Source of the DNA: Phycisphaerales bacterium
GTDB lineage: Bacteria > Planctomycetota > Phycisphaerae > Sedimentisphaerales > UBA12454
NCBI GenBank assembly: GCA_003142595.1
Contig: PLMU01000006.1
Span: 282,325 to 346,324 of the forward strand
Length of the DNA stretch: 64,000 nt
Direction of reading: 5' to 3'
In this document: one piece after another, positions 1-64,000 of the stretch
Numbering within the stretch: the stretch's first letter is position 1
How the letters are laid out: the number at the start of each line of letters is the position of its first letter
Notes under the pieces: model-generated
Databases searched by the model: none
What the model saw: the letters and a program-made list of their open reading frames with translations, nothing else
What the model was told of the DNA's origin: nothing
Made by a program: the position numbers and the translations under genes

Positions 1-654
1 TTTTATCCCGTCGATATTTTCGAGCCATACTGTAACACTATTTTCAACAGGCGAGTTTGAACGCAAACCATACGAAGCCCTGAGCTGTTCTTCTGTCGGC
101 ATACTCGGATAATATTCATCCGAAGGACCAGTAAAACCAACTCCTGAAGGCGTAAGCGTTACAGGTGTCTGCGAACCGTTATCGTTGGTAATCCAAACTG
201 TAATTGGCGTTTGCTTTGCACGTTCAGTCCTTATGCCGTATAGCGTTCTCAACTGCTCATTGCTCGGCATACTCGAATAGTATTCGCCTTTCGGCCCCAT
301 ATATCCGCCGTCTTCTGCTTTAACTAATGTTACTTGCGTTCTTGAGCCGTTATCATTCGCAACCCAGACAACAACAGATCTTTCTTCGACTACGGTAGTA
401 ATCGGCGGAGAAGCAATAACGACAGGTTGAGTTACAATTACCTCTCGCGGCGGGTAAACGTACACTGGTTCTACCAATGGCGGAGCAATTAAAACTCCGA
501 TGTCAATTCCCCAATGAAAGCCGCCGCCGTGATGATAACCACCATGTCCCCATCCAGGACCGCCGCCGTGAGGTCCGCCCCACGCCAGCGTATTATCGGC
601 AACTGCCAGTAATGTTATACCTGCTAACGCAGTCAATATTATTTTCTTTGTCAT
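1..654 (-). CDS. Secreted Gly/His-rich repeat protein, N-terminal part only (gene runs off the left window edge)
   Basis: Absent from the ORF track because it has no stop inside the window. Manual reverse-complement translation from ATG at 654 stays open for all 218 codons to position 1: MTKKIILTALAGITLLAVADNTLAWGGPHGGGPGWGHGGYHHGGGFHWG... It has a signal-peptide-like N-terminus and a Gly/His-rich stretch. Then come 56-57-aa repeats (VWVANDNGSRTQVTL..EYYSSMPSNEQLRTLYGIR / VWITNDNGSQTPVTL..EYYPSMPTEEQLRASYGLR / VWLENIDG..). Confidence 0.6.
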   Translation of the reverse strand, partial: MTKKIILTALAGITLLAVADNTLAWGGPHGGGPGWGHGGYHHGGGFHWGIDIGVLIAPPLVEPVYVYPPREVIVTQPVVIASPPITTVVEERSVVVWVANDNGSRTQVTLVKAEDGGYMGPKGEYYSSMPSNEQLRTLYGIRTERAKQTPITVWITNDNGSQTPVTLTPSGVGFTGPSDEYYPSMPTEEQLRASYGLRSNSPVENSVTVWLENIDGIK

Positions 655-691
655 TTGAATGCTCCTTATTTGCTGTTATTTTTTTATCTTT

Positions 692-943
692 TTAAAATCC
701 GATAATTACAAACGGGCCAATTATTATTCCCACGCGAGGCGGGCAAACTACAACCGGCTCTCTGCATGGACGTCTCTCAACGACAACTATTTCGCGCCGA
801 TGAAAATCACGATGATAATCGCGGCCAAAATCACGATGACCCCAATCGCCTCGACGACCGTCGAACGCAAATGCGTTACCCGCAGACGCAAATAACATAC
901 CCGTTGCCAAAACAATCATAATCAGTATCTTTTTCATGACCAT
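692..943 (-). CDS. Small secreted His/Arg/Asp-rich protein (hypothetical)
   Basis: 83-aa ORF. It has an N-terminal signal-like segment MVMKKILIMIVLATGMLFASAGNAFA, then DWGHRDFGRDYHRDFHRRE. It is co-oriented with and adjacent to the His-rich protein at 1..654. Confidence 0.5.
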   Translation of the reverse strand: MVMKKILIMIVLATGMLFASAGNAFAFDGRRGDWGHRDFGRDYHRDFHRREIVVVERRPCREPVVVCPPRVGIIIGPFVIIGF

Positions 944-1050
944 ACTCCTTTCATTCCATAGCCTTTTTATTTACTTTCAAGTTTGTCTGTAATAATAGTG
1001 GCTCCTCTGCGTGAAAGGTAACAGTCAATCTGGAAATCGAAGAAATGCCT

Positions 1051-1275
1051 TTATGCTGTTTTATTTGACGAGTTTTTGAACTCTTCAATAAGCAATTTAG
1101 TATATTTGCCCGGTTTTCCGTCTGCGATTTGTATTTCGTTAAATTTCACTACCGGCACAATATCTTTGCTCGAAACCGCTATAAAAAGCTCGTCCGCACC
1201 AGCCGCACTTTCAGCCTTTATTGTGTTGTTTTTCTTCAACACAACGCCCGGTCTTCGGCGCAAGTTGATTGCCAA
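1051..1275 (-). pseudogene. Orphan C-terminal fragment of a class IV aminotransferase (duplicate of the 3' end of the gene at 3809..4642)
   Basis: The 74-aa ORF ...GADELFIAVSSKDIVPVVKFNEIQIADGKPGKYTKLLIEEF aligns with the last ~70 aa of the 277-aa protein (..KADELFIAVSSKDIVPVVKFNEITISGGKPGKYTKLLMSEF). Nucleotide similarity is visible over about 1091-1197 versus 3843-3949. The catalytic N-terminal two-thirds is missing. Confidence 0.65.
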
Positions 1276-1302
1276 TCGCCGTGTGATTTGCCGGCCGACA
1301 AC

Positions 1303-3468
1303 TTAGAAACGGCTGGTGAGTCTCAACATCACCTGATTAGCGTGGTACCCGTCATCTCTCCATTCATGGTCGTAAACAGCTTCGAGCGACCAATTTGTAG
1401 CGCTACACGAGCACGAGAGGAGTGAGAGGCCCCCGCCGACATTGTACGTATCGTCAGCCACCCTTAGCCCTGACGTTTTAAACGACGACGAGCCTGGGGC
1501 CGTGTAGTGCGTAGTCTGTGACACAAATGGATTGGATAACTCATGGAACCAGTTGAAGTGTACCTCAGGAACATATGTTATTTTACGAGAGGTGAAGTAA
1601 CGCTCCACTTTCACTCCCAGGCCAGACTCGAGGAAATCGTAGCCCTGGGACTTTGCCTTCAGATTGACATCACCAGCGCCACTTTCCTTGTAGCCGCTTA
1701 GATGCATTCTGGTGTACTGGAGTGAAGCAAGCGGTGTGATCGTGAATTTCTTAGCGTAAAAGTGATACCCGGTGCTCGCAAAAAGGGTGTAATCCTGTCC
1801 GTTATATTGGGCATCCGCCTTACGGTTTACACCGGTATACTGAATGTGCCGCATGCTTGAATAATTATTCCAGCCTATTGACGCATTGCCGTTGACGAAC
1901 CAGTTTCCACGCTCATGACCGATGTAGGCCATTAATTGATAGGTATCAAAATCGGTGCTGGCGTCGAACTTCTTTCCATTTATTGTGGTTCGTGCATAGC
2001 CTAATCCCACGCCCACGCGTGTGTTCTCACTAATAGGCCTGTCGTAAGCGACCATAGTGCCCATAGTTCTGGTGGTATATCCCGTGGAGTTTTCCCGGGC
2101 ATTTTGATGGCCTTCATATTCGAAGCCTTTCGCCCACCAACCGCTGCGAGGTTTGCTGTCTCGACAGTCCTGGTTTTCATTGGGTTCGCTGACCTGGCCG
2201 CATCTCTCCAGGCGAGACGACCAAAGATTATCAAAACGTCGGATTCCCTGGAATGTCACCTGAGGCGCAGCCAGAGACGGAGTCGAGGGGGCAAGCTGAC
2301 TTTCCGCATCGTTGATCGCGGAGGTGGAGGTGAGATTATTGACCGCATTTCTTACTACGTCGAGATCAGGGGACGACGGAGCGGTATCTAAGACCGACCC
2401 TACCGGATTTGACGCTGACGTCACCGGTGTACCGGCCATTTTTATTGTTACCTTACCATCACCTGCGGTGCCGGCGAGAGGATCGGGTGAGAACGTGTAA
2501 AGCGGATTGGTGGGATCTGTCACCGTGACAACACTTACACCGCCGCTTGTACCATCGATGATATTGAACGGGGTTCCAACCGGGATGTAAGTCGTCCCAG
2601 GAACAGTTACGTTGATATTGAGTGTTGGTCCAATGGTGAGGGCTCCCTGCGGAACGATGTGGCCGTAGACCGACGAGCTGGCTATGGTCGTATCGATCAC
2701 CCCGGCGTCGTGGATCGTTAGGGCACCGGTGGCAGCGCCGCCAACAGGGCCGATATTCAATATATTTGTCCCAAGAGAAATTGAATAGGTGTCCACTGCG
2801 CCGGTGATTCTTGCGCTCACTCCAGCAGTATTATCTCCCCCGATGACATTGATGACCTTAAGCCCAGTCGCACCGCCAACTGCGCCATCCAGGATACTTC
2901 CACTACCAAGCTCCAACGTACCCTTTTGCGCCGCGTAGGTCGTCAGAGCGCCTATGACTGTCGTATTCGGATTAAGACTGATCGTGCCGTCACCAGTAAA
3001 ATTCATAGCTAAGGTGTTATTGCCAATCGAGCCACTTTTGAAGTTCACCACTGTACCGGTTCCGACGCTCAAGTTCCCCGTGTACAAATTGACCGGTCCA
3101 AGAAAACTCAACGTAGTGCCATCGTTCGCTGTAATGCTGTTAAGCGCAAGTGATCCTGATGTGTTACCTATGGCTCCATACACAGTCGAGCTGCCTTTAA
3201 AAACAAGCTTACCCTGAGCGTTGGCTGTGGTTGAAACAGCAAGCTGAGAATAATCACCGTTAGCTGTATAGATATCTACCGTATCGGTGACTACAGCCCC
3301 AATGTTTAAGTAAAATGTATTATTTCCAAAGTTTAAAATGATATTTTGCGCCGAACTTGCCGCCGCAAACGTCTGGTTGTCGGTAGTGTATATCATAGTA
3401 GCAAAACTCGGCGTGCACCAAACTGCGATAACAGCAACGAAAACCAAGAGAAAAAGTGTTCGCTTCAT
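1303..3468 (-). CDS. Autotransporter (type Va) outer-membrane protein with a Gly/Thr/Asn-rich passenger
   Basis: 721 aa. Signal peptide MKRTLFLLVFVAVIAVWCTPSFA. The passenger is repetitive and rich in G/T/N/V/L (beta-helix-like). The C-terminal ~270 aa has alternating aromatic/hydrophilic beta-strand patterns and ends ..VMLRLTSRF with a terminal Phe, typical of an autotransporter beta-barrel. Confidence 0.8.
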   Translation of the reverse strand: MKRTLFLLVFVAVIAVWCTPSFATMIYTTDNQTFAAASSAQNIILNFGNNTFYLNIGAVVTDTVDIYTANGDYSQLAVSTTANAQGKLVFKGSSTVYGAIGNTSGSLALNSITANDGTTLSFLGPVNLYTGNLSVGTGTVVNFKSGSIGNNTLAMNFTGDGTISLNPNTTVIGALTTYAAQKGTLELGSGSILDGAVGGATGLKVINVIGGDNTAGVSARITGAVDTYSISLGTNILNIGPVGGAATGALTIHDAGVIDTTIASSSVYGHIVPQGALTIGPTLNINVTVPGTTYIPVGTPFNIIDGTSGGVSVVTVTDPTNPLYTFSPDPLAGTAGDGKVTIKMAGTPVTSASNPVGSVLDTAPSSPDLDVVRNAVNNLTSTSAINDAESQLAPSTPSLAAPQVTFQGIRRFDNLWSSRLERCGQVSEPNENQDCRDSKPRSGWWAKGFEYEGHQNARENSTGYTTRTMGTMVAYDRPISENTRVGVGLGYARTTINGKKFDASTDFDTYQLMAYIGHERGNWFVNGNASIGWNNYSSMRHIQYTGVNRKADAQYNGQDYTLFASTGYHFYAKKFTITPLASLQYTRMHLSGYKESGAGDVNLKAKSQGYDFLESGLGVKVERYFTSRKITYVPEVHFNWFHELSNPFVSQTTHYTAPGSSSFKTSGLRVADDTYNVGGGLSLLSCSCSATNWSLEAVYDHEWRDDGYHANQVMLRLTSRF

Positions 3469-3716
3469 ATGAAATCTCCTTATAACTAAAATTGTTATGT
3501 ATTTAAAATTTTCTTACCATGAGAAAACCCATATCAATTTCAATGGAGCGAGGTGCTAAACAAATGGTGGGCACTCAATAATCTAATATGCAGAATAATA
3601 ATATGCAAGCATGTTTTCGTTACATTATTTTAAAAAAATTAGCAAATATTCTGCACCGCGGATATTCTTTCTTCTCTGCTTCAAGTTCTTCTCTCTTTTC
3701 TTATCTTTGCCGTGAA

Positions 3717-3752
3717 AAAATGTGTAAAATGTGCAAAATGCGTAAAATGCGG
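3717..3752. repeat. Four tandem 9-bp units AAAATGYGN
   Basis: aaaatgtgt aaaatgtgc aaaatgcgt aaaatgcgg, read directly. It lies about 250 bp upstream of the autotransporter start codon (3468, minus strand). Confidence 0.8.
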
Positions 3753-3808
3753 TTGTTTTTTATGCCAGAACCTGTCCGCCGTAGTCCCTTAGGGACGAAG
3801 GTAGATGG

Positions 3809-4642
3809 CTATTTTTTCACTAATTTCGCAAATTCACTCATCAGCAATTTTGTATATTTGCCTGGCTTTCCGCCTGAAATCGTTATTTCGTTGAATTTAA
3901 CCACCGGCACAATATCTTTGCTCGAAACAGCGATAAAAAGCTCGTCTGCTTTTGTCGCATCTTCAACCCTGGTCTGCTTTTCCAGAAGGTTCAGACCGGC
4001 GTTTTTATAAATCTTCAGAACGAATTGGCGAGTTATTGAAGGCAGAATATTTGCCGCCAGCGGCGATGTTTGCAGATTATTGCCAAAAATCAGGAAAAAC
4101 GCGCTCGACGACCCTTCCGTTATTCCACCTTTATCATCGACAAATATCGCTTCATCGCAGCCTCGTTTATGCGCCAATCGTTTAGCAAGTACATTCGGCA
4201 AAAGATTCAGTGATTTGATATCGCATCGTTTCCATCTGGTATCCGGAACGGTCATTGCCGTGATGCCATTTTGTTTTTGTTTGGTTGCATCTTCCGCCTC
4301 GCTTACTAAAAGGAAAAATCTCGGCGTAAGACCTTCTGCGGCGTGGTCTCTTGGGCCGGCCCCTCTTGTAATATGAAAATAAATCTTGGCGTTTGCATAT
4401 CCGCTTTTTTGCCAGGCCATAATAACCTTTTCGCGGATATCGTTTATGTTTATGCCTTCGATTTCAATTTCTGCCAGAGACCTTTTGAATCTTGCAAGAT
4501 GTTCTTCGAGCGCAAAGAGTTTGCCATCATAACTTCGCAAAACCTCATAAACGCCATCGCCGAAAAATGTCCCGTAGTCAAGATACGCCGAATCGAGTTT
4601 ACTCGCCTCGATGAGTTTGTCGCCAACTATTGCAAGCTGCAT
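3809..4642 (-). CDS. Class IV (fold type IV) PLP aminotransferase, D-amino-acid / branched-chain aminotransferase-like
   Basis: 277 aa. N-terminal FGDGVYEVLRSYDGKLFALEEHLARFKRSL resembles the D-alanine aminotransferase/BCAT/PabC family signature region. Length is typical for the family. Confidence 0.8.
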   Translation of the reverse strand: MQLAIVGDKLIEASKLDSAYLDYGTFFGDGVYEVLRSYDGKLFALEEHLARFKRSLAEIEIEGININDIREKVIMAWQKSGYANAKIYFHITRGAGPRDHAAEGLTPRFFLLVSEAEDATKQKQNGITAMTVPDTRWKRCDIKSLNLLPNVLAKRLAHKRGCDEAIFVDDKGGITEGSSSAFFLIFGNNLQTSPLAANILPSITRQFVLKIYKNAGLNLLEKQTRVEDATKADELFIAVSSKDIVPVVKFNEITISGGKPGKYTKLLMSEFAKLVKK

Positions 4643-4666
4643 TATTAAAATTCCTTTAAAAAAATT

Positions 4667-4966
4667 TCAAAGAAGCTTATCGTCTTCGTTTTCGTCCTTT
4701 TCGGGTTCGTCGACTTTCCATTTGTCGCTTTCGTCGATATCGCCCATTTCCCGTTCCATATACTTAAAAATCTTGTCCTGCAGCGGAGCTATCTTTTCCT
4801 GCCATTGCTGCATACTCCGGTAGGTTACAAGGAGCATGTCCAGCCGGATTAGCTGCCATTTTGCGATGCATTCCGGCTCTTTGATATTGATAAACGGGTC
4901 GCATTTGAAGACTCTGCGGTTGTCAACGCCCATTTCGCAGAATTCACAGTCTTTGCATTGTATCAT
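4667..4966 (-). CDS. Hypothetical small protein with an N-terminal Cys cluster and an acidic C-terminal tail
   Basis: 99-aa ORF. It starts MIQCKDCEFCE...KCDP...PEC and ends in an acidic tail DESDKWKVDEPEKDENEDDKLL. I recognise no family. Confidence 0.45.
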   Translation of the reverse strand: MIQCKDCEFCEMGVDNRRVFKCDPFINIKEPECIAKWQLIRLDMLLVTYRSMQQWQEKIAPLQDKIFKYMEREMGDIDESDKWKVDEPEKDENEDDKLL

Positions 4967-5088
4967 TTATGCACCTGAAAAAATTATAATTTAAGCAAGG
5001 CAACTCTTGCAAATTTCTATAATAACATATATCTTATCCTTTTGAAAGTTCTTAGAAAAGCTAAAAAAATATCTTATGGAGTGAAATA

Positions 5089-5166
5089 ATGGCTAAACCA
5101 AGACGCAGGCGAAAGATTGGCAGTAAGAAAAGGCATAACCGCTGGAAAATCAGGCATCGCAAGTAA
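5089..5166 (+). CDS. Candidate 25-aa Arg/Lys-rich micro-protein (MAKPRRRRKIGSKKRHNRWKIRHRK)
   Basis: Below the ORF-track size cutoff. ATG at 5089 is preceded by GGAG (5078-5081) with a 7-nt spacing. 15 of 25 residues are Arg, Lys or His. Composition resembles bS22/Thx-type tiny ribosome-associated peptides, but no alignment was made. Confidence 0.3.
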   Translation: MAKPRRRRKIGSKKRHNRWKIRHRK

Positions 5167-5178
5167 CAGCTGGTGTAG

Positions 5179-5208
5179 TCCTGAGTCCCGGCTTTTCGGG
5201 ATTCAGGA
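5179..5208. other. 12-bp-stem hairpin between the small ORF (+) and fabF (-)
   Basis: tcctgagtcccg-gctttt-cgggattcagga has 11 Watson-Crick pairs plus one G-T pair. It lies 13 nt after the small-ORF stop and about 80 nt after the fabF stop. Neither strand has a U-run, so it is not a canonical intrinsic terminator. Confidence 0.4.
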
Positions 5209-5290
5209 CGATACAGGCCGGCAGGTAGATAGAGGTTCGCCGCAAAGCGAATCGTGATTTGTATTTTGTCTGCTGAATCGAGTTGTTTGT

Positions 5291-6538
5291 TTATACTCTG
5301 CCGACAACGAGGCATGCGTTATGGCCGCCAAAACCGAATGAATTGCTCGCAGCGTAGTTTATTTTTCTCTCTTTGGCTTTATTAGGCACAAAATCCAGTT
5401 TGGGGTCGCATTTGGGGTCAACGTTATCAAGATTTATCGTTGGATGAATTATTGACTTTTCTATCATTTTACAGGTTGCCACAAGTTCGATAGCGCCGCT
5501 TGCGCCCAGCGAATGGCCTATCATGCTTTTCGTCGAGCTGATTGACATTTTATAAGCATGCTCTCCGAAAACTTTCTTTATCGCCAATGACTCCGCGATA
5601 TCGTTAAGCTCTGTGCTTGTGCCATGGGCATTAATATAATCGAATTTTTCCTTCGCGATGCCTGACTGCTTTACTGCAATTTCTATGGCTCTTGCAGCGC
5701 CTTCGCCATCAGGTGGTGGTGCGGTAATATGGTGAGCGTCAGCTGTCGCGCCGTAGCCGAGCATCTCGGCATAGATTTTCGCGCCGCGTTTTTTCGCGTG
5801 CTCATATTCTTCAAGAACAATAGCCGCCGCGCCTTCGGCCATTACAAAGCCGTCACGGTCGATGTCGAAAGGCCTTGAAGCCTTTTGCGGAGCATCGTTT
5901 CGGGTACTGAGAGACCTTAAGGCGCAAAATGAACTCAAGCCTACCGGCGAAACTGCCGCTTCCGAACCGCCGGTAATCATAATATCGCTGCGGTCGTTGA
6001 GGATATTAAAGAACGCTTCTCCAATCGAATTAGAAGCAGAAGCGCAAGCGGTTACAACACAAAAATTCGGGCCTTTAAGACCATACATCATTGAAATCGT
6101 TCCGCAGGCGGCGTTGCCCATAAGTTTGGGAACTGTAAAAGGTGAAACTGCGCGAGGGCCTTTGTTCAGAAGCCGGATGTGCTGCTGTTCGATTTCCTGG
6201 ATACCGCCGATGCCGCTTCCATAAATAGAGCCGCAACGTTCAAGGTTTTCCTTTGGAAAATCTATTCCGCAGTCTTTGACTGCCTGCACCGCAGAAGCCA
6301 CCGCAAGCTGGCAGAAACGGTCCATTCGTTTGCCTTCGCGATGGTCAACAAATTTGTCAATGTCGAAGTTTTTTACTTCTCCGGCAAACCTGACCGGGTA
6401 TTGCGAAACATCGAAACTTGTTATGTTTGCAACTCCGCTCTGTCCCTTGCAGATTGCATCAAAGAAGACATCGACTGAGTCTCCCAGGGGTGTAGCACAG
6501 CCCAGGCCTGTTATGACTACTCGCCGTTTGTTCATCAT
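5291..6538 (-). CDS. fabF: 3-oxoacyl-ACP synthase II
   Basis: 415 aa. KAS II hallmarks: active-site Cys context VVTACASASNSIGEA, HGTSTELND, and GHSLGASGAIE...NSFGFGGHNACLV at the C-terminus. It sits downstream of acpP. Confidence 0.95.
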   Translation of the reverse strand: MMNKRRVVITGLGCATPLGDSVDVFFDAICKGQSGVANITSFDVSQYPVRFAGEVKNFDIDKFVDHREGKRMDRFCQLAVASAVQAVKDCGIDFPKENLERCGSIYGSGIGGIQEIEQQHIRLLNKGPRAVSPFTVPKLMGNAACGTISMMYGLKGPNFCVVTACASASNSIGEAFFNILNDRSDIMITGGSEAAVSPVGLSSFCALRSLSTRNDAPQKASRPFDIDRDGFVMAEGAAAIVLEEYEHAKKRGAKIYAEMLGYGATADAHHITAPPPDGEGAARAIEIAVKQSGIAKEKFDYINAHGTSTELNDIAESLAIKKVFGEHAYKMSISSTKSMIGHSLGASGAIELVATCKMIEKSIIHPTINLDNVDPKCDPKLDFVPNKAKERKINYAASNSFGFGGHNACLVVGRV

Positions 6539-6550
6539 AACAACCTGTTA

Positions 6551-6814
6551 TCAGCCCTGCTCTTTTTGCTTCAGTACAGTTACGATGTAGTCGATAGCCG
6601 CGCCGACGGTCTGAATCTTTTCAGCCTCTTCGTCGGGAATGCTCGTATCGAACTCATCTTCAAATTCCATAACCAGTTCAACGGTGTCCAGCGAATCTGC
6701 GTTGAGGTCGTTAATAAACGATGTTTCACGTTTTATTTCAGACTCTTCTGTACCCATTTGCTCTGCTACAATCTTAATTACCTTCTTTTCAATACTTTGG
6801 ACGTCAATACTCAC
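6551..6814 (-). CDS. acpP: Acyl carrier protein
   Basis: 87 aa. Phosphopantetheine-attachment motif [20 protein letters not shown]. It lies between fabG and fabF. Confidence 0.95.
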
Positions 6815-6925
6815 TTTTCGTCTCCTTGAAAAAAATAAATCCTAAATTACATTTCATCGCTGCCTGTTGGCTATTAGGGCGGTAATATACCTGCCAAAGG
6901 CGATACTTGCAATCATTTTTTTAAA

Positions 6926-7666
6926 TTACATCGCCATTCCGCCGTCAACCTGTAGCACCTGACCGTTAATATAGCCTGCATCATCACTTGCAAGAAACGC
7001 TACCGCTTTTGCCACATCCTGGGGAGTTCCCAGTTTTTTTGCCGGTATTATGGCAAGGGCCGCTTCTTTAACCTGTTCCGGCAGCGTATTTGTCATATCC
7101 GTAACAATAAATCCCGGCGCCACGCAGTTGGCCGTTATGCCTTTTTTTGCGACTTCCCTGACTATCGACTTTGTCATACCGATAAGTCCTGCCTTGCTCG
7201 CTGCGTAATTTGCACTTCCAGCCTGGCCCATAATTCCCGCGATTGAGCTGATACTAATAATCCTGCCGAATTTATTTCGAATCATCGGACGAAGAACCGC
7301 CCTTGTCGCCATAAAAGCCGCCCGCAGATTCACCGACATCAGGATATCGTATTCATCATCGCTCATCTGCATCATCAGTCTGTCGCGCGTAATTCCCGCG
7401 TTATTTACAAGGATGCCGATTCCATCGTATTGCTTCGACAATTCTTCCATTACTTCGTTGAGCTTGTCGGTCTTGGTGATGTCAACGCATTTTGTAATAA
7501 CGCTGTAGCCCGCTTCAGCGACAACTTTTTCAAGCTCTTTAAGCTGTTCAGCGTTCAAATCGAGTCCCGCGACAATCCTGCCCTGCTTGAGCAGTTCCAA
7601 AACTATCGCTCTGCCGATTCCTCTTGCCGCACCCGTTACAACCGCAAGTCTTTTTTCGTCAGCCAT
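6926..7666 (-). CDS. fabG: 3-oxoacyl-ACP reductase (SDR family)
   Basis: 246 aa. TGAARGIGRA cofactor motif and YAASKAG catalytic motif. The position in the fab cluster fits. Confidence 0.9.
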   Translation of the reverse strand: MADEKRLAVVTGAARGIGRAIVLELLKQGRIVAGLDLNAEQLKELEKVVAEAGYSVITKCVDITKTDKLNEVMEELSKQYDGIGILVNNAGITRDRLMMQMSDDEYDILMSVNLRAAFMATRAVLRPMIRNKFGRIISISSIAGIMGQAGSANYAASKAGLIGMTKSIVREVAKKGITANCVAPGFIVTDMTNTLPEQVKEAALAIIPAKKLGTPQDVAKAVAFLASDDAGYINGQVLQVDGGMAM

Positions 7667-8607
7667 TATTTACCTCCGCTCAATTCATTCAAACCGGCAA
7701 CGCTGCTTATATTCACAACGTTGACCTTTCTGTTAATTCTTCTCATCAGGCCCATAAGAACTTTATTCGGCCCGATTTCATAAAATTTAGTTACGCCGTC
7801 GGCAAGGAGCCGTTCCATACATTTTTGCCAAAGAACCGCGCCGGTCAACTGCCTGACAAGTCCTTCGGATATCTGTTCTTTTGTTTTGTAATATTCGCCG
7901 TCAACATTTGCGATAACAGCAATACTTCCGGGGTTGCCGATTTTGCTCTGGCCAAGTGCTTTTTTTAATTCTTCAGCCGCCGGGGCCATCATTGCCGAAT
8001 GAAACGCCCCTGCCACTTTAAGCTCAATCGCTTTCATTGCTCCGTATTTTTCCGCTAGCGCCAGCGACCTTTTGCAGGCATCTACATCGCCGGTTATAAC
8101 AATCTGGCCCGGACAATTGAAATTAGCGCAGTTCAATAATTGTCCCTGTGCTGCTTCGATGCAAAGTTTTTCAACGGCCGGCTGCTCGAGTCCGATTACG
8201 CTGACCATCGAGCCTTTTGAAGCATCCGCAGCGGCCTGCATCGCCTGACCCCGCTTCTGCACGAGTTTCAATCCGTCTTCGAAACTGATAACACCTGCCG
8301 CATAAAGAGCGGTATATTCGCCAAGGCTCAATCCTGCCATTACATTAGCAGGCTTAATCAACCCCTTTACCTTAAGAACTTCGAGAATCGCGACTGATGT
8401 TACAAAAATCGCAGGTTGAGAAATCGTTGTAGAGTTAAGTTTATCTTCCGGCCCTTCGAAGCAGATTTTCGCAAGGTCATAGCCGACAATTTTATTTGCT
8501 TTATCGAAAAATTGCTTGGCCGCAGGTTCGGCATCGTAAAAATCTTTGCCCATACCAACTACTTGAGCGCCCTGACCCGGAAATATATATGCTATTTTTT
8601 CAGCCAT
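7666..8607 (-). CDS. fabD: Malonyl-CoA:ACP transacylase
   Basis: 313 aa. FPGQGAQ near the N-terminus and the active-site-type motif GLSLGEY. It shares a 1-nt overlap with fabG. Confidence 0.9.
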   Translation of the reverse strand: MAEKIAYIFPGQGAQVVGMGKDFYDAEPAAKQFFDKANKIVGYDLAKICFEGPEDKLNSTTISQPAIFVTSVAILEVLKVKGLIKPANVMAGLSLGEYTALYAAGVISFEDGLKLVQKRGQAMQAAADASKGSMVSVIGLEQPAVEKLCIEAAQGQLLNCANFNCPGQIVITGDVDACKRSLALAEKYGAMKAIELKVAGAFHSAMMAPAAEELKKALGQSKIGNPGSIAVIANVDGEYYKTKEQISEGLVRQLTGAVLWQKCMERLLADGVTKFYEIGPNKVLMGLMRRINRKVNVVNISSVAGLNELSGGK

Positions 8608-8628
8608 CTTCTTCCCTGAAAATATTAA

Positions 8629-9645
8629 TTAAAATTCAATTACGTTTGCGCCCCATGTTAACCCGCCGCCGAAAGCGACAAGCAGAACGACATCTCCTTT
8701 TTTAATTCTGCCGCTCCTGACGCACTCGTCCAGTGCGATGGGTATCGAGGCCGCTGAGGTATTGCCGTATTTATCGATATTTATGAATACCTGCTCATCG
8801 GCAAGCTCAAGTCTTTTCGCGACCGATTCGATTATTCTTGCGTTCATCTGATGAGGAATGAACAAATTTATATCTTTAAGTGTCAAGTTGCAGTTTGTCA
8901 GACAGTCATCTACGGTCTCGATAATTTTTCGAACCGCAAGCTGATAAACTTCCCTGCCGCTAATCTGCATAAAAACTAAATTTGGGTTTTCGAGCGGTTT
9001 GCTGACCGGATACCTGCTCCCGTGTGCCGCACAGTGAATTGCCTGCCACCCTGAGCCATCAGAGCCGGATGTGCTGTAAAAAATTCCCCTGGGTCCTTTT
9101 TTGTCGCCTCTTTTTATAACTGCCGCACCCGCTCCGTCGCCGAAAAGAATGCAGCTTTTCCTGTCTTTGTAATCCGTAATCTTACTTAAAGTTTCAGCTC
9201 CGATGACAAGGACGTTATCATATCTGCCGTTAATGACAAAATTCTGAGCGATGCTCAGTGCGTAAACAAATCCGCTGCACGCGGCCGATATATCGAATGC
9301 CCAGGCCTTTTTCGCTCCGAGCATATCCTGCACAAAACAGGCTGTTGATGGAAATACCATTTCGGGCGTTATCGTCGCCGTAATAATCAATTCTATATCT
9401 TCAGCGGAAATCTTCGCCTGCTCAATTGCTTTTTTTGCCGCTTCAGTCGCCAGCATTGCTGTCGTCTGGTCTTCGGATGCTATATGGCGAACCTTTATGC
9501 CCGTTCTGGAGGTAATCCACTCATCGCTGGTCTCGACCATTTTTGTAAGGTCTTCGTTTGTGAGCTGTTTTTGGGGAGTGTATGACCCCGTGCCCGCTAT
9601 AACAGCACGAAAAGCACAATCCGAACTCTTTTTTATACTACTCAT
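8629..9645 (-). CDS. fabH: 3-oxoacyl-ACP synthase III
   Basis: 338 aa. Active-site Cys context DISAACSGFVYAL, HQMNARI and GNTSAASIP motifs. Confidence 0.9.
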   Translation of the reverse strand: MSSIKKSSDCAFRAVIAGTGSYTPQKQLTNEDLTKMVETSDEWITSRTGIKVRHIASEDQTTAMLATEAAKKAIEQAKISAEDIELIITATITPEMVFPSTACFVQDMLGAKKAWAFDISAACSGFVYALSIAQNFVINGRYDNVLVIGAETLSKITDYKDRKSCILFGDGAGAAVIKRGDKKGPRGIFYSTSGSDGSGWQAIHCAAHGSRYPVSKPLENPNLVFMQISGREVYQLAVRKIIETVDDCLTNCNLTLKDINLFIPHQMNARIIESVAKRLELADEQVFINIDKYGNTSAASIPIALDECVRSGRIKKGDVVLLVAFGGGLTWGANVIEF

Positions 9646-10657
9646 CGGTGCCCTTAACTCCGGTTGTTGCCAGATATTCTTTTATCTTTTCATTAATTCC
9701 CAGATTGTGAAATTTCCGACTGGCCATAATTGCATTTTTTATTGTTTTACTCTTGCTGGAACCGTGACATATTACACAAGTTCCATTTACGCCTATCAGC
9801 AGTGCCCCGCCGTATTCGTTATAATCGTATTTCTGATACATTCGCATCATTACGGGCTTGAATTTCATTGCAAGAAGAAGTGATTCCTTCATCAGTTCGT
9901 GTTTGATTACCTTAAACAGCCCGTCAACAAGCCCTTCTGTCAGCTTAAGCACGACATTGCCGACAAATCCGTCGCAGATAGCGACGTCGCATTTGCCTTT
10001 AAATATGTCTCGCCCTTCGATATTGCCGATAAAATTTATTTTCGGGTCGCTTTTGATAAGCTCTCTTGCTTTTTTTACTATCTCATTTCCTTTGGCTTCT
10101 TCTTCGCCGATACTCATAAGTCCGACACGCGGATTTTCGATACCCAGAAGATATTTCGAATACATACAGGCCATTACGGTGTATTCATAAAAGTTTATAG
10201 GTTTGCAGGAGATATTAGCGCCGACATCGCACATTGTCACAGGCCCTTCGAAAGTCGGGAACACTACTGCTATCCCCGGCCTGTTCACTCCTTCGATGTT
10301 TCGCATTCTCAACTGGCAGCCCGCCACGCAGGCTCCAGTATTTCCCGCTGAGATAACCGCGTCAGCTTCGCCGTCGGCGGCAAGTTTTGTCATTACTGAT
10401 ATTGAGCTGTTTCGTTTCTTTCTCAGTGCGTCAATTGGCGATTCGTCCATTCCTATAACTTCAGGCGCTTCGACAATCTTCAGCACATTAGCGTATTTAC
10501 TCAGATTTTTTGAGCCGATTTTGGATTGAATGGTCTCGGAAGGTCCGACAAGAAGCAAAGTGTCCCCTTTGTCGAGCTGCGGTATCGACTCTATTGCACC
10601 ATTAAGGATCTCATCAGGTGCGAAATCGCCTCCCATGGCGTCAATGGCTATCCTCAT
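9638..10657 (-). CDS. plsX: Phosphate:acyl-ACP acyltransferase
   Basis: 339 aa. It begins MRIAIDAMGGDFAP, typical of PlsX. It overlaps fabH by 8 nt and follows rpmF, the classical arrangement. Confidence 0.9.
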   Translation of the reverse strand: MRIAIDAMGGDFAPDEILNGAIESIPQLDKGDTLLLVGPSETIQSKIGSKNLSKYANVLKIVEAPEVIGMDESPIDALRKKRNSSISVMTKLAADGEADAVISAGNTGACVAGCQLRMRNIEGVNRPGIAVVFPTFEGPVTMCDVGANISCKPINFYEYTVMACMYSKYLLGIENPRVGLMSIGEEEAKGNEIVKKARELIKSDPKINFIGNIEGRDIFKGKCDVAICDGFVGNVVLKLTEGLVDGLFKVIKHELMKESLLLAMKFKPVMMRMYQKYDYNEYGGALLIGVNGTCVICHGSSKSKTIKNAIMASRKFHNLGINEKIKEYLATTGVKGTDE

Positions 10658-10659
10658 TG

Positions 10660-10851
10660 TTAGCTCGCCTCCTCTGTTTTGGCGAGTTTAAGAGTAATTT
10701 TTGAATTAACATATCCGCAATTATCGCACGCTGCATGAGGCAATTTGGGACTATTGCATTTTTTGCATACAGTATAATGCACGGCCTTTATCGCATGATG
10801 ACTTCTGTGTGTTCTTGTTCTTGTTCTGCTTTTCTTTTTTGCTGGTAACAT
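10660..10851 (-). CDS. rpmF: 50S ribosomal protein L32
   Basis: 63 aa. It is basic, has a CxxC...CxxC zinc-ribbon pattern (CKKC..CDNC), and sits immediately upstream of plsX. Confidence 0.9.
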   Translation of the reverse strand: MLPAKKKSRTRTRTHRSHHAIKAVHYTVCKKCNSPKLPHAACDNCGYVNSKITLKLAKTEEAS

Positions 10852-11288
10852 CTGATTTCTCCGGTTTAGGATAAAAAAACAACAAAGCCCAATCCCCTCA
10901 TTCTCAGTTTTTTAGGCTGAAAATCGCGGCTAAATTGTTCTTTGTATCTGTTATTCAGGCGAGTAAAATCGCCTTTTGCGGCTAAAAATCGCCAATTAAG
11001 TCCGAATTCTGAGTCGTTTTAATAGTTTAGATTGCACCTATTGTCAAGAAAATTTAAAAAAAACCTAACATACCAAAATTATCAGAATTAAACCTATTAT
11101 TTGTCCAGTAAATCTAAATTATTGAAAAATCACTAAAAATGGTTAAATTGGCAACAAAACAGTAACATTTGCGTTATTTAGGAAGGAAATTTGCAATTAA
11201 AACAGACATAACTATATATTTAGCAAAGAGTTAAGTGTCATAAACATTTCTATATTTCTTTTTCTGAACTGATATACCAAAAAATCTC

Positions 11289-11317
11289 TTGCTAATTTTA
11301 AAAATAGTATTTAGTAT
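11289..11317 (+). promoter_or_regulatory. Candidate sigma70-type promoter for the Cys-repeat cassette
   Basis: TTGCTA (11289-11294), a 17-nt spacer, then TAGTAT (11312-11317). It lies about 60 nt upstream of ATG 11379, which has a strong SD AGGAG (11367-11371) at 7-nt spacing. The promoter consensus for this lineage is unknown. Confidence 0.3.
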
Positions 11318-11378
11318 TATGATGTTATGGTAAATCCATAATATCTTAAAAGTTCATCATATTTGTAGGAGATGATTT

Positions 11379-11723
11379 ATGAGAAAAATTGCAGTTTTAA
11401 TTATTATTGTACTTGTGGGAATAGCTTTTTGCGCATTTGCGGATCACAACAACTCTGTTGTTTTAAAAGATGCATCTTTTAGTTCGCCCGCTGCAGCTAT
11501 ATCCTACAACATGAGTGGCTGCCTCAACAAGCAAACTTCTAATTCCTCATTGGCTCAGTCTATTTACGAACAAGGAATAGCTACTCCATTGGCACGTAGT
11601 GAAGCTTGTTCTACAGGCTGTTCCACTGGTTGCTCTAATGGCTGTTCCAATGGCTGCTCTAATGGCTGTTCAGATGGATGTTCTTCGGGCTGTTCTACAG
11701 GCTGTTCAGTAGGTTGTAAGTAA
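11379..11723 (+). CDS. Secreted protein with a C-terminal (Cys-Ser-x-Gly)x9-Cys-Lys repeat
   Basis: 114 aa. Signal peptide MRKIAVLIIIVLVGIAFCAFA, then a Ser/Asn/Ala-rich linker. It ends CSTGCSTGCSNGCSNGCSNGCSDGCSSGCSTGCSVGCK. It has a strong SD. Confidence 0.7.
   Translation: MRKIAVLIIIVLVGIAFCAFADHNNSVVLKDASFSSPAAAISYNMSGCLNKQTSNSSLAQSIYEQGIATPLARSEACSTGCSTGCSNGCSNGCSNGCSDGCSSGCSTGCSVGCK
11607..11717 (+). repeat. 12-nt (4-codon) tandem coding repeat TGY-TCN-NNN-GGN, nine units plus a final Cys codon
   Basis: Read directly: tgttctacaggc tgttccactggt tgctctaatggc tgttccaatggc tgctctaatggc tgttcagatgga tgttcttcgggc tgttctacaggc tgttcagtaggt tgt. Confidence 0.9.
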
Positions 11724-11759
11724 GTTGTAAGAGGGCCTTAAACACCTGTTCTAATTGAG

Positions 11760-13292
11760 GTGTATTCATTGTTTGCAAAATTTCCTGATATTAAAAAGGA
11801 AGTTCGCAGATTTAATTGCGGACTTCCTTTTTTATTAATTTGTTTTCTATTGTCGCTGATGTTCTCTCGTGGCTTTGGGATTCAGTTTATTTTCAAAGTC
11901 GTTGTATTATTACTCTTTGGATTTTTACTCTGGCATCGCTGGACTATAGGGAATATTAGTTCTCTAATCAAAGTTGCATTTTGTTTTGTTGCTGCGTGCC
12001 TATTCTGGCCAATTGTATTTCTTTATGGATTTTGGTCTTTCGTTATTGGAGAATCCTCTGATGACCATAAGTTACACTGGCAGGCAGGAACCAGTGCAAT
12101 TTTGTTTTTCTGGCTACTTCAGAACACAACTATCGGGTCATGGACATATTTCCCATTTATTGGTATGCCTATTTTTCTGATTACCTGTTTCATTCTTTTC
12201 TTTTTGCCGCGACAAGTCCAGACCGGACTAATAATTGCTTGTATGATTTTCAGTATTTTCCAATTATACAATATCCGTTCCGATGCCCAAATAGGATACA
12301 ATCAACTATATGCTCCCGGGTATAGACAAGGAGCCGTCTTATCAAAAATTCTCAATGGCACTTTGGTTGACATAAATAATGTAGGGGGTAAGGTAGGAAT
12401 TACAAGTTTGATTCAGAAATCAAAAGTAAATAACTCACAGTATCCGATTATACTGGTTGAACACGATCAAAAGCCTAGCAAGGATTATCCCATTATTATC
12501 GAAAGTAGTGTAACTATGCCATATCCTTGGTATGCTAATCAGCTTTTTGGAGATCAATATTTACTTGCTGCGATAGCAGAAGACGGACAATGGATTTCAA
12601 ACATTGGTGGAAAATTATCGCCAAAAGGTCATTTTGTGCTCATAACTAAAACTAGACAAGGCTATCAGCCATTAATAATTAAGTATGGCAAAAAGGTATA
12701 TATTAACGATTCTGATCCATTCGTGGACAGGCTTGCAAATTATCAGCAATCGGCTATCCGGGAAATAGCCTATGGGTTACCGTTTTATAGATCTCTTAAT
12801 ATCCTATCTCTAGTTGGTTTACTTTTGTCACGATGGAAAAAAACGAATATAATCATATCTTGCATTATTTTGGTCATTATTCTTGTGTATGTCAATCGTC
12901 CGATACAGGGAAACGTCAGAATGGTAGGTGATGTTAGTTTTCCGCATGAACCATCGAAAATATCTGGCCTGATGCGCAGCATAGTTGATGCCGGGTTTGC
13001 TTACACAACAGGAACGGAGAATTGCACATTGTTAGTTGTAGGCGAAAGTAAAAAAGCTGCGATTAAATCAACTGAACTTATGGTGGTAGGGAGTGCCGGA
13101 GCTACAATAACTTTGGGAGAAAATGTAATCAAGATTGATGAACTTCCTCTTGGTGATGAGGATGGAGTAATAGATGCTCGAAATGTAATAATAAATGGCG
13201 TCCTAAATAAACCTAGTGTGAAATTTCAAAATATAACAATTTTAGGTACAGGTAGTCCTGCAAAACAAAACTGGTCTATATGGCTTCGTTAA
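11760..13292 (+). CDS. Polytopic membrane protein of unknown function (about 6 N-terminal TM segments, soluble domain, TM pair, C-terminal soluble domain)
   Basis: 510-aa ORF, Phe/Ile/Leu-rich hydrophobic segments, low-GC codon usage. The start is uncertain. The track uses GTG 11760. TTG 11769 has GAGG 8 nt upstream. The gene overlaps the next one by 13 nt. Confidence 0.6.
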   Translation: MYSLFAKFPDIKKEVRRFNCGLPFLLICFLLSLMFSRGFGIQFIFKVVVLLLFGFLLWHRWTIGNISSLIKVAFCFVAACLFWPIVFLYGFWSFVIGESSDDHKLHWQAGTSAILFFWLLQNTTIGSWTYFPFIGMPIFLITCFILFFLPRQVQTGLIIACMIFSIFQLYNIRSDAQIGYNQLYAPGYRQGAVLSKILNGTLVDINNVGGKVGITSLIQKSKVNNSQYPIILVEHDQKPSKDYPIIIESSVTMPYPWYANQLFGDQYLLAAIAEDGQWISNIGGKLSPKGHFVLITKTRQGYQPLIIKYGKKVYINDSDPFVDRLANYQQSAIREIAYGLPFYRSLNILSLVGLLLSRWKKTNIIISCIILVIILVYVNRPIQGNVRMVGDVSFPHEPSKISGLMRSIVDAGFAYTTGTENCTLLVVGESKKAAIKSTELMVVGSAGATITLGENVIKIDELPLGDEDGVIDARNVIINGVLNKPSVKFQNITILGTGSPAKQNWSIWLR

Positions 13293-15286
13293 CTGGAACT
13301 GCAATAGCTCTGATATTTTGTTTAATATTCGGTCAGTTTTCAATGGCATTGCTGATCGCGGGTTTTTTGAGCCTATTAGGAATTATTTTTAACTCCCTCC
13401 AGAAAACTGCCTGCTTTATTTTCATAACAACTGTTACTTGTGCTTTTGTTATTTCTAGTAAATCAGAGTTGGCTTTTTTTATACCAGCCATAACTCTTTG
13501 GTTAACGAAAGAAGTTTTAGATAAAAGTTTATTCCCCAAAAATATTTGGATTATCTTTGCGCCTTTGGCAATTTATTGTATAACTTTTCAGGACCGCGAT
13601 ATTAAAATTTTGATTTTTGTGATTTTCGTTTTAGCCTTACCAAATTTTATTTTCTCATCTATACCCAAATACATAAATAGTCGGAAATGGAATATTATTA
13701 TGGTAGTAGCCATAATTGGTGTTGCCATAGTTAACCTTCTACTGTCAATGCCCATATATGACGGAAAGACGGCCATAATTGAATCAGGTGTCTGGGCTAA
13801 AACTGAAGTAAAAATGAATGATGTACGAAATTTGAACATTGAGTCCATTTATTCATACTCCGAATTTAAAGACCTTTTGGAAGCGCACGTTATTAAACCT
13901 TCAGATATTAATGATACCTATGCTGAAGCTTGGCTTATAACCCCTACTCAACCTTTGGATAATGATACAAAACGTAAATTATGTGATTGGATAAAACACG
14001 GTGGTCGGCTAATTATTGTGTCGGATCACACAGATCTTTTTGGTCATGGGAGGGTTATCAACTCATTTATCTCTGATCTTGGGCTTGAAACATCGTATAC
14101 GGCATTTTTCCCTATAACACCTAATTTGAAAGCTATGACTAACTGGGGCGAAAATGCCTGGTTGAAAACAACAAATGTCCAAAGCGGTTTATTCTTGTGG
14201 CCAGAGGTAACAGCAAGATGGGTGAACGAGAGCGCAGACTATTCCAGTAGAAATTTTTTTGGCCCGCTTTTGTTAAGTGCCGATGATACATTAGGACGTC
14301 GTGTAATAGCAGGCACAAAAAGTTGGGGAAAAGGACGTCTTGTGATTTTTGGGGATAGCACAAGTCTATCTAACTTTGCCCTTTATCAACCCCACAACAT
14401 CAATCTAATAGAAAAAATTCGAACTGGAAGTCGTTTCGCGTGTCTCTTGCCTTTTATTTCAGGTATACTCGTTGTGTCACTTTTAATTTCATTATTTTTT
14501 AAGAAATTAGATATTTTGCTAGTGATACCTGTGATAGGACTTTTTGCAATTTTAGATTGTCAAACCATACCTGTTAACTGGAAGCCTTTTGCATATTGGT
14601 CAGGTAACGAGAAAGCAGTAATGGAATTTGGACATATTCAAGAGCGTTTGTCAACAGCATATGCGGTTTCTTTTCTTTCTGGGCTTAAGCCTCGATGGGT
14701 TTCAAACATAAATCATAATATGACTGGTTTTTGGGTAGGATCAATGCCTCCACCCAACAGCAGATGGAGATGGATCGATACTAGCGATGCAAATGGATGT
14801 TTAGAAAACTATGATAAACGATTGGACACACTGTTATATAAAATTTCAGCAGGATCCCCTTATTTATGGAATGGAAAATTAGACCCTAATCATGCTAAGA
14901 TAGGTGGCATATGGACAGACAATGCTATGGGGGATTGGTGGTTTGATCGAGGTATTAGTAAATCTAAGCAACAAAGAATACAAGCATGGCTTGCTTGGTT
15001 ATCTAGTCAACCTTTACCAGAACCAATACACCCTATTGTTTTACATGATGCTTTCTTAAAGGATTACAAATTAAGAATTGATACGCAAGACTGGCAAACT
15101 GTTACCATCCCAGAATTACCTTTTAAGAACGATGAAATATATATAGGCCGTGGAATTTCTGCTACTATTGTCAATGCACAAGGTAAAACGATGTTCCTTG
15201 GAACAAAATCGTTTACTGAATCTTGGAACAGCGCAAACGCATGGGTGTTAATACCATTTATACCGGATAGTAATGTCAATGAATAA
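13280..15286 (+). CDS. Polytopic membrane protein with a central GldG/DUF4350-like soluble domain (tentative)
   Basis: 668 aa with about 5 N-terminal TM segments. The soluble part contains KHGGRLIIVSDHTDLFGHG and GKGRLVIFGDSTSLSNF. These resemble the 'GG-x-L-hhh-D' and 'hhhhGD..hh.N' strand motifs of GldG / ABC-transport-auxiliary / DUF4350 folds. Two more TM segments follow, then a Trp-rich C-terminal domain. Confidence 0.6.
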   Translation: MASLTGTAIALIFCLIFGQFSMALLIAGFLSLLGIIFNSLQKTACFIFITTVTCAFVISSKSELAFFIPAITLWLTKEVLDKSLFPKNIWIIFAPLAIYCITFQDRDIKILIFVIFVLALPNFIFSSIPKYINSRKWNIIMVVAIIGVAIVNLLLSMPIYDGKTAIIESGVWAKTEVKMNDVRNLNIESIYSYSEFKDLLEAHVIKPSDINDTYAEAWLITPTQPLDNDTKRKLCDWIKHGGRLIIVSDHTDLFGHGRVINSFISDLGLETSYTAFFPITPNLKAMTNWGENAWLKTTNVQSGLFLWPEVTARWVNESADYSSRNFFGPLLLSADDTLGRRVIAGTKSWGKGRLVIFGDSTSLSNFALYQPHNINLIEKIRTGSRFACLLPFISGILVVSLLISLFFKKLDILLVIPVIGLFAILDCQTIPVNWKPFAYWSGNEKAVMEFGHIQERLSTAYAVSFLSGLKPRWVSNINHNMTGFWVGSMPPPNSRWRWIDTSDANGCLENYDKRLDTLLYKISAGSPYLWNGKLDPNHAKIGGIWTDNAMGDWWFDRGISKSKQQRIQAWLAWLSSQPLPEPIHPIVLHDAFLKDYKLRIDTQDWQTVTIPELPFKNDEIYIGRGISATIVNAQGKTMFLGTKSFTESWNSANAWVLIPFIPDSNVNE

Positions 15287-15555
15287 TTAAGGCCGCCCGT
15301 CTCGACCCTATAGAGGCACTCAGACACGAATAACTGATTTTGCATATCTATTTATATATCAAACAGTTATGTTCATATTTTGCAAGTTAAACTCTCTCTA
15401 AACAAAATATTTGCCATAAGTCCTTATTTTTCATGCTCAATTTTTTATTCTTCTGTGGATGGAGTTTTCATTCTTTATATTTTTTCTTATTGAAAGATGC
15501 CTATAAATCGGTTATTCTCCTAATCTCTATGATTTTAACAGGAAAGTTGCGAAAT

Positions 15556-16329
15556 ATGGCAAGAAATCCCAGACATGCAGCGCTTTATGAGCTTATTAAT
15601 AAGGCGCGGTTCAAAAACGCTCAACAAAAGGCATTGGCCAGAATTGGCGTCAAAACCGATTCGGTCAAGCCGTTGGAAGAACGGCCGGTTGTTGTTTCTC
15701 AGGAAGAGCCAGCCGCCCCTGTGCAGGTAGAAACTGCCAGGCCGGAGCCGGTTAAAACAATTGCTGCATGGTCTGCCAAGCCAAAGCCGTTCAGGGTTTA
15801 TCCTGACCGGATTGAATTGTGTATTTCGTGGCAGGCAGCGGTAATTACAACGCTTGCTTTCGTAGCGGTATTGCTGGTCTGTTTCAGATTAGGCCAGGCA
15901 TATTCGATTAAAAAGGCTCAGGAGCCAAAGGTTGCAAAAGCTGTTGTTCCCGTACAGGCTGTTATACCTGAACCTGTAAAACCGGCTGCCGAGAAAAAAC
16001 CAGCGGCGCAAAATCCGCCCAAAATGGTCGAGCCGATGGGCGATAATATTATTGTTATTACAAGTTACGATGTAAGCTCGCATCTGGAACCGGTAAAGCA
16101 ATACTTTGCCACATACGGAATAGCGACTGAGATAATAAAAAGAGGTTCCCGTTACCTGCTGGTAACGCAGAACCGTTTTAATACTATCGATAAGCCCGGC
16201 ACTGATGGCTATGAAATGAAAAAGAAAATAATATCCGTCGGGGCGAATTATAAACCGCCGGCCGGCTCAGGTTTTGAATCCTTCGGAACAAAGCCGTTCC
16301 AGGATGTCTATGCAATGAAGGCTAATTAG
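15556..16329 (+). CDS. Membrane-anchored Pro/Ala-rich protein with a possible SPOR-like C-terminal domain
   Basis: The track ORF starts at 15433. I prefer ATG 15556 (MARNPRHAALYEL...), which has a purine-rich stretch upstream. There is one TM segment (AAVITTLAFVAVLLVCF) and a PEPVKPAAEKKPAA linker. The C-terminal ~80 aa (IIVITSYDVSSHLEPVKQYFATYGIATEII..) is loosely SPOR-like. Confidence 0.5.
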   Translation: MARNPRHAALYELINKARFKNAQQKALARIGVKTDSVKPLEERPVVVSQEEPAAPVQVETARPEPVKTIAAWSAKPKPFRVYPDRIELCISWQAAVITTLAFVAVLLVCFRLGQAYSIKKAQEPKVAKAVVPVQAVIPEPVKPAAEKKPAAQNPPKMVEPMGDNIIVITSYDVSSHLEPVKQYFATYGIATEIIKRGSRYLLVTQNRFNTIDKPGTDGYEMKKKIISVGANYKPPAGSGFESFGTKPFQDVYAMKAN

Positions 16330-16348
16330 TTTTTTTGGAGTTTTGAAA

Positions 16349-16756
16349 ATGTCAATTGATCGTTCACTGAAGCTTAAAGGTGCCCTTGTAAGACACCGTA
16401 ACGTACTTACACGTTCAGAGAGACTTGCCCGACTCAAAGAAGAAGAAAAATGGGAAGATGGCAATAGCGTTTTCGGTCTTGCCAAAGTAGCCAATAGAAA
16501 GGTTACTGTATCCAAGAAGAAAGAAGCCAAGGCCGCAGTAGAAGGCGAAGTTGCAGGCGTCCCAGGCGCAGCTCCCGGAGCAGCAGCACCAGCAGGAAAA
16601 GCTGGAGCACCGGCTGGCAAACCCGGTGCAGGCGCAAAGGCCGCAGCACCAGCCAAGGCCCCTGCCGGCGTCAAAGCCGCCCCAGTAAAAGCAGCTCCCG
16701 CAGCCAAATCTTCCGGTCAGGGCAAACCCGGTGGCGGCGGCGGTGGAAGAAGATAA
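16349..16756 (+). CDS. Small basic protein (TIGR04137-like N-terminus) with a long Ala/Pro/Gly/Lys-rich tail
   Basis: MSIDRSLKLKGALVRHRNVLTRSERLARLKEEEKWEDGNSVFGLAKV matches my memory of the 'small basic protein' family. The tail is AAPGAAAPAGKAGAPAGKPGAGAKAAAPAKAPAGVKAAPVKAAPAAK..GGGGGGRR. ATG 16349 is preferred over the track's TTG 16343. Confidence 0.6.
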   Translation: MSIDRSLKLKGALVRHRNVLTRSERLARLKEEEKWEDGNSVFGLAKVANRKVTVSKKKEAKAAVEGEVAGVPGAAPGAAAPAGKAGAPAGKPGAGAKAAAPAKAPAGVKAAPVKAAPAAKSSGQGKPGGGGGGRR

Positions 16757-16772
16757 GCTATTTAGATAACGA

Positions 16773-17894
16773 TTGGCTGCCGCAGTGAAAAAATATCTTG
16801 CAGACAGAACAGCTCTTATCGATGCAAGCGGCATAAGAAAAATCTTCAATCTTGCCGCCTCAATGAAAGACCCCGTCAATTTCTCTATCGGCCAGCCTGA
16901 TTTCGACGTTCCCGAGCCGCTTAAACAAATTGCTATCGATGCGATTAAGCACGGCAAAAACAAATATACGCAAACAGGCGGCGAACCGGCTCTTTGTGCC
17001 AAAATCGCAGAGAAAATTACCGCTCAATTCGGCTGGAAGAACCCTTCAGTTTTATTTGCCAGCGGCGTAAGCGGCGGTCTGCTTTTAGCCTTTATGAGTC
17101 TTATCAACCCCGGCGACGAAGTAATAATTCCCGACCCGTATTTCGTAATGTATAAGCATCTTGTAAACCTGCTCGGCGGAAAATGCGTCTTTATCGATAC
17201 ATATCCTGATTTCAGACTTCATCCGGAGAAAATCGCCGACAAAATCACTGACAAGACAAAAATTATCGTCGTAAACTCGCCCTGCAATCCTACCGGCGCA
17301 GTTTATTCGGAAAGTGAACTTAAAGCCCTTGCCGAAATCGCAGCAAAAAAGGAAATTCTCATTCTGTCCGACGAGATTTATGACAAATTCTGTTACGATG
17401 CCCCCTTCCCGAGCATCGCGTCGATTTATCCCAATACGATTCTTATGAAGGGCTTCAGTAAATCTTACGCTATGACCGGCTGGCGGCTTGCTTATGTCGC
17501 CGTCCCGCAGCATTTGAAATCTATAATCGAGGAAATGACAAAGATTCAGCAATATACTTTTGTTTGTGCACCGTCGCCATTCCAGCAGGCGGCTCTTGCT
17601 GCTTTGGATTACGATATCAGCGACCTTATCGCAGGATACAAAACCAAACGGGACTTAATGTATAACGGCTTGAAAGACAAATTTGAAATCGTTAAACCTG
17701 CCGGCGCGTTTTACGCTTTTCTCAAATCCCCGAAAGGCAGCGGCACAGAATTCGTCGAAAAGGCAATCAAAAATAATGTGCTGATTATTCCCGGCAATGT
17801 CTTTAGCGAAAAAGATACACATTTCCGCCTCTGTTATACGACAACCGAGGACAAGATTAAAAAAGGCGTCGAAATCCTAAGAAAATTAGCCTAA
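16773..17894 (+). CDS. Class I/II PLP-dependent aminotransferase (aspartate/aromatic aminotransferase-like)
   Basis: 373 aa. NPCNPTG and the PLP-lysine motif SKSYAMTGWRLAY. The start codon is uncertain (TTG 16773 or GTG 16785). Confidence 0.85.
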   Translation: MAAAVKKYLADRTALIDASGIRKIFNLAASMKDPVNFSIGQPDFDVPEPLKQIAIDAIKHGKNKYTQTGGEPALCAKIAEKITAQFGWKNPSVLFASGVSGGLLLAFMSLINPGDEVIIPDPYFVMYKHLVNLLGGKCVFIDTYPDFRLHPEKIADKITDKTKIIVVNSPCNPTGAVYSESELKALAEIAAKKEILILSDEIYDKFCYDAPFPSIASIYPNTILMKGFSKSYAMTGWRLAYVAVPQHLKSIIEEMTKIQQYTFVCAPSPFQQAALAALDYDISDLIAGYKTKRDLMYNGLKDKFEIVKPAGAFYAFLKSPKGSGTEFVEKAIKNNVLIIPGNVFSEKDTHFRLCYTTTEDKIKKGVEILRKLA

Positions 17895-17910
17895 GATTTC
17901 CTTTTCCACA

Positions 17911-19989
17911 TTATTCCTTCGCTCCGGCTTTTTCAAGAAGCTGCACGATATCTGTTAGGCCATTTTCTTTTGCAATGCTCAAGGGTGTATAATCTTTCCC
18001 CCCACTACTTACCTTGACATTGACATCGGCTCCTTTTTCCAGCAAGAGTTTGACGACCTCGGTGCGAGCGTTCGCTGTGGCTATAAACAGCGGAGTAACG
18101 CCGTTTGTTTTATCGGCGGCGTTCACATCGGCCTTCGCCGCCAGCAGGCACTTGACAACCTCTGTATGGCCGTTCTGCGACGCTATCCACAGGGCGGTTG
18201 TGCCGCTATCGGTTTTCTTTACATTTACATCATCGCCCTTTTCCAAAAGGAGCTTAACAATTTCCGTATGGCCTTGCTGCGACGCCATCCACAAGGCCGT
18301 TACGCCGTCGGCGGTTCTTTTCACATTTACATCAGCGCCCTTTTCCAAAAGGAGTTTGACGACCTCTGTATGGCCATTCTGTGACGCTTGCCACAGGGCC
18401 GTTACGCCGTCGGTTGTTTTTGCATTGACATCAGCACCCTTTTCCAAAAGGAGTTTGACGACCTCTGTATGGCCATTCTCCGCTACTACAAACAGTGGAG
18501 TGACACCGTTTGTTTTAGCGGCGTTCACGTCGGCCTTCGCCGCCAGCAGGCATTTGACGACCTCCGTATGACCCTCCTGCGATGCCGTCCACAGGGCAGT
18601 TACGCCGTCGGTTGTTTTTGCATTAACATCAGCACCCTTTCCCAGTAGGAGCTTGACGACCTCCGTATGGCCGTTCACCGCCGCCATCATCAGGGCAGTA
18701 CAGCCGTCGGTGTTTCTCTTCAAATTTACATCCGCCCCCTTCTCCAGCAGGAGCTTGACAACATCAACACAGCCTTCCTGCGCCGCCTTCCACAGGGCAG
18801 TTACGCCGTCGGTTGTATCCTTTACATTTACATCAGCGCCTTTTTCCAGTAAGAGTTTGACGACATCCGTATGACCGTTCTGCGAGGCCACCATCAAGGC
18901 GGTTACGCCTTCGTCGGTTTTCTTCACATTGACCTCGGCCTCCTTCTCCAGCAGGAGCTTGACGACCTCCGTATGGCCGTTTTCCGCGGCTGTCCACAGT
19001 GCCGTTTCGCCGTTTTTGGTTTTTGCATTAACATCGCCACCCTTTTCCAAAAGAAGCTTGACGACCTCTGTATGGCCCTCCACCGACGCAATCCACAAGG
19101 CGGCTATACCATCGTTGTTCTTTGCATTTATATCAGCGCCCTTTTCCAAAAGGAGTTTGACGACTTCCGTATAACCTTTCTGCGATGCTATAATCAGGGC
19201 GGTTGCGCCGGTTTCGGTTTGCTTTACATTTACATCGGCCCCCTTTTCCAAAAGCAGCTTGACGACCTCTGTATGGCCATTCTGCGCCGCCATCCACAGA
19301 GGCGTTATATCGTTGTTGTCCTTGGTATTAACATTAGCGCCTTTTTCAAGGAGGAGCTTGGTGGTTTCCGTATGACCATTCTGCGCTGCAATCCAAAGGG
19401 TCGTTCTGCTGTCGTTATTCTTGGCATTTACATCGGCGCCCTTTTCCAAAAGAAGCTTAACGACCTCCGTATGGCCCCCCTGCGCCGCCTGCCACAAGGC
19501 CGTACAGCCAGTTCCGGTTTGCTTCACATTAACATCGGCGCCCTTTTCCAAAAGAAGCTTGACGACCTCCGCATGGCCTTCCTGCGACGCTATCAACAGG
19601 GCCGTTGTGCCGTCGGTGGTCCTCTTTGCATTGACATCAGCACCCTTTTCAAAAAGAAACTTGACGATTTCCGTATGGCCGTTCTGCGATGCTTGCCATA
19701 AGGCGGTGCAGCCGGTTCCGGTTTGTTTCACATTTATATCGGCCCCCTTTTTCAAAAGCAGTTTGACAATTTCTGTATGGCCGTTGTTCGCTGCCCACAT
19801 CAATACAGGCACTCCACCATCATCTTTGGCATTCGGGGCGGCGCCTTGGGACAAAGCAGTTTTTACGGCAGGCAGGTTGCCATCTTTTGCGGCCTGAATC
19901 AATTGGGCATTCTTGTCTGATACATCCGCTTTGGCAAAAGCCGCAGATATCAGAGAAAGGCACACTATCGTAAACAGGATTCGTTTCAT
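17911..19989 (-). CDS. Secreted ankyrin-repeat protein (about 19-20 tandem ANK repeats)
   Basis: 692 aa. Signal peptide MKRILFTIVCLSLISAAFAKA. The rest is 33-34-aa repeats of the form TALW.A.QNGHTEVVKLLLEKGADVN.K. Confidence 0.9.
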   Translation of the reverse strand: MKRILFTIVCLSLISAAFAKADVSDKNAQLIQAAKDGNLPAVKTALSQGAAPNAKDDGGVPVLMWAANNGHTEIVKLLLKKGADINVKQTGTGCTALWQASQNGHTEIVKFLFEKGADVNAKRTTDGTTALLIASQEGHAEVVKLLLEKGADVNVKQTGTGCTALWQAAQGGHTEVVKLLLEKGADVNAKNNDSRTTLWIAAQNGHTETTKLLLEKGANVNTKDNNDITPLWMAAQNGHTEVVKLLLEKGADVNVKQTETGATALIIASQKGYTEVVKLLLEKGADINAKNNDGIAALWIASVEGHTEVVKLLLEKGGDVNAKTKNGETALWTAAENGHTEVVKLLLEKEAEVNVKKTDEGVTALMVASQNGHTDVVKLLLEKGADVNVKDTTDGVTALWKAAQEGCVDVVKLLLEKGADVNLKRNTDGCTALMMAAVNGHTEVVKLLLGKGADVNAKTTDGVTALWTASQEGHTEVVKCLLAAKADVNAAKTNGVTPLFVVAENGHTEVVKLLLEKGADVNAKTTDGVTALWQASQNGHTEVVKLLLEKGADVNVKRTADGVTALWMASQQGHTEIVKLLLEKGDDVNVKKTDSGTTALWIASQNGHTEVVKCLLAAKADVNAADKTNGVTPLFIATANARTEVVKLLLEKGADVNVKVSSGGKDYTPLSIAKENGLTDIVQLLEKAGAKE

Positions 19990-20042
19990 AAGATTCTCCC
20001 TATTCTATAAGTTGATGCTTTACTTAACTGACATTTCCCATA

Positions 20043-20065
20043 TTAATCCGCCTCTGGCGGATTAA
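20043..20065. promoter_or_regulatory. Perfect 10-bp inverted repeat TTAATCCGCC-tct-GGCGGATTAA upstream of the ankyrin gene
   Basis: Read directly. It lies about 55-75 nt upstream of the ankyrin start codon (19989, minus strand). It could be an operator palindrome or a 5'-UTR hairpin. Confidence 0.45.
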
Positions 20066-20178
20066 ACACATAGCAATCAAGTCATTCAGCCCCATAAAAA
20101 TACCAAATCTTGCTTGCAATGCAATTTGAATTTGGAGCAGCTTAGTGGATTTTGCCCGTCTTCGGCCATGGAAACCCG

Positions 20179-20226
20179 AATAAAAACAAACGGGACGCAT
20201 CTTATTTCTTAAGAAACGTCCCGTTT
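20179..20226 (-). terminator. Probable intrinsic terminator of the htrA-like gene
   Basis: On the minus strand, aaacgggacg...cgtcccgttt forms a 10-bp stem, with an internal tctta/taaga extension. It is followed by gtttttatt. It begins about 22 nt after the stop at 20249. Confidence 0.55.
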
Positions 20227-20248
20227 TAAAAATCAGTTAGTTACAATT

Positions 20249-21721
20249 CTACTGCCCAAGATTGAGAACGATATATCTTGCAAATTCACCCTGCCGGACA
20301 TAAAGCAGGATAGAATTTCCCGATTTTTTAATCAGTTCCCAGAAATCGGCAGCATCCTTGACTTTTTGTTTATTGACTTCCATAATTAAGGTTCCGGCAA
20401 CAATCTCCGCCTCTTCAGCAGGCGAGCCGGGTTCCACAGCGGTAACTATAACGCCTGTTTTTTCATCCTTATAGCCAAACTGCTGCGCAAGCTCCGGGGT
20501 TAAATTCTGAACGGTTATGCCGAGTTTTTCGACTGTTTGTTCCTGCTGCTGGGCGGCAGCGGTCCCGGCTTTTCTGGCGGCAAGTTCGACAGTAATATCT
20601 TTTTCGTTACTGTCCCTGATAACGGTCAGCGTTACTTTTGTGCCGGGCGCAAATTCAGCGATTTCATTTCTGAAACTGTCCCAGTTGCTGATTTCTTTGC
20701 CGTTCTTTTTTACAATAATATCGCCTTTATGCATTTCGGCTTTTTCGGCCGGGCTGCCCTTGGCGATATCATTAACAACTATGCCTTTATATCCTTTTGC
20801 GCCGAGCAGCTCCGCCATTTGCGGGGTTACATTATCACAATAAATGCCGATGTAGCCTCGCGTAACTTTACCGCCGGCGATAATCTGTTTATAGACATTT
20901 TTTGCTATATTGATTGGAATAGCAAAACCAATACCTGAATATTCGCCGCTCTGGCTGACTATCGCGGTATTCATACCAATAACTTTTCCATCGATATTAA
21001 TCAGCGGTCCGCCTGAGTTGCCGAAATTAATTGCCGCATCTGTTTGTATGAAGTCCTCATACTCCGCAAGGCCGATTCTGCTCCTGCCTTTGGCCGAAAC
21101 AATACCTGCCGTTACGGTATGGCTCAGGCCGAACGGGTTTCCTATTGCCAGAACCCACTGGCCGACTTTGAGTTTATCAGAGTCGCCCAGTTCGACCACA
21201 GGCAGATTCTTTGCATTAATTTTTATTACCGCAACGTCGGTTTCAGGGTCTGTGCCGATTACCTTTGCCGTTAATTCTCTATCGTCAGAAAGTTTAACGG
21301 TTATTTTGTTGGCATCTTTAACAACGTGATTATTAGTCAAAATGTAACCGTCCGATGTAATAATAAAACCTGACCCCTGGCCGCGGCGGATTTCTTTTCT
21401 TTCCTTGGGCTGCTGCTGTTGCTGCTGTTGCTGATGCTGGCGAAACTGAGGACCGAAAAATCTTTTGAAAAATTCATCATTTTGAAACTGTTCAAACGGG
21501 TCTCCAAAATAATAATCGGATATTCTCTGTGTGTATTCCTGTTCGATGCTTACGAAGACCACGGCAGGACTTACCTTTGCCGCAATGTCCGCAAAGACTT
21601 CGCCGGTGTTGCGAAGGGTTTCAACATCGGATTTTTTATCAGGCTCGGCTAAACAAAGGGGTGACATAAAGGAAATGACAAAAATTGCAAGAACTACCAA
21701 AAGCTTTTTTTCGCGATTCAT
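20249..21721 (-). CDS. htrA: Periplasmic HtrA/DegP-family serine protease with two PDZ domains
   Basis: 490 aa with a signal peptide. Catalytic-triad contexts are TNNHVV (His), DVAVIKI (Asp) and GNSGGPLI (Ser). The C-terminal half has two PDZ-like segments. An unusual QHQQQQQQQQ insertion lies near residue 95. Confidence 0.9.
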   Translation of the reverse strand: MNREKKLLVVLAIFVISFMSPLCLAEPDKKSDVETLRNTGEVFADIAAKVSPAVVFVSIEQEYTQRISDYYFGDPFEQFQNDEFFKRFFGPQFRQHQQQQQQQQPKERKEIRRGQGSGFIITSDGYILTNNHVVKDANKITVKLSDDRELTAKVIGTDPETDVAVIKINAKNLPVVELGDSDKLKVGQWVLAIGNPFGLSHTVTAGIVSAKGRSRIGLAEYEDFIQTDAAINFGNSGGPLINIDGKVIGMNTAIVSQSGEYSGIGFAIPINIAKNVYKQIIAGGKVTRGYIGIYCDNVTPQMAELLGAKGYKGIVVNDIAKGSPAEKAEMHKGDIIVKKNGKEISNWDSFRNEIAEFAPGTKVTLTVIRDSNEKDITVELAARKAGTAAAQQQEQTVEKLGITVQNLTPELAQQFGYKDEKTGVIVTAVEPGSPAEEAEIVAGTLIMEVNKQKVKDAADFWELIKKSGNSILLYVRQGEFARYIVLNLGQ

Positions 21722-22025
21722 CAGTATTTTCCTTTCAAACGGTGATTAATAACAAAAACAACTGCGGTAGACAGCCCCGCAGACTCATTTTAAACCGGCG
21801 AATAACTTTTTAATACGTTAGTTACAAAAGATTGTTCGATTATCGGCTATATTATCTATCCTTTCAGGGTTATAAAATACTTATTTATTCAAAGGTTTTT
21901 ACTCTATATAATCTTATCTAAATAAATCAGTCAATATGCGTCATAAATATCTTAATATTAAAGACTTGCGTTTTTGTCCAATTTATGATAAAAGGAAAGA
22001 TTATTTTATTTCAGGAAACTAATTA

Positions 22026-22811
22026 ATGGCCAAAAATCTGATAGATATTATTTACGAAGACAGCGAGATTTTCGTAATTAACAAACCCGCGGGGATAAGT
22101 GTTACGCACGACCGCAGCGGCAGCGATGACATTATCGAAGTCTTACAAAAGCAAATCGACCTGGGAGATTTACGAATCGTCCATCGGCTGGACAAAGACA
22201 CAAGCGGCGTAATGATAATGGCAAAAAATAAAGAATCGCAGAGCAAATTTTGCAGCCTGTTTGAAAAATCGAACGTCAAAAAAACATATCTCGCTCTGGT
22301 AACCGGCTGCCCTGAAAGTCAGACCGGCGAAATCGACGCCCCACTTATGCAAAGCGAAAAAGATCCGCGCAAAATGTTGGTCAACAGCAAAAAAGGAAAA
22401 GACGCCAAGACCCGCTGGCAGCTTCTGGCCGATTTCGGCAGCGTCAGCCTCGTTGCCGCCCGGCCGGTAACAGGCAGAACACATCAAATTAGAGTCCATT
22501 TCCAGCACGCAGGTTTCCCGCTTGTTATCGACCCGTTGTATGGGTCAAATTCACCACTAATGCTTTCGAGTTTCAAAGCGGGTTATAAGCTTGCCAAATT
22601 CGCAGAAGAAATACCGCTTATCACGAGACTTACTCTTTGTGCATACGAGTTGGAGGTTGAGAACCTTCATCTTGTCGCGCCGCTTGAGAAAAAATTCAAG
22701 GCTGCAATTAAAATGCTCACAAAATACAATCCAAAGGGCCCAGAGGCGTTTATTAATAAGGACAATTTCAACCGTCTGCTTAATTCTGAATCCCTGCCGC
22801 TGGATATTTAG
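22026..22811 (+). CDS. RluA-family pseudouridine synthase
   Basis: 261 aa. Catalytic-Asp motif HRLDKDTSGVMIMAK and RTHQIRVH motif. Confidence 0.85.
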   Translation: MAKNLIDIIYEDSEIFVINKPAGISVTHDRSGSDDIIEVLQKQIDLGDLRIVHRLDKDTSGVMIMAKNKESQSKFCSLFEKSNVKKTYLALVTGCPESQTGEIDAPLMQSEKDPRKMLVNSKKGKDAKTRWQLLADFGSVSLVAARPVTGRTHQIRVHFQHAGFPLVIDPLYGSNSPLMLSSFKAGYKLAKFAEEIPLITRLTLCAYELEVENLHLVAPLEKKFKAAIKMLTKYNPKGPEAFINKDNFNRLLNSESLPLDI

Positions 22812-22885
22812 CGGACGAACGATTTTTCTTGATTATAAGAAGTCCGGACGGTAAACTTTTAGCCCGTCATAAGTTGAGGTATGTT

Positions 22886-24211
22886 ATGTCTGAAAAAGCA
22901 ATTAAAATTGGATTAGTCGGTTTCGGAACCGTAGGCAGCGGAGTCGCGAAGATTCTGCTTGAAGACGCCGACTATATCAAGGCGAGAACCGGCTTAAAAC
23001 TCGAGCTTGCAAAGGTCGTGGACGTCGATACAAAAAGAGAGCGTCCTGTAAAATTGCCTGCAGGAATTCTTACCAGCGACTTAAACAGTCTGCTCAATGA
23101 CAAAGACATTCAAATAGCGATTGAGCTTGTCGGCGGAACAAAAATCGCAAAAGATATCCAGTTGAAAATGCTCGCTGCCGGCAAAGATGTCGTTACAGCC
23201 AATAAAGCGCTGCTGGCAGAACACGGTAACGAACTTTACTCGGCCGCTCACAAGGCCGACAAGTGCATCGCATTCGAGGCAAGCTGCGCCGGCGGAATAC
23301 CGATAATTTCCGCAATCCGGACAGGACTTGCAGCCAATAGAATAAAAGCCATCTACGGCATACTGAACGGAACTTGCAATTACATTCTTTCCAATATGAG
23401 CAAGAAAGACGAAAGTTTCCGCTCGGCTCTGAAGCAGGCTCAGGACAAAGGCTACGCCGAGGCTGACCCCACGCTGGACATCAACGGACACGACAGCGCA
23501 CATAAACTTGCTATCCTGGCGTCAATAAGTTTCGGATGTGAAATTCTGCCAGACGATATTTTCGTCGAAGGCATTGAAAACATCGATATAGTCGATATCC
23601 GTTACGGAAAAGAGATGGGTTACACCCTCAAGCTCCTTGCTATCGGGCAAAAAACCGATGCCGGCAAACTTTTCCTTCGCGTTCATCCGTCATTTATATC
23701 CAGCGAAAACGCCCTTGCAAGAGTCGATGGTCCGTTTAACGCGGTAAGCATATTCGGCCACGCGGTCGGCCAGACTATGTTCTACGGCCGAGGCGCGGGA
23801 ATGATGCCCACCGCTTCTGCTGTCGTTGCCGACATAATCGACGTCGCTATGGGCAATTCCAAAAAACTTTTCAAACATCTGACTCTCGAGCCGAGAAATA
23901 AAATCGATTCTTCATTCGGCAAAATAGACGACCTTATGAGCAGATTTTATATTAAGCTCAAGGTTGCAGATAAACCCGGCGTCTTCGCTCAAATCTGCAC
24001 TATCCTTGCCAATCACGAAATAAGTCTTTCAGGCGTTCTTCAGCACGAAGAGCATAATGCAAAAGATTTAGTGCCGGCGGTTGTAATTACACATCTGACA
24101 CAGCAAAATAAAATTACCGCGGCACTGCACGATTTTGGCAAACTGGAAATTGTAAAAAGCAGCCCTGTTTGCATAAGAATAGTCGATATACCGGAGGACA
24201 GCATTGACTAA
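22886..24211 (+). CDS. hom: Homoserine dehydrogenase with a C-terminal ACT domain
   Basis: The track ORF starts at 22829. ATG 22886 gives MSEKAIKIGLVGFGTVGSGV (Rossmann GxGxxG). The Hom core (NGTCNYIL, DPTLDINGHDSAHKLAILAS) and an ACT-like tail follow. Confidence 0.9.
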   Translation: MSEKAIKIGLVGFGTVGSGVAKILLEDADYIKARTGLKLELAKVVDVDTKRERPVKLPAGILTSDLNSLLNDKDIQIAIELVGGTKIAKDIQLKMLAAGKDVVTANKALLAEHGNELYSAAHKADKCIAFEASCAGGIPIISAIRTGLAANRIKAIYGILNGTCNYILSNMSKKDESFRSALKQAQDKGYAEADPTLDINGHDSAHKLAILASISFGCEILPDDIFVEGIENIDIVDIRYGKEMGYTLKLLAIGQKTDAGKLFLRVHPSFISSENALARVDGPFNAVSIFGHAVGQTMFYGRGAGMMPTASAVVADIIDVAMGNSKKLFKHLTLEPRNKIDSSFGKIDDLMSRFYIKLKVADKPGVFAQICTILANHEISLSGVLQHEEHNAKDLVPAVVITHLTQQNKITAALHDFGKLEIVKSSPVCIRIVDIPEDSID

Positions 24212-25391
24212 ATACGCGATTATAATTCCGGACGGCGCTGCCGATGAACCGATTGAGCAGTTCGGCGGCAAAACGATATTCGAGGCTGCCGAGATTCCAA
24301 ACATTGACAAAATAAGTCAAACAGGCAAAGAGGGTTTGGTCCAGACAGTGCCCCCGAATATGTCTCCCGGCAGCGATGTCGCGATGATGAGCCTGCTGGG
24401 ATATGACCCGCAAAGATTTTATACCGGCAGAGCGCCGCTCGAAGCGGTGGCGATGAATATTCAGCTTGAGCCGACCGATTGGGTGTTCAGGTGCAATCTC
24501 GTAACAATCGCAGATGAAAAAATGGCCGACCACAGCGCAGGACACATTTCCAGTCCTGAAGGCGGCAAAATTATTGAAGATTTAAATAAAACTCTCGGCA
24601 GCGATAAAATCAAATTTTACCCGGGCGTCAGTTACAGACATCTTTGCGTAATAAAAGGTATGGACTTTGACGTTTATACCGAGCCACCGCACGACATAAT
24701 CGGTCAGCAGATAGCAAAGAATCTGCCGCGTGGTAAAAACGCCGAGTTTCTCGTTGATCTGATGGCAAAATCGAAACAACTTCTTGCAGAGCACGAAGTT
24801 AATAAGGTCCGGCGCGATTTGGGCGAAAATCCCGTAAGCTCCATCTGGCTGTGGGGACAGGGTAAAAAGGCCGCGATGGACAGCTTCCAAAGCAGGTTCA
24901 GCCTTAAAGGCGTGGCGATTACCGCCGTTGACCTTGTAAGAGGACTGGCCAAACTGATTGGCTTTGACCTTATCAAAGTTGAAGGCGCGACAGGTTTTGC
25001 GGATACGAATTACAAAGGAAAAGCAGAGGCCGCGATTAAGGCGCTGGAAAAATATGATATTGTTCTTGTGCATATTGAAGGCCCGGACGAGGCCGGCCAC
25101 GCTGGAAACGCTGATATGAAGAAAAAAGCGGTTGAACGAATTGACAAATACATTGTTGGGCCGGTATATCAGGCCCTGCAAAAATATGTAAGCTGGCGGA
25201 TACTCGTAATGCCGGACCATTTGACGCCGGTAAAGTCTCAGGCACATTCAGGTCAGCCTGTTCCGTTCGCGATGGCGGGAACCGGAGTTTCAGGAATAAT
25301 GAACCAGCCCTTCAGCGAAGCAGAGGCGGCGCAGTCGGGACTGAAAATTGAAAAAGGTTTTGAACTGATGGAATACTTTCTAAAGAGTTAA
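24204..25391 (+). CDS. ApgM-type metalloenzyme (cofactor-independent phosphoglycerate mutase family); by context the 'proposed homoserine kinase' subgroup
   Basis: 395 aa. MTKYAIIIPDGAADEP...PNMSPGSDVAMMSLLGYDP...YTGRAPLEA...FRCNLVT and HIEGPDEAGHAGN are typical of the archaeal-type iPGM/ApgM family. It overlaps hom by 8 nt and ends 2 nt before lysC. Confidence 0.7.
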   Translation: MTKYAIIIPDGAADEPIEQFGGKTIFEAAEIPNIDKISQTGKEGLVQTVPPNMSPGSDVAMMSLLGYDPQRFYTGRAPLEAVAMNIQLEPTDWVFRCNLVTIADEKMADHSAGHISSPEGGKIIEDLNKTLGSDKIKFYPGVSYRHLCVIKGMDFDVYTEPPHDIIGQQIAKNLPRGKNAEFLVDLMAKSKQLLAEHEVNKVRRDLGENPVSSIWLWGQGKKAAMDSFQSRFSLKGVAITAVDLVRGLAKLIGFDLIKVEGATGFADTNYKGKAEAAIKALEKYDIVLVHIEGPDEAGHAGNADMKKKAVERIDKYIVGPVYQALQKYVSWRILVMPDHLTPVKSQAHSGQPVPFAMAGTGVSGIMNQPFSEAEAAQSGLKIEKGFELMEYFLKS

Positions 25392-25393
25392 TT

Positions 25394-26644
25394 ATGAGCA
25401 AAAAGGAAATTATCGTCCAGAAATTCGGCGGATCATCGGTAGCCAACGCGGAAAAAATTAAAAAAGCCGCTCAAAAGGCTATCAATGAATTCAAGCAGGG
25501 AAAACAGGTTGTTATGGTTGCCTCGGCCCGCGGAAAGCAGACCGACCAACTGATTGCCGACGCGCTTGAAGTCAATCCGAACCCGCCAAAACGGGAAATG
25601 GACCAGCTTTTGAGCACCGGCGAGCAGCAGACGGTTTCTCTTGTCGCTATGGCTATCGAAGGAATGGGCTATAAAGCGATAAGTTTTACCGGCGCACAAA
25701 TTCGGATGATTACCGACAGCGTCCACACCAAGGCCAGAATTAAAAGCATCGACGTTGAAAGAATTAAAAAGGAACTGGATAAAGGCAATATCGTTATCGT
25801 CGCGGGCTTTCAGGGTATCGATGAAAATGAAAATATCACAACGCTTGGCAGAGGCGGCTCGGATACAAGCGCAGTCGCTCTTGCAGCGGCTTTGAAAGCG
25901 GACACCTGCGATATTTATACAGACGTTGACGGCGTATATACCACCGACCCGCGAATCTTTAAAGACGCCGTAAAGCTGGAGCAAATCAGCTATGACGAAA
26001 TTCTCGAAATGGCAAGTCTCGGCGCAGGCGTTATGCACGGCCGCTCGATTGAGTTCGGCAAAAAATATAATGTTATCATACATGTCAGAAGCAGTATGTC
26101 GGATAAAAAAGGAACTTTAATTACTCATGAGGTCCCGCAAATGGAAGGTATTCTTGTATCAGGTGCGACGATTGAAAAAAATCTCGCTAAAGTAAGTATG
26201 GTCGGTGTTGACAACAAGCCCGGCAATGCGGCAAAAATTTTCGCGCATCTTGCCGAGGCAAAAGTTAGCGTAAATGACATCATTCAGACTGAAGTCAGCA
26301 AGCAAAAGGCCAATATTTCTTTCACGGTGAATAAAAACGATTTTAACGATGCCAAAAAAGCCGTCGAGTCAATTAAGGAGAAAGTCGGCTGCGATAACGT
26401 TTTCTATCGCGATGATATCGCAGAAGTTTCCGCTATCGGAGTCGGGATGAGAACTCACTACGGCGTAGCGAATATGATGTTCAGCGCTCTGGCAAAGGAA
26501 AAAATAAATATCGACTCGATTACTACAAGCGAGATACGAATCAGTTGTTTAGTTGACAAGGCCCAGGGCGATAAGGCCCTTATCTGTGTATGCAAGACCT
26601 TCGAACTTGATAAACCAGTCAATAAGCGAAGTTATGTGAAATAG
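25394..26644 (+). CDS. lysC: Aspartate kinase (monofunctional, two C-terminal ACT domains)
   Basis: 416 aa. VQKFGGSSV N-terminus, GRGGSDTSAVALAAAL, DVDGVYTTDPR. Confidence 0.9.
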   Translation: MSKKEIIVQKFGGSSVANAEKIKKAAQKAINEFKQGKQVVMVASARGKQTDQLIADALEVNPNPPKREMDQLLSTGEQQTVSLVAMAIEGMGYKAISFTGAQIRMITDSVHTKARIKSIDVERIKKELDKGNIVIVAGFQGIDENENITTLGRGGSDTSAVALAAALKADTCDIYTDVDGVYTTDPRIFKDAVKLEQISYDEILEMASLGAGVMHGRSIEFGKKYNVIIHVRSSMSDKKGTLITHEVPQMEGILVSGATIEKNLAKVSMVGVDNKPGNAAKIFAHLAEAKVSVNDIIQTEVSKQKANISFTVNKNDFNDAKKAVESIKEKVGCDNVFYRDDIAEVSAIGVGMRTHYGVANMMFSALAKEKINIDSITTSEIRISCLVDKAQGDKALICVCKTFELDKPVNKRSYVK

Positions 26645-26676
26645 TTGATAGTTGATAGTCGTTAGTCGATAGTTTA
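26642..26676. repeat. Five tandem heptamers TAGTYGW starting at the lysC stop codon
   Basis: tagttga tagttga tagtcgt tagtcga tagttta, read directly. With a period of 7, TAG/TGA stops fall in all three forward frames. Confidence 0.85.
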
Positions 26677-27294
26677 TTGAAGAATAAAAATATAAAATAT
26701 GCACAAAGCCGATTGCGGAAGAAAATCCTGCTGCTGTCGGCTTTTTTATTGCTCTCGGCCGTTGTATTTCTCGACAGGACTTTTCACCCATATCTTAAAA
26801 CTCCCCTCTCAACTTCAATAACGCTCAGCAGCGATTGGGACAAATATAATGAAAAAACTTTTACCGTCGTAAAGGTCGTTGACGGCGACACAATCGATAT
26901 TGATGTGCCGGACGGAAAATTTCCAGATACAAGAATCCGTCTGCTCGCCGTTGATACTCCTGAAACCGATAAAAGCCCTTCCGGTGCGATGTATTTTGGA
27001 AAAGAGGCCAGCGATTTTGTCCGCAAAATAGCGATGGAACAAAAAGTTACCGTCCTTCTGGATAAATTATCGAAAACTCGCGATAAATACGGCCGCCTGC
27101 TTGCATTTGTAAGATTTGCTGACGGAAAAATTTTGAATGAAGAACTTGTTTCTCAGGGTTTTGCTTATGCGGATACTCGTTTCCCGCACAGTGACTATGA
27201 AAAATTTATGCAGCTTGAAAAAACAGCACAGGAACAGAAAAAAGGACTGTGGGAAAAAGTTACACCTGACCAAATGCCAAATTGGCGCAAATAA
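26677..27294 (+). CDS. Membrane-anchored staphylococcal-nuclease (SNase/thermonuclease) homologue
   Basis: 205 aa with an N-terminal hydrophobic anchor LLLSAFLLLSAVVFL. SNase-like core: VVKVVDGDTIDI..IRLLAVDTPET..YFGKEASDFVRK..DKYGRLLAFV..LNEELVSQGFA. The start codon is non-ATG and uncertain (TTG 26677 or a TTG near 26713). Confidence 0.8.
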   Translation: MKNKNIKYAQSRLRKKILLLSAFLLLSAVVFLDRTFHPYLKTPLSTSITLSSDWDKYNEKTFTVVKVVDGDTIDIDVPDGKFPDTRIRLLAVDTPETDKSPSGAMYFGKEASDFVRKIAMEQKVTVLLDKLSKTRDKYGRLLAFVRFADGKILNEELVSQGFAYADTRFPHSDYEKFMQLEKTAQEQKKGLWEKVTPDQMPNWRK

Positions 27295-27340
27295 TGAACA
27301 CAAATTTTCACGAATTATTTAATCGCTGATGACAGGGATT

Positions 27341-29590
27341 TTATTGATGTTCTTCGAGTATTAATCTCGTAGTTTTTAAAGCCTCATTTATATCAATATA
27401 CTTAGCTGAATATGCTTTTGCTTTCAATTCTGATGATAAATAGCCCCCATACTTTCCTACTGGAGGGATTTTTTCTGGAAATACTGAGCAACAAAGGTCT
27501 TCTGGTTTCATAGGATTGTTCATGAAATCACTAAGAATTATTTTGGCATCTTTAACCGAAAAATTAAATTTTTGGAAAGTAAGAGCAATTCCTTGGTTTA
27601 TGACTTCATTAGTAGATAAACCTGCTAATCTAAAGACCAAATACAATGTATGATTAGCACGGCTACTTGTCCAAGTGAATATATGGAGAAGATTTCCTTC
27701 TTTTACAATATAATTATCAGTTAAATCATTTCGTTGGAATTCCTGAATCGCCCAGCCCAACACTGTTTTTGTATTTGTTTCAAGCCAATTGGGTAATATT
27801 TTCTTCTGAAGAATCTGATACATTATTTCTCTAATTCTCTCATGAATAAGCCCTCCTCCTCCATGCCATTGAACTAACTTCTTGCCTTTAGCCTGTTCAA
27901 CAACAATTTTCATCTGCCGCTCATCTACATCTACAATCTTCCAGCGTTTTCCTCCTAAGAGAATGTAACTACCCGGCTGATAAAATCCTTCTCTTCCTTC
28001 AATTTCCCCGATAGCCCCTGTGGATGAAACAACCTGATAATTCCTGGGAGTTTCAAAAGCAGCATAAAATTCATAATGAGATACTATTTTTTCTCCTTCC
28101 AAGCCTAAAATTAGATCTCCTCCTTCAACTTGTTCAACCAATTCATTTTCACCTAAGCTTTTCAAAACAAGAGAAAATTCTTCAGATGTGATATTACCAA
28201 ATATGTACTCTAACGATAGCATTTTGAATAAACTACTTGCTTGTATGCCTCCTCTTTCAACTATAATGCTGAGTATTTGTTGTATAAGCGTACTATAATC
28301 TCTTTCGAGAGATAAAGGGGGTTCTATCCATGGAGTTATTCCTTCTTGGCCAAGCATAAGTAGAACAAGAGATAATGCCTGAAGTAAATCAGGATAAAGT
28401 CTTTCGGGTAAGATAGATTTTTCATTACATTTTTCTACAGGAACATACAAGTATAATTTTGATGGTTTTCCTTCTCTGCGACCACTTCTACCCATCCTTT
28501 GCTTCAAAGAACTAACACTATGAGGTGGTCCTATTTGTCCCACTGCATCTACTTCTCCGATGTCGATACCCAATTCGAGCGTACTGCTACAAATTGCTGT
28601 ACAAGGTCGGTTGGATTTTAATTCATCTTCTACAGACTCTCTGAATTGCTTACTCAAAGAACCGTGATGTACTAAAAACTGATTAGATAATTTTCTTTTT
28701 TTAGATACCTGTGCTAAATAATCAGCTAATTCTTCTATTTGAGCTTTTCTATTGCAGAATATTAAATTTGTTTTTCCATTAAAATGTGCCAATAGATGAT
28801 TTGCAATAGACAAAAGATTATCATCTAAGTCAAAATCCTTGGTTTTATCAGGCATATTGTTTTGCATCTGCTCAACTGGAACATCCTCAATAAATGTTTT
28901 AATTAATATTTCTACATCATTAATTTGAGAGGATTTAATAAGAATTGGGGAGTTTTTGGAATCCCCGGCAAGCCATTTTTGTGCAATGTCTACATCTCCA
29001 ATTGTAGCAGATAATCCTATTTTTCTTGTCCTAATCAAGTCTTTCCGATAGACCTCTATTCTGTTAAGCAAAGATGCCAGCTGTCTGCCACGTTCAGAAT
29101 CTAAAAATACATGTAATTCATCAATAACGATTGCTTGTAAATTTAAAAATATCCTTCTCGAATCCTGACCTATTTTCATTAATAATGATTCTAATGATTC
29201 GGGGGTAATTAATAATATGCCTGAAGGATTTTTTATCAAATTTTGTTTTTTTGAACTATCGACATCTCCATGCCATCTGTGAACAGGAATTTCCGTTCTG
29301 TTGCATAATTCTTCCAACCTTCGAAACTGATCATTTATGAGAGCCTTAAGAGGACCTACATAAAGAACTCTAATTGACCCAGAACCATGGTCGGAGGTTA
29401 AGGATGATATTATTGGCAAAAAAGCAGCTTCTGTTTTGCCTGCAGCGGTATTTGCCATTAGCAGAAGATCACTGTCGGTATCAAACCATGCATTAATAGA
29501 CTCAACTTGAAATTGATAAAGTTGAGTCCATTTCATGTCCCATAAGACATTCTGTATATTTCTATGAAGTCTATTAAAAGCCGAGGTCAT
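27341..29590 (-). CDS. Superfamily-2 DExH-box helicase (Lhr-like), third gene of the TerB/ATPase/helicase operon
   Basis: 749 aa. Motif I NTAAGKTEAAFLP, motif II VIDELH, motif III LSATIG. Helicase-C elements are HHGSLS, TLELGIDIG and QRMGRSGRR. About 300 aa of unassigned C-terminal domain follows. Confidence 0.85.
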   Translation of the reverse strand: MTSAFNRLHRNIQNVLWDMKWTQLYQFQVESINAWFDTDSDLLLMANTAAGKTEAAFLPIISSLTSDHGSGSIRVLYVGPLKALINDQFRRLEELCNRTEIPVHRWHGDVDSSKKQNLIKNPSGILLITPESLESLLMKIGQDSRRIFLNLQAIVIDELHVFLDSERGRQLASLLNRIEVYRKDLIRTRKIGLSATIGDVDIAQKWLAGDSKNSPILIKSSQINDVEILIKTFIEDVPVEQMQNNMPDKTKDFDLDDNLLSIANHLLAHFNGKTNLIFCNRKAQIEELADYLAQVSKKRKLSNQFLVHHGSLSKQFRESVEDELKSNRPCTAICSSTLELGIDIGEVDAVGQIGPPHSVSSLKQRMGRSGRREGKPSKLYLYVPVEKCNEKSILPERLYPDLLQALSLVLLMLGQEGITPWIEPPLSLERDYSTLIQQILSIIVERGGIQASSLFKMLSLEYIFGNITSEEFSLVLKSLGENELVEQVEGGDLILGLEGEKIVSHYEFYAAFETPRNYQVVSSTGAIGEIEGREGFYQPGSYILLGGKRWKIVDVDERQMKIVVEQAKGKKLVQWHGGGGLIHERIREIMYQILQKKILPNWLETNTKTVLGWAIQEFQRNDLTDNYIVKEGNLLHIFTWTSSRANHTLYLVFRLAGLSTNEVINQGIALTFQKFNFSVKDAKIILSDFMNNPMKPEDLCCSVFPEKIPPVGKYGGYLSSELKAKAYSAKYIDINEALKTTRLILEEHQ

Positions 29591-29593
29591 TTG

Positions 29594-30907
29594 TTATAAC
29601 TTAAAATTTACAAGGTCATCATGGTCTGTTTTGCCGCCATCAGGTTTGACGTTATCCACTTTATTAAATATGATGTTTTTAGTGTCATCTTTAATAAAAT
29701 AAGTTAAATCTTTATCTGGATTCTGCTCCATCACATTTAATAATCCTACAAATTGCTGAACGGCATCTCTTGGGGTCAAAAAATACTCAGAACCCAATCT
29801 TTTCTCACAAAAATTCATAAACTTCAATATCCCATCTTGATTAATTATCGCTTTTTCAAGATTTCCATCTGCATGAACATTTATAATTCTTTCAAACAAA
29901 ACAACTAAATCTTCCCTGCTGAGCGGTTCAAGTCTTATTACAGGTCCTTTGGTGTCGACCATATCTTGAATTGAAAAGGGATTATCAGCTAAACGAGTTG
30001 CCAGTGCCTCATAGCTAAACAACCCCCGTTTTCTGTCAGATAAAAAGTCTTCAGTTCCAGCAAAACAAAAACCTAATCCTTCAACATGCCCTTGAAGGCA
30101 ATCATTCAAAATATGTAAAATAACCTCATAATTTTTAGTTCGTGCTGCACTATTATTCAATCTCTCTGAAAGGACTACAAGTTCATCTAAATTTACAAAC
30201 AAACCGCTATATCCTATAAGTTTTACAAATTTTGCCCATAACTTTAACATATCATAAAAATGCTCGTCTTCAATAATATCTCGAACGCCGAGATCCTGTC
30301 TCGCTTCTGTTTTTGTTCCATATTCACCTCGTAGCCAACGAGTTGCAGCGTTCATCAAATCATCATTATTGGTCGAAAAACCTTCTACATATTTTGCTAA
30401 CACTCGAATTAAATTCACACCATGAGTTAAGTCTAACATAGGTTGCAATTTCTTTTTTATTGTATTTTCCAAAATATCAAAATCAATTGTTCCTTTAAGT
30501 TCATTATGTACGTCAAGAACAAACTTTTCGATAAGCCCTGACAAAGCTCCACCTTCAGGCTTAGCACGTGTTGACATATTTTTAATCAACTCTGTGTATA
30601 AAGCTCTGGAGCATCCTCCTGAACCATATAACCTACGATCAACTGTAATGTCTGCTTGCAAAATTACAAATTTACGTTCTATGGCCACAGTTCTTACCAA
30701 ATTTAGGAAAAAACTTTTGCCACTTCCAAATCTTCCTATCACAAAACGAATAGAAGAGCCGCCATCTTCAATGTTCATCAAATCAGTGATTAAAGCTTGT
30801 AATTCATTTTTTCGCCCAACCTGAATATGCTCTAGACCGATTTTGGGGACGACCCCAGCAGCTAAACTCTGAAGAATTGCTGTTCTTTCTCTAGGTTTTA
30901 TATTCAT
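29594..30907 (-). CDS. P-loop NTPase (DUF2791 / BrxC-BrxD-like ATPase, tentative), second gene of the operon
   Basis: 437 aa. Walker A GRFGSGKSFFL and Walker B-like GLFVNLDELV. The start codon overlaps the upstream stop (TAATG at 30905-30909). Its stop lies 3 nt before the helicase start. Confidence 0.75.
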   Translation of the reverse strand: MNIKPRERTAILQSLAAGVVPKIGLEHIQVGRKNELQALITDLMNIEDGGSSIRFVIGRFGSGKSFFLNLVRTVAIERKFVILQADITVDRRLYGSGGCSRALYTELIKNMSTRAKPEGGALSGLIEKFVLDVHNELKGTIDFDILENTIKKKLQPMLDLTHGVNLIRVLAKYVEGFSTNNDDLMNAATRWLRGEYGTKTEARQDLGVRDIIEDEHFYDMLKLWAKFVKLIGYSGLFVNLDELVVLSERLNNSAARTKNYEVILHILNDCLQGHVEGLGFCFAGTEDFLSDRKRGLFSYEALATRLADNPFSIQDMVDTKGPVIRLEPLSREDLVVLFERIINVHADGNLEKAIINQDGILKFMNFCEKRLGSEYFLTPRDAVQQFVGLLNVMEQNPDKDLTYFIKDDTKNIIFNKVDNVKPDGGKTDHDDLVNFKL

Positions 30908-33336
30908 TAGTTGTCTCCAAATTTATTGAGTAACTCTTTATTTACAATTATGTTATCACCTTCTTCAATCAAAAAGTCTCCTAAGTTTTCATCTGCCCAA
31001 GTATTTATCTCTTCGAGAGCAGCTGAAACCGTAACATTGTATTTTCGAGCGAGAGCATTTACTTCATCTATAAGCCATTCTTTCTTTGTAATAATTTCCT
31101 CAAAAAATGGTTTGATATGGTTAGATATTACTATGTTAGAAAGATTACAGATATTTTCATTTTGCATTTCTTTAGGTATTGCAAATTTATTTGACCTTTC
31201 AGATGCAGATTGTTCCATAGCCCTAATCAAAATCTTTGAGGCTTCAATGCTATCTTCACGAATTTTCCGGATTTTATCTACGTCTAATATTGTAACTTTT
31301 GATGGGATAGCCTCACCCTGAGTTTCCTTTATTCCTTTTACTGACAATCGTGACGGTTCTGATGTCTTATACCCAAATTCATCAATATATTCTTTTGTAA
31401 GTTCTTTCGGCAGCCCTAAAGACTTAAATGTCTTTTCTAATGCTTCTACTTCTTCTAAACACACTCCGTCAACGGAACCTGCAATCATGACAAGAAATTT
31501 CCCTATAGATTTACGTTGCTTTTCCTCAAAAATATTTTGAATTTTATCCTTTATTCCAAATAAAGAGATCCCATTCTTTAAACTCACACCAATTAATGCA
31601 TCTAATCGTAGACGATCATTACGAGTCAACATGAATCGTTCTTGAAAAAATTCAATAATAACTTGCCGCTCTCCATCCTCTAAAGCCCCATTTGCCAAAG
31701 ACACTTCTATGGCTAAAGGCATAATTAAACTTACTAAGGAATAATTTTGCCCTTCTGGTAAATAAGGTTTATCAGGTAAACGTAATATAGCACAATGGTC
31801 ATTCCATTTGAAAGGTTTTTGAGTATAGCGTGGATCGGGCTCAATTGATGAACCTAAAGATTCAACAAATTGAGCTATCAGTCTGGATTGACCAAGTGAA
31901 AGCTTGGGTCTATAATCAATTTTATTTAATGTGGCAATCTTCTCTATGGGAATCAGCCAAATTTTTGAATCATTTGCATAACTCTCTAAAAGCGTATCCC
32001 ATTCCATCTGCTGGGGATGTTTCAATTCTTGTTGAAGATCAGATGGTAACGCTGCAAAAGCGATAGAATTGCCTTCTGGAGACGTTGCCGCTTTTCGGGA
32101 AAAAGCTTTTAATTCCTCTATGCATTCATTGAATAATTTAACAACAGGCCCAAACTGCGTTTTCCATCCTACAATTGTCGGCCAGTCCGCAGAAGGGATT
32201 GTGCTTTCAAAGCCTATCCCTCTAAGTAAGGTTGGAGAAGCGGCATGATAGTCAATTCTCAGGCTTTGCTCACTTTTTTGGGGAATTATTTGATTTGCAT
32301 ATTTTTCATTATATCGAAGCGTAAACAGTTTTACAAATTCATCGTATGCTCTACTAAGAACTATACTTCTAACAGTTCTTTCCTCCTGTTTAGCAAGATA
32401 AAATGCCCAATCAGCAGGTAGAGGCATATTGTTTTTCGCCAAATAACCTAATAGCATTGTTTGGAATGCCTCAGACAGATGCCCCTCTTGATAATTTATC
32501 AGAGCATTAATTAATTTCTTTTTGGGCATTAATATGCCCAAAAGAATTAAATGAAGTAATAATCCTGTAGCATATTGCCTAAATGAACCTGAATATCCAT
32601 AAATTTCTAATAACCTTATGACTTCATATCCTACATCTAATATATCTTTTCGGTCTAAAAGTGCTCTTCGTTCTAATCCATAAAAATAAATAAATACATA
32701 ACCCAACTCGATATCAGGGTCGTTCTTCCCTGTTGCAAGCCATTTGATATAATTAGCTACTTGGGCAGAATCGGTATTGCTTAAATATGGCCAGTAAGGT
32801 AAGGTTCGTTGATTCGTTTCGTGTGGAACGCCAATTGGTCGCCTTAAACATAAAAGACTGGCATCAAAATCTTCATATGTTTGACTATCCACCACATAAA
32901 TTAAAGGGTCTTCAAGAATATACCCCCCGATTTCTATTTTTGAGCCTTTGCCCGCAAAATACGGTTCAGGTTTTGTAACGAGTTTCTTTAATATTTCTTT
33001 TGGTTTTATTGTGTTAGGTTCTGAAAGTTTTCTATCGGGATCTTTAATAAATATCCAAATTAAACTTCCTACTGTGCCTAAAACAACAAAACTTTGAAAG
33101 AATATTTGAATCCCTTTGTAGTAGCCTAACACACAGCAGAATAAAAATAATGCTGTTATTAATAATCGTTTTGAAAAGGTTATTTGATATTTGTGGATTA
33201 AAAATAGTACGCTGGTAATTACCATGGGAAAAATGGTACAAAGTAAAGCTCCCCCGATGGGGAGTAGTATCGAAAGCAAGATAAACCAAGCCACAAAAAG
33301 AAACAGCAGTATCTGCTTAACAGTATTCTCCCTCAT
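30907..33336 (-). CDS. Membrane-anchored TerB-N/TerB-C-like protein, first gene of the operon
   Basis: 809 aa with about four hydrophobic helices in residues 9-97. Then comes a region with YWPYLSNTDSAQVANYIKWLATGKNDPDIELGYVFIYFYGLERR. This matches my memory of the TerB N-terminal domain signature (YWPsY..L...qRa.YL.WL..GR......gYvFLYfYGLERR). The C-terminal region is helical. Confidence 0.7.
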   Translation of the reverse strand: MRENTVKQILLFLFVAWFILLSILLPIGGALLCTIFPMVITSVLFLIHKYQITFSKRLLITALFLFCCVLGYYKGIQIFFQSFVVLGTVGSLIWIFIKDPDRKLSEPNTIKPKEILKKLVTKPEPYFAGKGSKIEIGGYILEDPLIYVVDSQTYEDFDASLLCLRRPIGVPHETNQRTLPYWPYLSNTDSAQVANYIKWLATGKNDPDIELGYVFIYFYGLERRALLDRKDILDVGYEVIRLLEIYGYSGSFRQYATGLLLHLILLGILMPKKKLINALINYQEGHLSEAFQTMLLGYLAKNNMPLPADWAFYLAKQEERTVRSIVLSRAYDEFVKLFTLRYNEKYANQIIPQKSEQSLRIDYHAASPTLLRGIGFESTIPSADWPTIVGWKTQFGPVVKLFNECIEELKAFSRKAATSPEGNSIAFAALPSDLQQELKHPQQMEWDTLLESYANDSKIWLIPIEKIATLNKIDYRPKLSLGQSRLIAQFVESLGSSIEPDPRYTQKPFKWNDHCAILRLPDKPYLPEGQNYSLVSLIMPLAIEVSLANGALEDGERQVIIEFFQERFMLTRNDRLRLDALIGVSLKNGISLFGIKDKIQNIFEEKQRKSIGKFLVMIAGSVDGVCLEEVEALEKTFKSLGLPKELTKEYIDEFGYKTSEPSRLSVKGIKETQGEAIPSKVTILDVDKIRKIREDSIEASKILIRAMEQSASERSNKFAIPKEMQNENICNLSNIVISNHIKPFFEEIITKKEWLIDEVNALARKYNVTVSAALEEINTWADENLGDFLIEEGDNIIVNKELLNKFGDN

Positions 33337-33498
33337 TTTCCATTTCCTTGCTCAAAAAAAGACCAATATGGAGTGACGAGAAACCTTTCAGAATTTTACC
33401 TGAATTATGTCAATTATTCAAGTGTTTTAAGACAGATGTTAGTCGTTAGCCGCAGGCATTTAGTCAAAATTTTGCCCGATAACATAAGAACGGGATTT

Positions 33499-33875
33499 TG
33501 ATACTGAAAAGGGCAATTTTCAACTTTACCGTCCGCATAATCGACTTCAAACGCCTCATATCAAGCTTGAAAAACCATTTTTCAAGCATGAAACGCCGAA
33601 AAGCAAGTGTGAAACACGAAGAAGTAAATATGAAACACGACATATCAAACTTGATTTGCCATAAAGTAAACTTGAAACATCGTAAAGTAAACTTACTTTA
33701 CGACAAAGTAAATGTGAAACACGAAGAAGCAAGCTTGAAACACGGAGTTTCATACTTGAAATGCTTCAAAGTAAGCTTGAAATGTCTTATTTCAAGCATG
33801 AAAAACCTCTCGTCAAACTTCCAAAACACTCGATAAAGCTTAAAAAACCTCTTGTCAACCCGCCCAAACACCCGA
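33499..33875. repeat. About 18 head-to-tail copies of a degenerate 21-bp repeat (core ..AARCTTGAAACAC..)
   Basis: Unit starts counted at 33499, 33520, 33541 (a 20-nt unit), 33561, 33582, 33603, 33624, 33645, 33666, 33687, 33708, 33729, 33750, 33771, 33792, 33813, 33834, 33855. Examples: gcaagtgtgaaacacgaagaa, gtaaatatgaaacacgacata, gtaaacttgaaacatcgtaaa, gcaagcttgaaacacggagtt. There are no spacers between units. Confidence 0.85.
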
Positions 33876-33925
33876 AAGGATAATAATATTTTTGTAGCGA
33901 GGGATTTGATTCAAGTACAAGGCTT

Positions 33926-33991
33926 GCAGTTTCGGCCCAAGCGGAGGCGTACTATTGTACGTCGAGCATTGGGCGAGACTGCGTAACGCAG
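33926..33991. other. Compound hairpin with an overlapping alternative hairpin, downstream of the NtrC-like gene
   Basis: gcagtttcg(g)cccaa (33926-33940) pairs with ttgggcgagactgc (33969-33982). An inner cgtac-tatt-gtacg stem lies within. ctgcg-taa-cgcag (33979-33991) overlaps the right arm. No U-run follows on either strand. Confidence 0.4.
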
Positions 33992-34010
33992 TAATTGGAG
34001 CAAAGAACCG

Positions 34011-35354
34011 CTACTGAATATTGTACTCCTTTATCTTCCTATAAAGGGTTCTTTCGCCAATACCCAGCAGCTTTGCGGCTTTTTCGCGGTTGTTCTGCAC
34101 TTTGGCAAGCGTATCGATAATCGCCTGTTTCTCAAGGTCGTTAAGCGAAACTTTGCCCGTTACCTGCCCTGCCAGTTGTCTTGTCCGGTTAATTTCAGCA
34201 GGTATATCCTTTACATCGAGAGTTTCCGAATCGCTCATAACCGCCATTGTCCTGATACAATTCCTCAGTTGCCTTATATTGCCCGGCCAATTGAAAGACT
34301 TGAGAATATTTAAAGCATTATCGGAAATGCCCTTTTTAGGTTTGCCTAATTCAACAGCAGCCTGCGCCAGAAAATAATCGACAAGCTGTTTTATATCTTC
34401 TGTCCTGTCTCTCAGCGTCGGAACGGTTACGCTGACGCCCTTGATTCTAAAATAAAGGTCCTGCCTGAATTTGCCCTGTTCGACTAAATTCGTCAGGTCG
34501 TGATTCGTTGCGCTGATAACGCGGACATCGACAACCGTGGATTTATTCGAGCCGACCGGCACAACGATACCGTCCTCGAGCACCCGCAGTAATTTGGCCT
34601 GCATCGTAAGCGGCATATCGCCTATTTCGTCAAGAAAGAGCGTCCCTTTATCGGCAACTTCAAACAATCCTTTTCGGGCTTCCGTCGCACCTGTAAAAGA
34701 GCCTTTTGCGTGGCCGAAGAGTTCGCTTTCGAGCAGCGATTCTGTAAGGCCGGCGCAATTTAGCGGTTTAAACGCATTATTTTTTCGCGGCGAATTATTA
34801 TGAATGGCTTGAGCCAGCAGTTCTTTTCCCGTGCCGGACTCGCCTTCAATCAGAACGGTTATATTTGTCGGCGCGACCCGTTTCAAAACAGCTATAATCG
34901 ACTGCATCGAAGGGCTTTCGCCGACTACTCCATCGAATTTAAAACCGTTTTTGCGGTTTGCAGAGGCCGAAGCGGCAAGAAATTTTTTCAGCGCTTTTTC
35001 GGTCATCGCGCGAAGCTGGTCAATATCTATTGGCTTGACCAGATAATCGAACGCTCCGCAGCGCATCGCCTCTTTGCAGGTATCTATCGAGGAATAGGCG
35101 GTAATAAGAACAACTTCGCTGTCGGGATTTTGTTCTTTGGCTGTTTTTAAAATATCAATTCCGTTTATTTTATCGTCGTGAAGGTTCAAGTCGGTTATGA
35201 CAACATCGATGCGCTTGCTGGAAAGCAGTTCGATTGCATTTTTGGCGTCATAGACTGCGATTGTTTCGCCGCCTGTCTGCGAAAGCGCCTCTGCCAGCAC
35301 ATCGGCATGGGCCTGCTCATCGTCAATTATCAGTATTGCCGGTTTTTCTGTCAT
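34011..35354 (-). CDS. Sigma-54-dependent response regulator (NtrC family: REC + AAA+ + Fis-type HTH)
   Basis: ATG 35354 (MTEKPAILIIDDEQ) is preferred over the track start at 35417. It lies 1 nt after the kinase stop. The AAA+ domain has GESGTGKE, ESELFGHAKGSFTGA (the GAFTGA-type loop) and DEIGDM. The C-terminal HTH is AAKLLGIGERTLYRKIK. Confidence 0.9.
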   Translation of the reverse strand: MTEKPAILIIDDEQAHADVLAEALSQTGGETIAVYDAKNAIELLSSKRIDVVITDLNLHDDKINGIDILKTAKEQNPDSEVVLITAYSSIDTCKEAMRCGAFDYLVKPIDIDQLRAMTEKALKKFLAASASANRKNGFKFDGVVGESPSMQSIIAVLKRVAPTNITVLIEGESGTGKELLAQAIHNNSPRKNNAFKPLNCAGLTESLLESELFGHAKGSFTGATEARKGLFEVADKGTLFLDEIGDMPLTMQAKLLRVLEDGIVVPVGSNKSTVVDVRVISATNHDLTNLVEQGKFRQDLYFRIKGVSVTVPTLRDRTEDIKQLVDYFLAQAAVELGKPKKGISDNALNILKSFNWPGNIRQLRNCIRTMAVMSDSETLDVKDIPAEINRTRQLAGQVTGKVSLNDLEKQAIIDTLAKVQNNREKAAKLLGIGERTLYRKIKEYNIQ

Positions 35355-35355
35355 A

Positions 35356-36078
35356 TTATTTTTCTTCCAGAGGAAGCTGGATTGTAAATGAACTACCTTT
35401 TTGCGGCACACTGTCAACTTTTATCGTGCCGTTATTGGCTTCGATTATTTTCCTTGAAGTCGAAAGCCCAAGTCCGCTGCCGCTGCTTTTTGTCGAATAA
35501 TAAGCGTCAAAAATCTTATCCAAATTTTCAGGCTCAATCCCTTTGCCGGTATCGCTTACAATAATTACCGCATTATTTTCGTTTTTCATCGTTCTGAGCA
35601 TCAGGTCTCCGCCGTTAGGCATCGCCTGCTGAGCGTTGATAAAAAGATTAAGCAAAACCTGTTTTAGCGAATCGCCGTCCGCTTTGCAAATCAATTGTTC
35701 GCTGCAAAGAGCGGTCCTGAGCGTTATCGAACGGCTGACAGCCTGCGGAGAATAAAAATCCGTCATATCCGATATAAGCTGATTAATATCGACAGAAACA
35801 GGATGCAGTTCGGTCTTGCGGATGTAACGGAGAAAATCTTCGAGTATCTGCTCCAGCCGGTCGGTCTCTTTCTGCACTACCGCAATTTTTCTTGCGGCTC
35901 TTGCGGCGTTGGCATCTTTGGAGTTCAGCTCCTCGCTGATTAATTTGAGATTGACTTTGATAGTCGAAAGCGGATTTTTTATCTCGTGAGCCAGCCCGCC
36001 TGTAAGACGGCTGAGTTCCTCAATCTCCGATACTTTTGAGGACTGCTGCTGCGCGTTTTTTCTGCGGTCTGGCAACAT
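35356..36078 (-). CDS. Soluble histidine kinase consisting only of HisKA + HATPase_c (no sensor domain, no TM)
   Basis: 240 aa. H-box GGLAHEIKNPLSTI, N-box LLNLFINAQQA, G-boxes SDTGKGI and GSGLGLS. Confidence 0.85.
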   Translation of the reverse strand: MLPDRRKNAQQQSSKVSEIEELSRLTGGLAHEIKNPLSTIKVNLKLISEELNSKDANAARAARKIAVVQKETDRLEQILEDFLRYIRKTELHPVSVDINQLISDMTDFYSPQAVSRSITLRTALCSEQLICKADGDSLKQVLLNLFINAQQAMPNGGDLMLRTMKNENNAVIIVSDTGKGIEPENLDKIFDAYYSTKSSGSGLGLSTSRKIIEANNGTIKVDSVPQKGSSFTIQLPLEEK

Positions 36079-36116
36079 ATAGTTTAGAACAAAATGCCGG
36101 CATTGGCCAAAAAACC

Positions 36117-38243
36117 TTATGCTTTAGCTTTACCTTCCGCTTCAGCCTTCATTTGAGCAAGAGCGGCTTTCCTTGAAAGTTTAAACCTGCCCTGGTCATC
36201 GATTAAAAGAAGTTTGACAGGTATTTCATCGCCGATTTTCAGAACGCTATCGACATTTTTGACGTAACCGTCGGCAACTTCGCTTATATGGCAAAGACCT
36301 TCAACGCCAGGTATAATCTCAACAAACGCTCCGAAGTCCTTAATGGAAACAACTTTTGCGTTCGGATAAATACGTCCGACAGTCGGAGGTTCGGTCATCG
36401 CCTGGATAAGTCTCTTTGCTTCCAGGTGGCCGTCGCCGCCAACACAGCTTATGAAAACCGTGCCGTCCTCTTCGATTTCTATCTTTGTACCGGTCTTTTC
36501 CTGAAGGGCTTTTATGTTTTTTCCGCCCGGACCGATTAACTTGCCGATAAACTCAGGGTCGATTTCAATGCTCGTAAGTTTCGGAGCATATACGCTCAAC
36601 TGCTCTCTCGGCTTGCTGATAGTCTGCTCCATAATAGCCAGCAGTTTAAGGCGCGCCTGTTTTGCCATTTCGAGTGATTCGACCATAATATCATACGACA
36701 AAGACGGTGCCTTTATGTCCAGCTGGATAGCGGTGATACCATTTTTTGTGCCGGCGACCTTAAAATCCATATCGCCAAAATGATCTTCGTCGCCGATTAT
36801 ATCCGCAAACAGAACATATTTATCCTGCTCTTTTACCAGCCCAACAGATATGCCCGCGACAGGCTCCAGAAGAGGAACGCCCGCATCCATAAGAGCCAGT
36901 GTTCCGCCGCATACAGATGCCATAGAGCTTGAGCCGTTCGATTCGGTAATATCTGAAACAATCTTTATCGTATAAGCGAAATCGTCAATGCTCGGCCTGA
37001 CCTGTTCAAGTGCTTTTTCAGCCAGTGCACCGTGACCGATTTCACGGCGGCCCGGACCGCGCATCGGCTTGACTTCGCCGACACTATACGGCGGGAAGTT
37101 ATAATGCAGCATAAACTTCTGGCCATACTCCGGTATAAGACCATCAATAATCTGCTCGTCGCTGCTTGTTCCAAGCGTAACCGCGACAAGTGCCTGCGTT
37201 TCGCCCCTTGTAAACAATGCCGAGCCGTGAGCACGCGGCAACAAACCTACTTCGCAGGTTATTGGCCTTATATCGGTAAAAGAGCGTCCGTCAGGTCTTT
37301 TGCCTTTGAGTATCATATCTCTTACAACCGCTCTCTGCACATTATCTATTATTCTGCTGAGCAGTTTTTCTGAGCAGCGGGCTTCTTCCGGCTTTAATTC
37401 CGGACAGTATATTTCTTCGATTCCCGTAACAACATCCTTGACGGTATTGTTTCTTTCGCTTTTCAATTTAATTGCAAAGGCTTTCCTGAAATCATCGGAA
37501 TATTTTTTGCTTATTTCATCGGCAATGGCCTGGTCCCATTCAATTTCCGGCACTTGTTTTTTCTTGCCGCATTTTGCGACCAATTCGTCAATCAAATCGC
37601 AAACATCTTTTATTGACTGCTGAGCAGTCTTAATTGCCTGTGCCGCGACATCTTCAGGAATCTGTTTCGCATCGACTTCAATCATATTTATCGCATCTCG
37701 TCCGCCTGTCAGTATGAGATTGAAATCGCTTTTTTCCCGCTGCTCATAAGTCGGATTGATAATGAATTGTCCCTCGACTCTGCTTAATCTTACTGCCCCG
37801 ACAGGACCGTTGAACGGTATCGTACTTATCGCAAGAGCGGCACTGGAGCCTACCATCGCAAGAATATCAGGGTCATTTTCCGGGTCGGCACTGAGTACAT
37901 TAGCAACAATCTGAACCTCGTCAATATAACCATCCGGGAAAACCGGCCGCAGAGGCCTGTCAATCATTCTCGATGTCAGGACTTCTTTTGTAGTTGGTCT
38001 GCCTTCCCTTTTCATAAACCCGCCGGGGAACTTTCCGGCTGCGCTTAATTTCTCTCTGTATTCAACACTGAGCGGAAAATAGTCAAGTTCTTTTCGTGCA
38101 GGCGCTGAAACCGCCGTTGCCAGAACCATTGTATCGCCATAACTTACAACAACTGCTCCATCTGCCTGTTTGGCAATCTTTCCTGTTTCCAGAATAAATT
38201 TTTTCGCACCAATCTGCTTTTCTACTCTAACAACATCTGCCAT
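36117..38243 (-). CDS. pnp: Polyribonucleotide nucleotidyltransferase (PNPase)
   Basis: ATG 38243 (MADVVRVEKQIG..) is preferred over the track start at 38315. It has two RNase PH-like domains, a KH domain (GPGGKNIKALQEKTG) and an S1 domain (GAFVEIIPGVEGLCHISE). It sits downstream of rpsO. Confidence 0.95.
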   Translation of the reverse strand: MADVVRVEKQIGAKKFILETGKIAKQADGAVVVSYGDTMVLATAVSAPARKELDYFPLSVEYREKLSAAGKFPGGFMKREGRPTTKEVLTSRMIDRPLRPVFPDGYIDEVQIVANVLSADPENDPDILAMVGSSAALAISTIPFNGPVGAVRLSRVEGQFIINPTYEQREKSDFNLILTGGRDAINMIEVDAKQIPEDVAAQAIKTAQQSIKDVCDLIDELVAKCGKKKQVPEIEWDQAIADEISKKYSDDFRKAFAIKLKSERNNTVKDVVTGIEEIYCPELKPEEARCSEKLLSRIIDNVQRAVVRDMILKGKRPDGRSFTDIRPITCEVGLLPRAHGSALFTRGETQALVAVTLGTSSDEQIIDGLIPEYGQKFMLHYNFPPYSVGEVKPMRGPGRREIGHGALAEKALEQVRPSIDDFAYTIKIVSDITESNGSSSMASVCGGTLALMDAGVPLLEPVAGISVGLVKEQDKYVLFADIIGDEDHFGDMDFKVAGTKNGITAIQLDIKAPSLSYDIMVESLEMAKQARLKLLAIMEQTISKPREQLSVYAPKLTSIEIDPEFIGKLIGPGGKNIKALQEKTGTKIEIEEDGTVFISCVGGDGHLEAKRLIQAMTEPPTVGRIYPNAKVVSIKDFGAFVEIIPGVEGLCHISEVADGYVKNVDSVLKIGDEIPVKLLLIDDQGRFKLSRKAALAQMKAEAEGKAKA

Positions 38244-38332
38244 AAATACCTCACGAAGCACGAACGCTTCAAATAAAAATAATAGATTAAAAATACCCGC
38301 AACCGTAATAGTCATACGGACCGGATATTTTT

Positions 38333-38599
38333 TTATTTGCGGAGCCCAAGACGATTAATAATATCTTTGTATTTCTTTATGTCTTTTCTACTGATGTACT
38401 TTAGCAGCGATGTTCTGGTGCCGACCATTTTCAGCAAGCCTCTTCTCGATGAATGGTCCTTGGGATGGGTCTTGAAGTGATCAGTAAGATCGTTAATTCT
38501 CGTGGTAAGAATCGCGATTTGTACTTCTGCCGAACCGGTGTCCTTTTCCGATGCCCTGAATTCCTTTATTACGCTTCCTTTTTTTTCCTTCGTCAACAT
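38333..38599 (-). CDS. rpsO: 30S ribosomal protein S15
   Basis: 88 aa. [39 protein letters not shown] is a classic S15 sequence. Confidence 0.95.
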
Positions 38600-38863
38600 C
38601 TTAAATTACTGCCTTTCAATATCTTTCTTTCATCTTTACTTTCTTTACACCATTACTCCCAAATCTGCTGGATTTAGCGATTATAACAGCTAAAGCATTG
38701 AATGCAATAGTTTTGCATAAGATTGCGGCAGATATTTTCGTTTTGAATTGTCTCCTTTTTGTATGTCTTTACGCCAAAGGAGGTTAACTGCTTTAATGTG
38801 CTGTTATTGTGGAGATTCTGAATATCAGCAATAGAAGCGCAATTGCCTTCTGCTGGTTTATTT

Positions 38864-40456
38864 TTATCTCAAAAGCGCTCCTACCGCTACTGTGCCGTAG
38901 TCGTTGAAATTATCGGAATACAACTCATCCGATCTGCCGTTTTGCATTATATCCCACAGCTTATTGATGTCGCTGTTGAGAAAAATCGAACCGATTTCCG
39001 GGTCGAATTGCTCTCCTAATCCTCTTTGAATTTCGCTTATTGCCTCTTCGACGCTCAGGGCCTCTCTGTAAGTTCTTTTGGAAGTCATAGCGTCAAAAGT
39101 ATCGGCAATCATTACTATTTTCCCGGAAACAGGTATCAAATCGCCGCTCAAGCCTTTCGGGTATCCTTTGCCGTCATATCTTTCATGATGATAAAGAACA
39201 GCCGGCACAATATCGGTCATTTGACTAATCTCCGACAGGATGCCCGCTCCTATCGAAGGATGGGTCTTTATCAGGTCGTATTCTTCGTCCGTCAGCTTGC
39301 CCTGCTTTCCCAGCACCGTTTCCGGTATGCCGATTTTACCGATATCGTGCAGAAGACCCGCAAGATATATCTTTTGTATATCTTCCGAAGACATTTTATT
39401 TGTCTGGGCATATCGTTCCGCAATCCATTTGGATATGAAAGCCACACGTTCGGAATGGCCTCTGGTGTATTGGTCTTTTGCATCGATGCTGCTTGTCAGG
39501 GCTTTCAATGCTCCGATAAACAATTCCTTCAGCTCTTTGAAGAGGCTTTGGTTCTCGATAAAAACCGCACATTCCGTGGCTACGGAACTGAAAAGTTTTA
39601 CATCGATACTGTCAAAATCAGCCTTATCGAGCCGATTGGTGGCTACCATCATACCGATAATTTTATCTTTACCATTCAGCGGAACCGCAATGATATTTCT
39701 CACTCTGCCGAACCATTCGTATTTAAATGGTGCATCGACTTCGCTGTCGAGCAGCGCGTCAGCGCCTGTCTCAAGCTCGGAATGAAGTCTTTCAAAAAGA
39801 ACTTCATGCATATTTCCATTTTTTTGGTCTATCGCGATAAGACCCGCCCCGGCAGCGAGAACAAGTTTCTTCGAATTATTAATTTTTTTTTCAAGAAATA
39901 TTGCGATTCCTTCGACATTGACTAATTCCGTCAGGTTGTCGCAGGCCATCTGCAGGTAATTCGAATCTGTCTGGCTTACTTTCATATTGGTGCTCATCTT
40001 GTAAAGCAGCATAAGTTCTTCGTATGTCTGCGCAAGTTCGTTGCTGATGAGTTCCATTTGCTGTGAATTCTTCTGCTCGCTTTTAAAAATATTAAGAAAC
40101 ATTTTCAGTATTTGCCTGACATAAGCTATAGTCTCCTGCCGAACTTCCGAATCCATACCACAGTCAACAACAATAGCTGCCGTCTTCCTGTCCCCTGCCG
40201 ATATATTACATGCGAGTATCAGGTTGGATTTGCCGAAACTTTGTATTGTGCCCGGCTCCAGTTCGAACACCTGTTCTGCACAGGACGATGTAATTTCATA
40301 GTCGCTGATAAATTTTTCGCTGTTGAAATTAATGAGTATGTTAAGTTCTGTGTCATAAACTATGAAATTCACACCAAGCTCGGCCAATTCCCTGCCGAAG
40401 TTTTTAAGCTGCTTCAGTTGGCCGGAACTTAAACGATTTTGTGTTGTCTTCAACAT
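38864..40456 (-). CDS. GAF-containing HD-GYP domain protein (probable c-di-GMP phosphodiesterase)
   Basis: 530 aa. HD-GYP core GHSERV...LLHDIGKIGIPETVL...HHERYDGKGYPKGL. A GAF-like region lies in the middle. Confidence 0.85.
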   Translation of the reverse strand: MLKTTQNRLSSGQLKQLKNFGRELAELGVNFIVYDTELNILINFNSEKFISDYEITSSCAEQVFELEPGTIQSFGKSNLILACNISAGDRKTAAIVVDCGMDSEVRQETIAYVRQILKMFLNIFKSEQKNSQQMELISNELAQTYEELMLLYKMSTNMKVSQTDSNYLQMACDNLTELVNVEGIAIFLEKKINNSKKLVLAAGAGLIAIDQKNGNMHEVLFERLHSELETGADALLDSEVDAPFKYEWFGRVRNIIAVPLNGKDKIIGMMVATNRLDKADFDSIDVKLFSSVATECAVFIENQSLFKELKELFIGALKALTSSIDAKDQYTRGHSERVAFISKWIAERYAQTNKMSSEDIQKIYLAGLLHDIGKIGIPETVLGKQGKLTDEEYDLIKTHPSIGAGILSEISQMTDIVPAVLYHHERYDGKGYPKGLSGDLIPVSGKIVMIADTFDAMTSKRTYREALSVEEAISEIQRGLGEQFDPEIGSIFLNSDINKLWDIMQNGRSDELYSDNFNDYGTVAVGALLR

Positions 40457-40475
40457 TGGAGTTTACCCTTGTCTT

Positions 40476-40859
40476 TTACTTTAAAGTCGAATTCGTTAAA
40501 GCACTCTCTACGTGCATTAAAAGCTCTTTCGGACTGAAAGGCTTACTCAGACATTCTGTGATGCCCAGCTTGCTTATCTGCTCTTCTTCTATTGCGAATC
40601 CTCTTGCGGTCAGTATTATCACCGGAATATCCGCGAACTGGGGTTTTTGCCGAAGTTTTTCAATTAATTCAATTCCCGTCATTCCCGGCATCTGGTCATC
40701 GGTAACAATGATATCGGGTTTTTCTTCGCAGCAAAGTTCGTATGCCTCTGTTCCGTTTTCCGCGGTTACGACATCAAAACCGTTATTTCTAAACTTCATT
40801 GCTACCACCTGGACAATATGTATTTCATCGTCAGCAACAAGTATCTTTTTATTTCCCAT
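40476..40859 (-). CDS. Single-domain CheY-like response regulator
   Basis: 127 aa. ILVADDE, phospho-acceptor context DIIVTDDQMPGMTG, and LSKPF. Confidence 0.85.
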   Translation of the reverse strand: MGNKKILVADDEIHIVQVVAMKFRNNGFDVVTAENGTEAYELCCEEKPDIIVTDDQMPGMTGIELIEKLRQKPQFADIPVIILTARGFAIEEEQISKLGITECLSKPFSPKELLMHVESALTNSTLK

Positions 40860-41341
40860 ATTTATCGCCCTTAAAAATCAGTTAATGGCAGCCGTTTTTT
40901 TTCGCCGCCTGCAGCGGCAGCCCGAAACTAAAACTGCTTCCTTTTCCAATTTCTGCCTTTAAATGCAGAATATCTGCACTCTTACAATATCTTTTCGTCC
41001 TGTTGTGACTTGGGCTTAACCCTCTAAAAATGCGGATTTTTATTACTGGGATATATTATTGGAATTTTTTATCGGCCCTTAGTTTTTGTGGAAATTTTTT
41101 CTCTTCTGTCTGGGCGGTTTGAGTGTGTTTGACTGTTTGTTTACTGTTGAAAAATCGTCGTTGCCTGTAAAGTCGTTAAAGACTGCAGCAGATTTTTTTA
41201 TGGAATTCTACTTTGCTGATTAATTAATAACCGGTTTTGGGTAATTTTCTCTTAATGCCCGATAACATATTGATTTTACAAAAGACACAACCCCAAAAAA
41301 ACTTTGGTTTTATCTCTCCGGCAACAAAACATCAACGAGAT

Positions 41342-41776
41342 TTATCCGCCGCAGGCCACGGCTCGCGGGATCCGTAAAAGAAGGATTACGATCAGGACTG
41401 TCTGGGCAAAACCTTCTGCTAAATCACCGAAGACAACCCAGAAAAAGCCGGTTCGATGGTCCGGCGGGACTGTAGAGAACAGGACAATTAATCCGGCCAG
41501 AGCAACGATTAAAATTACAGCACTCATCAGCCAAATCAGGGGTCGGTAATGTTTTATATCGGAAGCGAAGACAAAACACTGCATTCCTATAAGGAAATAC
41601 ATCGCCATCAGCACTCGCGCCAAATAATTTATCAGAATTCCTGCCGAGGTTCCCGGCTCAGCCTTATTGACAAGGTAGGCAAGCCATGCCTGAGGCATCA
41701 CTGCCGCAATGAAAGTTGGTATTGTCATAATGCCGATAAAACGCAGCAGCCATTTTAATCCTCTTTCTGCCGTCAT
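41342..41776 (-). CDS. Hypothetical 4-TM membrane protein
   Basis: 144-aa ORF with four hydrophobic segments. I recognise no family. Confidence 0.5.
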   Translation of the reverse strand: MTAERGLKWLLRFIGIMTIPTFIAAVMPQAWLAYLVNKAEPGTSAGILINYLARVLMAMYFLIGMQCFVFASDIKHYRPLIWLMSAVILIVALAGLIVLFSTVPPDHRTGFFWVVFGDLAEGFAQTVLIVILLLRIPRAVACGG

Positions 41777-41894
41777 AATACCTCATTTCTGCAGGGAATA
41801 AATAGGGGACGTTTACCTATATTTTTTTTAAAAATCACACGTCAGCGGCCTGGCTCGTCGAAGTCTGTCTAAACCGATAACTGATAACTAATAA

Positions 41895-42392
41895 CTATTT
41901 AGCAGGAAGTGTCAACTTGGAACCGACAACAAGATTACTCTTAGCAGTAAGTTTGGGATTCAGTTTGAGTATATCGTTGACGCGGTTGCCGTTGCCGAGC
42001 TGGCTTTTAGCGATGCTCCAGAGGCTGTCCCCGCTTTTTATGGTGTATTGTTTTGTATCTCCCGGTATGGAGTTGTCGGCTGGCGCAGCGGCAGTCGTTG
42101 CCTTTCCTGCTGGAGTGGCTGGTGCGTTTGCTGCTGTTTGCTCTGAGGCAGGGGCCGGGTTTTTAAGCGATTGAACTTCCATTTTAGCCATTTGCAATTC
42201 GCCGCTTAAGCGATCTACAGTATTGTTGCAATTATTAATTCTTTCCTGTGACGCCGCCTCTGACTGCTGCATTTTTTTTTGCATATTGTCAATTGCTGCC
42301 TTGCTCTTTGCATTTGTTATTAATACCCCGACTCCTAATCCTGCTCCGATTCCGACTATTACGATGATGATAACCAGTACGACTTTTTTCAT
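41895..42392 (-). CDS. Membrane-anchored LysM-domain protein
   Basis: 165 aa. N-terminal TM (VVLVIIIVIVGIGAGLGVGVLI), a coiled-coil-like segment, then an Ala/Pro linker. The C-terminal LysM domain is YTIKSGDSLWSIAKSQLGNGNRVNDILKLNP...GSKLTLP. Confidence 0.8.
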   Translation of the reverse strand: MKKVVLVIIIVIVGIGAGLGVGVLITNAKSKAAIDNMQKKMQQSEAASQERINNCNNTVDRLSGELQMAKMEVQSLKNPAPASEQTAANAPATPAGKATTAAAPADNSIPGDTKQYTIKSGDSLWSIAKSQLGNGNRVNDILKLNPKLTAKSNLVVGSKLTLPAK

Positions 42393-42610
42393 TTTTAGCT
42401 TCTTTCAAAAATCCTTTTTAAATTCTTTGCCGGATTATATCCGGCATTTCACATATGGTCATATAGAATATCAATCCTATCTAAAATATCAAATGAATAA
42501 ATCGGGGACGTTTGCTCTCGCACAAGCGAGGGATCGAAGTTTTTGATTACTCGTTGTGATTTGTACTTTGGGTATTGGTAATTCCCCGATTTGGCTTAAA
42601 AAGCCAAAAA

Positions 42611-42685
42611 TCGGGGTGATAGGATTCGAACCTACGGCCTCCTGGTCCCAAACCAGGCGCTCTAGCCAAACTGAGCTACACCCCG
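42611..42685 (-). tRNA. tRNA-Pro (anticodon UGG)
   Basis: Manual fold of the reverse complement: acceptor CGGGGTG/CACCCCG, D-arm GCTC..GAGC, anticodon stem CCTGG/CCAGG with loop TT-TGG-GA. The T-arm has GTTCGAATC and the discriminator is A. No CCA is encoded. The 69-aa track ORF over it is spurious. Confidence 0.9.
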
Positions 42686-42874
42686 AACAAATATACACTT
42701 ACGGAGTACTGTAAATAGTTCGTTTTTTTCTGCCTTTGACTGGCGGACAGTAACTATCCCATTTATACTACTACACTTGCGGCGTATTTGCAAGAAGAAG
42801 ATTCGTTATTTACAGGTGATTTTAAGCCGATATAATATAACTTTCAAACATTATTTGATTTAAGGCGGGAAAAA

Positions 42875-44737
42875 ATGTGCGGCATTGTAGCTTATCTTGG
42901 CAAAAAACCGGCTCAGCCGATTTTAATAGAAGGCCTAAAACGACTTGAGTACAGGGGTTATGATTCTGCGGGTTTGGGCCTGATAAATGGCAGCGAGATA
43001 AAAATCATTAAATCCAGCGGCCGGATAAGCGTTCTCGAGGAAATTCTCGGCGAGCCCGACCCGAAAGAAGTTGTCGGCATTGGCCACACTCGCTGGGCTA
43101 CGCACGGCCAGCCGAACACTATAAATGCTCATCCGCACTTGGATTACACCGGCAAAATTGCGCTCGCTCACAACGGCATTATCGAAAATTACAGCACATT
43201 AAAAACCTGGCTCATCAGCAAAGGCTGCACTTTCAAAAGTGAGACCGATACTGAAGTTATAGCCAATCTTATTGGTTATTTATATTCGAATACTGACGGC
43301 AAAGATTGTCCCAAAGACGACCAGAACCGTTTTGAATGGGCTGTGCAGCACGCCTTGAACGAGCTTGTCGGAACTTATGGCCTGGCCATAATTTGCGCCG
43401 ATTTTCCTGAAATGTTGATTGGCGCGAAAAAAGGCAGTCCGTTGATTTTGGGTCTTGGCAAAAATGAATATGTTATTGCTTCAGACGCCGCCGCGATTGT
43501 AGAGCATACAACTCAGGTTATTTATCTCTCTGATAATGAAATGGTTACAATCACCCCTCAGGGTTTTCACACAAAAACAATTGACAACGTTGAAATCCAT
43601 AAAGAGCTCAAGCAGATAGAATTTTCACTCAACGCGATTGAGCTCGACGGTTTTAAACATTATATGCTGAAGGAAATCTACGAGCAGCCCAAAGCCCTTG
43701 GAATGTGCCTTGGCGGCAGACTTGATTTGCGCGACAACAGGGTAGTGCTCGGCGGAATAGGCAAATACTGGCGCGAATTTACAAGATCAAAAAGAATTAT
43801 CATTAACGCCTGCGGAACCGCCTGGCATGCAGGTCTTATCGGCGAATTCCTCATCGAGCAATTAGCCAGAATCAACGCCGAGACTCAGTATGCAAGCGAA
43901 TTTCGTTATCGCAATCCGATTATCGAAGACGATACGGTAGTTATCGCAATCAGCCAGTCGGGCGAAACAGCCGATACTCTTGCCGCTGTTGAGCAGGCCA
44001 GGGAACGCGGCGCGATAACGCTTGGCATTGTTAATGTCGTAGGCTCAACCATTGCCAGGACTACCGATGCGGGAGTGTATCTGAGGGTCGGTCCTGAAAT
44101 CGGAGTCGCGAGCACAAAGGCTTTCACCGCTCAGGTCGCTGTACTTGCTATGTTGGGCATTGAACTTGGCAGAAGAAGACATCTTTCTGCTGAGCAGGTC
44201 AGATGTTATATTCAAGAGCTTTCAAGAATTCCTTCGAAAATCGAAGATGTTCTTACTCTTTCAGACCATATTAAAAAAATTGCCGAAGCGACGTGTGACA
44301 GAGAGAATTGGCTCTTTTTGGGCAGAGGGTTTAATTATCCGGTCGCTTTGGAAGGTGCGCTTAAACTAAAAGAGATAAGTTATATTCACGCAGAAGGCTT
44401 GCCCGCCGCGGAAATGAAACACGGCCCAATCGCTCTCATAACTAAAGGTATGCCGGCGGTTTTCATTGCGACCAAATGTTCGCAATACGACAAAATTATC
44501 GGCAATATCGAAGAAGTAAGAGCTCGCGGCGGGAGGACAATTGTTGTCGCCAACAAAGGCGATGATAACATCCGTCCATACGCTGATTTTCTTATTGAGG
44601 TGCCCGAAGTGTTAGAGGAATTTCAGCCGATGGTTACCGTAGTGCCGCTGCAAATTCTGGCGTATCACGCTGCCGTCCTCCGCGGCCATGATGTTGACAA
44701 ACCGCGCAACCTGGCAAAAAGCGTTACGGTCGAATAA
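42875..44737 (+). CDS. glmS: Glutamine--fructose-6-phosphate aminotransferase
   Basis: 620 aa. It begins MCGIVAY (Ntn Cys), has two SIS domains, and ends in the canonical ..DKPRNLAKSVTVE. Confidence 0.95.
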   Translation: MCGIVAYLGKKPAQPILIEGLKRLEYRGYDSAGLGLINGSEIKIIKSSGRISVLEEILGEPDPKEVVGIGHTRWATHGQPNTINAHPHLDYTGKIALAHNGIIENYSTLKTWLISKGCTFKSETDTEVIANLIGYLYSNTDGKDCPKDDQNRFEWAVQHALNELVGTYGLAIICADFPEMLIGAKKGSPLILGLGKNEYVIASDAAAIVEHTTQVIYLSDNEMVTITPQGFHTKTIDNVEIHKELKQIEFSLNAIELDGFKHYMLKEIYEQPKALGMCLGGRLDLRDNRVVLGGIGKYWREFTRSKRIIINACGTAWHAGLIGEFLIEQLARINAETQYASEFRYRNPIIEDDTVVIAISQSGETADTLAAVEQARERGAITLGIVNVVGSTIARTTDAGVYLRVGPEIGVASTKAFTAQVAVLAMLGIELGRRRHLSAEQVRCYIQELSRIPSKIEDVLTLSDHIKKIAEATCDRENWLFLGRGFNYPVALEGALKLKEISYIHAEGLPAAEMKHGPIALITKGMPAVFIATKCSQYDKIIGNIEEVRARGGRTIVVANKGDDNIRPYADFLIEVPEVLEEFQPMVTVVPLQILAYHAAVLRGHDVDKPRNLAKSVTVE

Positions 44738-44757
44738 AAAAACGCCGGTAGTTACAG

Positions 44758-45045
44758 TTAAACATCTTCTACAAGAATTGCTTTGGCCGTATCTGTAAGC
44801 ACTTTAGCTTTGTGTTTTTTACCTGCCGGTATAAAGACGCCATCTCCCTGACCTAAAGTTATTATTTTTCCATCGAAATTTATTTCCATTTGTCCTTCAA
44901 GTAAATAACCGATATGCCCTTTGACACACCCGTCCTGCTCGACAAATTCATTACCGAACTCTACTAATCGAAGTTTTCTGCCGCCTTGTTCATAAGCCTT
45001 GAACCTTACACCAGCCGCAGGCGAAGACGGATTTCTTCCACTCAT
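44758..45045 (-). CDS. Small cupin-domain protein
   Basis: 95 aa. GHIGYLLEGQMEINFDGK...GDGVFIPAGKKHKA is a cupin_2-like two-motif pattern. Confidence 0.65.
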   Translation of the reverse strand: MSGRNPSSPAAGVRFKAYEQGGRKLRLVEFGNEFVEQDGCVKGHIGYLLEGQMEINFDGKIITLGQGDGVFIPAGKKHKAKVLTDTAKAILVEDV

Positions 45046-45137
45046 TAATAAGGACTTGCGACAATTTCTCCCACGTATTTAAACGACTTATCGAAGCGGA
45101 GCGTCGGAGCGAAGCGCAGACCCCGACGCATCGGGGC

Positions 45138-45551
45138 TTAGTTTTTAGGTTTCTTATGTTTGTCCCGCATAGCCTGGAAATCTTTATTCCATTGCTCGAA
45201 TTGCTGAGGTGTTAAGACCGTTTTCATATCAGCGATTAATGTCTGAATATCAGCCTCACGCTGTTTGTCCTGCGCCTCATTATTAGCTTTCATTTTCATA
45301 AACGCATTGGTAGTAATTGCTTGCACCTGCGCAGTTTGCTGAGGATTCAAACCGTATTTTTCAGTTATTTCCTTTGTTATATCATTAGCGTCTTTATGCG
45401 GCCGGCTAACCCATATAACTCTTTGTTTTATAAGCATTATGGTTCCGCCTGCTCCGATTACAATGCCGGAAGCGAAGATTATGAAGATGCAAAAGAATCG
45501 CAGGAACTTATTGCAAGGCCGACACTTAGAAATATTTTCTTCTATTACCAT
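45138..45551 (-). CDS. Membrane-anchored LTXXQ-motif (CpxP/Spy-like) periplasmic protein
   Basis: 137 aa with one TM. It has LNPQQTAQV and VLTPQQFEQW motifs and is helical and charged. It is the last gene of the ECF sigma operon. Confidence 0.55.
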   Translation of the reverse strand: MVIEENISKCRPCNKFLRFFCIFIIFASGIVIGAGGTIMLIKQRVIWVSRPHKDANDITKEITEKYGLNPQQTAQVQAITTNAFMKMKANNEAQDKQREADIQTLIADMKTVLTPQQFEQWNKDFQAMRDKHKKPKN

Positions 45552-45811
45552 AATGATACTCCCTGATATGGCGACAATAATTGATATAACGGGTTAAATA
45601 CGGTTTGCCAGGCCTGAATCGAAAAGAAAACAACAATCGAAGCGGCGACGGCACTTACTCCGGCAAAAATTTCGAACGGCCAAAGTCCTGTCGGCTGGCG
45701 TTCAATAAGGTCGATTTGGGCCATAACTCTATTGGAGACACTAAATTGCGGAACGGCCTCGATTCGTGCCTTTTGAGCTAGTTTTTCTATAATATCGAAT
45801 ATTTTATCCAT
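45545..45811 (-). CDS. Putative single-pass anti-sigma factor
   Basis: 88 aa with one TM (FAGVSAVAASIVVFFSI). Its start overlaps the ECF sigma stop (shared nt 45811) and it overlaps the next gene by 7 nt. The assignment rests on position only. Confidence 0.45.
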   Translation of the reverse strand: MDKIFDIIEKLAQKARIEAVPQFSVSNRVMAQIDLIERQPTGLWPFEIFAGVSAVAASIVVFFSIQAWQTVFNPLYQLLSPYQGVSLW

Positions 45812-46365
45812 TAGAATTTCTCCAAAAATTTTTCTTTTTCAGCGATTTTTTTCAGTTTTCCGCGGGCTCTCATCGCCCGCATTTTTGTTCCGGCTTTTGT
45901 CCAGCCCATCCGTTTTGCGATTTCTTCGATGGAACATTCTTCAAAATACATCAGCGTAAGTATCAGCCGGTCATCAGGATGCAAACGAGCAAGCAAGGAA
46001 TGTAAAACATCCGCAGCCTGAGTTGCGTCAATCGTATCTGTATCGGTTTTGGCCGCGACATCGAAATCTTCTAATGAAATAAACTGCCTTGAGCGGTCGC
46101 GCTGCTTCCAAAATCTGTAGCCAACGCGAGTTGCGATAATGCTTAGCCAATGCAAAAACGGGCCCTGAGCTCTGTAGCTTTTGAGGCTAAAATACGCATC
46201 GACAAAGACATCCTGAACAAGCTGCTCACATTCAGTCCTGTCGCGCGTAAAACGCCACATTAGCCTGACTATCTGCTGCTCATATCTTTGCACGAGCCGC
46301 CGGTAAGCTTCATCGTCGCCATTTAAACAGGCCTGAATGTCCTTTAAGTCCGTTTCCACGAACAT
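45811..46365 (-). CDS. ECF-type RNA polymerase sigma-70 family factor
   Basis: 184 aa. Region 2 is AYRRLVQRYEQQIVRLMWRFTRDRTECEQLVQDVFVDAY. Region 4 is LHPDDRLILTLMYFEECSIEEIAKRMGWTKAGTKMRAMRARGKL. Confidence 0.85.
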   Translation of the reverse strand: MFVETDLKDIQACLNGDDEAYRRLVQRYEQQIVRLMWRFTRDRTECEQLVQDVFVDAYFSLKSYRAQGPFLHWLSIIATRVGYRFWKQRDRSRQFISLEDFDVAAKTDTDTIDATQAADVLHSLLARLHPDDRLILTLMYFEECSIEEIAKRMGWTKAGTKMRAMRARGKLKKIAEKEKFLEKF

Positions 46366-46460
46366 ATTATAATGAAAAAGAGCAAAGTATCCATAGTTTG
46401 TTTCGACACCTTTCCACTTAATTAGTGGATCGATTGGGGTATCGGTAACAGGGAAAGTGG

Positions 46461-46571
46461 AAAACTAAAAGTGAAAAGTGAGTAAAAAGTAAGCAAAAAT
46501 TCACAAAAATCGACAGAAATTTCAGTTTTTGAGGGAGTTTTTACAGGTTTTTGGGGTTTTTCCCAATTTTT
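46461..46571. promoter_or_regulatory. Phased A-tract then T-tract segment (probable intrinsically curved DNA) upstream of the ECF sigma operon
   Basis: A4-5 runs are centred near 46462, 46468, 46475, 46486, 46497, 46507 and 46518. T5 runs are centred near 46528, 46540, 46550, 46559 and 46569. Most spacings are 10-12 bp. Confidence 0.6.
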
Positions 46572-46627
46572 GAATGTGCTTGGCCATGCCTTACGGCATC
46601 TCCCTGCGAGAATAAACTGCGGCGGAA

Positions 46628-47821
46628 CTAATGAGGAAGGGCTGCGCCTGCGGCCGGCAGGATATATCGCTGAAGCATATCCAACGGCTGGTTCATCAAA
46701 ATGTTGTCGTTTAAGCCGGTAAATACGGCAACAATTTTCTGTTCCGGAAAGACAAAAATGAATTGACCTCCCCGTCCTCTGGCGCTATAGGATTCGATTA
46801 CACGATTGCCCACGTTAAATGAACCAAGCCACCATTGATATCCATATCCGTTTGCCTGCACCCAGGCAGGAATTTGAGCGGCGTCGATGTAATTTTTCGT
46901 CGATTCCCTGACCCACTGCTCACTGATAATCTGTTTTCCCTGCCATCGCCCGCCATTCAAAAAGAGGAGCCCAATTTTGGCCATATCTCGCGGGCGCAAA
47001 AAGAGACCTCCACCGGTTTCAACAAGGTCATTGGGAAGTTTCGCCCAATAATAATCAGAAATGCCGAGCGGTCCAAAAAGATATTTCTCAGCGAACTTGT
47101 CCGTCGGCATCCCAGAAACCTTTTGGATTATCCTGCCCAGAGCGATGGAAATGCCGGTGTCGTAGGCAAATTGTTCGCCCGGCGCGGCGACTAACGGCCT
47201 TTCAAGAACATATCGAATGGGGTCAGGACTGAGAAGCGACTTGAGTGCATCATTACGTGCATCAGCATAGGGATACGTCCATTCATCCCATGACAGACCT
47301 GCAGTCATAGAAAGAAAGTGTTTCAGGTGAATCGCATCTTTTTTAGTGTCGGCAAATATTCCTGCATATTCCGGAAAGAAGTCGGAAATTTTTTCATCGA
47401 CGCCGCAAATCAGATGCTGTTCAATAGCCAAGCCTATTAGAATGGAAGTCACACTTTTTGTCGCAGAGTACAACTGCTGAGGCGAGACCCGCTTAACTGC
47501 TCGAAATTGCTGGTCAGACAAAACATCCTGGCGAGGAAAATACTCCTCGACGACGAGTTTGGAGTTTTTGACGATGACAACGCTGTAAATGTTTTTGTAA
47601 GTATTGTCGCTGATTCGCTGGAACAAATCCCTGAATAAATTGACATCGAGGTTCTCACTGCTCAAAGAGGCGGTCTGCCAGCCGTCATTTATTTTTTCCG
47701 GAACGATATATTGATAAGGCCTGACATTATTGGCGGGGGTTTCTCCTTTTACGTAACCTTGAATGACGAGAAAGGCCGCCATAAATGCAAAAATCTCAAG
47801 ACCAACTCGTATGTAACGCAT
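46628..47821 (-). CDS. Secreted serine hydrolase of the beta-lactamase / PBP4*-like (class C-type) family
   Basis: 397 aa with a signal-like N-terminus. It has an SxxK motif (YSATKSVTS). Length and general pattern fit beta-lactamase-related esterases. Confidence 0.75.
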   Translation of the reverse strand: MRYIRVGLEIFAFMAAFLVIQGYVKGETPANNVRPYQYIVPEKINDGWQTASLSSENLDVNLFRDLFQRISDNTYKNIYSVVIVKNSKLVVEEYFPRQDVLSDQQFRAVKRVSPQQLYSATKSVTSILIGLAIEQHLICGVDEKISDFFPEYAGIFADTKKDAIHLKHFLSMTAGLSWDEWTYPYADARNDALKSLLSPDPIRYVLERPLVAAPGEQFAYDTGISIALGRIIQKVSGMPTDKFAEKYLFGPLGISDYYWAKLPNDLVETGGGLFLRPRDMAKIGLLFLNGGRWQGKQIISEQWVRESTKNYIDAAQIPAWVQANGYGYQWWLGSFNVGNRVIESYSARGRGGQFIFVFPEQKIVAVFTGLNDNILMNQPLDMLQRYILPAAGAALPH

Positions 47822-47980
47822 CGCATTGACTCCTGTTGTTATTCTTAACGTTTACCTATTTATGATTTTTAATTTTTCTTTGCTGCCATTCTTAGTTGTT
47901 CGTAAAAATTCTAACTCTTTTTCATTTCAAATTCAACCAATTCTCTTCGTTTTTAAAAAACCTTAAAACATCAAAAAACA

Positions 47981-48082
47981 GCTCGCGGCAGCATCAGCAT
48001 CGGAGTCGGAATAGTCTTCGGCTTATATCCGGCGATAAACGCGGCAAAGGTTGACCCCATCATAGCATTAAAGCATGAGTAA
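47981..48082 (+). pseudogene. Relic of the C-terminal end of an FtsX/MacB-type ABC permease
   Basis: Translation [33 protein letters not shown] matches the conserved C-terminal end of FtsX-family permeases (..G..P A.rAa.ldPi.ALr.E*). An in-frame TAA lies about 27 nt upstream, so only about 33 homologous codons survive. Confidence 0.55.
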
Positions 48083-48122
48083 CCGTTGCTTGCACCGCTG
48101 ATTATGATATAATAATCCGCAT

Positions 48123-49814
48123 ATGACTGTCAGGGATGAAAGACTGTTTGAAAAATTATTGATACCTCCCAAGAAAGTAACTTTTCGACAAGGTTATTTT
48201 CAATTCAACGATTTGTTTAAAACATATCACGATAAAGCAATCAAAGACAGCGAAGGATATAAATTAAAAATCCTGCCCGGCGGAGTTGAAATCTATTCTG
48301 CGGCAGATGCCGGAACTTATTACGCTATTCAAACTTTAAAAGACCTTACAGCTCTTTTTAGAAATAAACTGCCCTGTTGTATCATAGAGGATTGGCCGGA
48401 CTTTAAAAGACGAGGCGTTTACCTGGACTGCTCGCGGGGAAAAGTGCCGAAATTAAGCACATTAAAAGATTTGGCTATACGTCTTGCACATTGGAAAATC
48501 AATGAACTTCAGCTTTATATCGAAAACGTCTTTACCTTCAAAAAACATCCTGAAATCGGTAAAGGATATAGTCCATTTACGCCTGATGAGCTTCTTGAAT
48601 TGCAGAGCCATTGCAAAAAACATCATATAAGACTGGTTGGCTCGCTGGCAAGTTTCGGGCATTTTGAAAAAATCCTTGCCCTGCTGAAATACCGGCACCT
48701 GGGCGAAATGCCGGGTTTTCGCGGATTTCCGGGCGGCACAACTCTCTGCCCTGTCGACCCGGTTTCAATAAAACTTGTCGGCGAACTTTACAGCGAATTT
48801 GTTCCGCTGTTTGAGGCAGAAGATTTCAATGTCTGCTGCGATGAAACATGGGAACTTGGCAAAGGCAGAAGCAAAAAACTTGCCGACCGTATCGGAACGG
48901 GCAAAGTTTATCTTGATTTCCTTTTGAAAATTCATCGGCTGTGTCAAAAATATGGAAAGCGAATGAATCTCTGGGCGGATATCGTTTTAAAATATCCTGA
49001 ATTATTGAACAAATTGCCGAAGGATATTGTTCTGCTCAATTGGGAGTATGAACAAAACGGAAAAAATATCTATCGAACCAAAGAACTGGCAAAAGCGAAA
49101 TTGCCTTTTATGGTTTGTCCCGGCACAAGCGGCTGGCTGACACACGGGTCGCGTCTGTCCAACTCAATGGCAAACGTAATGAACTTTGCCAAGCAAGGCC
49201 GCAAATTCGGCGCTGAAGGTCTGCTTAATACAGACTGGGGAGACAACGGCCATCGTAATTTCCTGGGTGTCAGCCTTCATAGTTTCGCACACGGTGCGGC
49301 ACATAGCTGGAACGGCAAGGCAGTGGATAATAATAAATTTACTGAGAACTTTTGCAATCATTTTTTCCGTCAACCCAGTCTTGCTAAAATAATTAAAGTA
49401 TTAGGAAATAATTATCTTACCTGCGGAACTAATGTTCTAAACAGGAGCTGGCTGTATTTTGCACTTGTTGAGCCTGTAAAAAATATTGAGTCTGATAGTT
49501 ATATAAACTTAATGAATGAAAAGGGATTAAAGAAAATAATAGAACAGTTTTCTGATGAGTCGATTTGGCCAAAATTGTCAAAGACAGAAAACTTTAAAAA
49601 AACGGCTTATGAGGAATTGAAACTGGCAGGACAAATGGATTGTCTTGCAGCCAAACGATCGCTGGCATTAAAAAAGAAAAAATATCCAGAACTGCGGCAG
49701 ATGAAAAAACAAATTCAGAAAATGGCGGACAATTTTAAAAGATTGTGGCTGCTGCAAAACAAAGTATCAAGATTAAATGACAATTTACAATTATTCAGGA
49801 AAATATGCGAATAA
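48123..49814 (+). CDS. Glycoside hydrolase family 20-like protein (beta-N-acetylhexosaminidase-like)
   Basis: 563 aa. YKLKILPGGVEIYSAADAGTYYAIQTLKDL (GH20 N-terminal domain-like). IEDWPDFKRRGVYLDCSRGKVPKLSTLKDLAIRLAHWKINELQLYIEN (start of the GH20 TIM barrel). A D-E pair lies in FNVCCDETWELG. No signal peptide is apparent. Confidence 0.7.
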   Translation: MTVRDERLFEKLLIPPKKVTFRQGYFQFNDLFKTYHDKAIKDSEGYKLKILPGGVEIYSAADAGTYYAIQTLKDLTALFRNKLPCCIIEDWPDFKRRGVYLDCSRGKVPKLSTLKDLAIRLAHWKINELQLYIENVFTFKKHPEIGKGYSPFTPDELLELQSHCKKHHIRLVGSLASFGHFEKILALLKYRHLGEMPGFRGFPGGTTLCPVDPVSIKLVGELYSEFVPLFEAEDFNVCCDETWELGKGRSKKLADRIGTGKVYLDFLLKIHRLCQKYGKRMNLWADIVLKYPELLNKLPKDIVLLNWEYEQNGKNIYRTKELAKAKLPFMVCPGTSGWLTHGSRLSNSMANVMNFAKQGRKFGAEGLLNTDWGDNGHRNFLGVSLHSFAHGAAHSWNGKAVDNNKFTENFCNHFFRQPSLAKIIKVLGNNYLTCGTNVLNRSWLYFALVEPVKNIESDSYINLMNEKGLKKIIEQFSDESIWPKLSKTENFKKTAYEELKLAGQMDCLAAKRSLALKKKKYPELRQMKKQIQKMADNFKRLWLLQNKVSRLNDNLQLFRKICE

Positions 49815-50896
49815 TCGGTCTTATGTCAGGAACAAGCGCCGACGGCGTCGATGCGGCTGCTATCGATATTAAAAACGACAAGGTCAAACTGCTTGCTTTC
49901 GACACATTTAACTATTCGCCGGCTCTGCGCCGAAATATTCTCGAACTTGGCGAACAGAAAACCTGCCGGCCGGGTGATATATCAAGTCTGAATTTTCAAC
50001 TCGGAGAGGTTTTTGCTGATGCAGTTATAAAACTGTGCAAGAAAAACAAAATAAATTTAAAGACCATCGATTTAATCGGCTCACACGGACAAACTATTTT
50101 TCACAAGCCCGCTTGTAATACTCTTCAAATTGGAGAGCCTTCTATAATCGCTTATAAAACGGGTATAACTACAATTGCGGATTTCAGGCCAAAAGACATT
50201 GCCGCAGGCGGACAAGGGGCGCCGCTGGTGCCATTTGCAGATTACTGGCTGTTTAAAAATAAAAAGAAAAGCAGAGCCATTCAAAATATCGGCGGAATAG
50301 CAAACGTTACATATCTCGCCGCAAACTGCAAACTGAAGGATATTATCGCTTTCGATACAGGGCCGGGAAATATGATAATTGACAGGCTTGTATTTCTGGC
50401 AACCAAAGGCAAACAGAATTTCGACAGGGATGGGAAAATAGCCGCCAAAGGCAAAATAAATATAAATTTACTGAATGAAATGATGTCGCATCCGTATTTT
50501 CGTCGCAGACCGCCAAAAACTACCGGCCGGGAGATGTTCGGCAGAAAATATACTGATGCGTTTTATAAAAAATTACCCAATGAAGATATTATAGCAACAG
50601 CAACCGCTTTTACTGCGATTAGTATTGCAGCGGCATATAAGAAATTTTTGCCGCGATTGCCTGATGAAATAATACTTTGCGGAGGCGGCACGAGAAATAA
50701 AACGCTTGTTAAAATGCTGGGACAGAATATAAAGAGCAAAATACTCTTTACGGACGATTTTGGCATTAACAGCGATGCGAAAGAGGCTGTATCGTTCGCG
50801 ATTCTGGCTTACGCGACAATTAAAGGCATAGCGAATAATGTTCCCAGTGCTACAGGGGCTAAAAAAGCTGTAATTTTAGGAAAAGTGATACCTTGA
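49805..50896 (+). CDS. anmK: Anhydro-N-acetylmuramic acid kinase
   Basis: 363 aa. MRIIGLMSGTSADGVDAA, GSHGQTIFH and FDTGPGNMIID are typical AnmK motifs. It overlaps the GH20 gene by 10 nt. Confidence 0.9.
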   Translation: MRIIGLMSGTSADGVDAAAIDIKNDKVKLLAFDTFNYSPALRRNILELGEQKTCRPGDISSLNFQLGEVFADAVIKLCKKNKINLKTIDLIGSHGQTIFHKPACNTLQIGEPSIIAYKTGITTIADFRPKDIAAGGQGAPLVPFADYWLFKNKKKSRAIQNIGGIANVTYLAANCKLKDIIAFDTGPGNMIIDRLVFLATKGKQNFDRDGKIAAKGKININLLNEMMSHPYFRRRPPKTTGREMFGRKYTDAFYKKLPNEDIIATATAFTAISIAAAYKKFLPRLPDEIILCGGGTRNKTLVKMLGQNIKSKILFTDDFGINSDAKEAVSFAILAYATIKGIANNVPSATGAKKAVILGKVIP

Positions 50897-51792
50897 AAAA
50901 ACATAAATTACTTCCGACAACAGAAAAACGTAACCGCAAAAGCGAAAATATCGACCGTTTGTCCGCCCTGCAGATAGTCAAACTTATCAATTCCCAGGAT
51001 TTGCTCGTGACGCCAGCGGTCGGTAAAGAAAGTAATAAAATCGCTGCGGCGGTCAATATGATAGTGGAACATTTCAAAATGAACGGACGATTATTTTATG
51101 TCGGGGCAGGAACAAGCGGCAGACTTGGCGTTCTGGATGCATCGGAATGCCCACCGACATTCGGAGTAAGCCCCCTGCTGGTGCAGGGAATTATCGCAGG
51201 CGGAAAACGGGCGTTAGTAAAAGCCGTCGAAGGCGCTGAAGATAAAGCAACCGACGGCGTTATCGCCATAAATAAAAATAAAATATCAGCAAAAGATGTT
51301 GTTGTCGGTATCGCGGCGTGCGGCCTGACGCCTTTTGTGCGGGCGGCCTTGAAACAAGCGATGAAAAAAGGAGCGGGCACGATTTTTATCACCTGTGCGC
51401 CAGAGGCTGTTAAGGGCATTCCTGCAAAAATTATCATAAATCCTGTCGTCGGGCCGGAGGTTATCACGGGCTCAACCCGAATGAAGGCCGGCACCGCGAC
51501 AAAACTTGTGCTTAATCTGCTGACCACTACGGCTATGATAAAAATGGGAAAAGTTTACGGCAATCTGATGGTTGACCTGAAGGCGACAAATAATAAATTG
51601 CGAGACAGGTCTATTAGAATTGTCTGTGAAATAACAGGTCTTTCAAAAACGAATTCGGCCAGGCTTCTCAAAAAAGCAAACGGGAGAGTCAAGACCGTAA
51701 TTGTGATGCATTTTCGTAATGCCGATTTAAACAACGCAGAAAAAATTCTTAATCAATGCGGCCAATCATTAAGGAAAGCCATAGGAAAATGA
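50893..51792 (+). CDS. murQ: N-acetylmuramic acid 6-phosphate etherase
   Basis: 299 aa. SIS-domain motif GAGTSGRLGVLDASECPPTFG and GSTRMKAGTATKLVLN. It has an ATGA overlap with anmK. Confidence 0.9.
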   Translation: MKKHKLLPTTEKRNRKSENIDRLSALQIVKLINSQDLLVTPAVGKESNKIAAAVNMIVEHFKMNGRLFYVGAGTSGRLGVLDASECPPTFGVSPLLVQGIIAGGKRALVKAVEGAEDKATDGVIAINKNKISAKDVVVGIAACGLTPFVRAALKQAMKKGAGTIFITCAPEAVKGIPAKIIINPVVGPEVITGSTRMKAGTATKLVLNLLTTTAMIKMGKVYGNLMVDLKATNNKLRDRSIRIVCEITGLSKTNSARLLKKANGRVKTVIVMHFRNADLNNAEKILNQCGQSLRKAIGK

Positions 51793-53267
51793 ACGAATTC
51801 GCACCGGTACAATATCTTAGCGGCTATTTGAGCTGGATTGATTTTATAATAGTCGCCGTTGCCATCCTGCTGCTTTTTGTTATCTCATATATTTTTGGAC
51901 GCAGGGAAAACAATACTAACGATTTCTTTCTGGGCGGCAGAAAAGTGCCCACGTTTGTAGCCTGCCTGTCTTTCGTCGCGACTGAAGTCAGCGCACTAAC
52001 GATTATCGGAGTTCCGGCAACAGCTTATAGCGAAAACTGGGAATATTTGCAGTTTTTCGTCGGCTCGGCGGCGGCACGAATCTTAGTGGCGTTTTTATTC
52101 ATTCCTGTCTTTTACAAATATAACTGCACAAGCATTTATGAGTTTCTCAGGCATCGATTCGGTCCTGAGACTCAATACGCAGGCTCGATTTTTTTCTTTA
52201 TCACAAGGATTATCGCCTCGGGCGTAAGGTTATACGCGGCTTGTCTGGGAATCGGGATTATTTTGGGGTGGAATTTGGCGCAAACGCTGCTTATTTTTAC
52301 AACAGTGAGCATTATTTTTATCGCTTTTGGCGGAGTAAAGGCAGTAGTCTGGGCCGGTGCGTATCAGACGATTATTTTCTTTTCGGCAGGTGTCGTATTA
52401 CTATTATATCTATTCTTCCATATTCATGGCGGTTTGGCCGCTGCCTGGCAGACTGCAAGTGAGGCAGGACGGTTAAGTGTCTTCAAATTTAATTTTAATT
52501 TTAATGACCCTACGACGTTTTGGGCAGGCACGGCTAACGCGTTTTTTATCGGTTTAGCAGTTTTCGGCACAGACCAGGAATTGATGCAGCGGCTGCTGAC
52601 CGTTCAAACCAGAAGAAAAAGTCAGAACGCAATTTTTTTAACGATAGCGGCGGCACTTCCGATTCTCTGCATATATCTTGCAATCGGCACTTTGCTTTAC
52701 GTGTTCTACCAGCAAAATCCCAGTGTTTTACAACCGGATAAGGCTAAAGAAGTTTTTTCACATTTTACGGCGCATTTTCTGCCCGCCGGATTAAAAGGAT
52801 TGATACTTTCGGCAATTATATTAGCCAGTATCGATTCGCCGCTGAGTTCACTAAGCTCATCGTTCGTGACAGATATTTACCGCCCTCTTATCAAAAAGAA
52901 TGCGACGGAAAAACATTATTTGTTAATCTCGCGAACAGGCGTGATAGTTTTCGGCCTGATTCTGGCTTGTTTAGCATTGGCTTGCGAGCCGGTAGAAAAT
53001 ATTTTGTGGTTTGCTTTTCAGATAATTTCTCTTACCGGCGGTTCGACGCTGGGCGTTTTCCTGCTGGGAGTGCTGACAAAAAGAAAGGGCAACATCGGCA
53101 ATGTCGCCGCGATGATTATCAGCGCAATATCAATGACAATATTGTTAATCTTATCTTACAATGGAATAATAAAACTGGCGTGGAGCTGGCTGATAGTCCT
53201 TGGAACAGCGGAGACATTCGGACTGGGTTATCTTTTCAGCATAATTACACGAAAAATCAAACAATAA
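51789..53267 (+). CDS. Sodium:solute symporter (SSS) family transporter
   Basis: ATG 51789 (ATGA overlap with the murQ stop) is preferred over the track start at 51756. It has about 13 TM segments and SSS-like segments (FFLGGRKVP, LTIIGVPATAY). Confidence 0.8.
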   Translation: MNEFAPVQYLSGYLSWIDFIIVAVAILLLFVISYIFGRRENNTNDFFLGGRKVPTFVACLSFVATEVSALTIIGVPATAYSENWEYLQFFVGSAAARILVAFLFIPVFYKYNCTSIYEFLRHRFGPETQYAGSIFFFITRIIASGVRLYAACLGIGIILGWNLAQTLLIFTTVSIIFIAFGGVKAVVWAGAYQTIIFFSAGVVLLLYLFFHIHGGLAAAWQTASEAGRLSVFKFNFNFNDPTTFWAGTANAFFIGLAVFGTDQELMQRLLTVQTRRKSQNAIFLTIAAALPILCIYLAIGTLLYVFYQQNPSVLQPDKAKEVFSHFTAHFLPAGLKGLILSAIILASIDSPLSSLSSSFVTDIYRPLIKKNATEKHYLLISRTGVIVFGLILACLALACEPVENILWFAFQIISLTGGSTLGVFLLGVLTKRKGNIGNVAAMIISAISMTILLILSYNGIIKLAWSWLIVLGTAETFGLGYLFSIITRKIKQ

Positions 53268-53358
53268 TAATCCACATATTTTCAATTGACAGAAAGTCTG
53301 GAATTTTATAAGTTGTTGAATTTAATACAGATATAATTAAAGAGAGGCAAGGATAAAT

Positions 53359-54636
53359 ATGAAGTTCAAAATCAAAGGCCTTCGCTGGTATATAGCAGGC
53401 CTGCTGATGCTTGTAACAACAATCAACTACATTGACCGCGCGTGTTTAGGTGTAGCAGGTCCGATTATTAATAAAGACTTAAATATCAATCTACAGCAAT
53501 TCTCCTACATAATTATAGGTTTCCAGTTTTGCTATATGATTATGCAGCCGATAAGCGGCCGGATCATTGACTTTCTTAATATCAGACGAGGATTTGCACT
53601 GGCGGCGGCGTGGTGGTCGATTGCCAATATACTCCACGCATTTGCACGAAGTCCGCTTACATTCGGTTTATTTCGAGGATTGCTCGGCGTCGGCGAAGCG
53701 GGAAATTTCCCCGGCATCGCGAAAACCGCGTCCGAATGGTTTCCGCCAAGAGAGCGCACTATGGCAACCGGCATTGCCAATATCGGTTCGGGCACCGGCA
53801 CTCTTATCGCATTTCCGTTTGTAGCGTGGATAATATTGAAATGGGGCTGGCAGGCAGCGTTTGTCATTACCGGTGCTATAGGATTTTTTTGGGTGATACT
53901 GTGGGCGCTGTTATACCGCGCTCCTGAAAAACATCCGATGATAACGCCGCAGGAACTTGCGCATATTCAGCAGGGCCAAAAAGAACTGGATGTGGAGGAA
54001 TCGGTTCACGAAAAAGGCGTATGGAAAGTTGTGTTTAAGCAGCGGAATTTTTTAGGCATTGCAATCGCCAGATTTCTTTCTGAACCTGCCTGGCAATTTT
54101 TTACATACTTTATTCCACTATACCTGATGCAACAGAGAGGAATGGATCTCAAGCAAATCGGTATGTTCGCGTGGATTCCATTTTTGGCCGCTGATTTAGG
54201 AAGTTTTGTCGGCGGGATTCTTTCGCCTTTCTACCAGAAATTAGGCTTGAGCGTTCTTAATGCCCGCAGAGCTTCAATGACAACGGGGGCGTTGCTGATG
54301 CCGTTCGCTTTGCTTATCACCGCTGCGCCGACAGCCAAGGGAGCGGTGTTCTGGTTCTGTTTCGGTGCATTCGGGCATAATTGTATTTCCGCTACGCTGC
54401 TGACGCTGCCGGCGGATTTGTTTCCGAAACGCACTGTTGCGACTGCCAACGGAATGTCTGGCTGTATAGGATACTTCGGCGGAATGTTGTTTATCTGGAC
54501 GGTTGGGTGGTTTGCAACAAATGTGGGATATGGGCCTATTTTTACTATGATTGCTTTTCTTGATATTATCGGCGCGATTGCGTTGTGGACGATTTTGCGG
54601 GTGCCGAAAGCACAGCCAAATATGCAAACTGTATAA
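53359..54636 (+). CDS. MFS transporter, anion:cation symporter (ExuT/hexuronate-like) type
   Basis: 425 aa with 12 TM segments. An INYIDR motif follows TM1 and GEAGNFPG lies in the loop 2-3 region. Confidence 0.8.
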   Translation: MKFKIKGLRWYIAGLLMLVTTINYIDRACLGVAGPIINKDLNINLQQFSYIIIGFQFCYMIMQPISGRIIDFLNIRRGFALAAAWWSIANILHAFARSPLTFGLFRGLLGVGEAGNFPGIAKTASEWFPPRERTMATGIANIGSGTGTLIAFPFVAWIILKWGWQAAFVITGAIGFFWVILWALLYRAPEKHPMITPQELAHIQQGQKELDVEESVHEKGVWKVVFKQRNFLGIAIARFLSEPAWQFFTYFIPLYLMQQRGMDLKQIGMFAWIPFLAADLGSFVGGILSPFYQKLGLSVLNARRASMTTGALLMPFALLITAAPTAKGAVFWFCFGAFGHNCISATLLTLPADLFPKRTVATANGMSGCIGYFGGMLFIWTVGWFATNVGYGPIFTMIAFLDIIGAIALWTILRVPKAQPNMQTV

Positions 54637-54659
54637 TTCTGTCCCAATCGTTAAGAAGC

Positions 54660-55106
54660 CTATTCTTTTTTGACTGCTGCGGTCATCTCGGCAAGTTTCA
54701 TTAGAAATGAAAGTTTTTGTTCTTCATGTTTGCGCTGCGGCGGCGTATATACGCCGTGAGCTAATTTATTTGTTTCTATTTCCAGCAGCTTTTCTATCTT
54801 TTCCGATTCCATATCCTTAAAACAAATCGCGTCCTGCGCAATGACCGTAAGAAGATTATTACTGACCTGCGCAAATCCGCCGTCAATCAGCAAAAAAGTA
54901 TGTTTAGGCTCCAATTCGCTTTCGGATGGAACATCTTCGACCGACATAATGCCCAGTCCCAGTTTGCACAGCATCGGCATATGATTTCGCCAAACACCGA
55001 CCTGCCCGTCATGTGCCGGGAACACAACCGAGACAGTATCGCACTTAAGCAGCTTGCCTCTCGGTGCGATTACAACACATTGAAACTTTTCATCGGGAGC
55101 CGACAT
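54660..55106 (-). CDS. atpC: F1 ATP synthase epsilon subunit
   Basis: 148 aa. It is the last gene of the atp operon and has a beta-sandwich plus helical hairpin pattern. Confidence 0.85.
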   Translation of the reverse strand: MSAPDEKFQCVVIAPRGKLLKCDTVSVVFPAHDGQVGVWRNHMPMLCKLGLGIMSVEDVPSESELEPKHTFLLIDGGFAQVSNNLLTVIAQDAICFKDMESEKIEKLLEIETNKLAHGVYTPPQRKHEEQKLSFLMKLAEMTAAVKKE

Positions 55107-55121
55107 TACTAATATTTCCTA

Positions 55122-57436
<2,315 letters not shown>

Positions 57437-57438
57437 CG

Positions 57439-58962
57439 TTAAATCTGGTTCTTTTCAGCTTTCGTTTTTTTATAATCGTTCATTGCCGCTATCAGTTTCG
57501 CAGTCAGCTCATCGTTTAATTCTTTTGAGTTGTTGATTTCGTCAATGTAATCGTTATGTTCTTCCTTCAACCAGTTCAGGAAATCGTCCATAAACCCGTT
57601 GACCGCATTGACAGGAGTATCATCCACAAGCCCATTGATTCCGCAGAAAATCGTAATTACCTGTCTGGCGACATCCATCGGCGCAAATTGCGGCTGCTTG
57701 AGCAGTTCAACCATTCGGCTGCCTCTGTCGAGCCGTGCCTGCGTTGCCGCGTCAAGTTCCGTGCCCAATCTTGAAAAACTCTGAAGCTCCCAAAATGACG
57801 CTAAATCAAGCCTCAGCTTTGACGCAACTTTCTTCATCGCGTTTACCTGGGCGTTGCCGCCGACGCGGCTAACGCTTATTCCGACGTCAACCGCCGGCCG
57901 AATACCAGAATGAAATAAATTCTTTTGAAGGTAAATCTGTCCGTCGGTGATTGAAATAATATTTGTTGGAATATACGACGAGATTTGCCCTTCGAGGGTC
58001 TCGACTATCGGCAGTGCCGTCAGAGACCCACCGCCGTGTTTATCAGATAATTTGGCACTGCGTTCAAGCAGTCTGCTGTGCAGGTAAAAAACATCACCGG
58101 GATACGCCTCTCGGCCGGGCGGCCTGCGAAGCAGAAGGCTGATTTGCCGGTATGCAATCGCGTGTTTGCTTAAATCGTCATATACGCATAGTGTATCGCG
58201 GTGCTGCTCATACATAAAATATTCCGCTACCGTACAGCCTGAGTATGGCGCGATATACTGCATTGATGCGCTGTCGCCTGCCGATGCCACAATTACTATT
58301 GTATATTCCATCGCGCCGTATTTTTTCAGGATATCAACTACCTGGGCAATGGAAGATTCCTTTTGACCGATAGCAACATACACGCAAATTACATCTTTGC
58401 CTTTCTGATTTATTATAGTATCAATTGCAATTGCCGTTTTGCCGGTTTTACGATCGCCGATAATAAGTTCGCGCTGTCCCCTGCCGATAGGAATCATCGA
58501 GTCGACGCACTTTAATCCGGTTTGCAGGGGCTGTTTAACAGGCTGACGCTGCACTATTCCCGGCGCTTCAGACTCGATAAGTCTCGCGGCCGTTGCCATA
58601 ATTGCCGGCCCTCCGTCAACAGGCCGACACAGCGGGTCGATTACCCTGCCTATCAACTCCTTACCCACAGGAAGAGACATAACTTTGCCGGTCGGACGAA
58701 CATCCGAGCCTTCTTTGACTTTTACATATTCGCCGTAGATGATTGCGCCGATGGAGTCTTCCTCAAGATTAAATACTTCGCCCAGGACACCATTCTCAAA
58801 CTCGAGGATTTCGCCGACCATCGCTTCGCTAAGTCCGTAGATTCGGGCAATACCATCGCCGACTTCCACAACCTGGCCGACTTTAGATATATCCAGTTTG
58901 TTTTTATACTGGCTTATCTGGTTCTTTAGTATCCCGCTTATTTCGCTTACATCAAACTCCAT
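57439..58962 (-). CDS. atpA: F1 ATP synthase alpha subunit
   Basis: 507 aa. Walker [12 protein letters not shown] and conserved alpha-subunit blocks. Confidence 0.95.
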
Positions 58963-59521
58963 TGAGTCCCCTTCGTTTTGTTGCTTCTTTTATCGTAAGT
59001 AATAATTTGTTCCTGATGGAATTATCAATTACCCTACTGCCGTGCCGAATTATTATCCCGCCGAGAATTGCCGGATTTACTGCCACTTCAAGTTTGACCT
59101 CACCTTCTATCGCATCAGCTATACTGGCGGCAATTCTTTCAACCTCCGCTTTGTCTATCTCTTTGGAAACCGTAACTTTTACACGATGCAGTCCATGATA
59201 GCCTTCCCAAAGTTCGGTATATTTCGCGATAATCTGCGGCAAAAATTTCATCCGGTCATGCTCGATAATAACCATTAGTAAATTTGTCGCTAATTCGTTT
59301 AGTTTTCCGCTAAACGTCTCGTTTACTATCCGCTTTTTTTGTTCTTCATGAAAAGACGGCGAAACCATCAGCATTTCAAATTCTTTATTTTGTTTGATAA
59401 GATTAGCCAATAAGTCAAAATTGTTTTTTATAACGTCAATCAAATTAGACTGCCCGGCAAGCTCAAATACCGCCTGTGCATAAGTTTGTCCGACCCGGAT
59501 AGCTTTATCATTTATATTCAT
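58952..59521 (-). CDS. atpH: F1 ATP synthase delta (OSCP) subunit
   Basis: ATG 59521 ([22 protein letters not shown]) is preferred over the track start at 59542. It has an OSCP-like C-terminus (..[22 protein letters not shown]). Confidence 0.8.
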
Positions 59522-59525
59522 AATT

Positions 59526-60092
59526 TTACCCGGTTTTGTCACTCTTTAATTCGGCTATAGCAGCGTCAATAAGCTGTTTATTGTCACCTTCCGCGATTAC
59601 CCTGCCGAGCACTTTTTTGCCGAGCAGAAGCATAATATCGCCGGCCTGTTCCCATAACTGGTCTTCTGCCGATGCGCGGGCTTTTTCAATATCCTGTGCC
59701 GCCTGTTGCCTGATTTCAGAAATTTTCCTGTGCGCAGCTTCTGTCAATTCCTGTTCGTGCTTCAATGCCCTGTCAGTGGCGTCCTGGAGTATCTGCGTTC
59801 GCCGCTGCTCGATATCCTCGCGCATTTTCTGCGCCTCTTTGCGCGAATGTTCCGCCGCGTCTATCTGCCCTCTTATGTGCTCTTCCCTGTCCTTGAGGGC
59901 TTTCAGCAGCGGCTTCCAGGCGTATTTGCCCAGAACAAACAGCAATAATACAAAGGCTGCGACTGTCCACAGTGATTCTGCAAATGAACCGCTGAAAATA
60001 CTTCCGCCGCCAGACTTGCCGGCCTGACCTTCAGCGGCAAGTGCATCGGCGCAAATAAACAGCGTTATTAAAAATGTTTTTAACGTTTTCAT
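59526..60092 (-). CDS. atpF: Fo ATP synthase subunit b
   Basis: ATG 60092 (MKTLKTFLITLF..) is preferred over the track start at 60146, which would overlap atpE. It has one TM followed by a long charged helix. Confidence 0.8.
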   Translation of the reverse strand: MKTLKTFLITLFICADALAAEGQAGKSGGGSIFSGSFAESLWTVAAFVLLLFVLGKYAWKPLLKALKDREEHIRGQIDAAEHSRKEAQKMREDIEQRRTQILQDATDRALKHEQELTEAAHRKISEIRQQAAQDIEKARASAEDQLWEQAGDIMLLLGKKVLGRVIAEGDNKQLIDAAIAELKSDKTG

Positions 60093-60112
60093 TTTTGGCC
60101 GTGTTCTTCTGT

Positions 60113-60388
60113 TTATTGTTTCAGCCAGAAAAGCGTCAAAAAGCAAATCGCCAGCGCAAAAAACGTAACGCCTTCGATAAGCGCCGCGGCGATAAGCATT
60201 GACGTAAATATTCGGCCTTCCGCTTCCGGCTGGCGAGCGATAGCATCGACCGCCTTGCTTCCAATCCAGCCGATTCCGAAACCTGCGCCGATAATTATCA
60301 TTCCGCAGCCTATTGCCGCCGCGGCTATCGCCCAGTTCGTTACGACTGCGCCGGCCTCGGCCAGCATAATCCCTGTCATACCTGTCAT
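60113..60388 (-). CDS. atpE: Fo ATP synthase subunit c
   Basis: 91 aa. It is a two-helix hairpin with a GxGxGxG helix 1 (IIGAGFGIGWIG), an RQPE loop and the carboxylate in AALIEGVTFF. It lacks the Gln/Ser-Thr Na+-binding pattern, so it is probably H+-coupled. Confidence 0.9.
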   Translation of the reverse strand: MTGMTGIMLAEAGAVVTNWAIAAAAIGCGMIIIGAGFGIGWIGSKAVDAIARQPEAEGRIFTSMLIAAALIEGVTFFALAICFLTLFWLKQ

Positions 60389-60417
60389 TTTATTTCAAGC
60401 CTCCAAAAATTATGTTT

Positions 60418-61230
60418 CTAATGTTCCGTTTGCACCGCAAAACTTATATAAAGCGCCGACAAAAACGTAAATATATACGCCTGTATAAACGCTACCAGCA
60501 ATTCCAGCAGCGACAGCGATACTACGCTGAATATCGATACACCTGCCACAAAATAGCTTTTAAAAACCATTATCAAGCCGATTAAAATAGCCAGCAGAAT
60601 ATGTCCCGCTATTATATTCGCAAAAAGACGTATTGCCAGTGTAAAAGGCCTTACGAACATAGTTACCACTTCAAGAAAATATATCATCGGCATAATCCAC
60701 CACGGCACCTTCGGCGCAAGGCTTGCCAGGTAATGCCGCAGTCCCTGTCGTCTGATTCCGGATATATGTGTCATAAAAAACACTACTACCGCCATCGCGC
60801 CGGTAACATAGATGTCCGCGGTAGCCGGTCCTCCGAAACGATTCATTTTTCCTGTCAGCAAATATATTATCTTTTCGCTCGGAACCATCCCGAGCAGGTT
60901 CAGGCTCAAAACGAAAAAAAATACCGTCCAGATAAATCCTATATAATTATCCGTTTGCTCTTTCAAAAGCGGCCTGGCCATTTCTTCCCGCAGGTACACA
61001 CATATCGACTCCACAAGATTGCGTATTCCTTTTGGCACCAGACCATTTTTTTTTGCCGCAAGCGGTATGAATATCATCAAAAACAGCATCGCCACAGAAA
61101 CTATGAACATATGATTGCTTATAACCACTTGCCGGCCCCAGATGGAAAATGTAAACACCGCCGCCGGCTCTATCGGCTCGAGAGGATTGAATTCTGCCAA
61201 AATAGCGGTATATATCAGCCCTGAATTCAA
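60418..61230 (-). CDS. atpB: Fo ATP synthase subunit a
   Basis: 270 aa. Conserved Arg context LAIRLFANIIAGHIL. Confidence 0.9.
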   Translation of the reverse strand: MNSGLIYTAILAEFNPLEPIEPAAVFTFSIWGRQVVISNHMFIVSVAMLFLMIFIPLAAKKNGLVPKGIRNLVESICVYLREEMARPLLKEQTDNYIGFIWTVFFFVLSLNLLGMVPSEKIIYLLTGKMNRFGGPATADIYVTGAMAVVVFFMTHISGIRRQGLRHYLASLAPKVPWWIMPMIYFLEVVTMFVRPFTLAIRLFANIIAGHILLAILIGLIMVFKSYFVAGVSIFSVVSLSLLELLVAFIQAYIFTFLSALYISFAVQTEH

Positions 61231-61405
61231 AGCTTTTTTAACCTCCTGTTTTAGCTTTAGTTATCGAAATTTTCTGACATTTATCAAGCCTGTTATTTTA
61301 ACATTCCGGATAAAATAAGCAATGCCTATTGGAAAGAGATTATAGTATACTTTTGCCCTGTTTGCGATACTTCAGGAGTGGTTTCCCCTGTGCCGTATTG
61401 TGGTT

Positions 61406-62080
61406 CTACTCTATATATTTGAAACTTTCCGGCGATACTACGCCGCCGGAGATAATCATTTTGAATCCTTCTTCGATGCTTATATCGGTATGGGCCGCCT
61501 CTTCAACAGGAACAAGCTCAAAAAATCCTGTTGTGGGGTTCGGCGATGTAGGTATAAATATTTTACAGTACTTTTTTCCTTCAGAATCTGTAATATATCC
61601 GGTCAAAAACCCGATTGCCTTCATCCCCGGTCTTGGGAACTCCACTAAGACAACCGATTTAAACATCTTTCTGTCCGGCATCGCCATCGATTTGATAACC
61701 TGTTTGCTCGAACTGTATATCGTTCGAACAATTGGTACATTCATAAATATTTTCTCGCCGAGCGATATTAGACGCCTGCCCATAACAAACCGCCCGATTA
61801 CGCCGACAAAATACAGAATTAAAACAAGCAGTATGACTGAAAGAGTCGTCACGGATATGCGTAAATAAATATCAGGAACCGGAGTGGTAATTAGTATTTT
61901 CGCCAATCTCGGCAGAACACTACCGACAATCGGCTGCAGAACGCCCGCCATAGCGTGAAAAAGCCATTGAATAATCAGCAGGCTTATTATAAACGGCACC
62001 GCGATAAACACTCCCGATATAAGGTTTTTGCGGATGCTGGTTAATATTTTCCCTCGCGGCTTTTTTATGTCTTTTGTCAT
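61406..62080 (-). CDS. DUF502-family membrane protein
   Basis: 224 aa with two N-terminal TM segments. It has the characteristic FIPTSPNPTTGFFELVP motif. Confidence 0.7.
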   Translation of the reverse strand: MTKDIKKPRGKILTSIRKNLISGVFIAVPFIISLLIIQWLFHAMAGVLQPIVGSVLPRLAKILITTPVPDIYLRISVTTLSVILLVLILYFVGVIGRFVMGRRLISLGEKIFMNVPIVRTIYSSSKQVIKSMAMPDRKMFKSVVLVEFPRPGMKAIGFLTGYITDSEGKKYCKIFIPTSPNPTTGFFELVPVEEAAHTDISIEEGFKMIISGGVVSPESFKYIE

Positions 62081-62194
62081 ATTTTAGATGAGTTTTATGC
62101 AATTTCCCAGCAGTTGTCAAACATTAAAACCGCCGGGATTAAGCATATATTTCCCATCCCCCCATTTTTCAAAAGTCCTAATTGCCGCGATACT

Positions 62195-64000
62195 TTACTT
62201 AGTTTCGGCTTCGGATAACGTCTCGCGTTTCGACTGCCAAACCGCCCAGATAAGTCCCACCAGGCAGATTAATATCGCTGCGACGAACATAAAGTCATGA
62301 CCTTTCTGATTTACCACTACGCCATGCTGTCCCAATATCGCAATAACTTTTTTGTCGTATGGCAGAATCAAACCGATAATCAGCAAGCTGACCATATTCA
62401 TAACTTTGATTAGCGGATTTATCGCAGGACCGGCAGTATCTTTCAGCGGGTCGCCGACCGTATCACCGGTAACGCTGGCCTTATGCCGTTCACTGCCTTT
62501 GCCGGTATTCTTTTCTTTATCGCTTAGCTCATCTTCAACAATCTTTTTGGCGTTATCCCATGCGCCGCCGGCGTTTGCCATAAACACCGCAAGCAACTGT
62601 CCCGAAACAATCATACCGCCAAGGAATCCAGCCAATGCGATAACGCCCAGTCCGAATCCGACCAGCACCGGCACTAAAATCGCCAATAGTCCCGGCCCGA
62701 TGAGTTCTTTTTGTGCCGCCAGAGTACAGATATCAACCACGCGACCGTAATCAGGTTTCTTGGTGCCTGCCCATATTTCTTTATCATGGAATTGTAATCG
62801 GCACTCTTTAACAATCAAAAACGCCGCGCGTCCTACTGCACGGATAGTCATCGAGCTAAACAGGAACGGCACCGCTCCGCCAAGCAGCATTCCGATAAAC
62901 AGAGTCGGGTCAGAAATGGTTAGCATTGAAGCGACAATAGCATATATTTCGCTGGAAACGCCCGCTGTCTCGCCTTTGCCGCCCGAGCCGACCGAAACGA
63001 TATAACTATTGAACAGAGACACCGCCGCGATAACCGCAGAACCGATTGCGATGCCCTTTGTAATTGCCTTTGTCGTATTGCCAACAGCGTCCAAATCGGC
63101 CAGAATCTGGCGGGCTTCTTTATATTTTTTCTCGCCCATTTCTTTCCTGTCATATCCCATCTCGCCGATGCCGTTTGCGTTATCGGCTACCGGCCCGAAC
63201 ACGTCCATCGAAATAGTATTGCCCGTCAAAGTCAGCATACCGATACCGCACATCGCCACGCCATACGCGATAAACGTCGGGTTCGTGTTCTGATAAATAA
63301 TTACGCTGCCCATAATCGCGCCAGAGATAATCAGCACCGCAAATACCGTGCTTTCATATCCGACTGCAAGGCCCTGAATAATATTCGTCGCGTGGCCTGT
63401 TTGGCACGCCTTGACTAAGCTTTTCACCGGACCATATTCCGTGCCGGTAAAATATTCAGTACATTTATTCAATGCCACCGCCAGAACAATACCTATTAAA
63501 CACGTCCACGCCGGCCTCATATCCAAACCGGGCTGTCCCAGGTTTGCCCAGTATGGCAGATTCGTAATATATTTTTCAATTCCTGCGTAGTTCGGATAGC
63601 TTGGCGTAAACCTGAAATAAAAAAATCCAAGAATCAAAAAGCCTACGACGCTTATAATCGAACCGATAATAAAGCCTCTGTTAACGCTCTTCATCGCGCC
63701 TGCCACAGTACCCTTATCGCCTGCTCTAACGCTGTATGTACTAATGATACTTGCGATAACGCCGATAGCACGAACAAGCAGCGGGAAGATAACGCCTTTA
63801 TGTCCGAAGCTTGCGATACCCAAAATCATTGCCGCCACGATTGTAACTTCGTAGCTTTCAAAAATATCCGCAGCCATACCTGCACAGTCGCCGACATTAT
63901 CGCCTACGTTATCTGCGATTGTCGCCGGGTTACGCGGGTCGTCTTCAGGAATACCGGCCTCGACCTTACCTACAAGGTCGGCGCCAACGTCAGCCGCTTT
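62195..64000 (-). CDS. hppA: Membrane-bound proton-translocating pyrophosphatase, C-terminal ~600 codons (gene continues beyond the right window edge)
   Basis: The frame stays open upstream of the track start (63877) to position 64000, reading ..GADLVGKVEAGIPEDDPRNPATIADNVGDNVGDCAGMAADIFESYE. The GNTTKAITKG motif (Lys rather than Ala after GNTT) is the signature usually linked to the K+-independent subfamily. Confidence 0.9.
   Translation of the reverse strand, partial: KAADVGADLVGKVEAGIPEDDPRNPATIADNVGDNVGDCAGMAADIFESYEVTIVAAMILGIASFGHKGVIFPLLVRAIGVIASIISTYSVRAGDKGTVAGAMKSVNRGFIIGSIISVVGFLILGFFYFRFTPSYPNYAGIEKYITNLPYWANLGQPGLDMRPAWTCLIGIVLAVALNKCTEYFTGTEYGPVKSLVKACQTGHATNIIQGLAVGYESTVFAVLIISGAIMGSVIIYQNTNPTFIAYGVAMCGIGMLTLTGNTISMDVFGPVADNANGIGEMGYDRKEMGEKKYKEARQILADLDAVGNTTKAITKGIAIGSAVIAAVSLFNSYIVSVGSGGKGETAGVSSEIYAIVASMLTISDPTLFIGMLLGGAVPFLFSSMTIRAVGRAAFLIVKECRLQFHDKEIWAGTKKPDYGRVVDICTLAAQKELIGPGLLAILVPVLVGFGLGVIALAGFLGGMIVSGQLLAVFMANAGGAWDNAKKIVEDELSDKEKNTGKGSERHKASVTGDTVGDPLKDTAGPAINPLIKVMNMVSLLIIGLILPYDKKVIAILGQHGVVVNQKGHDFMFVAAILICLVGLIWAVWQSKRETLSEAETK

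What the first reader, a model, noticed from the sequence alone, without database searches (positions are those of the whole stretch)
10852..15555. Low-GC three-gene cassette: Cys-repeat secreted protein plus two large uncharacterised polytopic membrane proteins (candidate novel envelope system)
A long AT-rich upstream region with a plausible promoter and a strong SD leads into three co-directional genes. These are a 114-aa signal-peptide protein ending in (CSxG)x9-CK, a 510-aa membrane protein 36 nt downstream, and a 668-aa membrane protein overlapping it by 13 nt. The overlap suggests translational coupling. Base composition (18/60 GC at line 13561, 25/60 at line 12301) is far below the flanking fab and aminotransferase genes, which suggests horizontal acquisition. 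No integrase or transposase is present. I cannot assign the two membrane proteins to a known transport, secretion or biosynthesis family. Both have the same plan of an N-terminal TM bundle, a large extracytoplasmic domain, a TM hairpin and a second soluble domain. A dedicated export, anchoring or cross-linking apparatus for a cysteine-rich envelope protein is one reading. Chlamydial small Cys-rich OmcA-type proteins and Cys-rich planctomycete wall proteins are analogies, not homologues. A metal/thiol-handling system is another reading.
Basis: partly seen in the sequence, partly recalled or inferred. Interest (0 to 1): 0.8.

Follow-up and report, generated by a model that had tools for sequence, protein, structure and literature searches.

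The report
Cys-repeat peptide with two membrane partners
This is a real, horizontally acquired three-gene cassette: a secreted peptide ending in a strict Cys-Ser-x-Gly repeat, plus two related, uncharacterised membrane proteins. The same cassette recurs across many bacterial phyla (including human-gut Akkermansia muciniphila) and in one archaeal genome bin, and no described system or paper I could search accounts for it.

Summary
The three ORFs, the 13-nt overlap, the nine CSxG units and the low GC (GC3 0.30 against 0.45-0.55 in neighbours) are all real.

The triad is a conserved unit. All 40 non-redundant loci with enough flanking sequence carry all three genes, and 7 of 7 look-ups that started from a peptide found the DUF4350/GldG-type membrane partners. 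Hosts include Phycisphaerae, Verrucomicrobia, Akkermansia, Bacteroidales, Chlamydiae, Brocadiaceae, Kiritimatiellia, Bacteriovoracaceae and a Pacearchaeota archaeon. No other gene is consistently linked.

The peptide has a fixed design: Sec signal, a leader-like motif (F-S-S-P-A-A..S-Y..S-G-D), then R-S-x-G-(C-S-x-G)n-C-[R/K].

Confident AlphaFold2 models show that both membrane proteins have a TM bundle, a flavodoxin/GATase1-like (GIFT/GldG/DUF4350) domain, a TM hairpin and a beta-rich domain. They share matched His/Asp/Ser motifs and contain no conserved Cys.

A terminator-like hairpin follows the peptide gene in most loci. A variant class always carries a secreted TlpA-like thioredoxin (5 of 5 loci).

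Best reading (confidence 0.4): an extracytoplasmic system in which the two membrane proteins recognise and process or handle an abundantly made peptide whose thiols must stay reduced, giving a polythiol chelator or thiol buffer. The function is unproven. The disulfide cross-linked envelope-protein reading is disfavoured.

The parts
10852..11378 (+). AT-rich non-coding leader upstream of the peptide gene (GC about 0.28-0.32), with an AGGAG Shine-Dalgarno sequence 7 nt before the ATG
   Evidence: No Rfam family matches. Sigma-70-like matches are no more frequent than chance, so the promoter is not located.
11379..11723 (+). Cys-repeat peptide gene (114 aa). Contains a Sec-type signal peptide (residues 1-21, predicted cleavage AFA|D), a leader-like motif F34-S-S-P-A-A-A..S-Y..S-G (nt 11478-11525), the R73-S74 junction (nt 11595-11600), and nine CSxG units plus CK (nt 11607-11720).
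   Evidence: At least 181 homologous clusters exist. In 178-180 distinct peptides: Cys 100%, Ser 97%, Gly 85% at their repeat positions; Arg 87% at -4 and Ser 94% at -3 before the first Cys.
11793..11832 (+). Terminator-like hairpin (17-bp stem, then TTTTTTATTAATTTG), just downstream of the peptide gene. Proposed attenuator that gives more peptide transcript than membrane-protein transcript.
   Evidence: I5; dG -22.3, z -4.8; z -3.7. Equivalent hairpins follow the peptide gene in 13 of 17 related loci (z below -2).
11760..13292 (+). The 510-aa membrane protein ('B'). Polytopic: N-terminal TM bundle (about residues 9-170, with conserved W83-P..H..G-F-W92 and W118..Q121), soluble GATase1-like domain (about 176-337, motifs E-H235-D and D317-S-D..D-R..Y-Q329), TM hairpin (341-378), beta-rich C-terminal domain (386-510, motifs H396-E-P and G-T-G-S-P500). 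The start may instead be TTG 11769 or ATG 11859.
   Evidence: No Pfam, NCBIfam or PADLOC hit. The family has 148 clusters at 50% identity.
13280..15286 (+). The 668-aa membrane protein ('C'). Polytopic: N-terminal TM bundle (about 2-155), GIFT/DUF4350/GldG-like flavodoxin-fold domain (about 163-382, motifs D249-H-T-D-L-F-G-H256 and D359-S-T..N..Y-Q370), TM hairpin (385-427), Trp-rich beta/alpha C-terminal domain (437-668). Overlaps the 510-aa gene by 13 nt.
   Evidence: NCBI names its Akkermansia homologues 'GldG family protein' or 'DUF4350 domain-containing protein'.

Best explanation
This is a self-contained, horizontally mobile system that works outside the cytoplasmic membrane and is built around a ribosomal polythiol peptide.

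Shown:
- The peptide gene is followed by a terminator-like hairpin.
- The peptide carries a Sec-type signal, a conserved leader-like motif, and a strictly periodic R-S-x-G-(C-S-x-G)n-C-[R/K] array.
- The two downstream genes encode paralogue-like polytopic membrane proteins. Each has a flavodoxin/GATase1-like (GIFT/GldG/DUF4350) domain with matched His/Asp/Ser motifs and no conserved Cys.
- The three genes always travel together.
- A variant class adds a secreted TlpA-like thioredoxin.

Inferred:
- The peptide is made in excess over the membrane proteins, because the hairpin acts as an attenuator.
- After Sec export, the leader-like motif docks the peptide on a complex of the two membrane proteins. 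Their soluble domains face the periplasm, and for now I assume the complex is a heterodimer.
- The His/Asp/Ser pockets lie where the nucleophile elbow and the His/Glu loop sit in class I amidotransferase-fold hydrolases. I propose they process the array, by cleavage at the conserved R-S junction and/or repeated action on each C-S-x-G unit, or at least hold it.
- The working form has reduced thiols. Oxic hosts keep them reduced with the dedicated TlpA-like reductase, and the largely anaerobic hosts of the window's type would not need one.
- The product acts as a periplasmic or extracellular polythiol: a chelator of soft metals or metalloids, or a thiol redox buffer. Functionally this is analogous to bufferins, oxazolins, phytochelatins and metallothioneins.
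For: 1. Gene linkage. All three genes are present in 40 of 40 testable non-redundant loci. Starting from peptides, 7 of 7 look-ups found the DUF4350-type partners. No other gene is linked.
2. Peptide design. Signal peptide and conserved leader motif. Near-invariant C, S and G positions and the R-S junction. Different leader motifs go with different partner subtypes, as expected for leader-enzyme recognition.
3. A hairpin follows the peptide gene in 13 of 17 loci.
4. Structure. Confident AF2 models. The 668-aa protein's domain matches the IFT52 GIFT domain and the GH42/GH164 middle domains. The 510-aa protein's domain matches HisH-type GATase1 weakly.
5. Matched motif pairs in the two proteins and in the variant-class 638-aa partner.
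6. Extracytoplasmic location. The K+R loop pattern and the basic TM-hairpin loops. The Sec signal on both the peptide and the thioredoxin. GldG-type domains are described as periplasmic or extracellular (PMC5898192).
7. Thiol link. A Redoxin/AhpC-TSA thioredoxin with a signal peptide and WATWCAPC is adjacent in 5 of 5 variant-class loci.
8. Accessory, mobile character. Foreign GC3. Nearby integrases, transposases, AlpA, primases, a resolvase with ChrB, and defence or RHS islands.
9. Precedent. Sec-signal Cys peptides act as periplasmic metal chelators, including one class with repeated Cys motifs (PMC11626156, PMC12452194).
Against: - There is no direct evidence of catalysis. GIFT/GldG/GH42-middle domains are not known enzymes, so the conserved motifs could be a binding or oligomerisation surface.
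- I could not inspect coordinates. Placing the motifs at the canonical active-site positions rests only on the order of secondary-structure elements.
- No metal-responsive regulator, efflux pump or metal-resistance gene is consistently adjacent. ChrB appears once.
- The near-invariant Ser and Gly are not needed for simple thiolate metal binding. They argue for enzyme recognition or a defined structure, and leave the chemistry open.
- The positive-inside analysis has one discordant loop in the 510-aa protein.
- The window's type lacks a thioredoxin gene. Extending the 'reduced thiol' inference to it assumes that its hosts are anaerobes. I infer that from their taxonomy; it is not shown.
- Homology between the 510-aa and 668-aa proteins is not statistically established (hhalign probability 24%).
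- Physical interaction among the three proteins was not tested.
Confidence: 0.4

Rival explanations
1. Post-export polyprotein precursor. The two membrane proteins are amidotransferase-fold peptidases, as in the S51, C26, C56 and S66 peptidase families. They cut the array at every Gly|Cys bond and release Cys-Ser-X-Gly tetrapeptides. These would be a ribosomally made low-molecular-weight thiol for the periplasm of organisms that I believe lack glutathione.
For: - The period is strictly 4, with no spacers, and unit number varies (3-10 by the strict count, up to 12 by eye) even between close relatives, as expected if copy number only sets yield.
- Gly before Cys is the least hindered site for cleavage or N-to-S acyl shift (my own knowledge).
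- Basic residues bracket the array.
- His/Asp/Ser motifs lie in a fold class that contains several peptidase families (the peptidase families are from my own knowledge).
- The TlpA-like reductase would keep the product reduced.
- The attenuator hairpin fits a substrate made in bulk.
Against: - Position 3 of the unit varies (T, V, S, Y, N, M), so the product would be a mixture.
- In Akkermansia the array is internal, followed by a linker and two further modules. That fits a tethered functional segment better than a substrate for complete digestion.
- No peptidase family matches either protein by sequence.
Confidence: 0.1
2. Covalent decoration of the repeat. The two membrane proteins transfer a membrane-derived group (lipid, polyprenyl-linked sugar or another cofactor) onto each Cys or Ser. 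The logic would resemble System II cytochrome c maturation (ResA, ResB, ResC), in which a TlpA-like reductase prepares Cys thiols for thioether formation by two polytopic membrane proteins.
For: - The near-invariant Cys-Ser-x-Gly unit looks like a modification sequon.
- The 510-aa protein has conserved Trp/His/Gln residues inside its TM bundle.
- The Asp-rich motifs D-S-D and D-H-T-D resemble metal or sugar-phosphate binding motifs (inference).
- A TlpA-like reductase is obligatory in the variant class.
- All the components needed to work outside the membrane without ATP are present.
Against: - No donor-synthesis genes are linked.
- There is no similarity to GT-C glycosyltransferases, Lgt/Lnt, CcsBA or any known transferase.
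- The TM bundle of the 668-aa protein is poorly conserved.
Confidence: 0.15
3. Disulfide cross-linked structural envelope protein with an anchoring or assembly apparatus.
For: - The peptide is secreted and Cys-rich, and the window's host is a PVC bacterium (TIGR04137 marker).
- The peptide is probably made in excess, as a structural component would be.
Against: - The associated thioredoxin is of the TlpA/ResA type (WCAPC, Redoxin family). To my knowledge that type reduces rather than oxidises.
- Neither membrane protein has a conserved Cys.
- The system occurs in hosts with very different envelopes, including Bacteroidales, Akkermansia, Bacteriovoracaceae and a DPANN archaeon, and on mobile or variable islands. 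That is unlike a core wall component.
- The peptide has no lipobox and no OmcA similarity.
Confidence: 0.07
4. Transport or sensing module. The two membrane proteins are GldG-like accessory or permease-like proteins that move or sense a substrate, and the peptide is their periplasmic binding partner or chaperone rather than their substrate.
For: - The 668-aa protein hits the ABC_transp_aux/GldG and DUF4350 families.
- Each protein has a TM bundle of 5-6 helices.
Against: - No ATPase or other energising component is linked in any of 58 non-redundant loci.
- The TM bundle of the 668-aa protein is poorly conserved.
- A low-complexity Cys repeat is an odd binding protein.
Confidence: 0.1
5. Secreted antimicrobial peptide (Sec-dependent bacteriocin with GxxxG 'glycine-zipper' repeats), with the two membrane proteins acting as immunity or processing factors.
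For: - A small secreted peptide gene with a downstream attenuator hairpin.
- Location on mobile or variable islands, next to an RHS toxin in Akkermansia.
- The array is also a GxxxG repeat with a basic C-terminus.
Against: - The same core is conserved from an archaeon to Bacteroidales, whereas bacteriocin cores diversify quickly.
- The two partners are large, conserved and enzyme-like, unlike typical immunity proteins.
- A dedicated reductase does not fit this reading.
Confidence: 0.05

Closest known systems
Bufferins and 'oxazolins' (Buf_EGKCG): MNIO-modified, Sec-exported RiPP metallophores (PMC11626156, PMC12452194)
   Same: Both are small ribosomal peptides with an N-terminal Sec signal and conserved Cys residues. 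In oxazolins the Cys sit in short tandem motifs (EGKCG). Both are encoded next to dedicated partner genes and act in the periplasm. The bufferin operons are stress-associated, being induced by transition-metal stress. Bufferins chelate copper.
   Different: None of the loci here has an MNIO (DUF692), DUF2063 or DoxX gene. The partners here are two polytopic membrane proteins with soluble domains outside the cytoplasm, so any processing would happen after export, not before. The repeat unit (C-S-x-G, period 4) and the leader motif are unrelated to those of bufferins.
GldG / ABC_transp_aux (PF09822), DUF4350 (PF14258) and the IFT52 GIFT domain
   Same: The first soluble domain of the 668-aa protein has this flavodoxin-like fold (Foldseek hit to the IFT52 N-terminal domain, TM about 0.58; weak Pfam hits). 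The domain is membrane-anchored and predicted to face outward, as described for GldG and arCOG01314 (PMC5898192).
   Different: GldG works with the GldA/GldF ABC transporter, and no ATPase or permease is linked here. The proteins here add an N-terminal multi-TM bundle, a TM hairpin and a second domain. They carry family-specific motifs (DHTDL[FY]GH and DST..NF..YQ). They come as a pair with a peptide gene. The Pfam score is just below the gathering threshold.
System II cytochrome c maturation (ResA/CcsX thioredoxin plus ResB/CcsB and ResC/CcsA)
   Same: The logic is similar. A secreted TlpA-type reductase keeps substrate Cys reduced outside the membrane, and two polytopic membrane proteins with large periplasmic parts and conserved His/Trp residues act on them.
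   Different: There is no sequence or fold similarity. The peptide has no CxxCH motif. No haem or other cofactor is indicated. This is an analogy from my own knowledge.
Phytochelatins and metallothioneins
   Same: Both are polythiol chains with a short repeating Cys-containing unit of variable number. Phytochelatin is (gamma-Glu-Cys)n-Gly with n of 2-11, and the peptide here has (Cys-Ser-x-Gly)n with about 3-12 units.
   Different: Those molecules are cytoplasmic. Phytochelatins are made enzymatically, not on the ribosome. Neither has dedicated membrane partners, a signal peptide or a leader motif. No sequence similarity was detected.
Microcin B17-type TOMM cores and lanthipeptide cores
   Same: The G-C-S-x-G-C-S pattern also occurs in the microcin B17 core, where Gly-Cys-Ser becomes a thiazole-oxazole. 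S-x-G-C resembles the T-P-G-C ring B of nisin. Both points are from my own knowledge.
   Different: No YcaO/McbBCD or LanB/C/M/KC/L genes are present. Those enzymes are cytoplasmic and depend on ATP or tRNA, whereas this peptide has a Sec signal and partners that face outward.

Membership tests
DUF4350 (PF14258) / GldG ABC_transp_aux (PF09822) / GIFT fold, for the 668-aa protein | Significant match to the family HMM at or above the curated gathering score | tested here: inconclusive
   PF14258: E 1.4e-6, 29.2 bits against a cut-off of 30.4. PF09822: 17.6 bits against 34.7. Many homologues carry a precomputed PF14258 hit. NCBI names the Akkermansia homologues 'GldG family' or 'DUF4350 domain-containing'.
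DUF4350 (PF14258) / GldG ABC_transp_aux (PF09822) / GIFT fold, for the 668-aa protein | Flavodoxin-like GIFT / GATase1-like fold in the soluble domain | tested here: met
   AF2 model with pLDDT 91.3. Foldseek hits at E about 1e-4 to the IFT52 N-terminal domain (TMt 0.53-0.59), the GH42 and GH164 middle domains and S1P.
GldAFG-type gliding/ABC transporter system | Linked ABC ATPase (GldA) and ABC-2 permease (GldF) | tested here: not met
   No ATPase or permease family recurs in 58 non-redundant neighbourhoods. The window's flanks are fabH-plsX-rpmF and a hypothetical gene.
Bufferin/oxazolin MNIO RiPP systems | MNIO (DUF692) enzyme with a DUF2063-type partner encoded next to the precursor | tested here: not met
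   Neither family appears in the Pfam-annotated neighbourhoods or among the recurrent neighbours.
Bufferin/oxazolin MNIO RiPP systems | Sec signal peptide on a Cys-containing precursor | tested here: met
   Basic n-region, hydrophobic h-region and an AxA-like site in the window peptide and its homologues. This rests on a hydropathy heuristic, because no dedicated signal-peptide predictor was available.
RiPP (general definition) | Precursor with a leader/recognition region and a core, plus post-translational modification by enzymes encoded nearby | not testable with these tools
   The leader-like motif and a core-like array are present, and the leader motif co-varies with partner subtype. Whether any modification or cleavage occurs needs mass spectrometry.
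TOMM (YcaO) and lanthipeptide systems | YcaO cyclodehydratase, or LanB/LanC/LanM-type synthetase, in the cluster | tested here: not met
   No such Pfam or NCBIfam hits in the cassette or its neighbours.
Chlamydial OmcA / Cys-rich outer-membrane complex proteins | Sequence similarity to OmcA/OmcB; a lipoprotein signal (lipobox) for OmcA | tested here: not met
   No Pfam or NCBIfam hit. There is no lipobox at the signal-peptide end (…IAFCAFA|D).
Known anti-phage defence systems (PADLOC) | Match to any PADLOC model | tested here: not met
   No hit at E up to 1 for any of the three proteins.
TlpA/ResA/CcmG-type periplasmic thiol-disulfide oxidoreductase (variant-class accessory gene, not present in the window) | Thioredoxin fold, a signal peptide or anchor, and a W-x-x-W-C-x-x-C active site | tested here: met
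   The L022 protein hits Redoxin at E 3.5e-13 and Thioredoxin_8 at 1.2e-12. It has the signal peptide MKSLILIFCVALSTYASA and the motif WATWCAPC. The direction of its redox activity was not tested.

The most novel reading that the evidence does not exclude
This could be the first ribosomal-peptide maturation pathway whose dedicated machinery works entirely outside the cytoplasm. In this reading, two paralogous membrane-anchored amidotransferase-fold proteins recognise a leader motif after Sec export and act processively on a C-S-x-G repeat, by cutting it into small thiol peptides or by decorating each unit. The result would be a ribosomally encoded periplasmic polythiol, or a glutathione-like low-molecular-weight thiol, that spreads horizontally among gut and environmental, largely anaerobic microbes, including Akkermansia muciniphila.
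Probability: 0.25. Interest if true: 0.9.

Novelty: categorically new. Interest (0 to 1): 0.78.

Why it matters
If the model holds, this is a new class of horizontally transferred extracytoplasmic thiol system, present in at least eight bacterial lineages and one archaeal one. It is very common in human-gut Akkermansia: one cluster of homologues of the 668-aa protein was seen on 1000 or more contigs.

It would matter in four ways:
- It would give a function to part of the large DUF4350/GldG/GIFT-domain 'dark matter'.
- It would add a maturation logic (processing after export, without ATP) that known ribosomal-peptide systems lack.
- It could explain how bacteria that, to my knowledge, lack glutathione, such as Akkermansia and the Bacteroidales, buffer metals or redox stress in the periplasm.
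- The strictly periodic C-S-x-G array is a compact, genetically encoded polythiol that might be useful for metal capture.

Even if the end-function differs, the perfect three-gene linkage, the conserved peptide design and the access through Akkermansia, provided sequenced isolates prove to carry it, make the question directly testable.

Tried and rejected
- Family and defence-system searches. Pfam, NCBIfam and PADLOC scans of all three proteins gave only the weak DUF4350/GldG hit for the 668-aa protein.
- Solved structures. Profile searches of both membrane-protein families against PDB sequences found nothing at E up to 1. Foldseek matched only the GIFT/GATase1-like domain of each model and gave no whole-protein or TM-domain match.
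- Homology between the two membrane proteins. BLASTP and hhalign found nothing significant. The paralogy argument therefore rests on shared architecture and matched motifs. hhalign of the variant-class 638-aa partner failed against the 510-aa family and was weak but motif-consistent against the 668-aa family.
- Regulatory RNA. An Rfam scan of 10600-15800 gave only sub-threshold hits, which were caused by the hairpin. I rejected a riboswitch.
- Promoter scan: not above chance.
- Insertion scars. I searched for att-like direct repeats flanking the island and found none that were convincing. The only tRNA in the window is at 42610.
- Plasmids. tblastn of both 668-aa-type proteins found no match in 72,556 records.
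- Viral contigs. One hit, in an Akkermansia-type island flanked by a KAP NTPase and an RHS toxin rather than phage genes. I rejected phage cargo as the general explanation.
- Literature. Searches for the repeat string, DUF4350, GldG with cysteine-rich, GIFT with thioredoxin, and Akkermansia with GldG found no description of the system. The DUF4350 mentions in the Geobacter cobalt and B. fragilis AMR papers are incidental.
- Taxonomy of the thioredoxin-linked variant class. Cluster look-up returned no organism names.
- Other readings rejected for lack of their defining genes or features: lipoprotein (no lipobox), C-terminal sorting signal (the array is too polar in the window and in many homologues), and a YcaO or Lan substrate.

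Full report

Yes. The window has three co-directional ORFs exactly as described:
- a 114-aa ORF at 11379-11723;
- a 510-aa ORF at 11760-13292, 36 nt after the first;
- a 668-aa ORF at 13280-15286, overlapping the second by 13 nt.

I call these the peptide, B and C.

The peptide ends in nine CSxG units followed by CK. An AGGAG lies 7 nt before its ATG.

The region is a compositional outlier. GC is 0.36-0.37 against a window mean of 0.44, and GC3 is 0.30 against 0.45-0.55 for the flanking fabH, plsX, rpmF and aminotransferase genes. The nine repeat units use mixed synonymous codons: TGT/TGC, TCT/TCC/TCA, GGC/GGT/GGA. The same protein repeat is encoded in 60%-GC DNA in a Verrucomicrobia MAG. The repeat is therefore kept at the protein level and is not recent DNA slippage.

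Three points in the finding need correcting:
- The 'plausible promoter' cannot be supported. Sigma-70-like matches are at chance level (15 found, 17.1 expected).
- The start of B is ambiguous. Candidates are GTG 11760, TTG 11769 (which follows GAGGTG), and ATG 11859, which matches the start of the best-scoring homologue but has no SD.
- The ORF at 15433 has host-like GC and is absent from related loci, so the cassette ends at 15286.

**2. The triad is a conserved unit.**

C has 39 homologues and B has 21 in the 5.8-billion-protein search. All come from metagenomes or MAGs and none is informatively named.

Neighbourhoods fetched through four C homologues all showed a 105-116-aa ORF directly upstream of B with the same design as the window peptide.

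A scan of one genome per species returned 15 loci, and all 15 carry the peptide, B and C in that order. The hosts are:
- a Phycisphaerae MAG, two Verrucomicrobia MAGs and a Chlamydiae MAG;
- Bacteroidales, Bacteroides, Bacteroidaceae and Prevotella;
- Brocadiaceae;
- Akkermansia, including A. muciniphila, and a Verrucomicrobiales MAG;
- Kiritimatiellia;
- Bacteriovoracaceae;
- a Pacearchaeota archaeon.

A metagenome scan added 69 loci and a viral-contig scan added one.

After collapsing C proteins at 90% identity, there are 58 groups. Forty of them have an intact B and at least 450 nt upstream, and all 40 have an adjacent Cys-repeat ORF. The 'missing' cases are truncated contigs. In five groups the order is B, C, peptide.

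Starting instead from peptides, 7 of 7 look-ups found DUF4350-type partners next door.

All-against-all clustering of neighbouring ORFs found no other linked family except an integrase-like protein in 6 of 58 loci.

**3. The peptide.**

A profile of 15 peptides retrieved at least 181 clusters at 90% identity. None carries an informative name.

The design is constant:
- a Sec-type signal (basic n-region, hydrophobic core, AxA-like site; AFA|D in the window);
- a leader-like motif [FW]-S-S-P-A-A-x-x-S-[YF]-x-x-S-G-[DN];
- about 25 variable residues;
- the array R-S-x-G-(C-S-x-G)n-C-[R/K], often followed by W or Y.

Statistics over 178-180 distinct sequences:

| Position | Residue frequency |
|---|---|
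| Repeat position 1 | Cys 100% |
| Repeat position 2 | Ser 97%, Thr 3% |
| Repeat position 3 | variable: T, V, S, Y, N, M |
| Repeat position 4 | Gly 85% |
| -4 before the first Cys | Arg 87% |
| -3 before the first Cys | Ser 94% |

There are 3-10 units by the strict C[ST]xx count (median 6), and some peptides show up to 12 by eye. The array lies within 5 residues of the C-terminus in 92% of peptides. The variable residue tends to be polar in the first unit and hydrophobic in the last.

An Akkermansia subgroup has a 278-aa form in which the array is followed by a Pro/Ser/Thr linker and two small Cys/His modules. These modules have no Pfam match.

**4. The membrane proteins.**

AlphaFold2 with the family alignments gave confident models: C with pLDDT 91.3 and pTM 0.90, B with pLDDT 89.6 and pTM 0.89.

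Foldseek against the PDB matched only the alpha/beta domain.
- For C it matched the IFT52 GIFT domain (TM about 0.58 on the target), the middle domains of GH42 and GH164 glycosidases, and site-1 protease.
- For B it matched class I glutamine amidotransferase HisH only weakly (probability about 0.95, E about 0.06).

Pfam gives C a near-threshold DUF4350 hit and a weaker GldG (ABC_transp_aux) hit. B has no hit at all. Makarova et al. (PMC5898192) had linked DUF4350 to GldG and to the flavodoxin-fold beta-galactosidase middle domain.

An exhaustive profile search shows that the B family is small and uniform: 148 clusters at 50% identity among 1.84 billion representatives, all about 470-575 aa, with no fusions.

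B and C are not significantly similar by BLASTP or hhalign. However, they share two motif pairs at equivalent places in the fold:

| Protein | After one beta-strand | After a later beta-strand |
|---|---|---|
| C | D249-H-T-D-L-F-G-H256 | D359-S-T-x3-N-x4-Y-Q370 |
| B | E234-H235-D | D317-S-D-x3-D-R-x3-Y-Q329 |

Distant C-like proteins keep DHTDL[FY]GH and DST..NFAL. In a variant class, the second partner has GEHTDADG and GDSTPALNEF, which hhalign aligns to the C motifs (E 0.033).

By the order of secondary-structure elements, these motifs sit where the nucleophile elbow and the His/Glu loop lie in amidotransferase-fold hydrolases. That is an inference, because I could not inspect coordinates.

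Neither family has a conserved Cys. B has conserved Trp/His/Gln residues inside its TM bundle, while the TM bundle of C is poorly conserved.

**5. Where it works.**

Family-wide K+R counts in the short loops favour a topology with both soluble domains outside the cytoplasmic membrane in B and in C. The TM-hairpin loops are basic. One loop in B is discordant. This agrees with the Sec signal on the peptide and with the described location of GldG-type domains.

**6. Expression logic.**

A 17-bp hairpin followed by a T-run lies at 11793-11832, just after the peptide gene. The fold has dG -22.3 and z -4.8, and the whole spacer folds with z -3.7. Comparable hairpins, often with T-runs, follow the peptide gene in 13 of 17 related loci.

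I read this as an attenuator that makes peptide transcripts far outnumber B and C transcripts. That pattern is familiar from operons in which a small structural or precursor gene precedes its processing genes. This step is inferred.

**7. The thiol clue.**

One subclass of peptides replaces the FSSPAA motif with G-[LM]-x-x-[PA]-D-[AS] but keeps [E/Y]-R-S-x-x-C-S and the array. These peptides are followed by an 850-900-aa C-like protein and a protein of about 640 aa.

In 5 of 5 independent loci there is also an adjacent thioredoxin-fold Redoxin/AhpC-TSA gene. In three loci it is just upstream on the same strand, and in two it is convergent just downstream. The L022 copy has a signal peptide and a WATWCAPC site, like TlpA, ResA and CcmG. 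To my knowledge, such proteins reduce specific Cys substrates in an oxidising periplasm, as in cytochrome c maturation and copper-site assembly.

This points to reduced thiols as the working state. It argues against a disulfide cross-linked wall protein.

A third arrangement has two GIFT/DUF4350 proteins, a 218-aa protein and then the peptide, next to a resolvase, with chrB further along the same contig.

The window's type lacks the thioredoxin. Its hosts are lineages that I understand to be largely anaerobic or microaerophilic.

**8. Mobility.**

Besides the foreign GC3 in the window, related loci sit among mobile-element or variable-island genes:
- DnaB, AlpA and HTH_17;
- an integrase, AlpA and DUF3631;
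- transposases;
- a primase-helicase;
- a resolvase;
- a KAP NTPase and an RHS toxin in Akkermansia;
- an OLD-like ATPase and kinase island.

No copy was found in 72,556 plasmids. No att-like repeats flank the window's copy.

**9. What it most likely does.**

I put the general model at about 0.4. The Sec-exported peptide, made in excess, is recognised through its leader-like motif by a B-C complex on the outer face of the membrane. The His/Asp/Ser pockets of that complex process or hold the C-S-x-G array, and the outcome is a reduced polythiol that chelates soft metals or metalloids or buffers thiol redox.

- Shown: the gene linkage, the peptide design, the folds, the motifs, the hairpin and the thioredoxin association.
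- Inferred: the topology, complex formation, catalysis and the end-function.

The near-invariant Ser and Gly argue that each unit is recognised by an enzyme or forms a defined turn, and that this is not only loose metal binding.

The rivals, detailed in their own section, are:
- a polyprotein that is cut into CSxG tetrapeptide thiols (0.10);
- covalent decoration of each unit, with logic like System II cytochrome c maturation (0.15);
- a transport or sensing module (0.10);
- a disulfide cross-linked envelope protein (0.07);
- a bacteriocin with immunity proteins (0.05).

**10. Comparison with known systems.**

The nearest concept is the bufferin/oxazolin family. These are Sec-signal, Cys-containing ribosomal peptides, some with tandem EGKCG motifs, and bufferins chelate copper in the periplasm (PMC11626156, PMC12452194). 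Their defining MNIO and DUF2063 enzymes are absent here, and they act before export. So this is not a member of that family.

C is a member or near-member of the DUF4350/GldG fold family. However, the GldAFG transporter context is absent (a tested feature, not met).

YcaO, Lan, OmcA and PADLOC memberships were tested and not met.

Seven literature searches found no description of this system.

**11. Verdict.**

This is a real, widespread and perfectly linked three-gene system with no described counterpart. Akkermansia muciniphila, which is cultivable, carries it, so experiments are possible if sequenced isolates are confirmed as carriers. C-like proteins such as MRN12415.1 were seen on 1000 or more contigs and are annotated only as hypothetical, DUF4350 or GldG family. 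I rate the novelty as categorically new at the level of the system, while noting that one component has a known fold of unknown function. Interest is 0.78.

Noticed in passing
window 27341-33336 (- strand): A second island with even lower GC3 (0.25-0.27) encodes a complete Shango anti-phage system. SngA (TerB_N/TerB_C, 809 aa) scores E 1.4e-51, SngB (BrxC/D-like ATPase, 437 aa) 1.7e-154 and SngC (DEAD/Lhr-type helicase, 749 aa) 1.2e-228. The genome therefore has at least two compositionally foreign islands within 64 kb.
   Followed up: yes
window 16343-16756 (+): A small basic protein matches TIGR04137 (Chlam_Ver_rRNA; E 2.4e-18, above the cut-off). I know this family as restricted to the PVC group, so it places the host there. 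It has a long Ala/Pro/Gly/Lys-rich tail.
   Followed up: partly
window 17911-19989 (- strand): A 692-aa protein made almost entirely of ankyrin repeats (18 Ank matches), which is unusual for a free-living bacterium. A DegP/HtrA-type protease with two PDZ domains lies next to it at 20249-21721.
   Followed up: no
L076 4376-5212 and L032 (Akkermansia, human gut): A long form of the peptide (278 aa). After the (CSTx)9 array come a Pro/Ser/Thr-rich linker and two copies of a small module, Y-W..H-N..C..C-x-x-C-G-G, with no Pfam match. The same extension is seen in P0134 and P0139. The locus lies between a KAP-family NTPase and an 1807-aa RHS-repeat toxin with a Sel1-repeat gene.
   Followed up: partly
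L015 / L063 (Prevotella MAG BNJT01000327) about 3800-7470: Here the 510-aa and 668-aa homologues hit the family HMMs as several fragments in different frames, and the peptide repeat is degenerate (CTNSCTNSCSNSC...). This could be a decaying copy or an assembly error.
   Followed up: partly
L038-L042 and L045-L049 (JGI metagenome contigs of unrecorded habitat): The gene order is permuted to 510-aa gene, 668-aa gene, peptide, with the peptide gene about 45-60 nt after the 668-aa gene. The linkage therefore survives rearrangement.
   Followed up: partly
window 15288-15310: A GC-rich hairpin lies immediately after the stop codon of the 668-aa gene. The scan scores it as a terminator for the minus strand, because the T-run is on that side. 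It may act in both directions and mark the 3' border of the island.
   Followed up: no
L021 (Candidatus Pacearchaeota archaeon UBA284, 5.4-kb contig): A complete triad lies on a contig binned to a DPANN archaeon. On so short a contig, this could be real inter-domain transfer or a binning error.
   Followed up: no

Follow-up and report, generated by a model that had tools for sequence, protein, structure and literature searches.

Is the compact three-gene operon on the minus strand of this 64-kb window (the whole stretch of DNA analyzed) a Shango (SngABC) anti-phage defense system, as a first-pass annotation had claimed, and is this copy a divergent one? The ORF listing of the window shows three co-directional minus-strand ORFs of 809, 437, and 749 aa, corresponding to sngA (30907..33336), sngB (29594..30907), and sngC (27341..29590), respectively. 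The sngA/sngB junction reads ACTAATGAAT, in which nt 30907 is common to the TAA stop and the ATG start (1-nt overlap, TAATG). The sngB/sngC junction reads TAA-CAA-ATG with a gap of 3 nt (29591-29593). The three genes are thus packed as first described and are tightly coupled in translation. The GC content is 0.34-0.37 across 27001-34000 (near 0.35) vs. 0.42-0.48 on either side (about 0.46), in agreement with the reported AT-richness. A second low-GC block at 11.7-16.3 kb was considered as a second defense island and discarded, as it gave 0 PADLOC matches.

PADLOC searches returned a Sng model as the top match for each of the three proteins. The SngA model was the sole match of the 809-aa protein (1.4e-51). 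The 437-aa protein matched SngB at 1.7e-154 (513 bits) vs. BrxD at 1.6e-38 (131 bits), and the 749-aa protein matched SngC at 1.2e-228 (759.5 bits) vs. BrxHI at 2.5e-119 (397.6 bits); the bit scores of the Sng models are 2-4 times those of the Brx models. The Pfam domains are also those that had been proposed from the letters of the sequence. SngA contains TerB_N (2e-25, 90.2 bits, cutoff 25) and TerB_C (1.5e-14, 54.9 bits, cutoff 26.3). SngB, which had been placed tentatively among DUF2791/BrxC-BrxD-type ATPases, matches PF10923 BrxC_BrxD at 1.9e-134 (449 bits). SngC, annotated as an SF2 helicase, matches DEAD (6.2e-31) and Helicase_C (2.1e-18). All motifs quoted for the three proteins were located in the translations.

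In the BrxD-like P-loop ATPase SngB, a motif scan placed Walker A (GRFGSGKSF) at aa 58 (nt 30710-30736, minus strand) and Walker B (FVNLDELV) at aa 237 (nt 30176-30199, minus strand). Across 32 homologues, G58, G61, G63, K64, D241, and E242 never vary, and SngB is 44-47% identical to enterobacterial copies. In SngC, the same type of scan placed motif I (AAGKTEA) at aa 49 (nt 29426-29446), motif II (DELH) at aa 157 (nt 29111-29122), and motif VI (QRMGRSGRR) at aa 364 (nt 28475-28501), all on the minus strand, and motif III (SAT) lies at aa 194. Motifs I, II, III, and VI are invariant in 72 homologues. By their residues, the ATPase and helicase motifs of SngB and SngC are intact. In automatic gene calls, sngC begins 18 codons further downstream and encodes 731 aa. 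The 749-aa start is preferable because the match to the PADLOC SngC profile already begins at residue 2 (covering 2-716 of the 720 profile positions, almost the whole profile) and the family consensus AFxRLHxxIQ falls within the first 18 residues. The AF2 model of SngC (pLDDT 88.9, pTM 0.89) gave full-length Foldseek matches to Lhr (5V9X, E 6.9e-30, TMq 0.67) and to MrfA (6ZNP). As modeled, SngC carries a complete four-domain Lhr-type helicase (Lhr-core) fold, consisting of two RecA domains, a winged helix, and a fourth domain.

The order sngA-sngB-sngC was kept in 59/59 metagenomic SngA loci (the informative ones, with enough sequence around sngA), and co-occurrence of the three proteins is obligate. 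The trio was also found in relatives with SngA identity of 71-74% in other genomic contexts, and in Planctopirus limnophila. Conservation among the metagenomic loci decreases from SngB to SngC to SngA; fast evolution of SngA fits a role as the specificity-determining part. Shango homologues protect against phages in Pseudomonas aeruginosa (PA14) and Escherichia coli (Johnson et al., 2023, PMC10250203; Millman et al., 2022 preprint). The validated proteobacterial SngA is expected to share about 25-30% identity with the planctomycete copy.

Horizontal acquisition, also suggested at first, was examined by comparison with relatives. Aligned with the nearest species representative (L010), the DNA is homologous up to 27289 and again from 34012; between these points L010 has 558 bp instead. 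The homology break and the GC profile delimit an inserted, variable segment of 6.7 kb (27290..34011) between a core SNase gene and an NtrC-type response-regulator gene. The flanks are core housekeeping genes, and the segment holds no ORF of at least 200 aa besides sngA, sngB, and sngC. Among the 25 relatives in which both core genes were found, the SNase and NtrC-type genes lie at most 100 bp apart in eight. Other relatives carry different cargo at the junction, including IetAS (8.6e-137, 6.6e-249), an Mrr-like PDC-S02 gene (2.8e-140), and a SIR2-TPR gene. The empty site in the nearest relative together with the alternative cargo indicates that the segment arrived by horizontal transfer and occupies a variable hotspot. 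Part of the junction cargo in relatives is not recognizably defensive. No tRNA, tmRNA, or Rfam element was found at the segment borders and no integrase or transposase within the segment. The sole border-spanning repeat is a 19-nt pair of 84% identity, which probably arose by chance. This small core-gene junction exchanges defense cargo in Sedimentisphaerales and could be mined for new systems.

We conclude, with a probability of about 0.88, that the operon is an intact Shango (SngABC) anti-phage defense system in Sedimentisphaerales (Phycisphaerae, Planctomycetota), carried on a horizontally acquired 6.7-kb low-GC segment at a variable hotspot. The locus is an ordinary copy of an already catalogued three-gene system present in PADLOC and DefenseFinder, and nothing in it should surprise specialists. 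It does add a Shango copy with clear boundaries from Planctomycetota, where phages and defenses have hardly been studied.

The region upstream of sngA had been listed among the features that set this copy apart. About 16 degenerate 21-nt tandem units (33523..33866; consensus aCTTGAAAcACc....t.AA on the plus strand) lie there inside the inserted segment, and they form the sole cluster of the 21-nt core motif in the window. One possibility was that the repeat controls Shango and is conserved with it, but TRF, run on the 1.6 kb preceding each of 40 sngA loci, found the array at the window's own locus only. Because the array is absent upstream of the 39 other loci, the repeat is not a Shango feature, and it drops out as part of the divergence of this Shango copy. 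The sngA leader and probable promoter region are tentatively placed at 33337..33522 (minus strand) on account of weak sigma-70-like matches (33421-33393 and 33442-33413), which are not above chance for the region. The promoter scan as a whole was at chance level (28 found vs. 24.2 ± 5.5 expected). No terminator above chance was detected at the operon end, and the 46-bp convergent spacer from sngC to the SNase gene shows no obvious hairpin. Control by the neighboring NtrC-type sigma-54 activator was rejected: no sigma-54 (-24/-12) site occurs in 33337-34010, and the regulator/kinase pair is core and is found beside empty sites as well.

SngA is modeled (AF2, pLDDT 87.4) as a four-helix membrane protein with a large TerB_N-TerB-TerB_C part predicted to be cytoplasmic. 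A Kyte-Doolittle scan and the AF2 model agree on four TM helices at aa 2-24, 27-47, 52-74, and 76-96 (codons 2-96, 33049..33333, minus strand), modeled at pLDDT 86-97. A disordered basic linker (aa 103-119) follows. Two stretches rich in K/R, aa 47-57 and 98-130, suggest an N-in/C-in topology. TerB_N (PF13208) covers aa 131-320 (32377..32946, minus strand) and includes the annotated signature motifs YWPY (aa 181), YIKWLATGK (aa 196), and GYVFIYFYGLERR (aa 212). The SngA family alignment shows W199, F215, F218-Y219-G220, and E222 to be invariant in this domain, as are E556 and E629 in the central TerB four-helix bundle (aa 539-644; 31405..31722, minus strand). TerB_C (PF15615) covers aa 684-804 (30925..31287, minus strand). 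The Pfam TerB score of the central bundle (1.5e-4) is under the gathering score, as it is in this clade. The domain is nevertheless real, since fold comparison confirms it: Foldseek matched 2H5N (prob 1.00, target TM 0.67-0.70) and 2OU3, and profile searches matched 2H5N (2.6e-5) and Klebsiella TerB (2JXU, 0.013). With full-length SngA, Foldseek matched the TerB domain alone and found nothing for TerB_N, the middle alpha/beta region, or TerB_C. Searches of PDB sequences with SngA and SngB, whether by single sequence or by profile, gave nothing other than the TerB fold.

Members of the SngA family have anywhere from 0 to 4 hydrophobic helices at the N-terminus. About 80% of the family has an N-terminal anchor, and 18-24%, Planctopirus among them, lacks one. 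Membrane attachment may therefore not be essential. The four-helix form is in the minority (2/125 family representatives). This copy is not notably divergent, contrary to its first description: only the helix count is uncommon, while the anchor itself and a length of ~770-810 aa are usual for SngA, including that of a Klebsiella plasmid.

We found no mechanistic paper on Shango, and reviews and other sources of 2025-2026 still list its mechanism as unknown, as had been stated at the outset. The scheme we favor runs from SngA as membrane sensor or scaffold through the SngB ATPase to the SngC helicase; its details are put forward tentatively, at less than even odds. SngA would hold the system at the cytoplasmic membrane, on its inner face, and act as sensor or scaffold where phage DNA enters, and its TerB domain may read a perturbation of the membrane or of divalent cations. 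That TerB proteins monitor the membrane is an idea already put forward (Millman et al., 2022 preprint). The BrxD-like SngB would then use the SngA signal to load or activate SngC, which would move 3'-to-5' along phage single-stranded DNA or RNA:DNA hybrids and disrupt early replication or transcription. Neither a nuclease nor any other toxic effector domain is encoded in the operon, so that interference would come from helicase action or from recruited host nucleases.

The lack of any other effector domain can also be taken to mean that the roles are reversed, with SngC and SngB as sensors of phage nucleic acid and SngA as the effector, whose TM bundle permeabilizes the membrane and aborts infection. 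The four confidently modeled TM helices fit this possibility, other TerB systems (Bunzi, Dionysus) pair with membrane or pore proteins, and a helicase is established as the sensor in Hachiman (HamB). A pore-former would be expected to be conserved, however, and of all structured parts of SngA the TM region shows the lowest conservation (37% identity vs. 57-67% in the cytoplasmic domains, among close relatives). The periplasmic loops are merely 3-4 residues long. Anchoring is frequent in the family but involves 0-4 helices, with some members having none, which argues for tethering and against a pore-forming effector. We consider an effector role of SngA unlikely.

The distribution of Shango raises the question of whether the main target is other mobile DNA, such as plasmids and conjugative elements entering through the membrane. 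The trio was found on 696 plasmid records, 542 of them predicted to be conjugative, and in 0 records of the GenBank phage set; a membrane-anchored DNA translocase would be well placed to meet incoming conjugative ssDNA. On the other hand, it is phage that the homologues were measured against (PMC10250203), and in one IMG/VR contig the trio adjoins phage head and tail-sheath genes. A primarily anti-plasmid role is rated as quite improbable.

The solved structures nearest to SngC are those of the repair helicases Lhr and MrfA, and this would suit a housekeeping, membrane-associated DNA-repair or stress module, with an Lhr/MrfA-type helicase and a TerB metal/stress sensor, outside immunity. TerB was first described in tellurite/stress resistance, and Ter-associated repair/stress systems were proposed before the defense screens (Anantharaman, Iyer and Aravind, 2012), both as cited in Millman et al. 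A housekeeping function is very hard to reconcile with the absence of the operon from the nearest relative, with a hotspot that swaps IetAS, Mrr-like, and SIR2 cargo, with the frequency of Shango on conjugative plasmids, and with the experimental phage protection given by homologous trios (PMC10250203). SngC also scores far under the NCBIfam cutoffs for the ligase-associated DEXH helicase (TIGR04121, 236 bits vs. 850) and Lhr (PRK09751, 114 vs. 1496), and no ligase or exonuclease partner gene for it was found at the locus. That SngB-SngC is a remnant or satellite of BREX (BrxD + BrxHI) and not self-contained, as the PF10923 and BrxHI matches might hint, is scarcely credible given a three-gene segment between core housekeeping flanks with no PglX, PglZ, BrxC, or BrxL, a score of 131 bits vs. 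a cutoff of 350 for the NCBIfam BREX_BrxD model (NF033438), the two- to fourfold lead of the Sng models in bits, and the TerB partner in every one of the 59 loci.

Returning to the Shango reading with SngA as membrane sensor or scaffold, the four-helix SngA of the Sedimentisphaerales clade could be more than an anchor, an integral-membrane sensor that directly detects phage genome injection or membrane perturbation, and, separately, the 21-nt array could be a dedicated regulatory element that arrived with the island; we regard this combined proposal as doubtful speculation. If true, the four-helix subtype would be a clean model for the way in which TerB-family proteins relay events at the membrane to an ATPase-helicase in the cytoplasm. 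More generally, models of Shango are constrained by the obligate trio, by SngA as the fastest and SngB as the slowest evolving component, by variable anchoring, by the Lhr-core character of SngC, and by the lack of a nuclease.

Several known systems share parts of this architecture. The Ter tellurite operon (TerZABCDE) has a stand-alone TerB of ~150 aa together with TerC/TerD, whereas here TerB is internal to an 809-aa protein with no adjacent TerC/TerD. Bunzi (BnzA) and Dionysus (DinB) resemble Shango in combining a TerB-family domain with membrane association, and membrane surveillance has been proposed for both. They pair TerB with membrane or pore-forming proteins, while Shango pairs it with an ATPase-helicase, and TerB_N and TerB_C are specific to the Shango-type protein. 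The repair helicases Lhr-core and MrfA (DUF1998; 5V9X, 6ZNP) match all four domains of SngC over the full length (TM 0.57-0.67), but SngC is 15-19% identical to them in sequence and sits in a mobile defense operon. The accessory pair BrxD + BrxHI of BREX type 2 consists of a homologous PF10923 ATPase and an Lhr-like helicase, so that SngB-SngC and BrxD-BrxHI are probably a shared two-protein module; the Sng locus differs from BREX in having no methyltransferase, PglZ, or BrxC and in its TerB_N/TerB_C membrane protein partner. Like the cDHS1/2 hotspots of P. aeruginosa (PMC10250203), the SNase/NtrC junction is a fixed core-gene junction with different defense systems in different genomes. It is much smaller (0-7 kb, one system at a time) and is bordered by no tRNA, tmRNA, or integrase.

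The closest counterparts are the Shango systems of P. aeruginosa PA14, E. coli, and enterobacterial plasmids, which have the same three proteins in the same order: an SngA in which a hydrophobic anchor at the N-terminus precedes TerB_N, TerB, and TerB_C, a BrxD-like SngB of about 437 aa, and a DExH SngC of about 730-750 aa. The Klebsiella plasmid system (769, 438, and 731 aa) shows the same arrangement of domains, and its SngA has one N-terminal TM helix. The planctomycete copy departs from canonical Shango in that its SngA carries four TM helices rather than one and a TerB domain that is more diverged and sub-threshold in Pfam, and in that its host is an anaerobic sediment planctomycete and not a proteobacterium.

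The three minus-strand ORFs, sngA (33336..30907, 809 aa), sngB (30907..29594, 437 aa) and sngC (29590..27341, 749 aa), have the stop/start overlap and the 3-nt gap reported in the first-pass annotation, and each peptide motif quoted there was found where expected in the three proteins. The sngA/sngB junction is ACTAATGAAT, in which one base is common to the TAA stop and the ATG start, and the sngB/sngC junction reads TAA-CAA-ATG. Public gene calls start sngC 18 codons downstream, giving 731 aa. The 749-aa start is preferred because the PADLOC SngC profile alignment begins at residue 2 of this form and the first 18 residues contain the family-conserved motif AFxRLHxxIQ; this start tightly couples sngC to sngB.

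The earlier proposal of a TerB-like protein, tentatively a BrxC-BrxD-type ATPase, and a helicase agrees with Pfam for all three proteins. SngA matches TerB_N (aa 131-320, 2e-25), TerB_C (aa 684-804, 1.5e-14) and, below threshold, TerB (aa 539-644, 1.5e-4); SngB matches BrxC_BrxD (PF10923, 1.9e-134); and SngC matches DEAD (6.2e-31) and Helicase_C (2.1e-18), with a faint Lhr winged helix. The top PADLOC models were SngA for the 809-aa protein (1.4e-51, its sole match), SngB for the 437-aa protein (1.7e-154; next BrxD, 1.6e-38) and SngC for the 749-aa protein (1.2e-228; next BrxHI, 2.5e-119). The NCBIfam search returned no equivalog for any of them, and scores for BREX_BrxD, ligase-associated DEXH helicase and Lhr-type identities fell far under the cutoffs. 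Shango is formally defined as three neighbouring, co-directional Sng genes, which is the arrangement of the window trio. We assign the trio to a Shango defence operon with a probability of about 0.9.

The SngA search gave 103 homologues, the nearest of which carry the names Sedimentisphaerales or Planctomycetes. The same trio was found in other genomic contexts in relatives with SngA 74% and 71% identical, and in Planctopirus limnophila (identity 29, 53 and 41% for SngA, SngB and SngC). A pattern scan based on the SngA alignment yielded 80 loci from metagenome contigs and 3 from viral contigs. SngB and then SngC followed on the same strand in 59 of 59 informative loci (those in which the contig continues for ≥3.6 kb downstream of sngA), at 42-72% (SngB), 33-59% (SngC) and 24-51% (SngA) identity to the window proteins, which bears out co-occurrence of the trio across genomes. 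The SngA family is large, with 2,992 clusters (50% identity) at E ≤1e-30 in an exhaustive profile search. SngB homologues were present on 696 PLSDB plasmids (449 from Klebsiella, 144 from Salmonella; 542 predicted conjugative) and none was found in the GenBank phage set. At L174:2377-13589, a viral contig (IMG/VR UViG_2846560694_000001), the trio adjoins phage genes for major head, virion structural and tail sheath proteins; both sngA and the sheath gene appear as two ORFs apiece, through either frameshifts or assembly errors. Shango may thus also be carried on, or beside, myovirus-like prophages. Two independent Shango loci, L005:15460-17999 and L090:9085-11615 (SngA 71% and 74% identical to that of the window), each adjoin a pair encoding a ∼695-aa GNAT acetyltransferase, which in L005 also contains PIN_3, and a 148-aa protein. 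The pair is absent from the window; it may travel with Shango as a defence or toxin-antitoxin module.

The AT-rich character noted previously was confirmed, with GC of 0.34-0.37 across 27-34 kb vs. 0.42-0.48 on both sides. Probing with the flanking aspartate kinase retrieved 80 related genomes, all of them Sedimentisphaerales, Phycisphaerae or other Planctomycetota MAGs. The nearest species representative, L010, whose aspartate kinase and PNPase are 98% and 97% identical to those of the window, shares the window's gene order: homoserine dehydrogenase, phosphoglycerate-mutase-like, aspartate kinase, SNase, NtrC-type regulator, histidine kinase and PNPase. Its SNase-regulator interval is just 558 bp. 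DNA homology between the two ends at 27289 and restarts at 34012; the acquired segment is therefore 27290-34011, and the suspected horizontal acquisition is upheld by this empty-site comparison. The otherwise empty site carries one small ORF of ∼156-163 aa (L010:12009-12500, minus strand) without a Pfam match.

Among 25 relatives with both core genes, the SNase-regulator gap fell into three classes: ≤100 bp (8 relatives, in which the site is empty), 450-1319 bp (9 relatives) and 2.3-7.0 kb (8 relatives). Junctions were compared in relatives including L010, L013, L019, L023, L025, L038, L057 and L065. The cargo comprised IetA (8.6e-137) and IetS (6.6e-249) with an IS200-like gene in L038, an Mrr-type PDC-S02 protein (2.8e-140) in L019, a SIR2_2-TPR protein in L057, a TPR protein and an Nmad2 protein in L065, and elsewhere secreted or TPR proteins with no obvious defence role. 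The segment borders lack tRNA genes, Rfam elements and integrases, and no flanking repeat there is convincing. Given the varied cargo and gap sizes and these borders, the junction behaves as a small variable hotspot between core genes, often with defence genes. The GWF2_41_51 MAG lineage carries a 71%-identical Shango elsewhere and none at this junction, which underlines the mobility of the system.

The SNase gene (26677-27294, plus strand) is 81% identical to its L010 counterpart (L010:11291-11965) at the protein level vs. 93-98% for its neighbours, and its 3' part shows 85.6% DNA identity with a ∼55-bp indel, which fits recombination at the hotspot border. On two of the metagenome contigs with the identical Shango locus (L002 and L004), the NtrC-type regulator was called as two ORFs of 139-141 and 298 aa (locus coordinates ∼5980-7326), pointing to a frameshift or strain-level disruption beside the island. 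A second low-GC block at 11760-16329 (plus strand, GC 0.34-0.39) encodes ORFs of 510, 668 and 298 aa; PADLOC gave no match to the three, and the sole Pfam match was a weak DUF4350 in the 668-aa protein. This block may be another acquired segment.

The 675 bp from the regulator stop to the sngA start lie wholly within the insert. They contain a tandem array (33523-33866) of ∼16 degenerate 21-nt units with the consensus aCTTGAAAcACc....t.AA and the core AAGCTTGAAA, a motif that clusters nowhere else in the window. A 112-aa ORF crossing the array (33498-33836, plus strand) matched nothing in Pfam and is probably a spurious product of the repeat periodicity. The region upstream of sngA shows no sigma-54 promoter. 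No comparable array was found upstream of 39 other sngA genes, so the array cannot be claimed as a Shango component.

The AF2 model of SngA (pLDDT 87.4) begins with helices at aa 2-24, 27-47, 52-74 and 76-96, followed by a disordered basic linker (aa 103-119), a small beta unit (aa 126-149), the TerB_N helical body (aa 190-346), an alpha/beta middle region (aa 354-520), a helical bundle (aa 530-654) and a winged-helix-like C-terminal unit (aa 742-806). Lys/Arg residues are concentrated in the 47-57 loop and past helix 4, the remaining loops having 3-4 residues; by the positive-inside rule, this distribution suggests an N-in/C-in topology, in which every globular domain would be cytoplasmic. 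Of the structured regions, the transmembrane bundle shows the lowest conservation (37% identity with close relatives vs. 57-67% for the cytoplasmic domains). Foldseek against the PDB returned nothing but TerB-fold proteins, 2H5N (probability 1.0, target TM 0.67-0.70) and 2OU3, for the 530-654 bundle alone, and the SngA family profile matched 2H5N (2.6e-5) and Klebsiella TerB 2JXU (0.013), which confirms the weak Pfam TerB match. E556 and E629 of this domain are invariant in 72 homologues. Superposition on the Lhr core (5V9X; TMq 0.67, E 6.9e-30) covers the full length of the SngC model (pLDDT 88.9, pTM 0.89), as does that on MrfA (6ZNP), and the model has no additional nuclease domain. Sequence and profile searches found no relative of SngB among solved structures.

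Phage protection by Shango is documented in P. aeruginosa and E. coli (PMC10250203; Millman et al. 2022 preprint). The system of P. aeruginosa PA14 cuts plating 10-100-fold and protects liquid cultures (PMC10250203). Its mechanism is still treated as unknown in a 2025 preprint and in 2025-2026 reviews. The most economical model drawn from the anatomy found here has three steps. SngA would be a membrane-tethered sensor or scaffold; SngB, a BrxD-like ATPase, would load or switch the helicase SngC; and SngC would be a translocase of the Lhr type, moving 3'-5' along phage nucleic acid as it enters or replicates. Lhr has 3'-5' directionality and prefers RNA:DNA hybrids, and by analogy SngC may share both properties. 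We put this chain forward tentatively, as a somewhat doubtful one. A rival explanation, that SngA is a pore-forming suicide effector, is made less likely by two direct observations: the trio contains no pore, nuclease, protease or NADase domain, and the membrane anchor is variably present across the family.

The trio on a Klebsiella IncF plasmid encodes proteins of 769, 438 and 731 aa (PADLOC SngA 1e-104, SngB 3.4e-186, SngC 4.6e-282), and its SngA has TerB_N, TerB and TerB_C as in the window. In the Klebsiella protein these domains follow a single N-terminal hydrophobic helix and a stop-transfer stretch, KKKRK; Planctopirus SngA lacks the hydrophobic helix. Hydrophobic segments were counted upstream of the GLERR motif: 0, 1, 2, 3 and 4 segments occurred in 17, 44, 22, 2 and 8 of 93 close SngA hits, and in 30, 40, 51, 2 and 2 of 125 family representatives. 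A membrane anchor is thus the rule (∼76-82% of members), and the four-helix SngA is a minority form common to the window copy and its 50-74% identical relatives. The first-pass annotation was right both in what it observed and in how it interpreted it. Calling this copy divergent, as it did, was an overstatement, since the architecture is standard and the four transmembrane helices are a minor variant. The operon is an intact, standard example of a defence system already catalogued, here from a phylum that is under-sampled.
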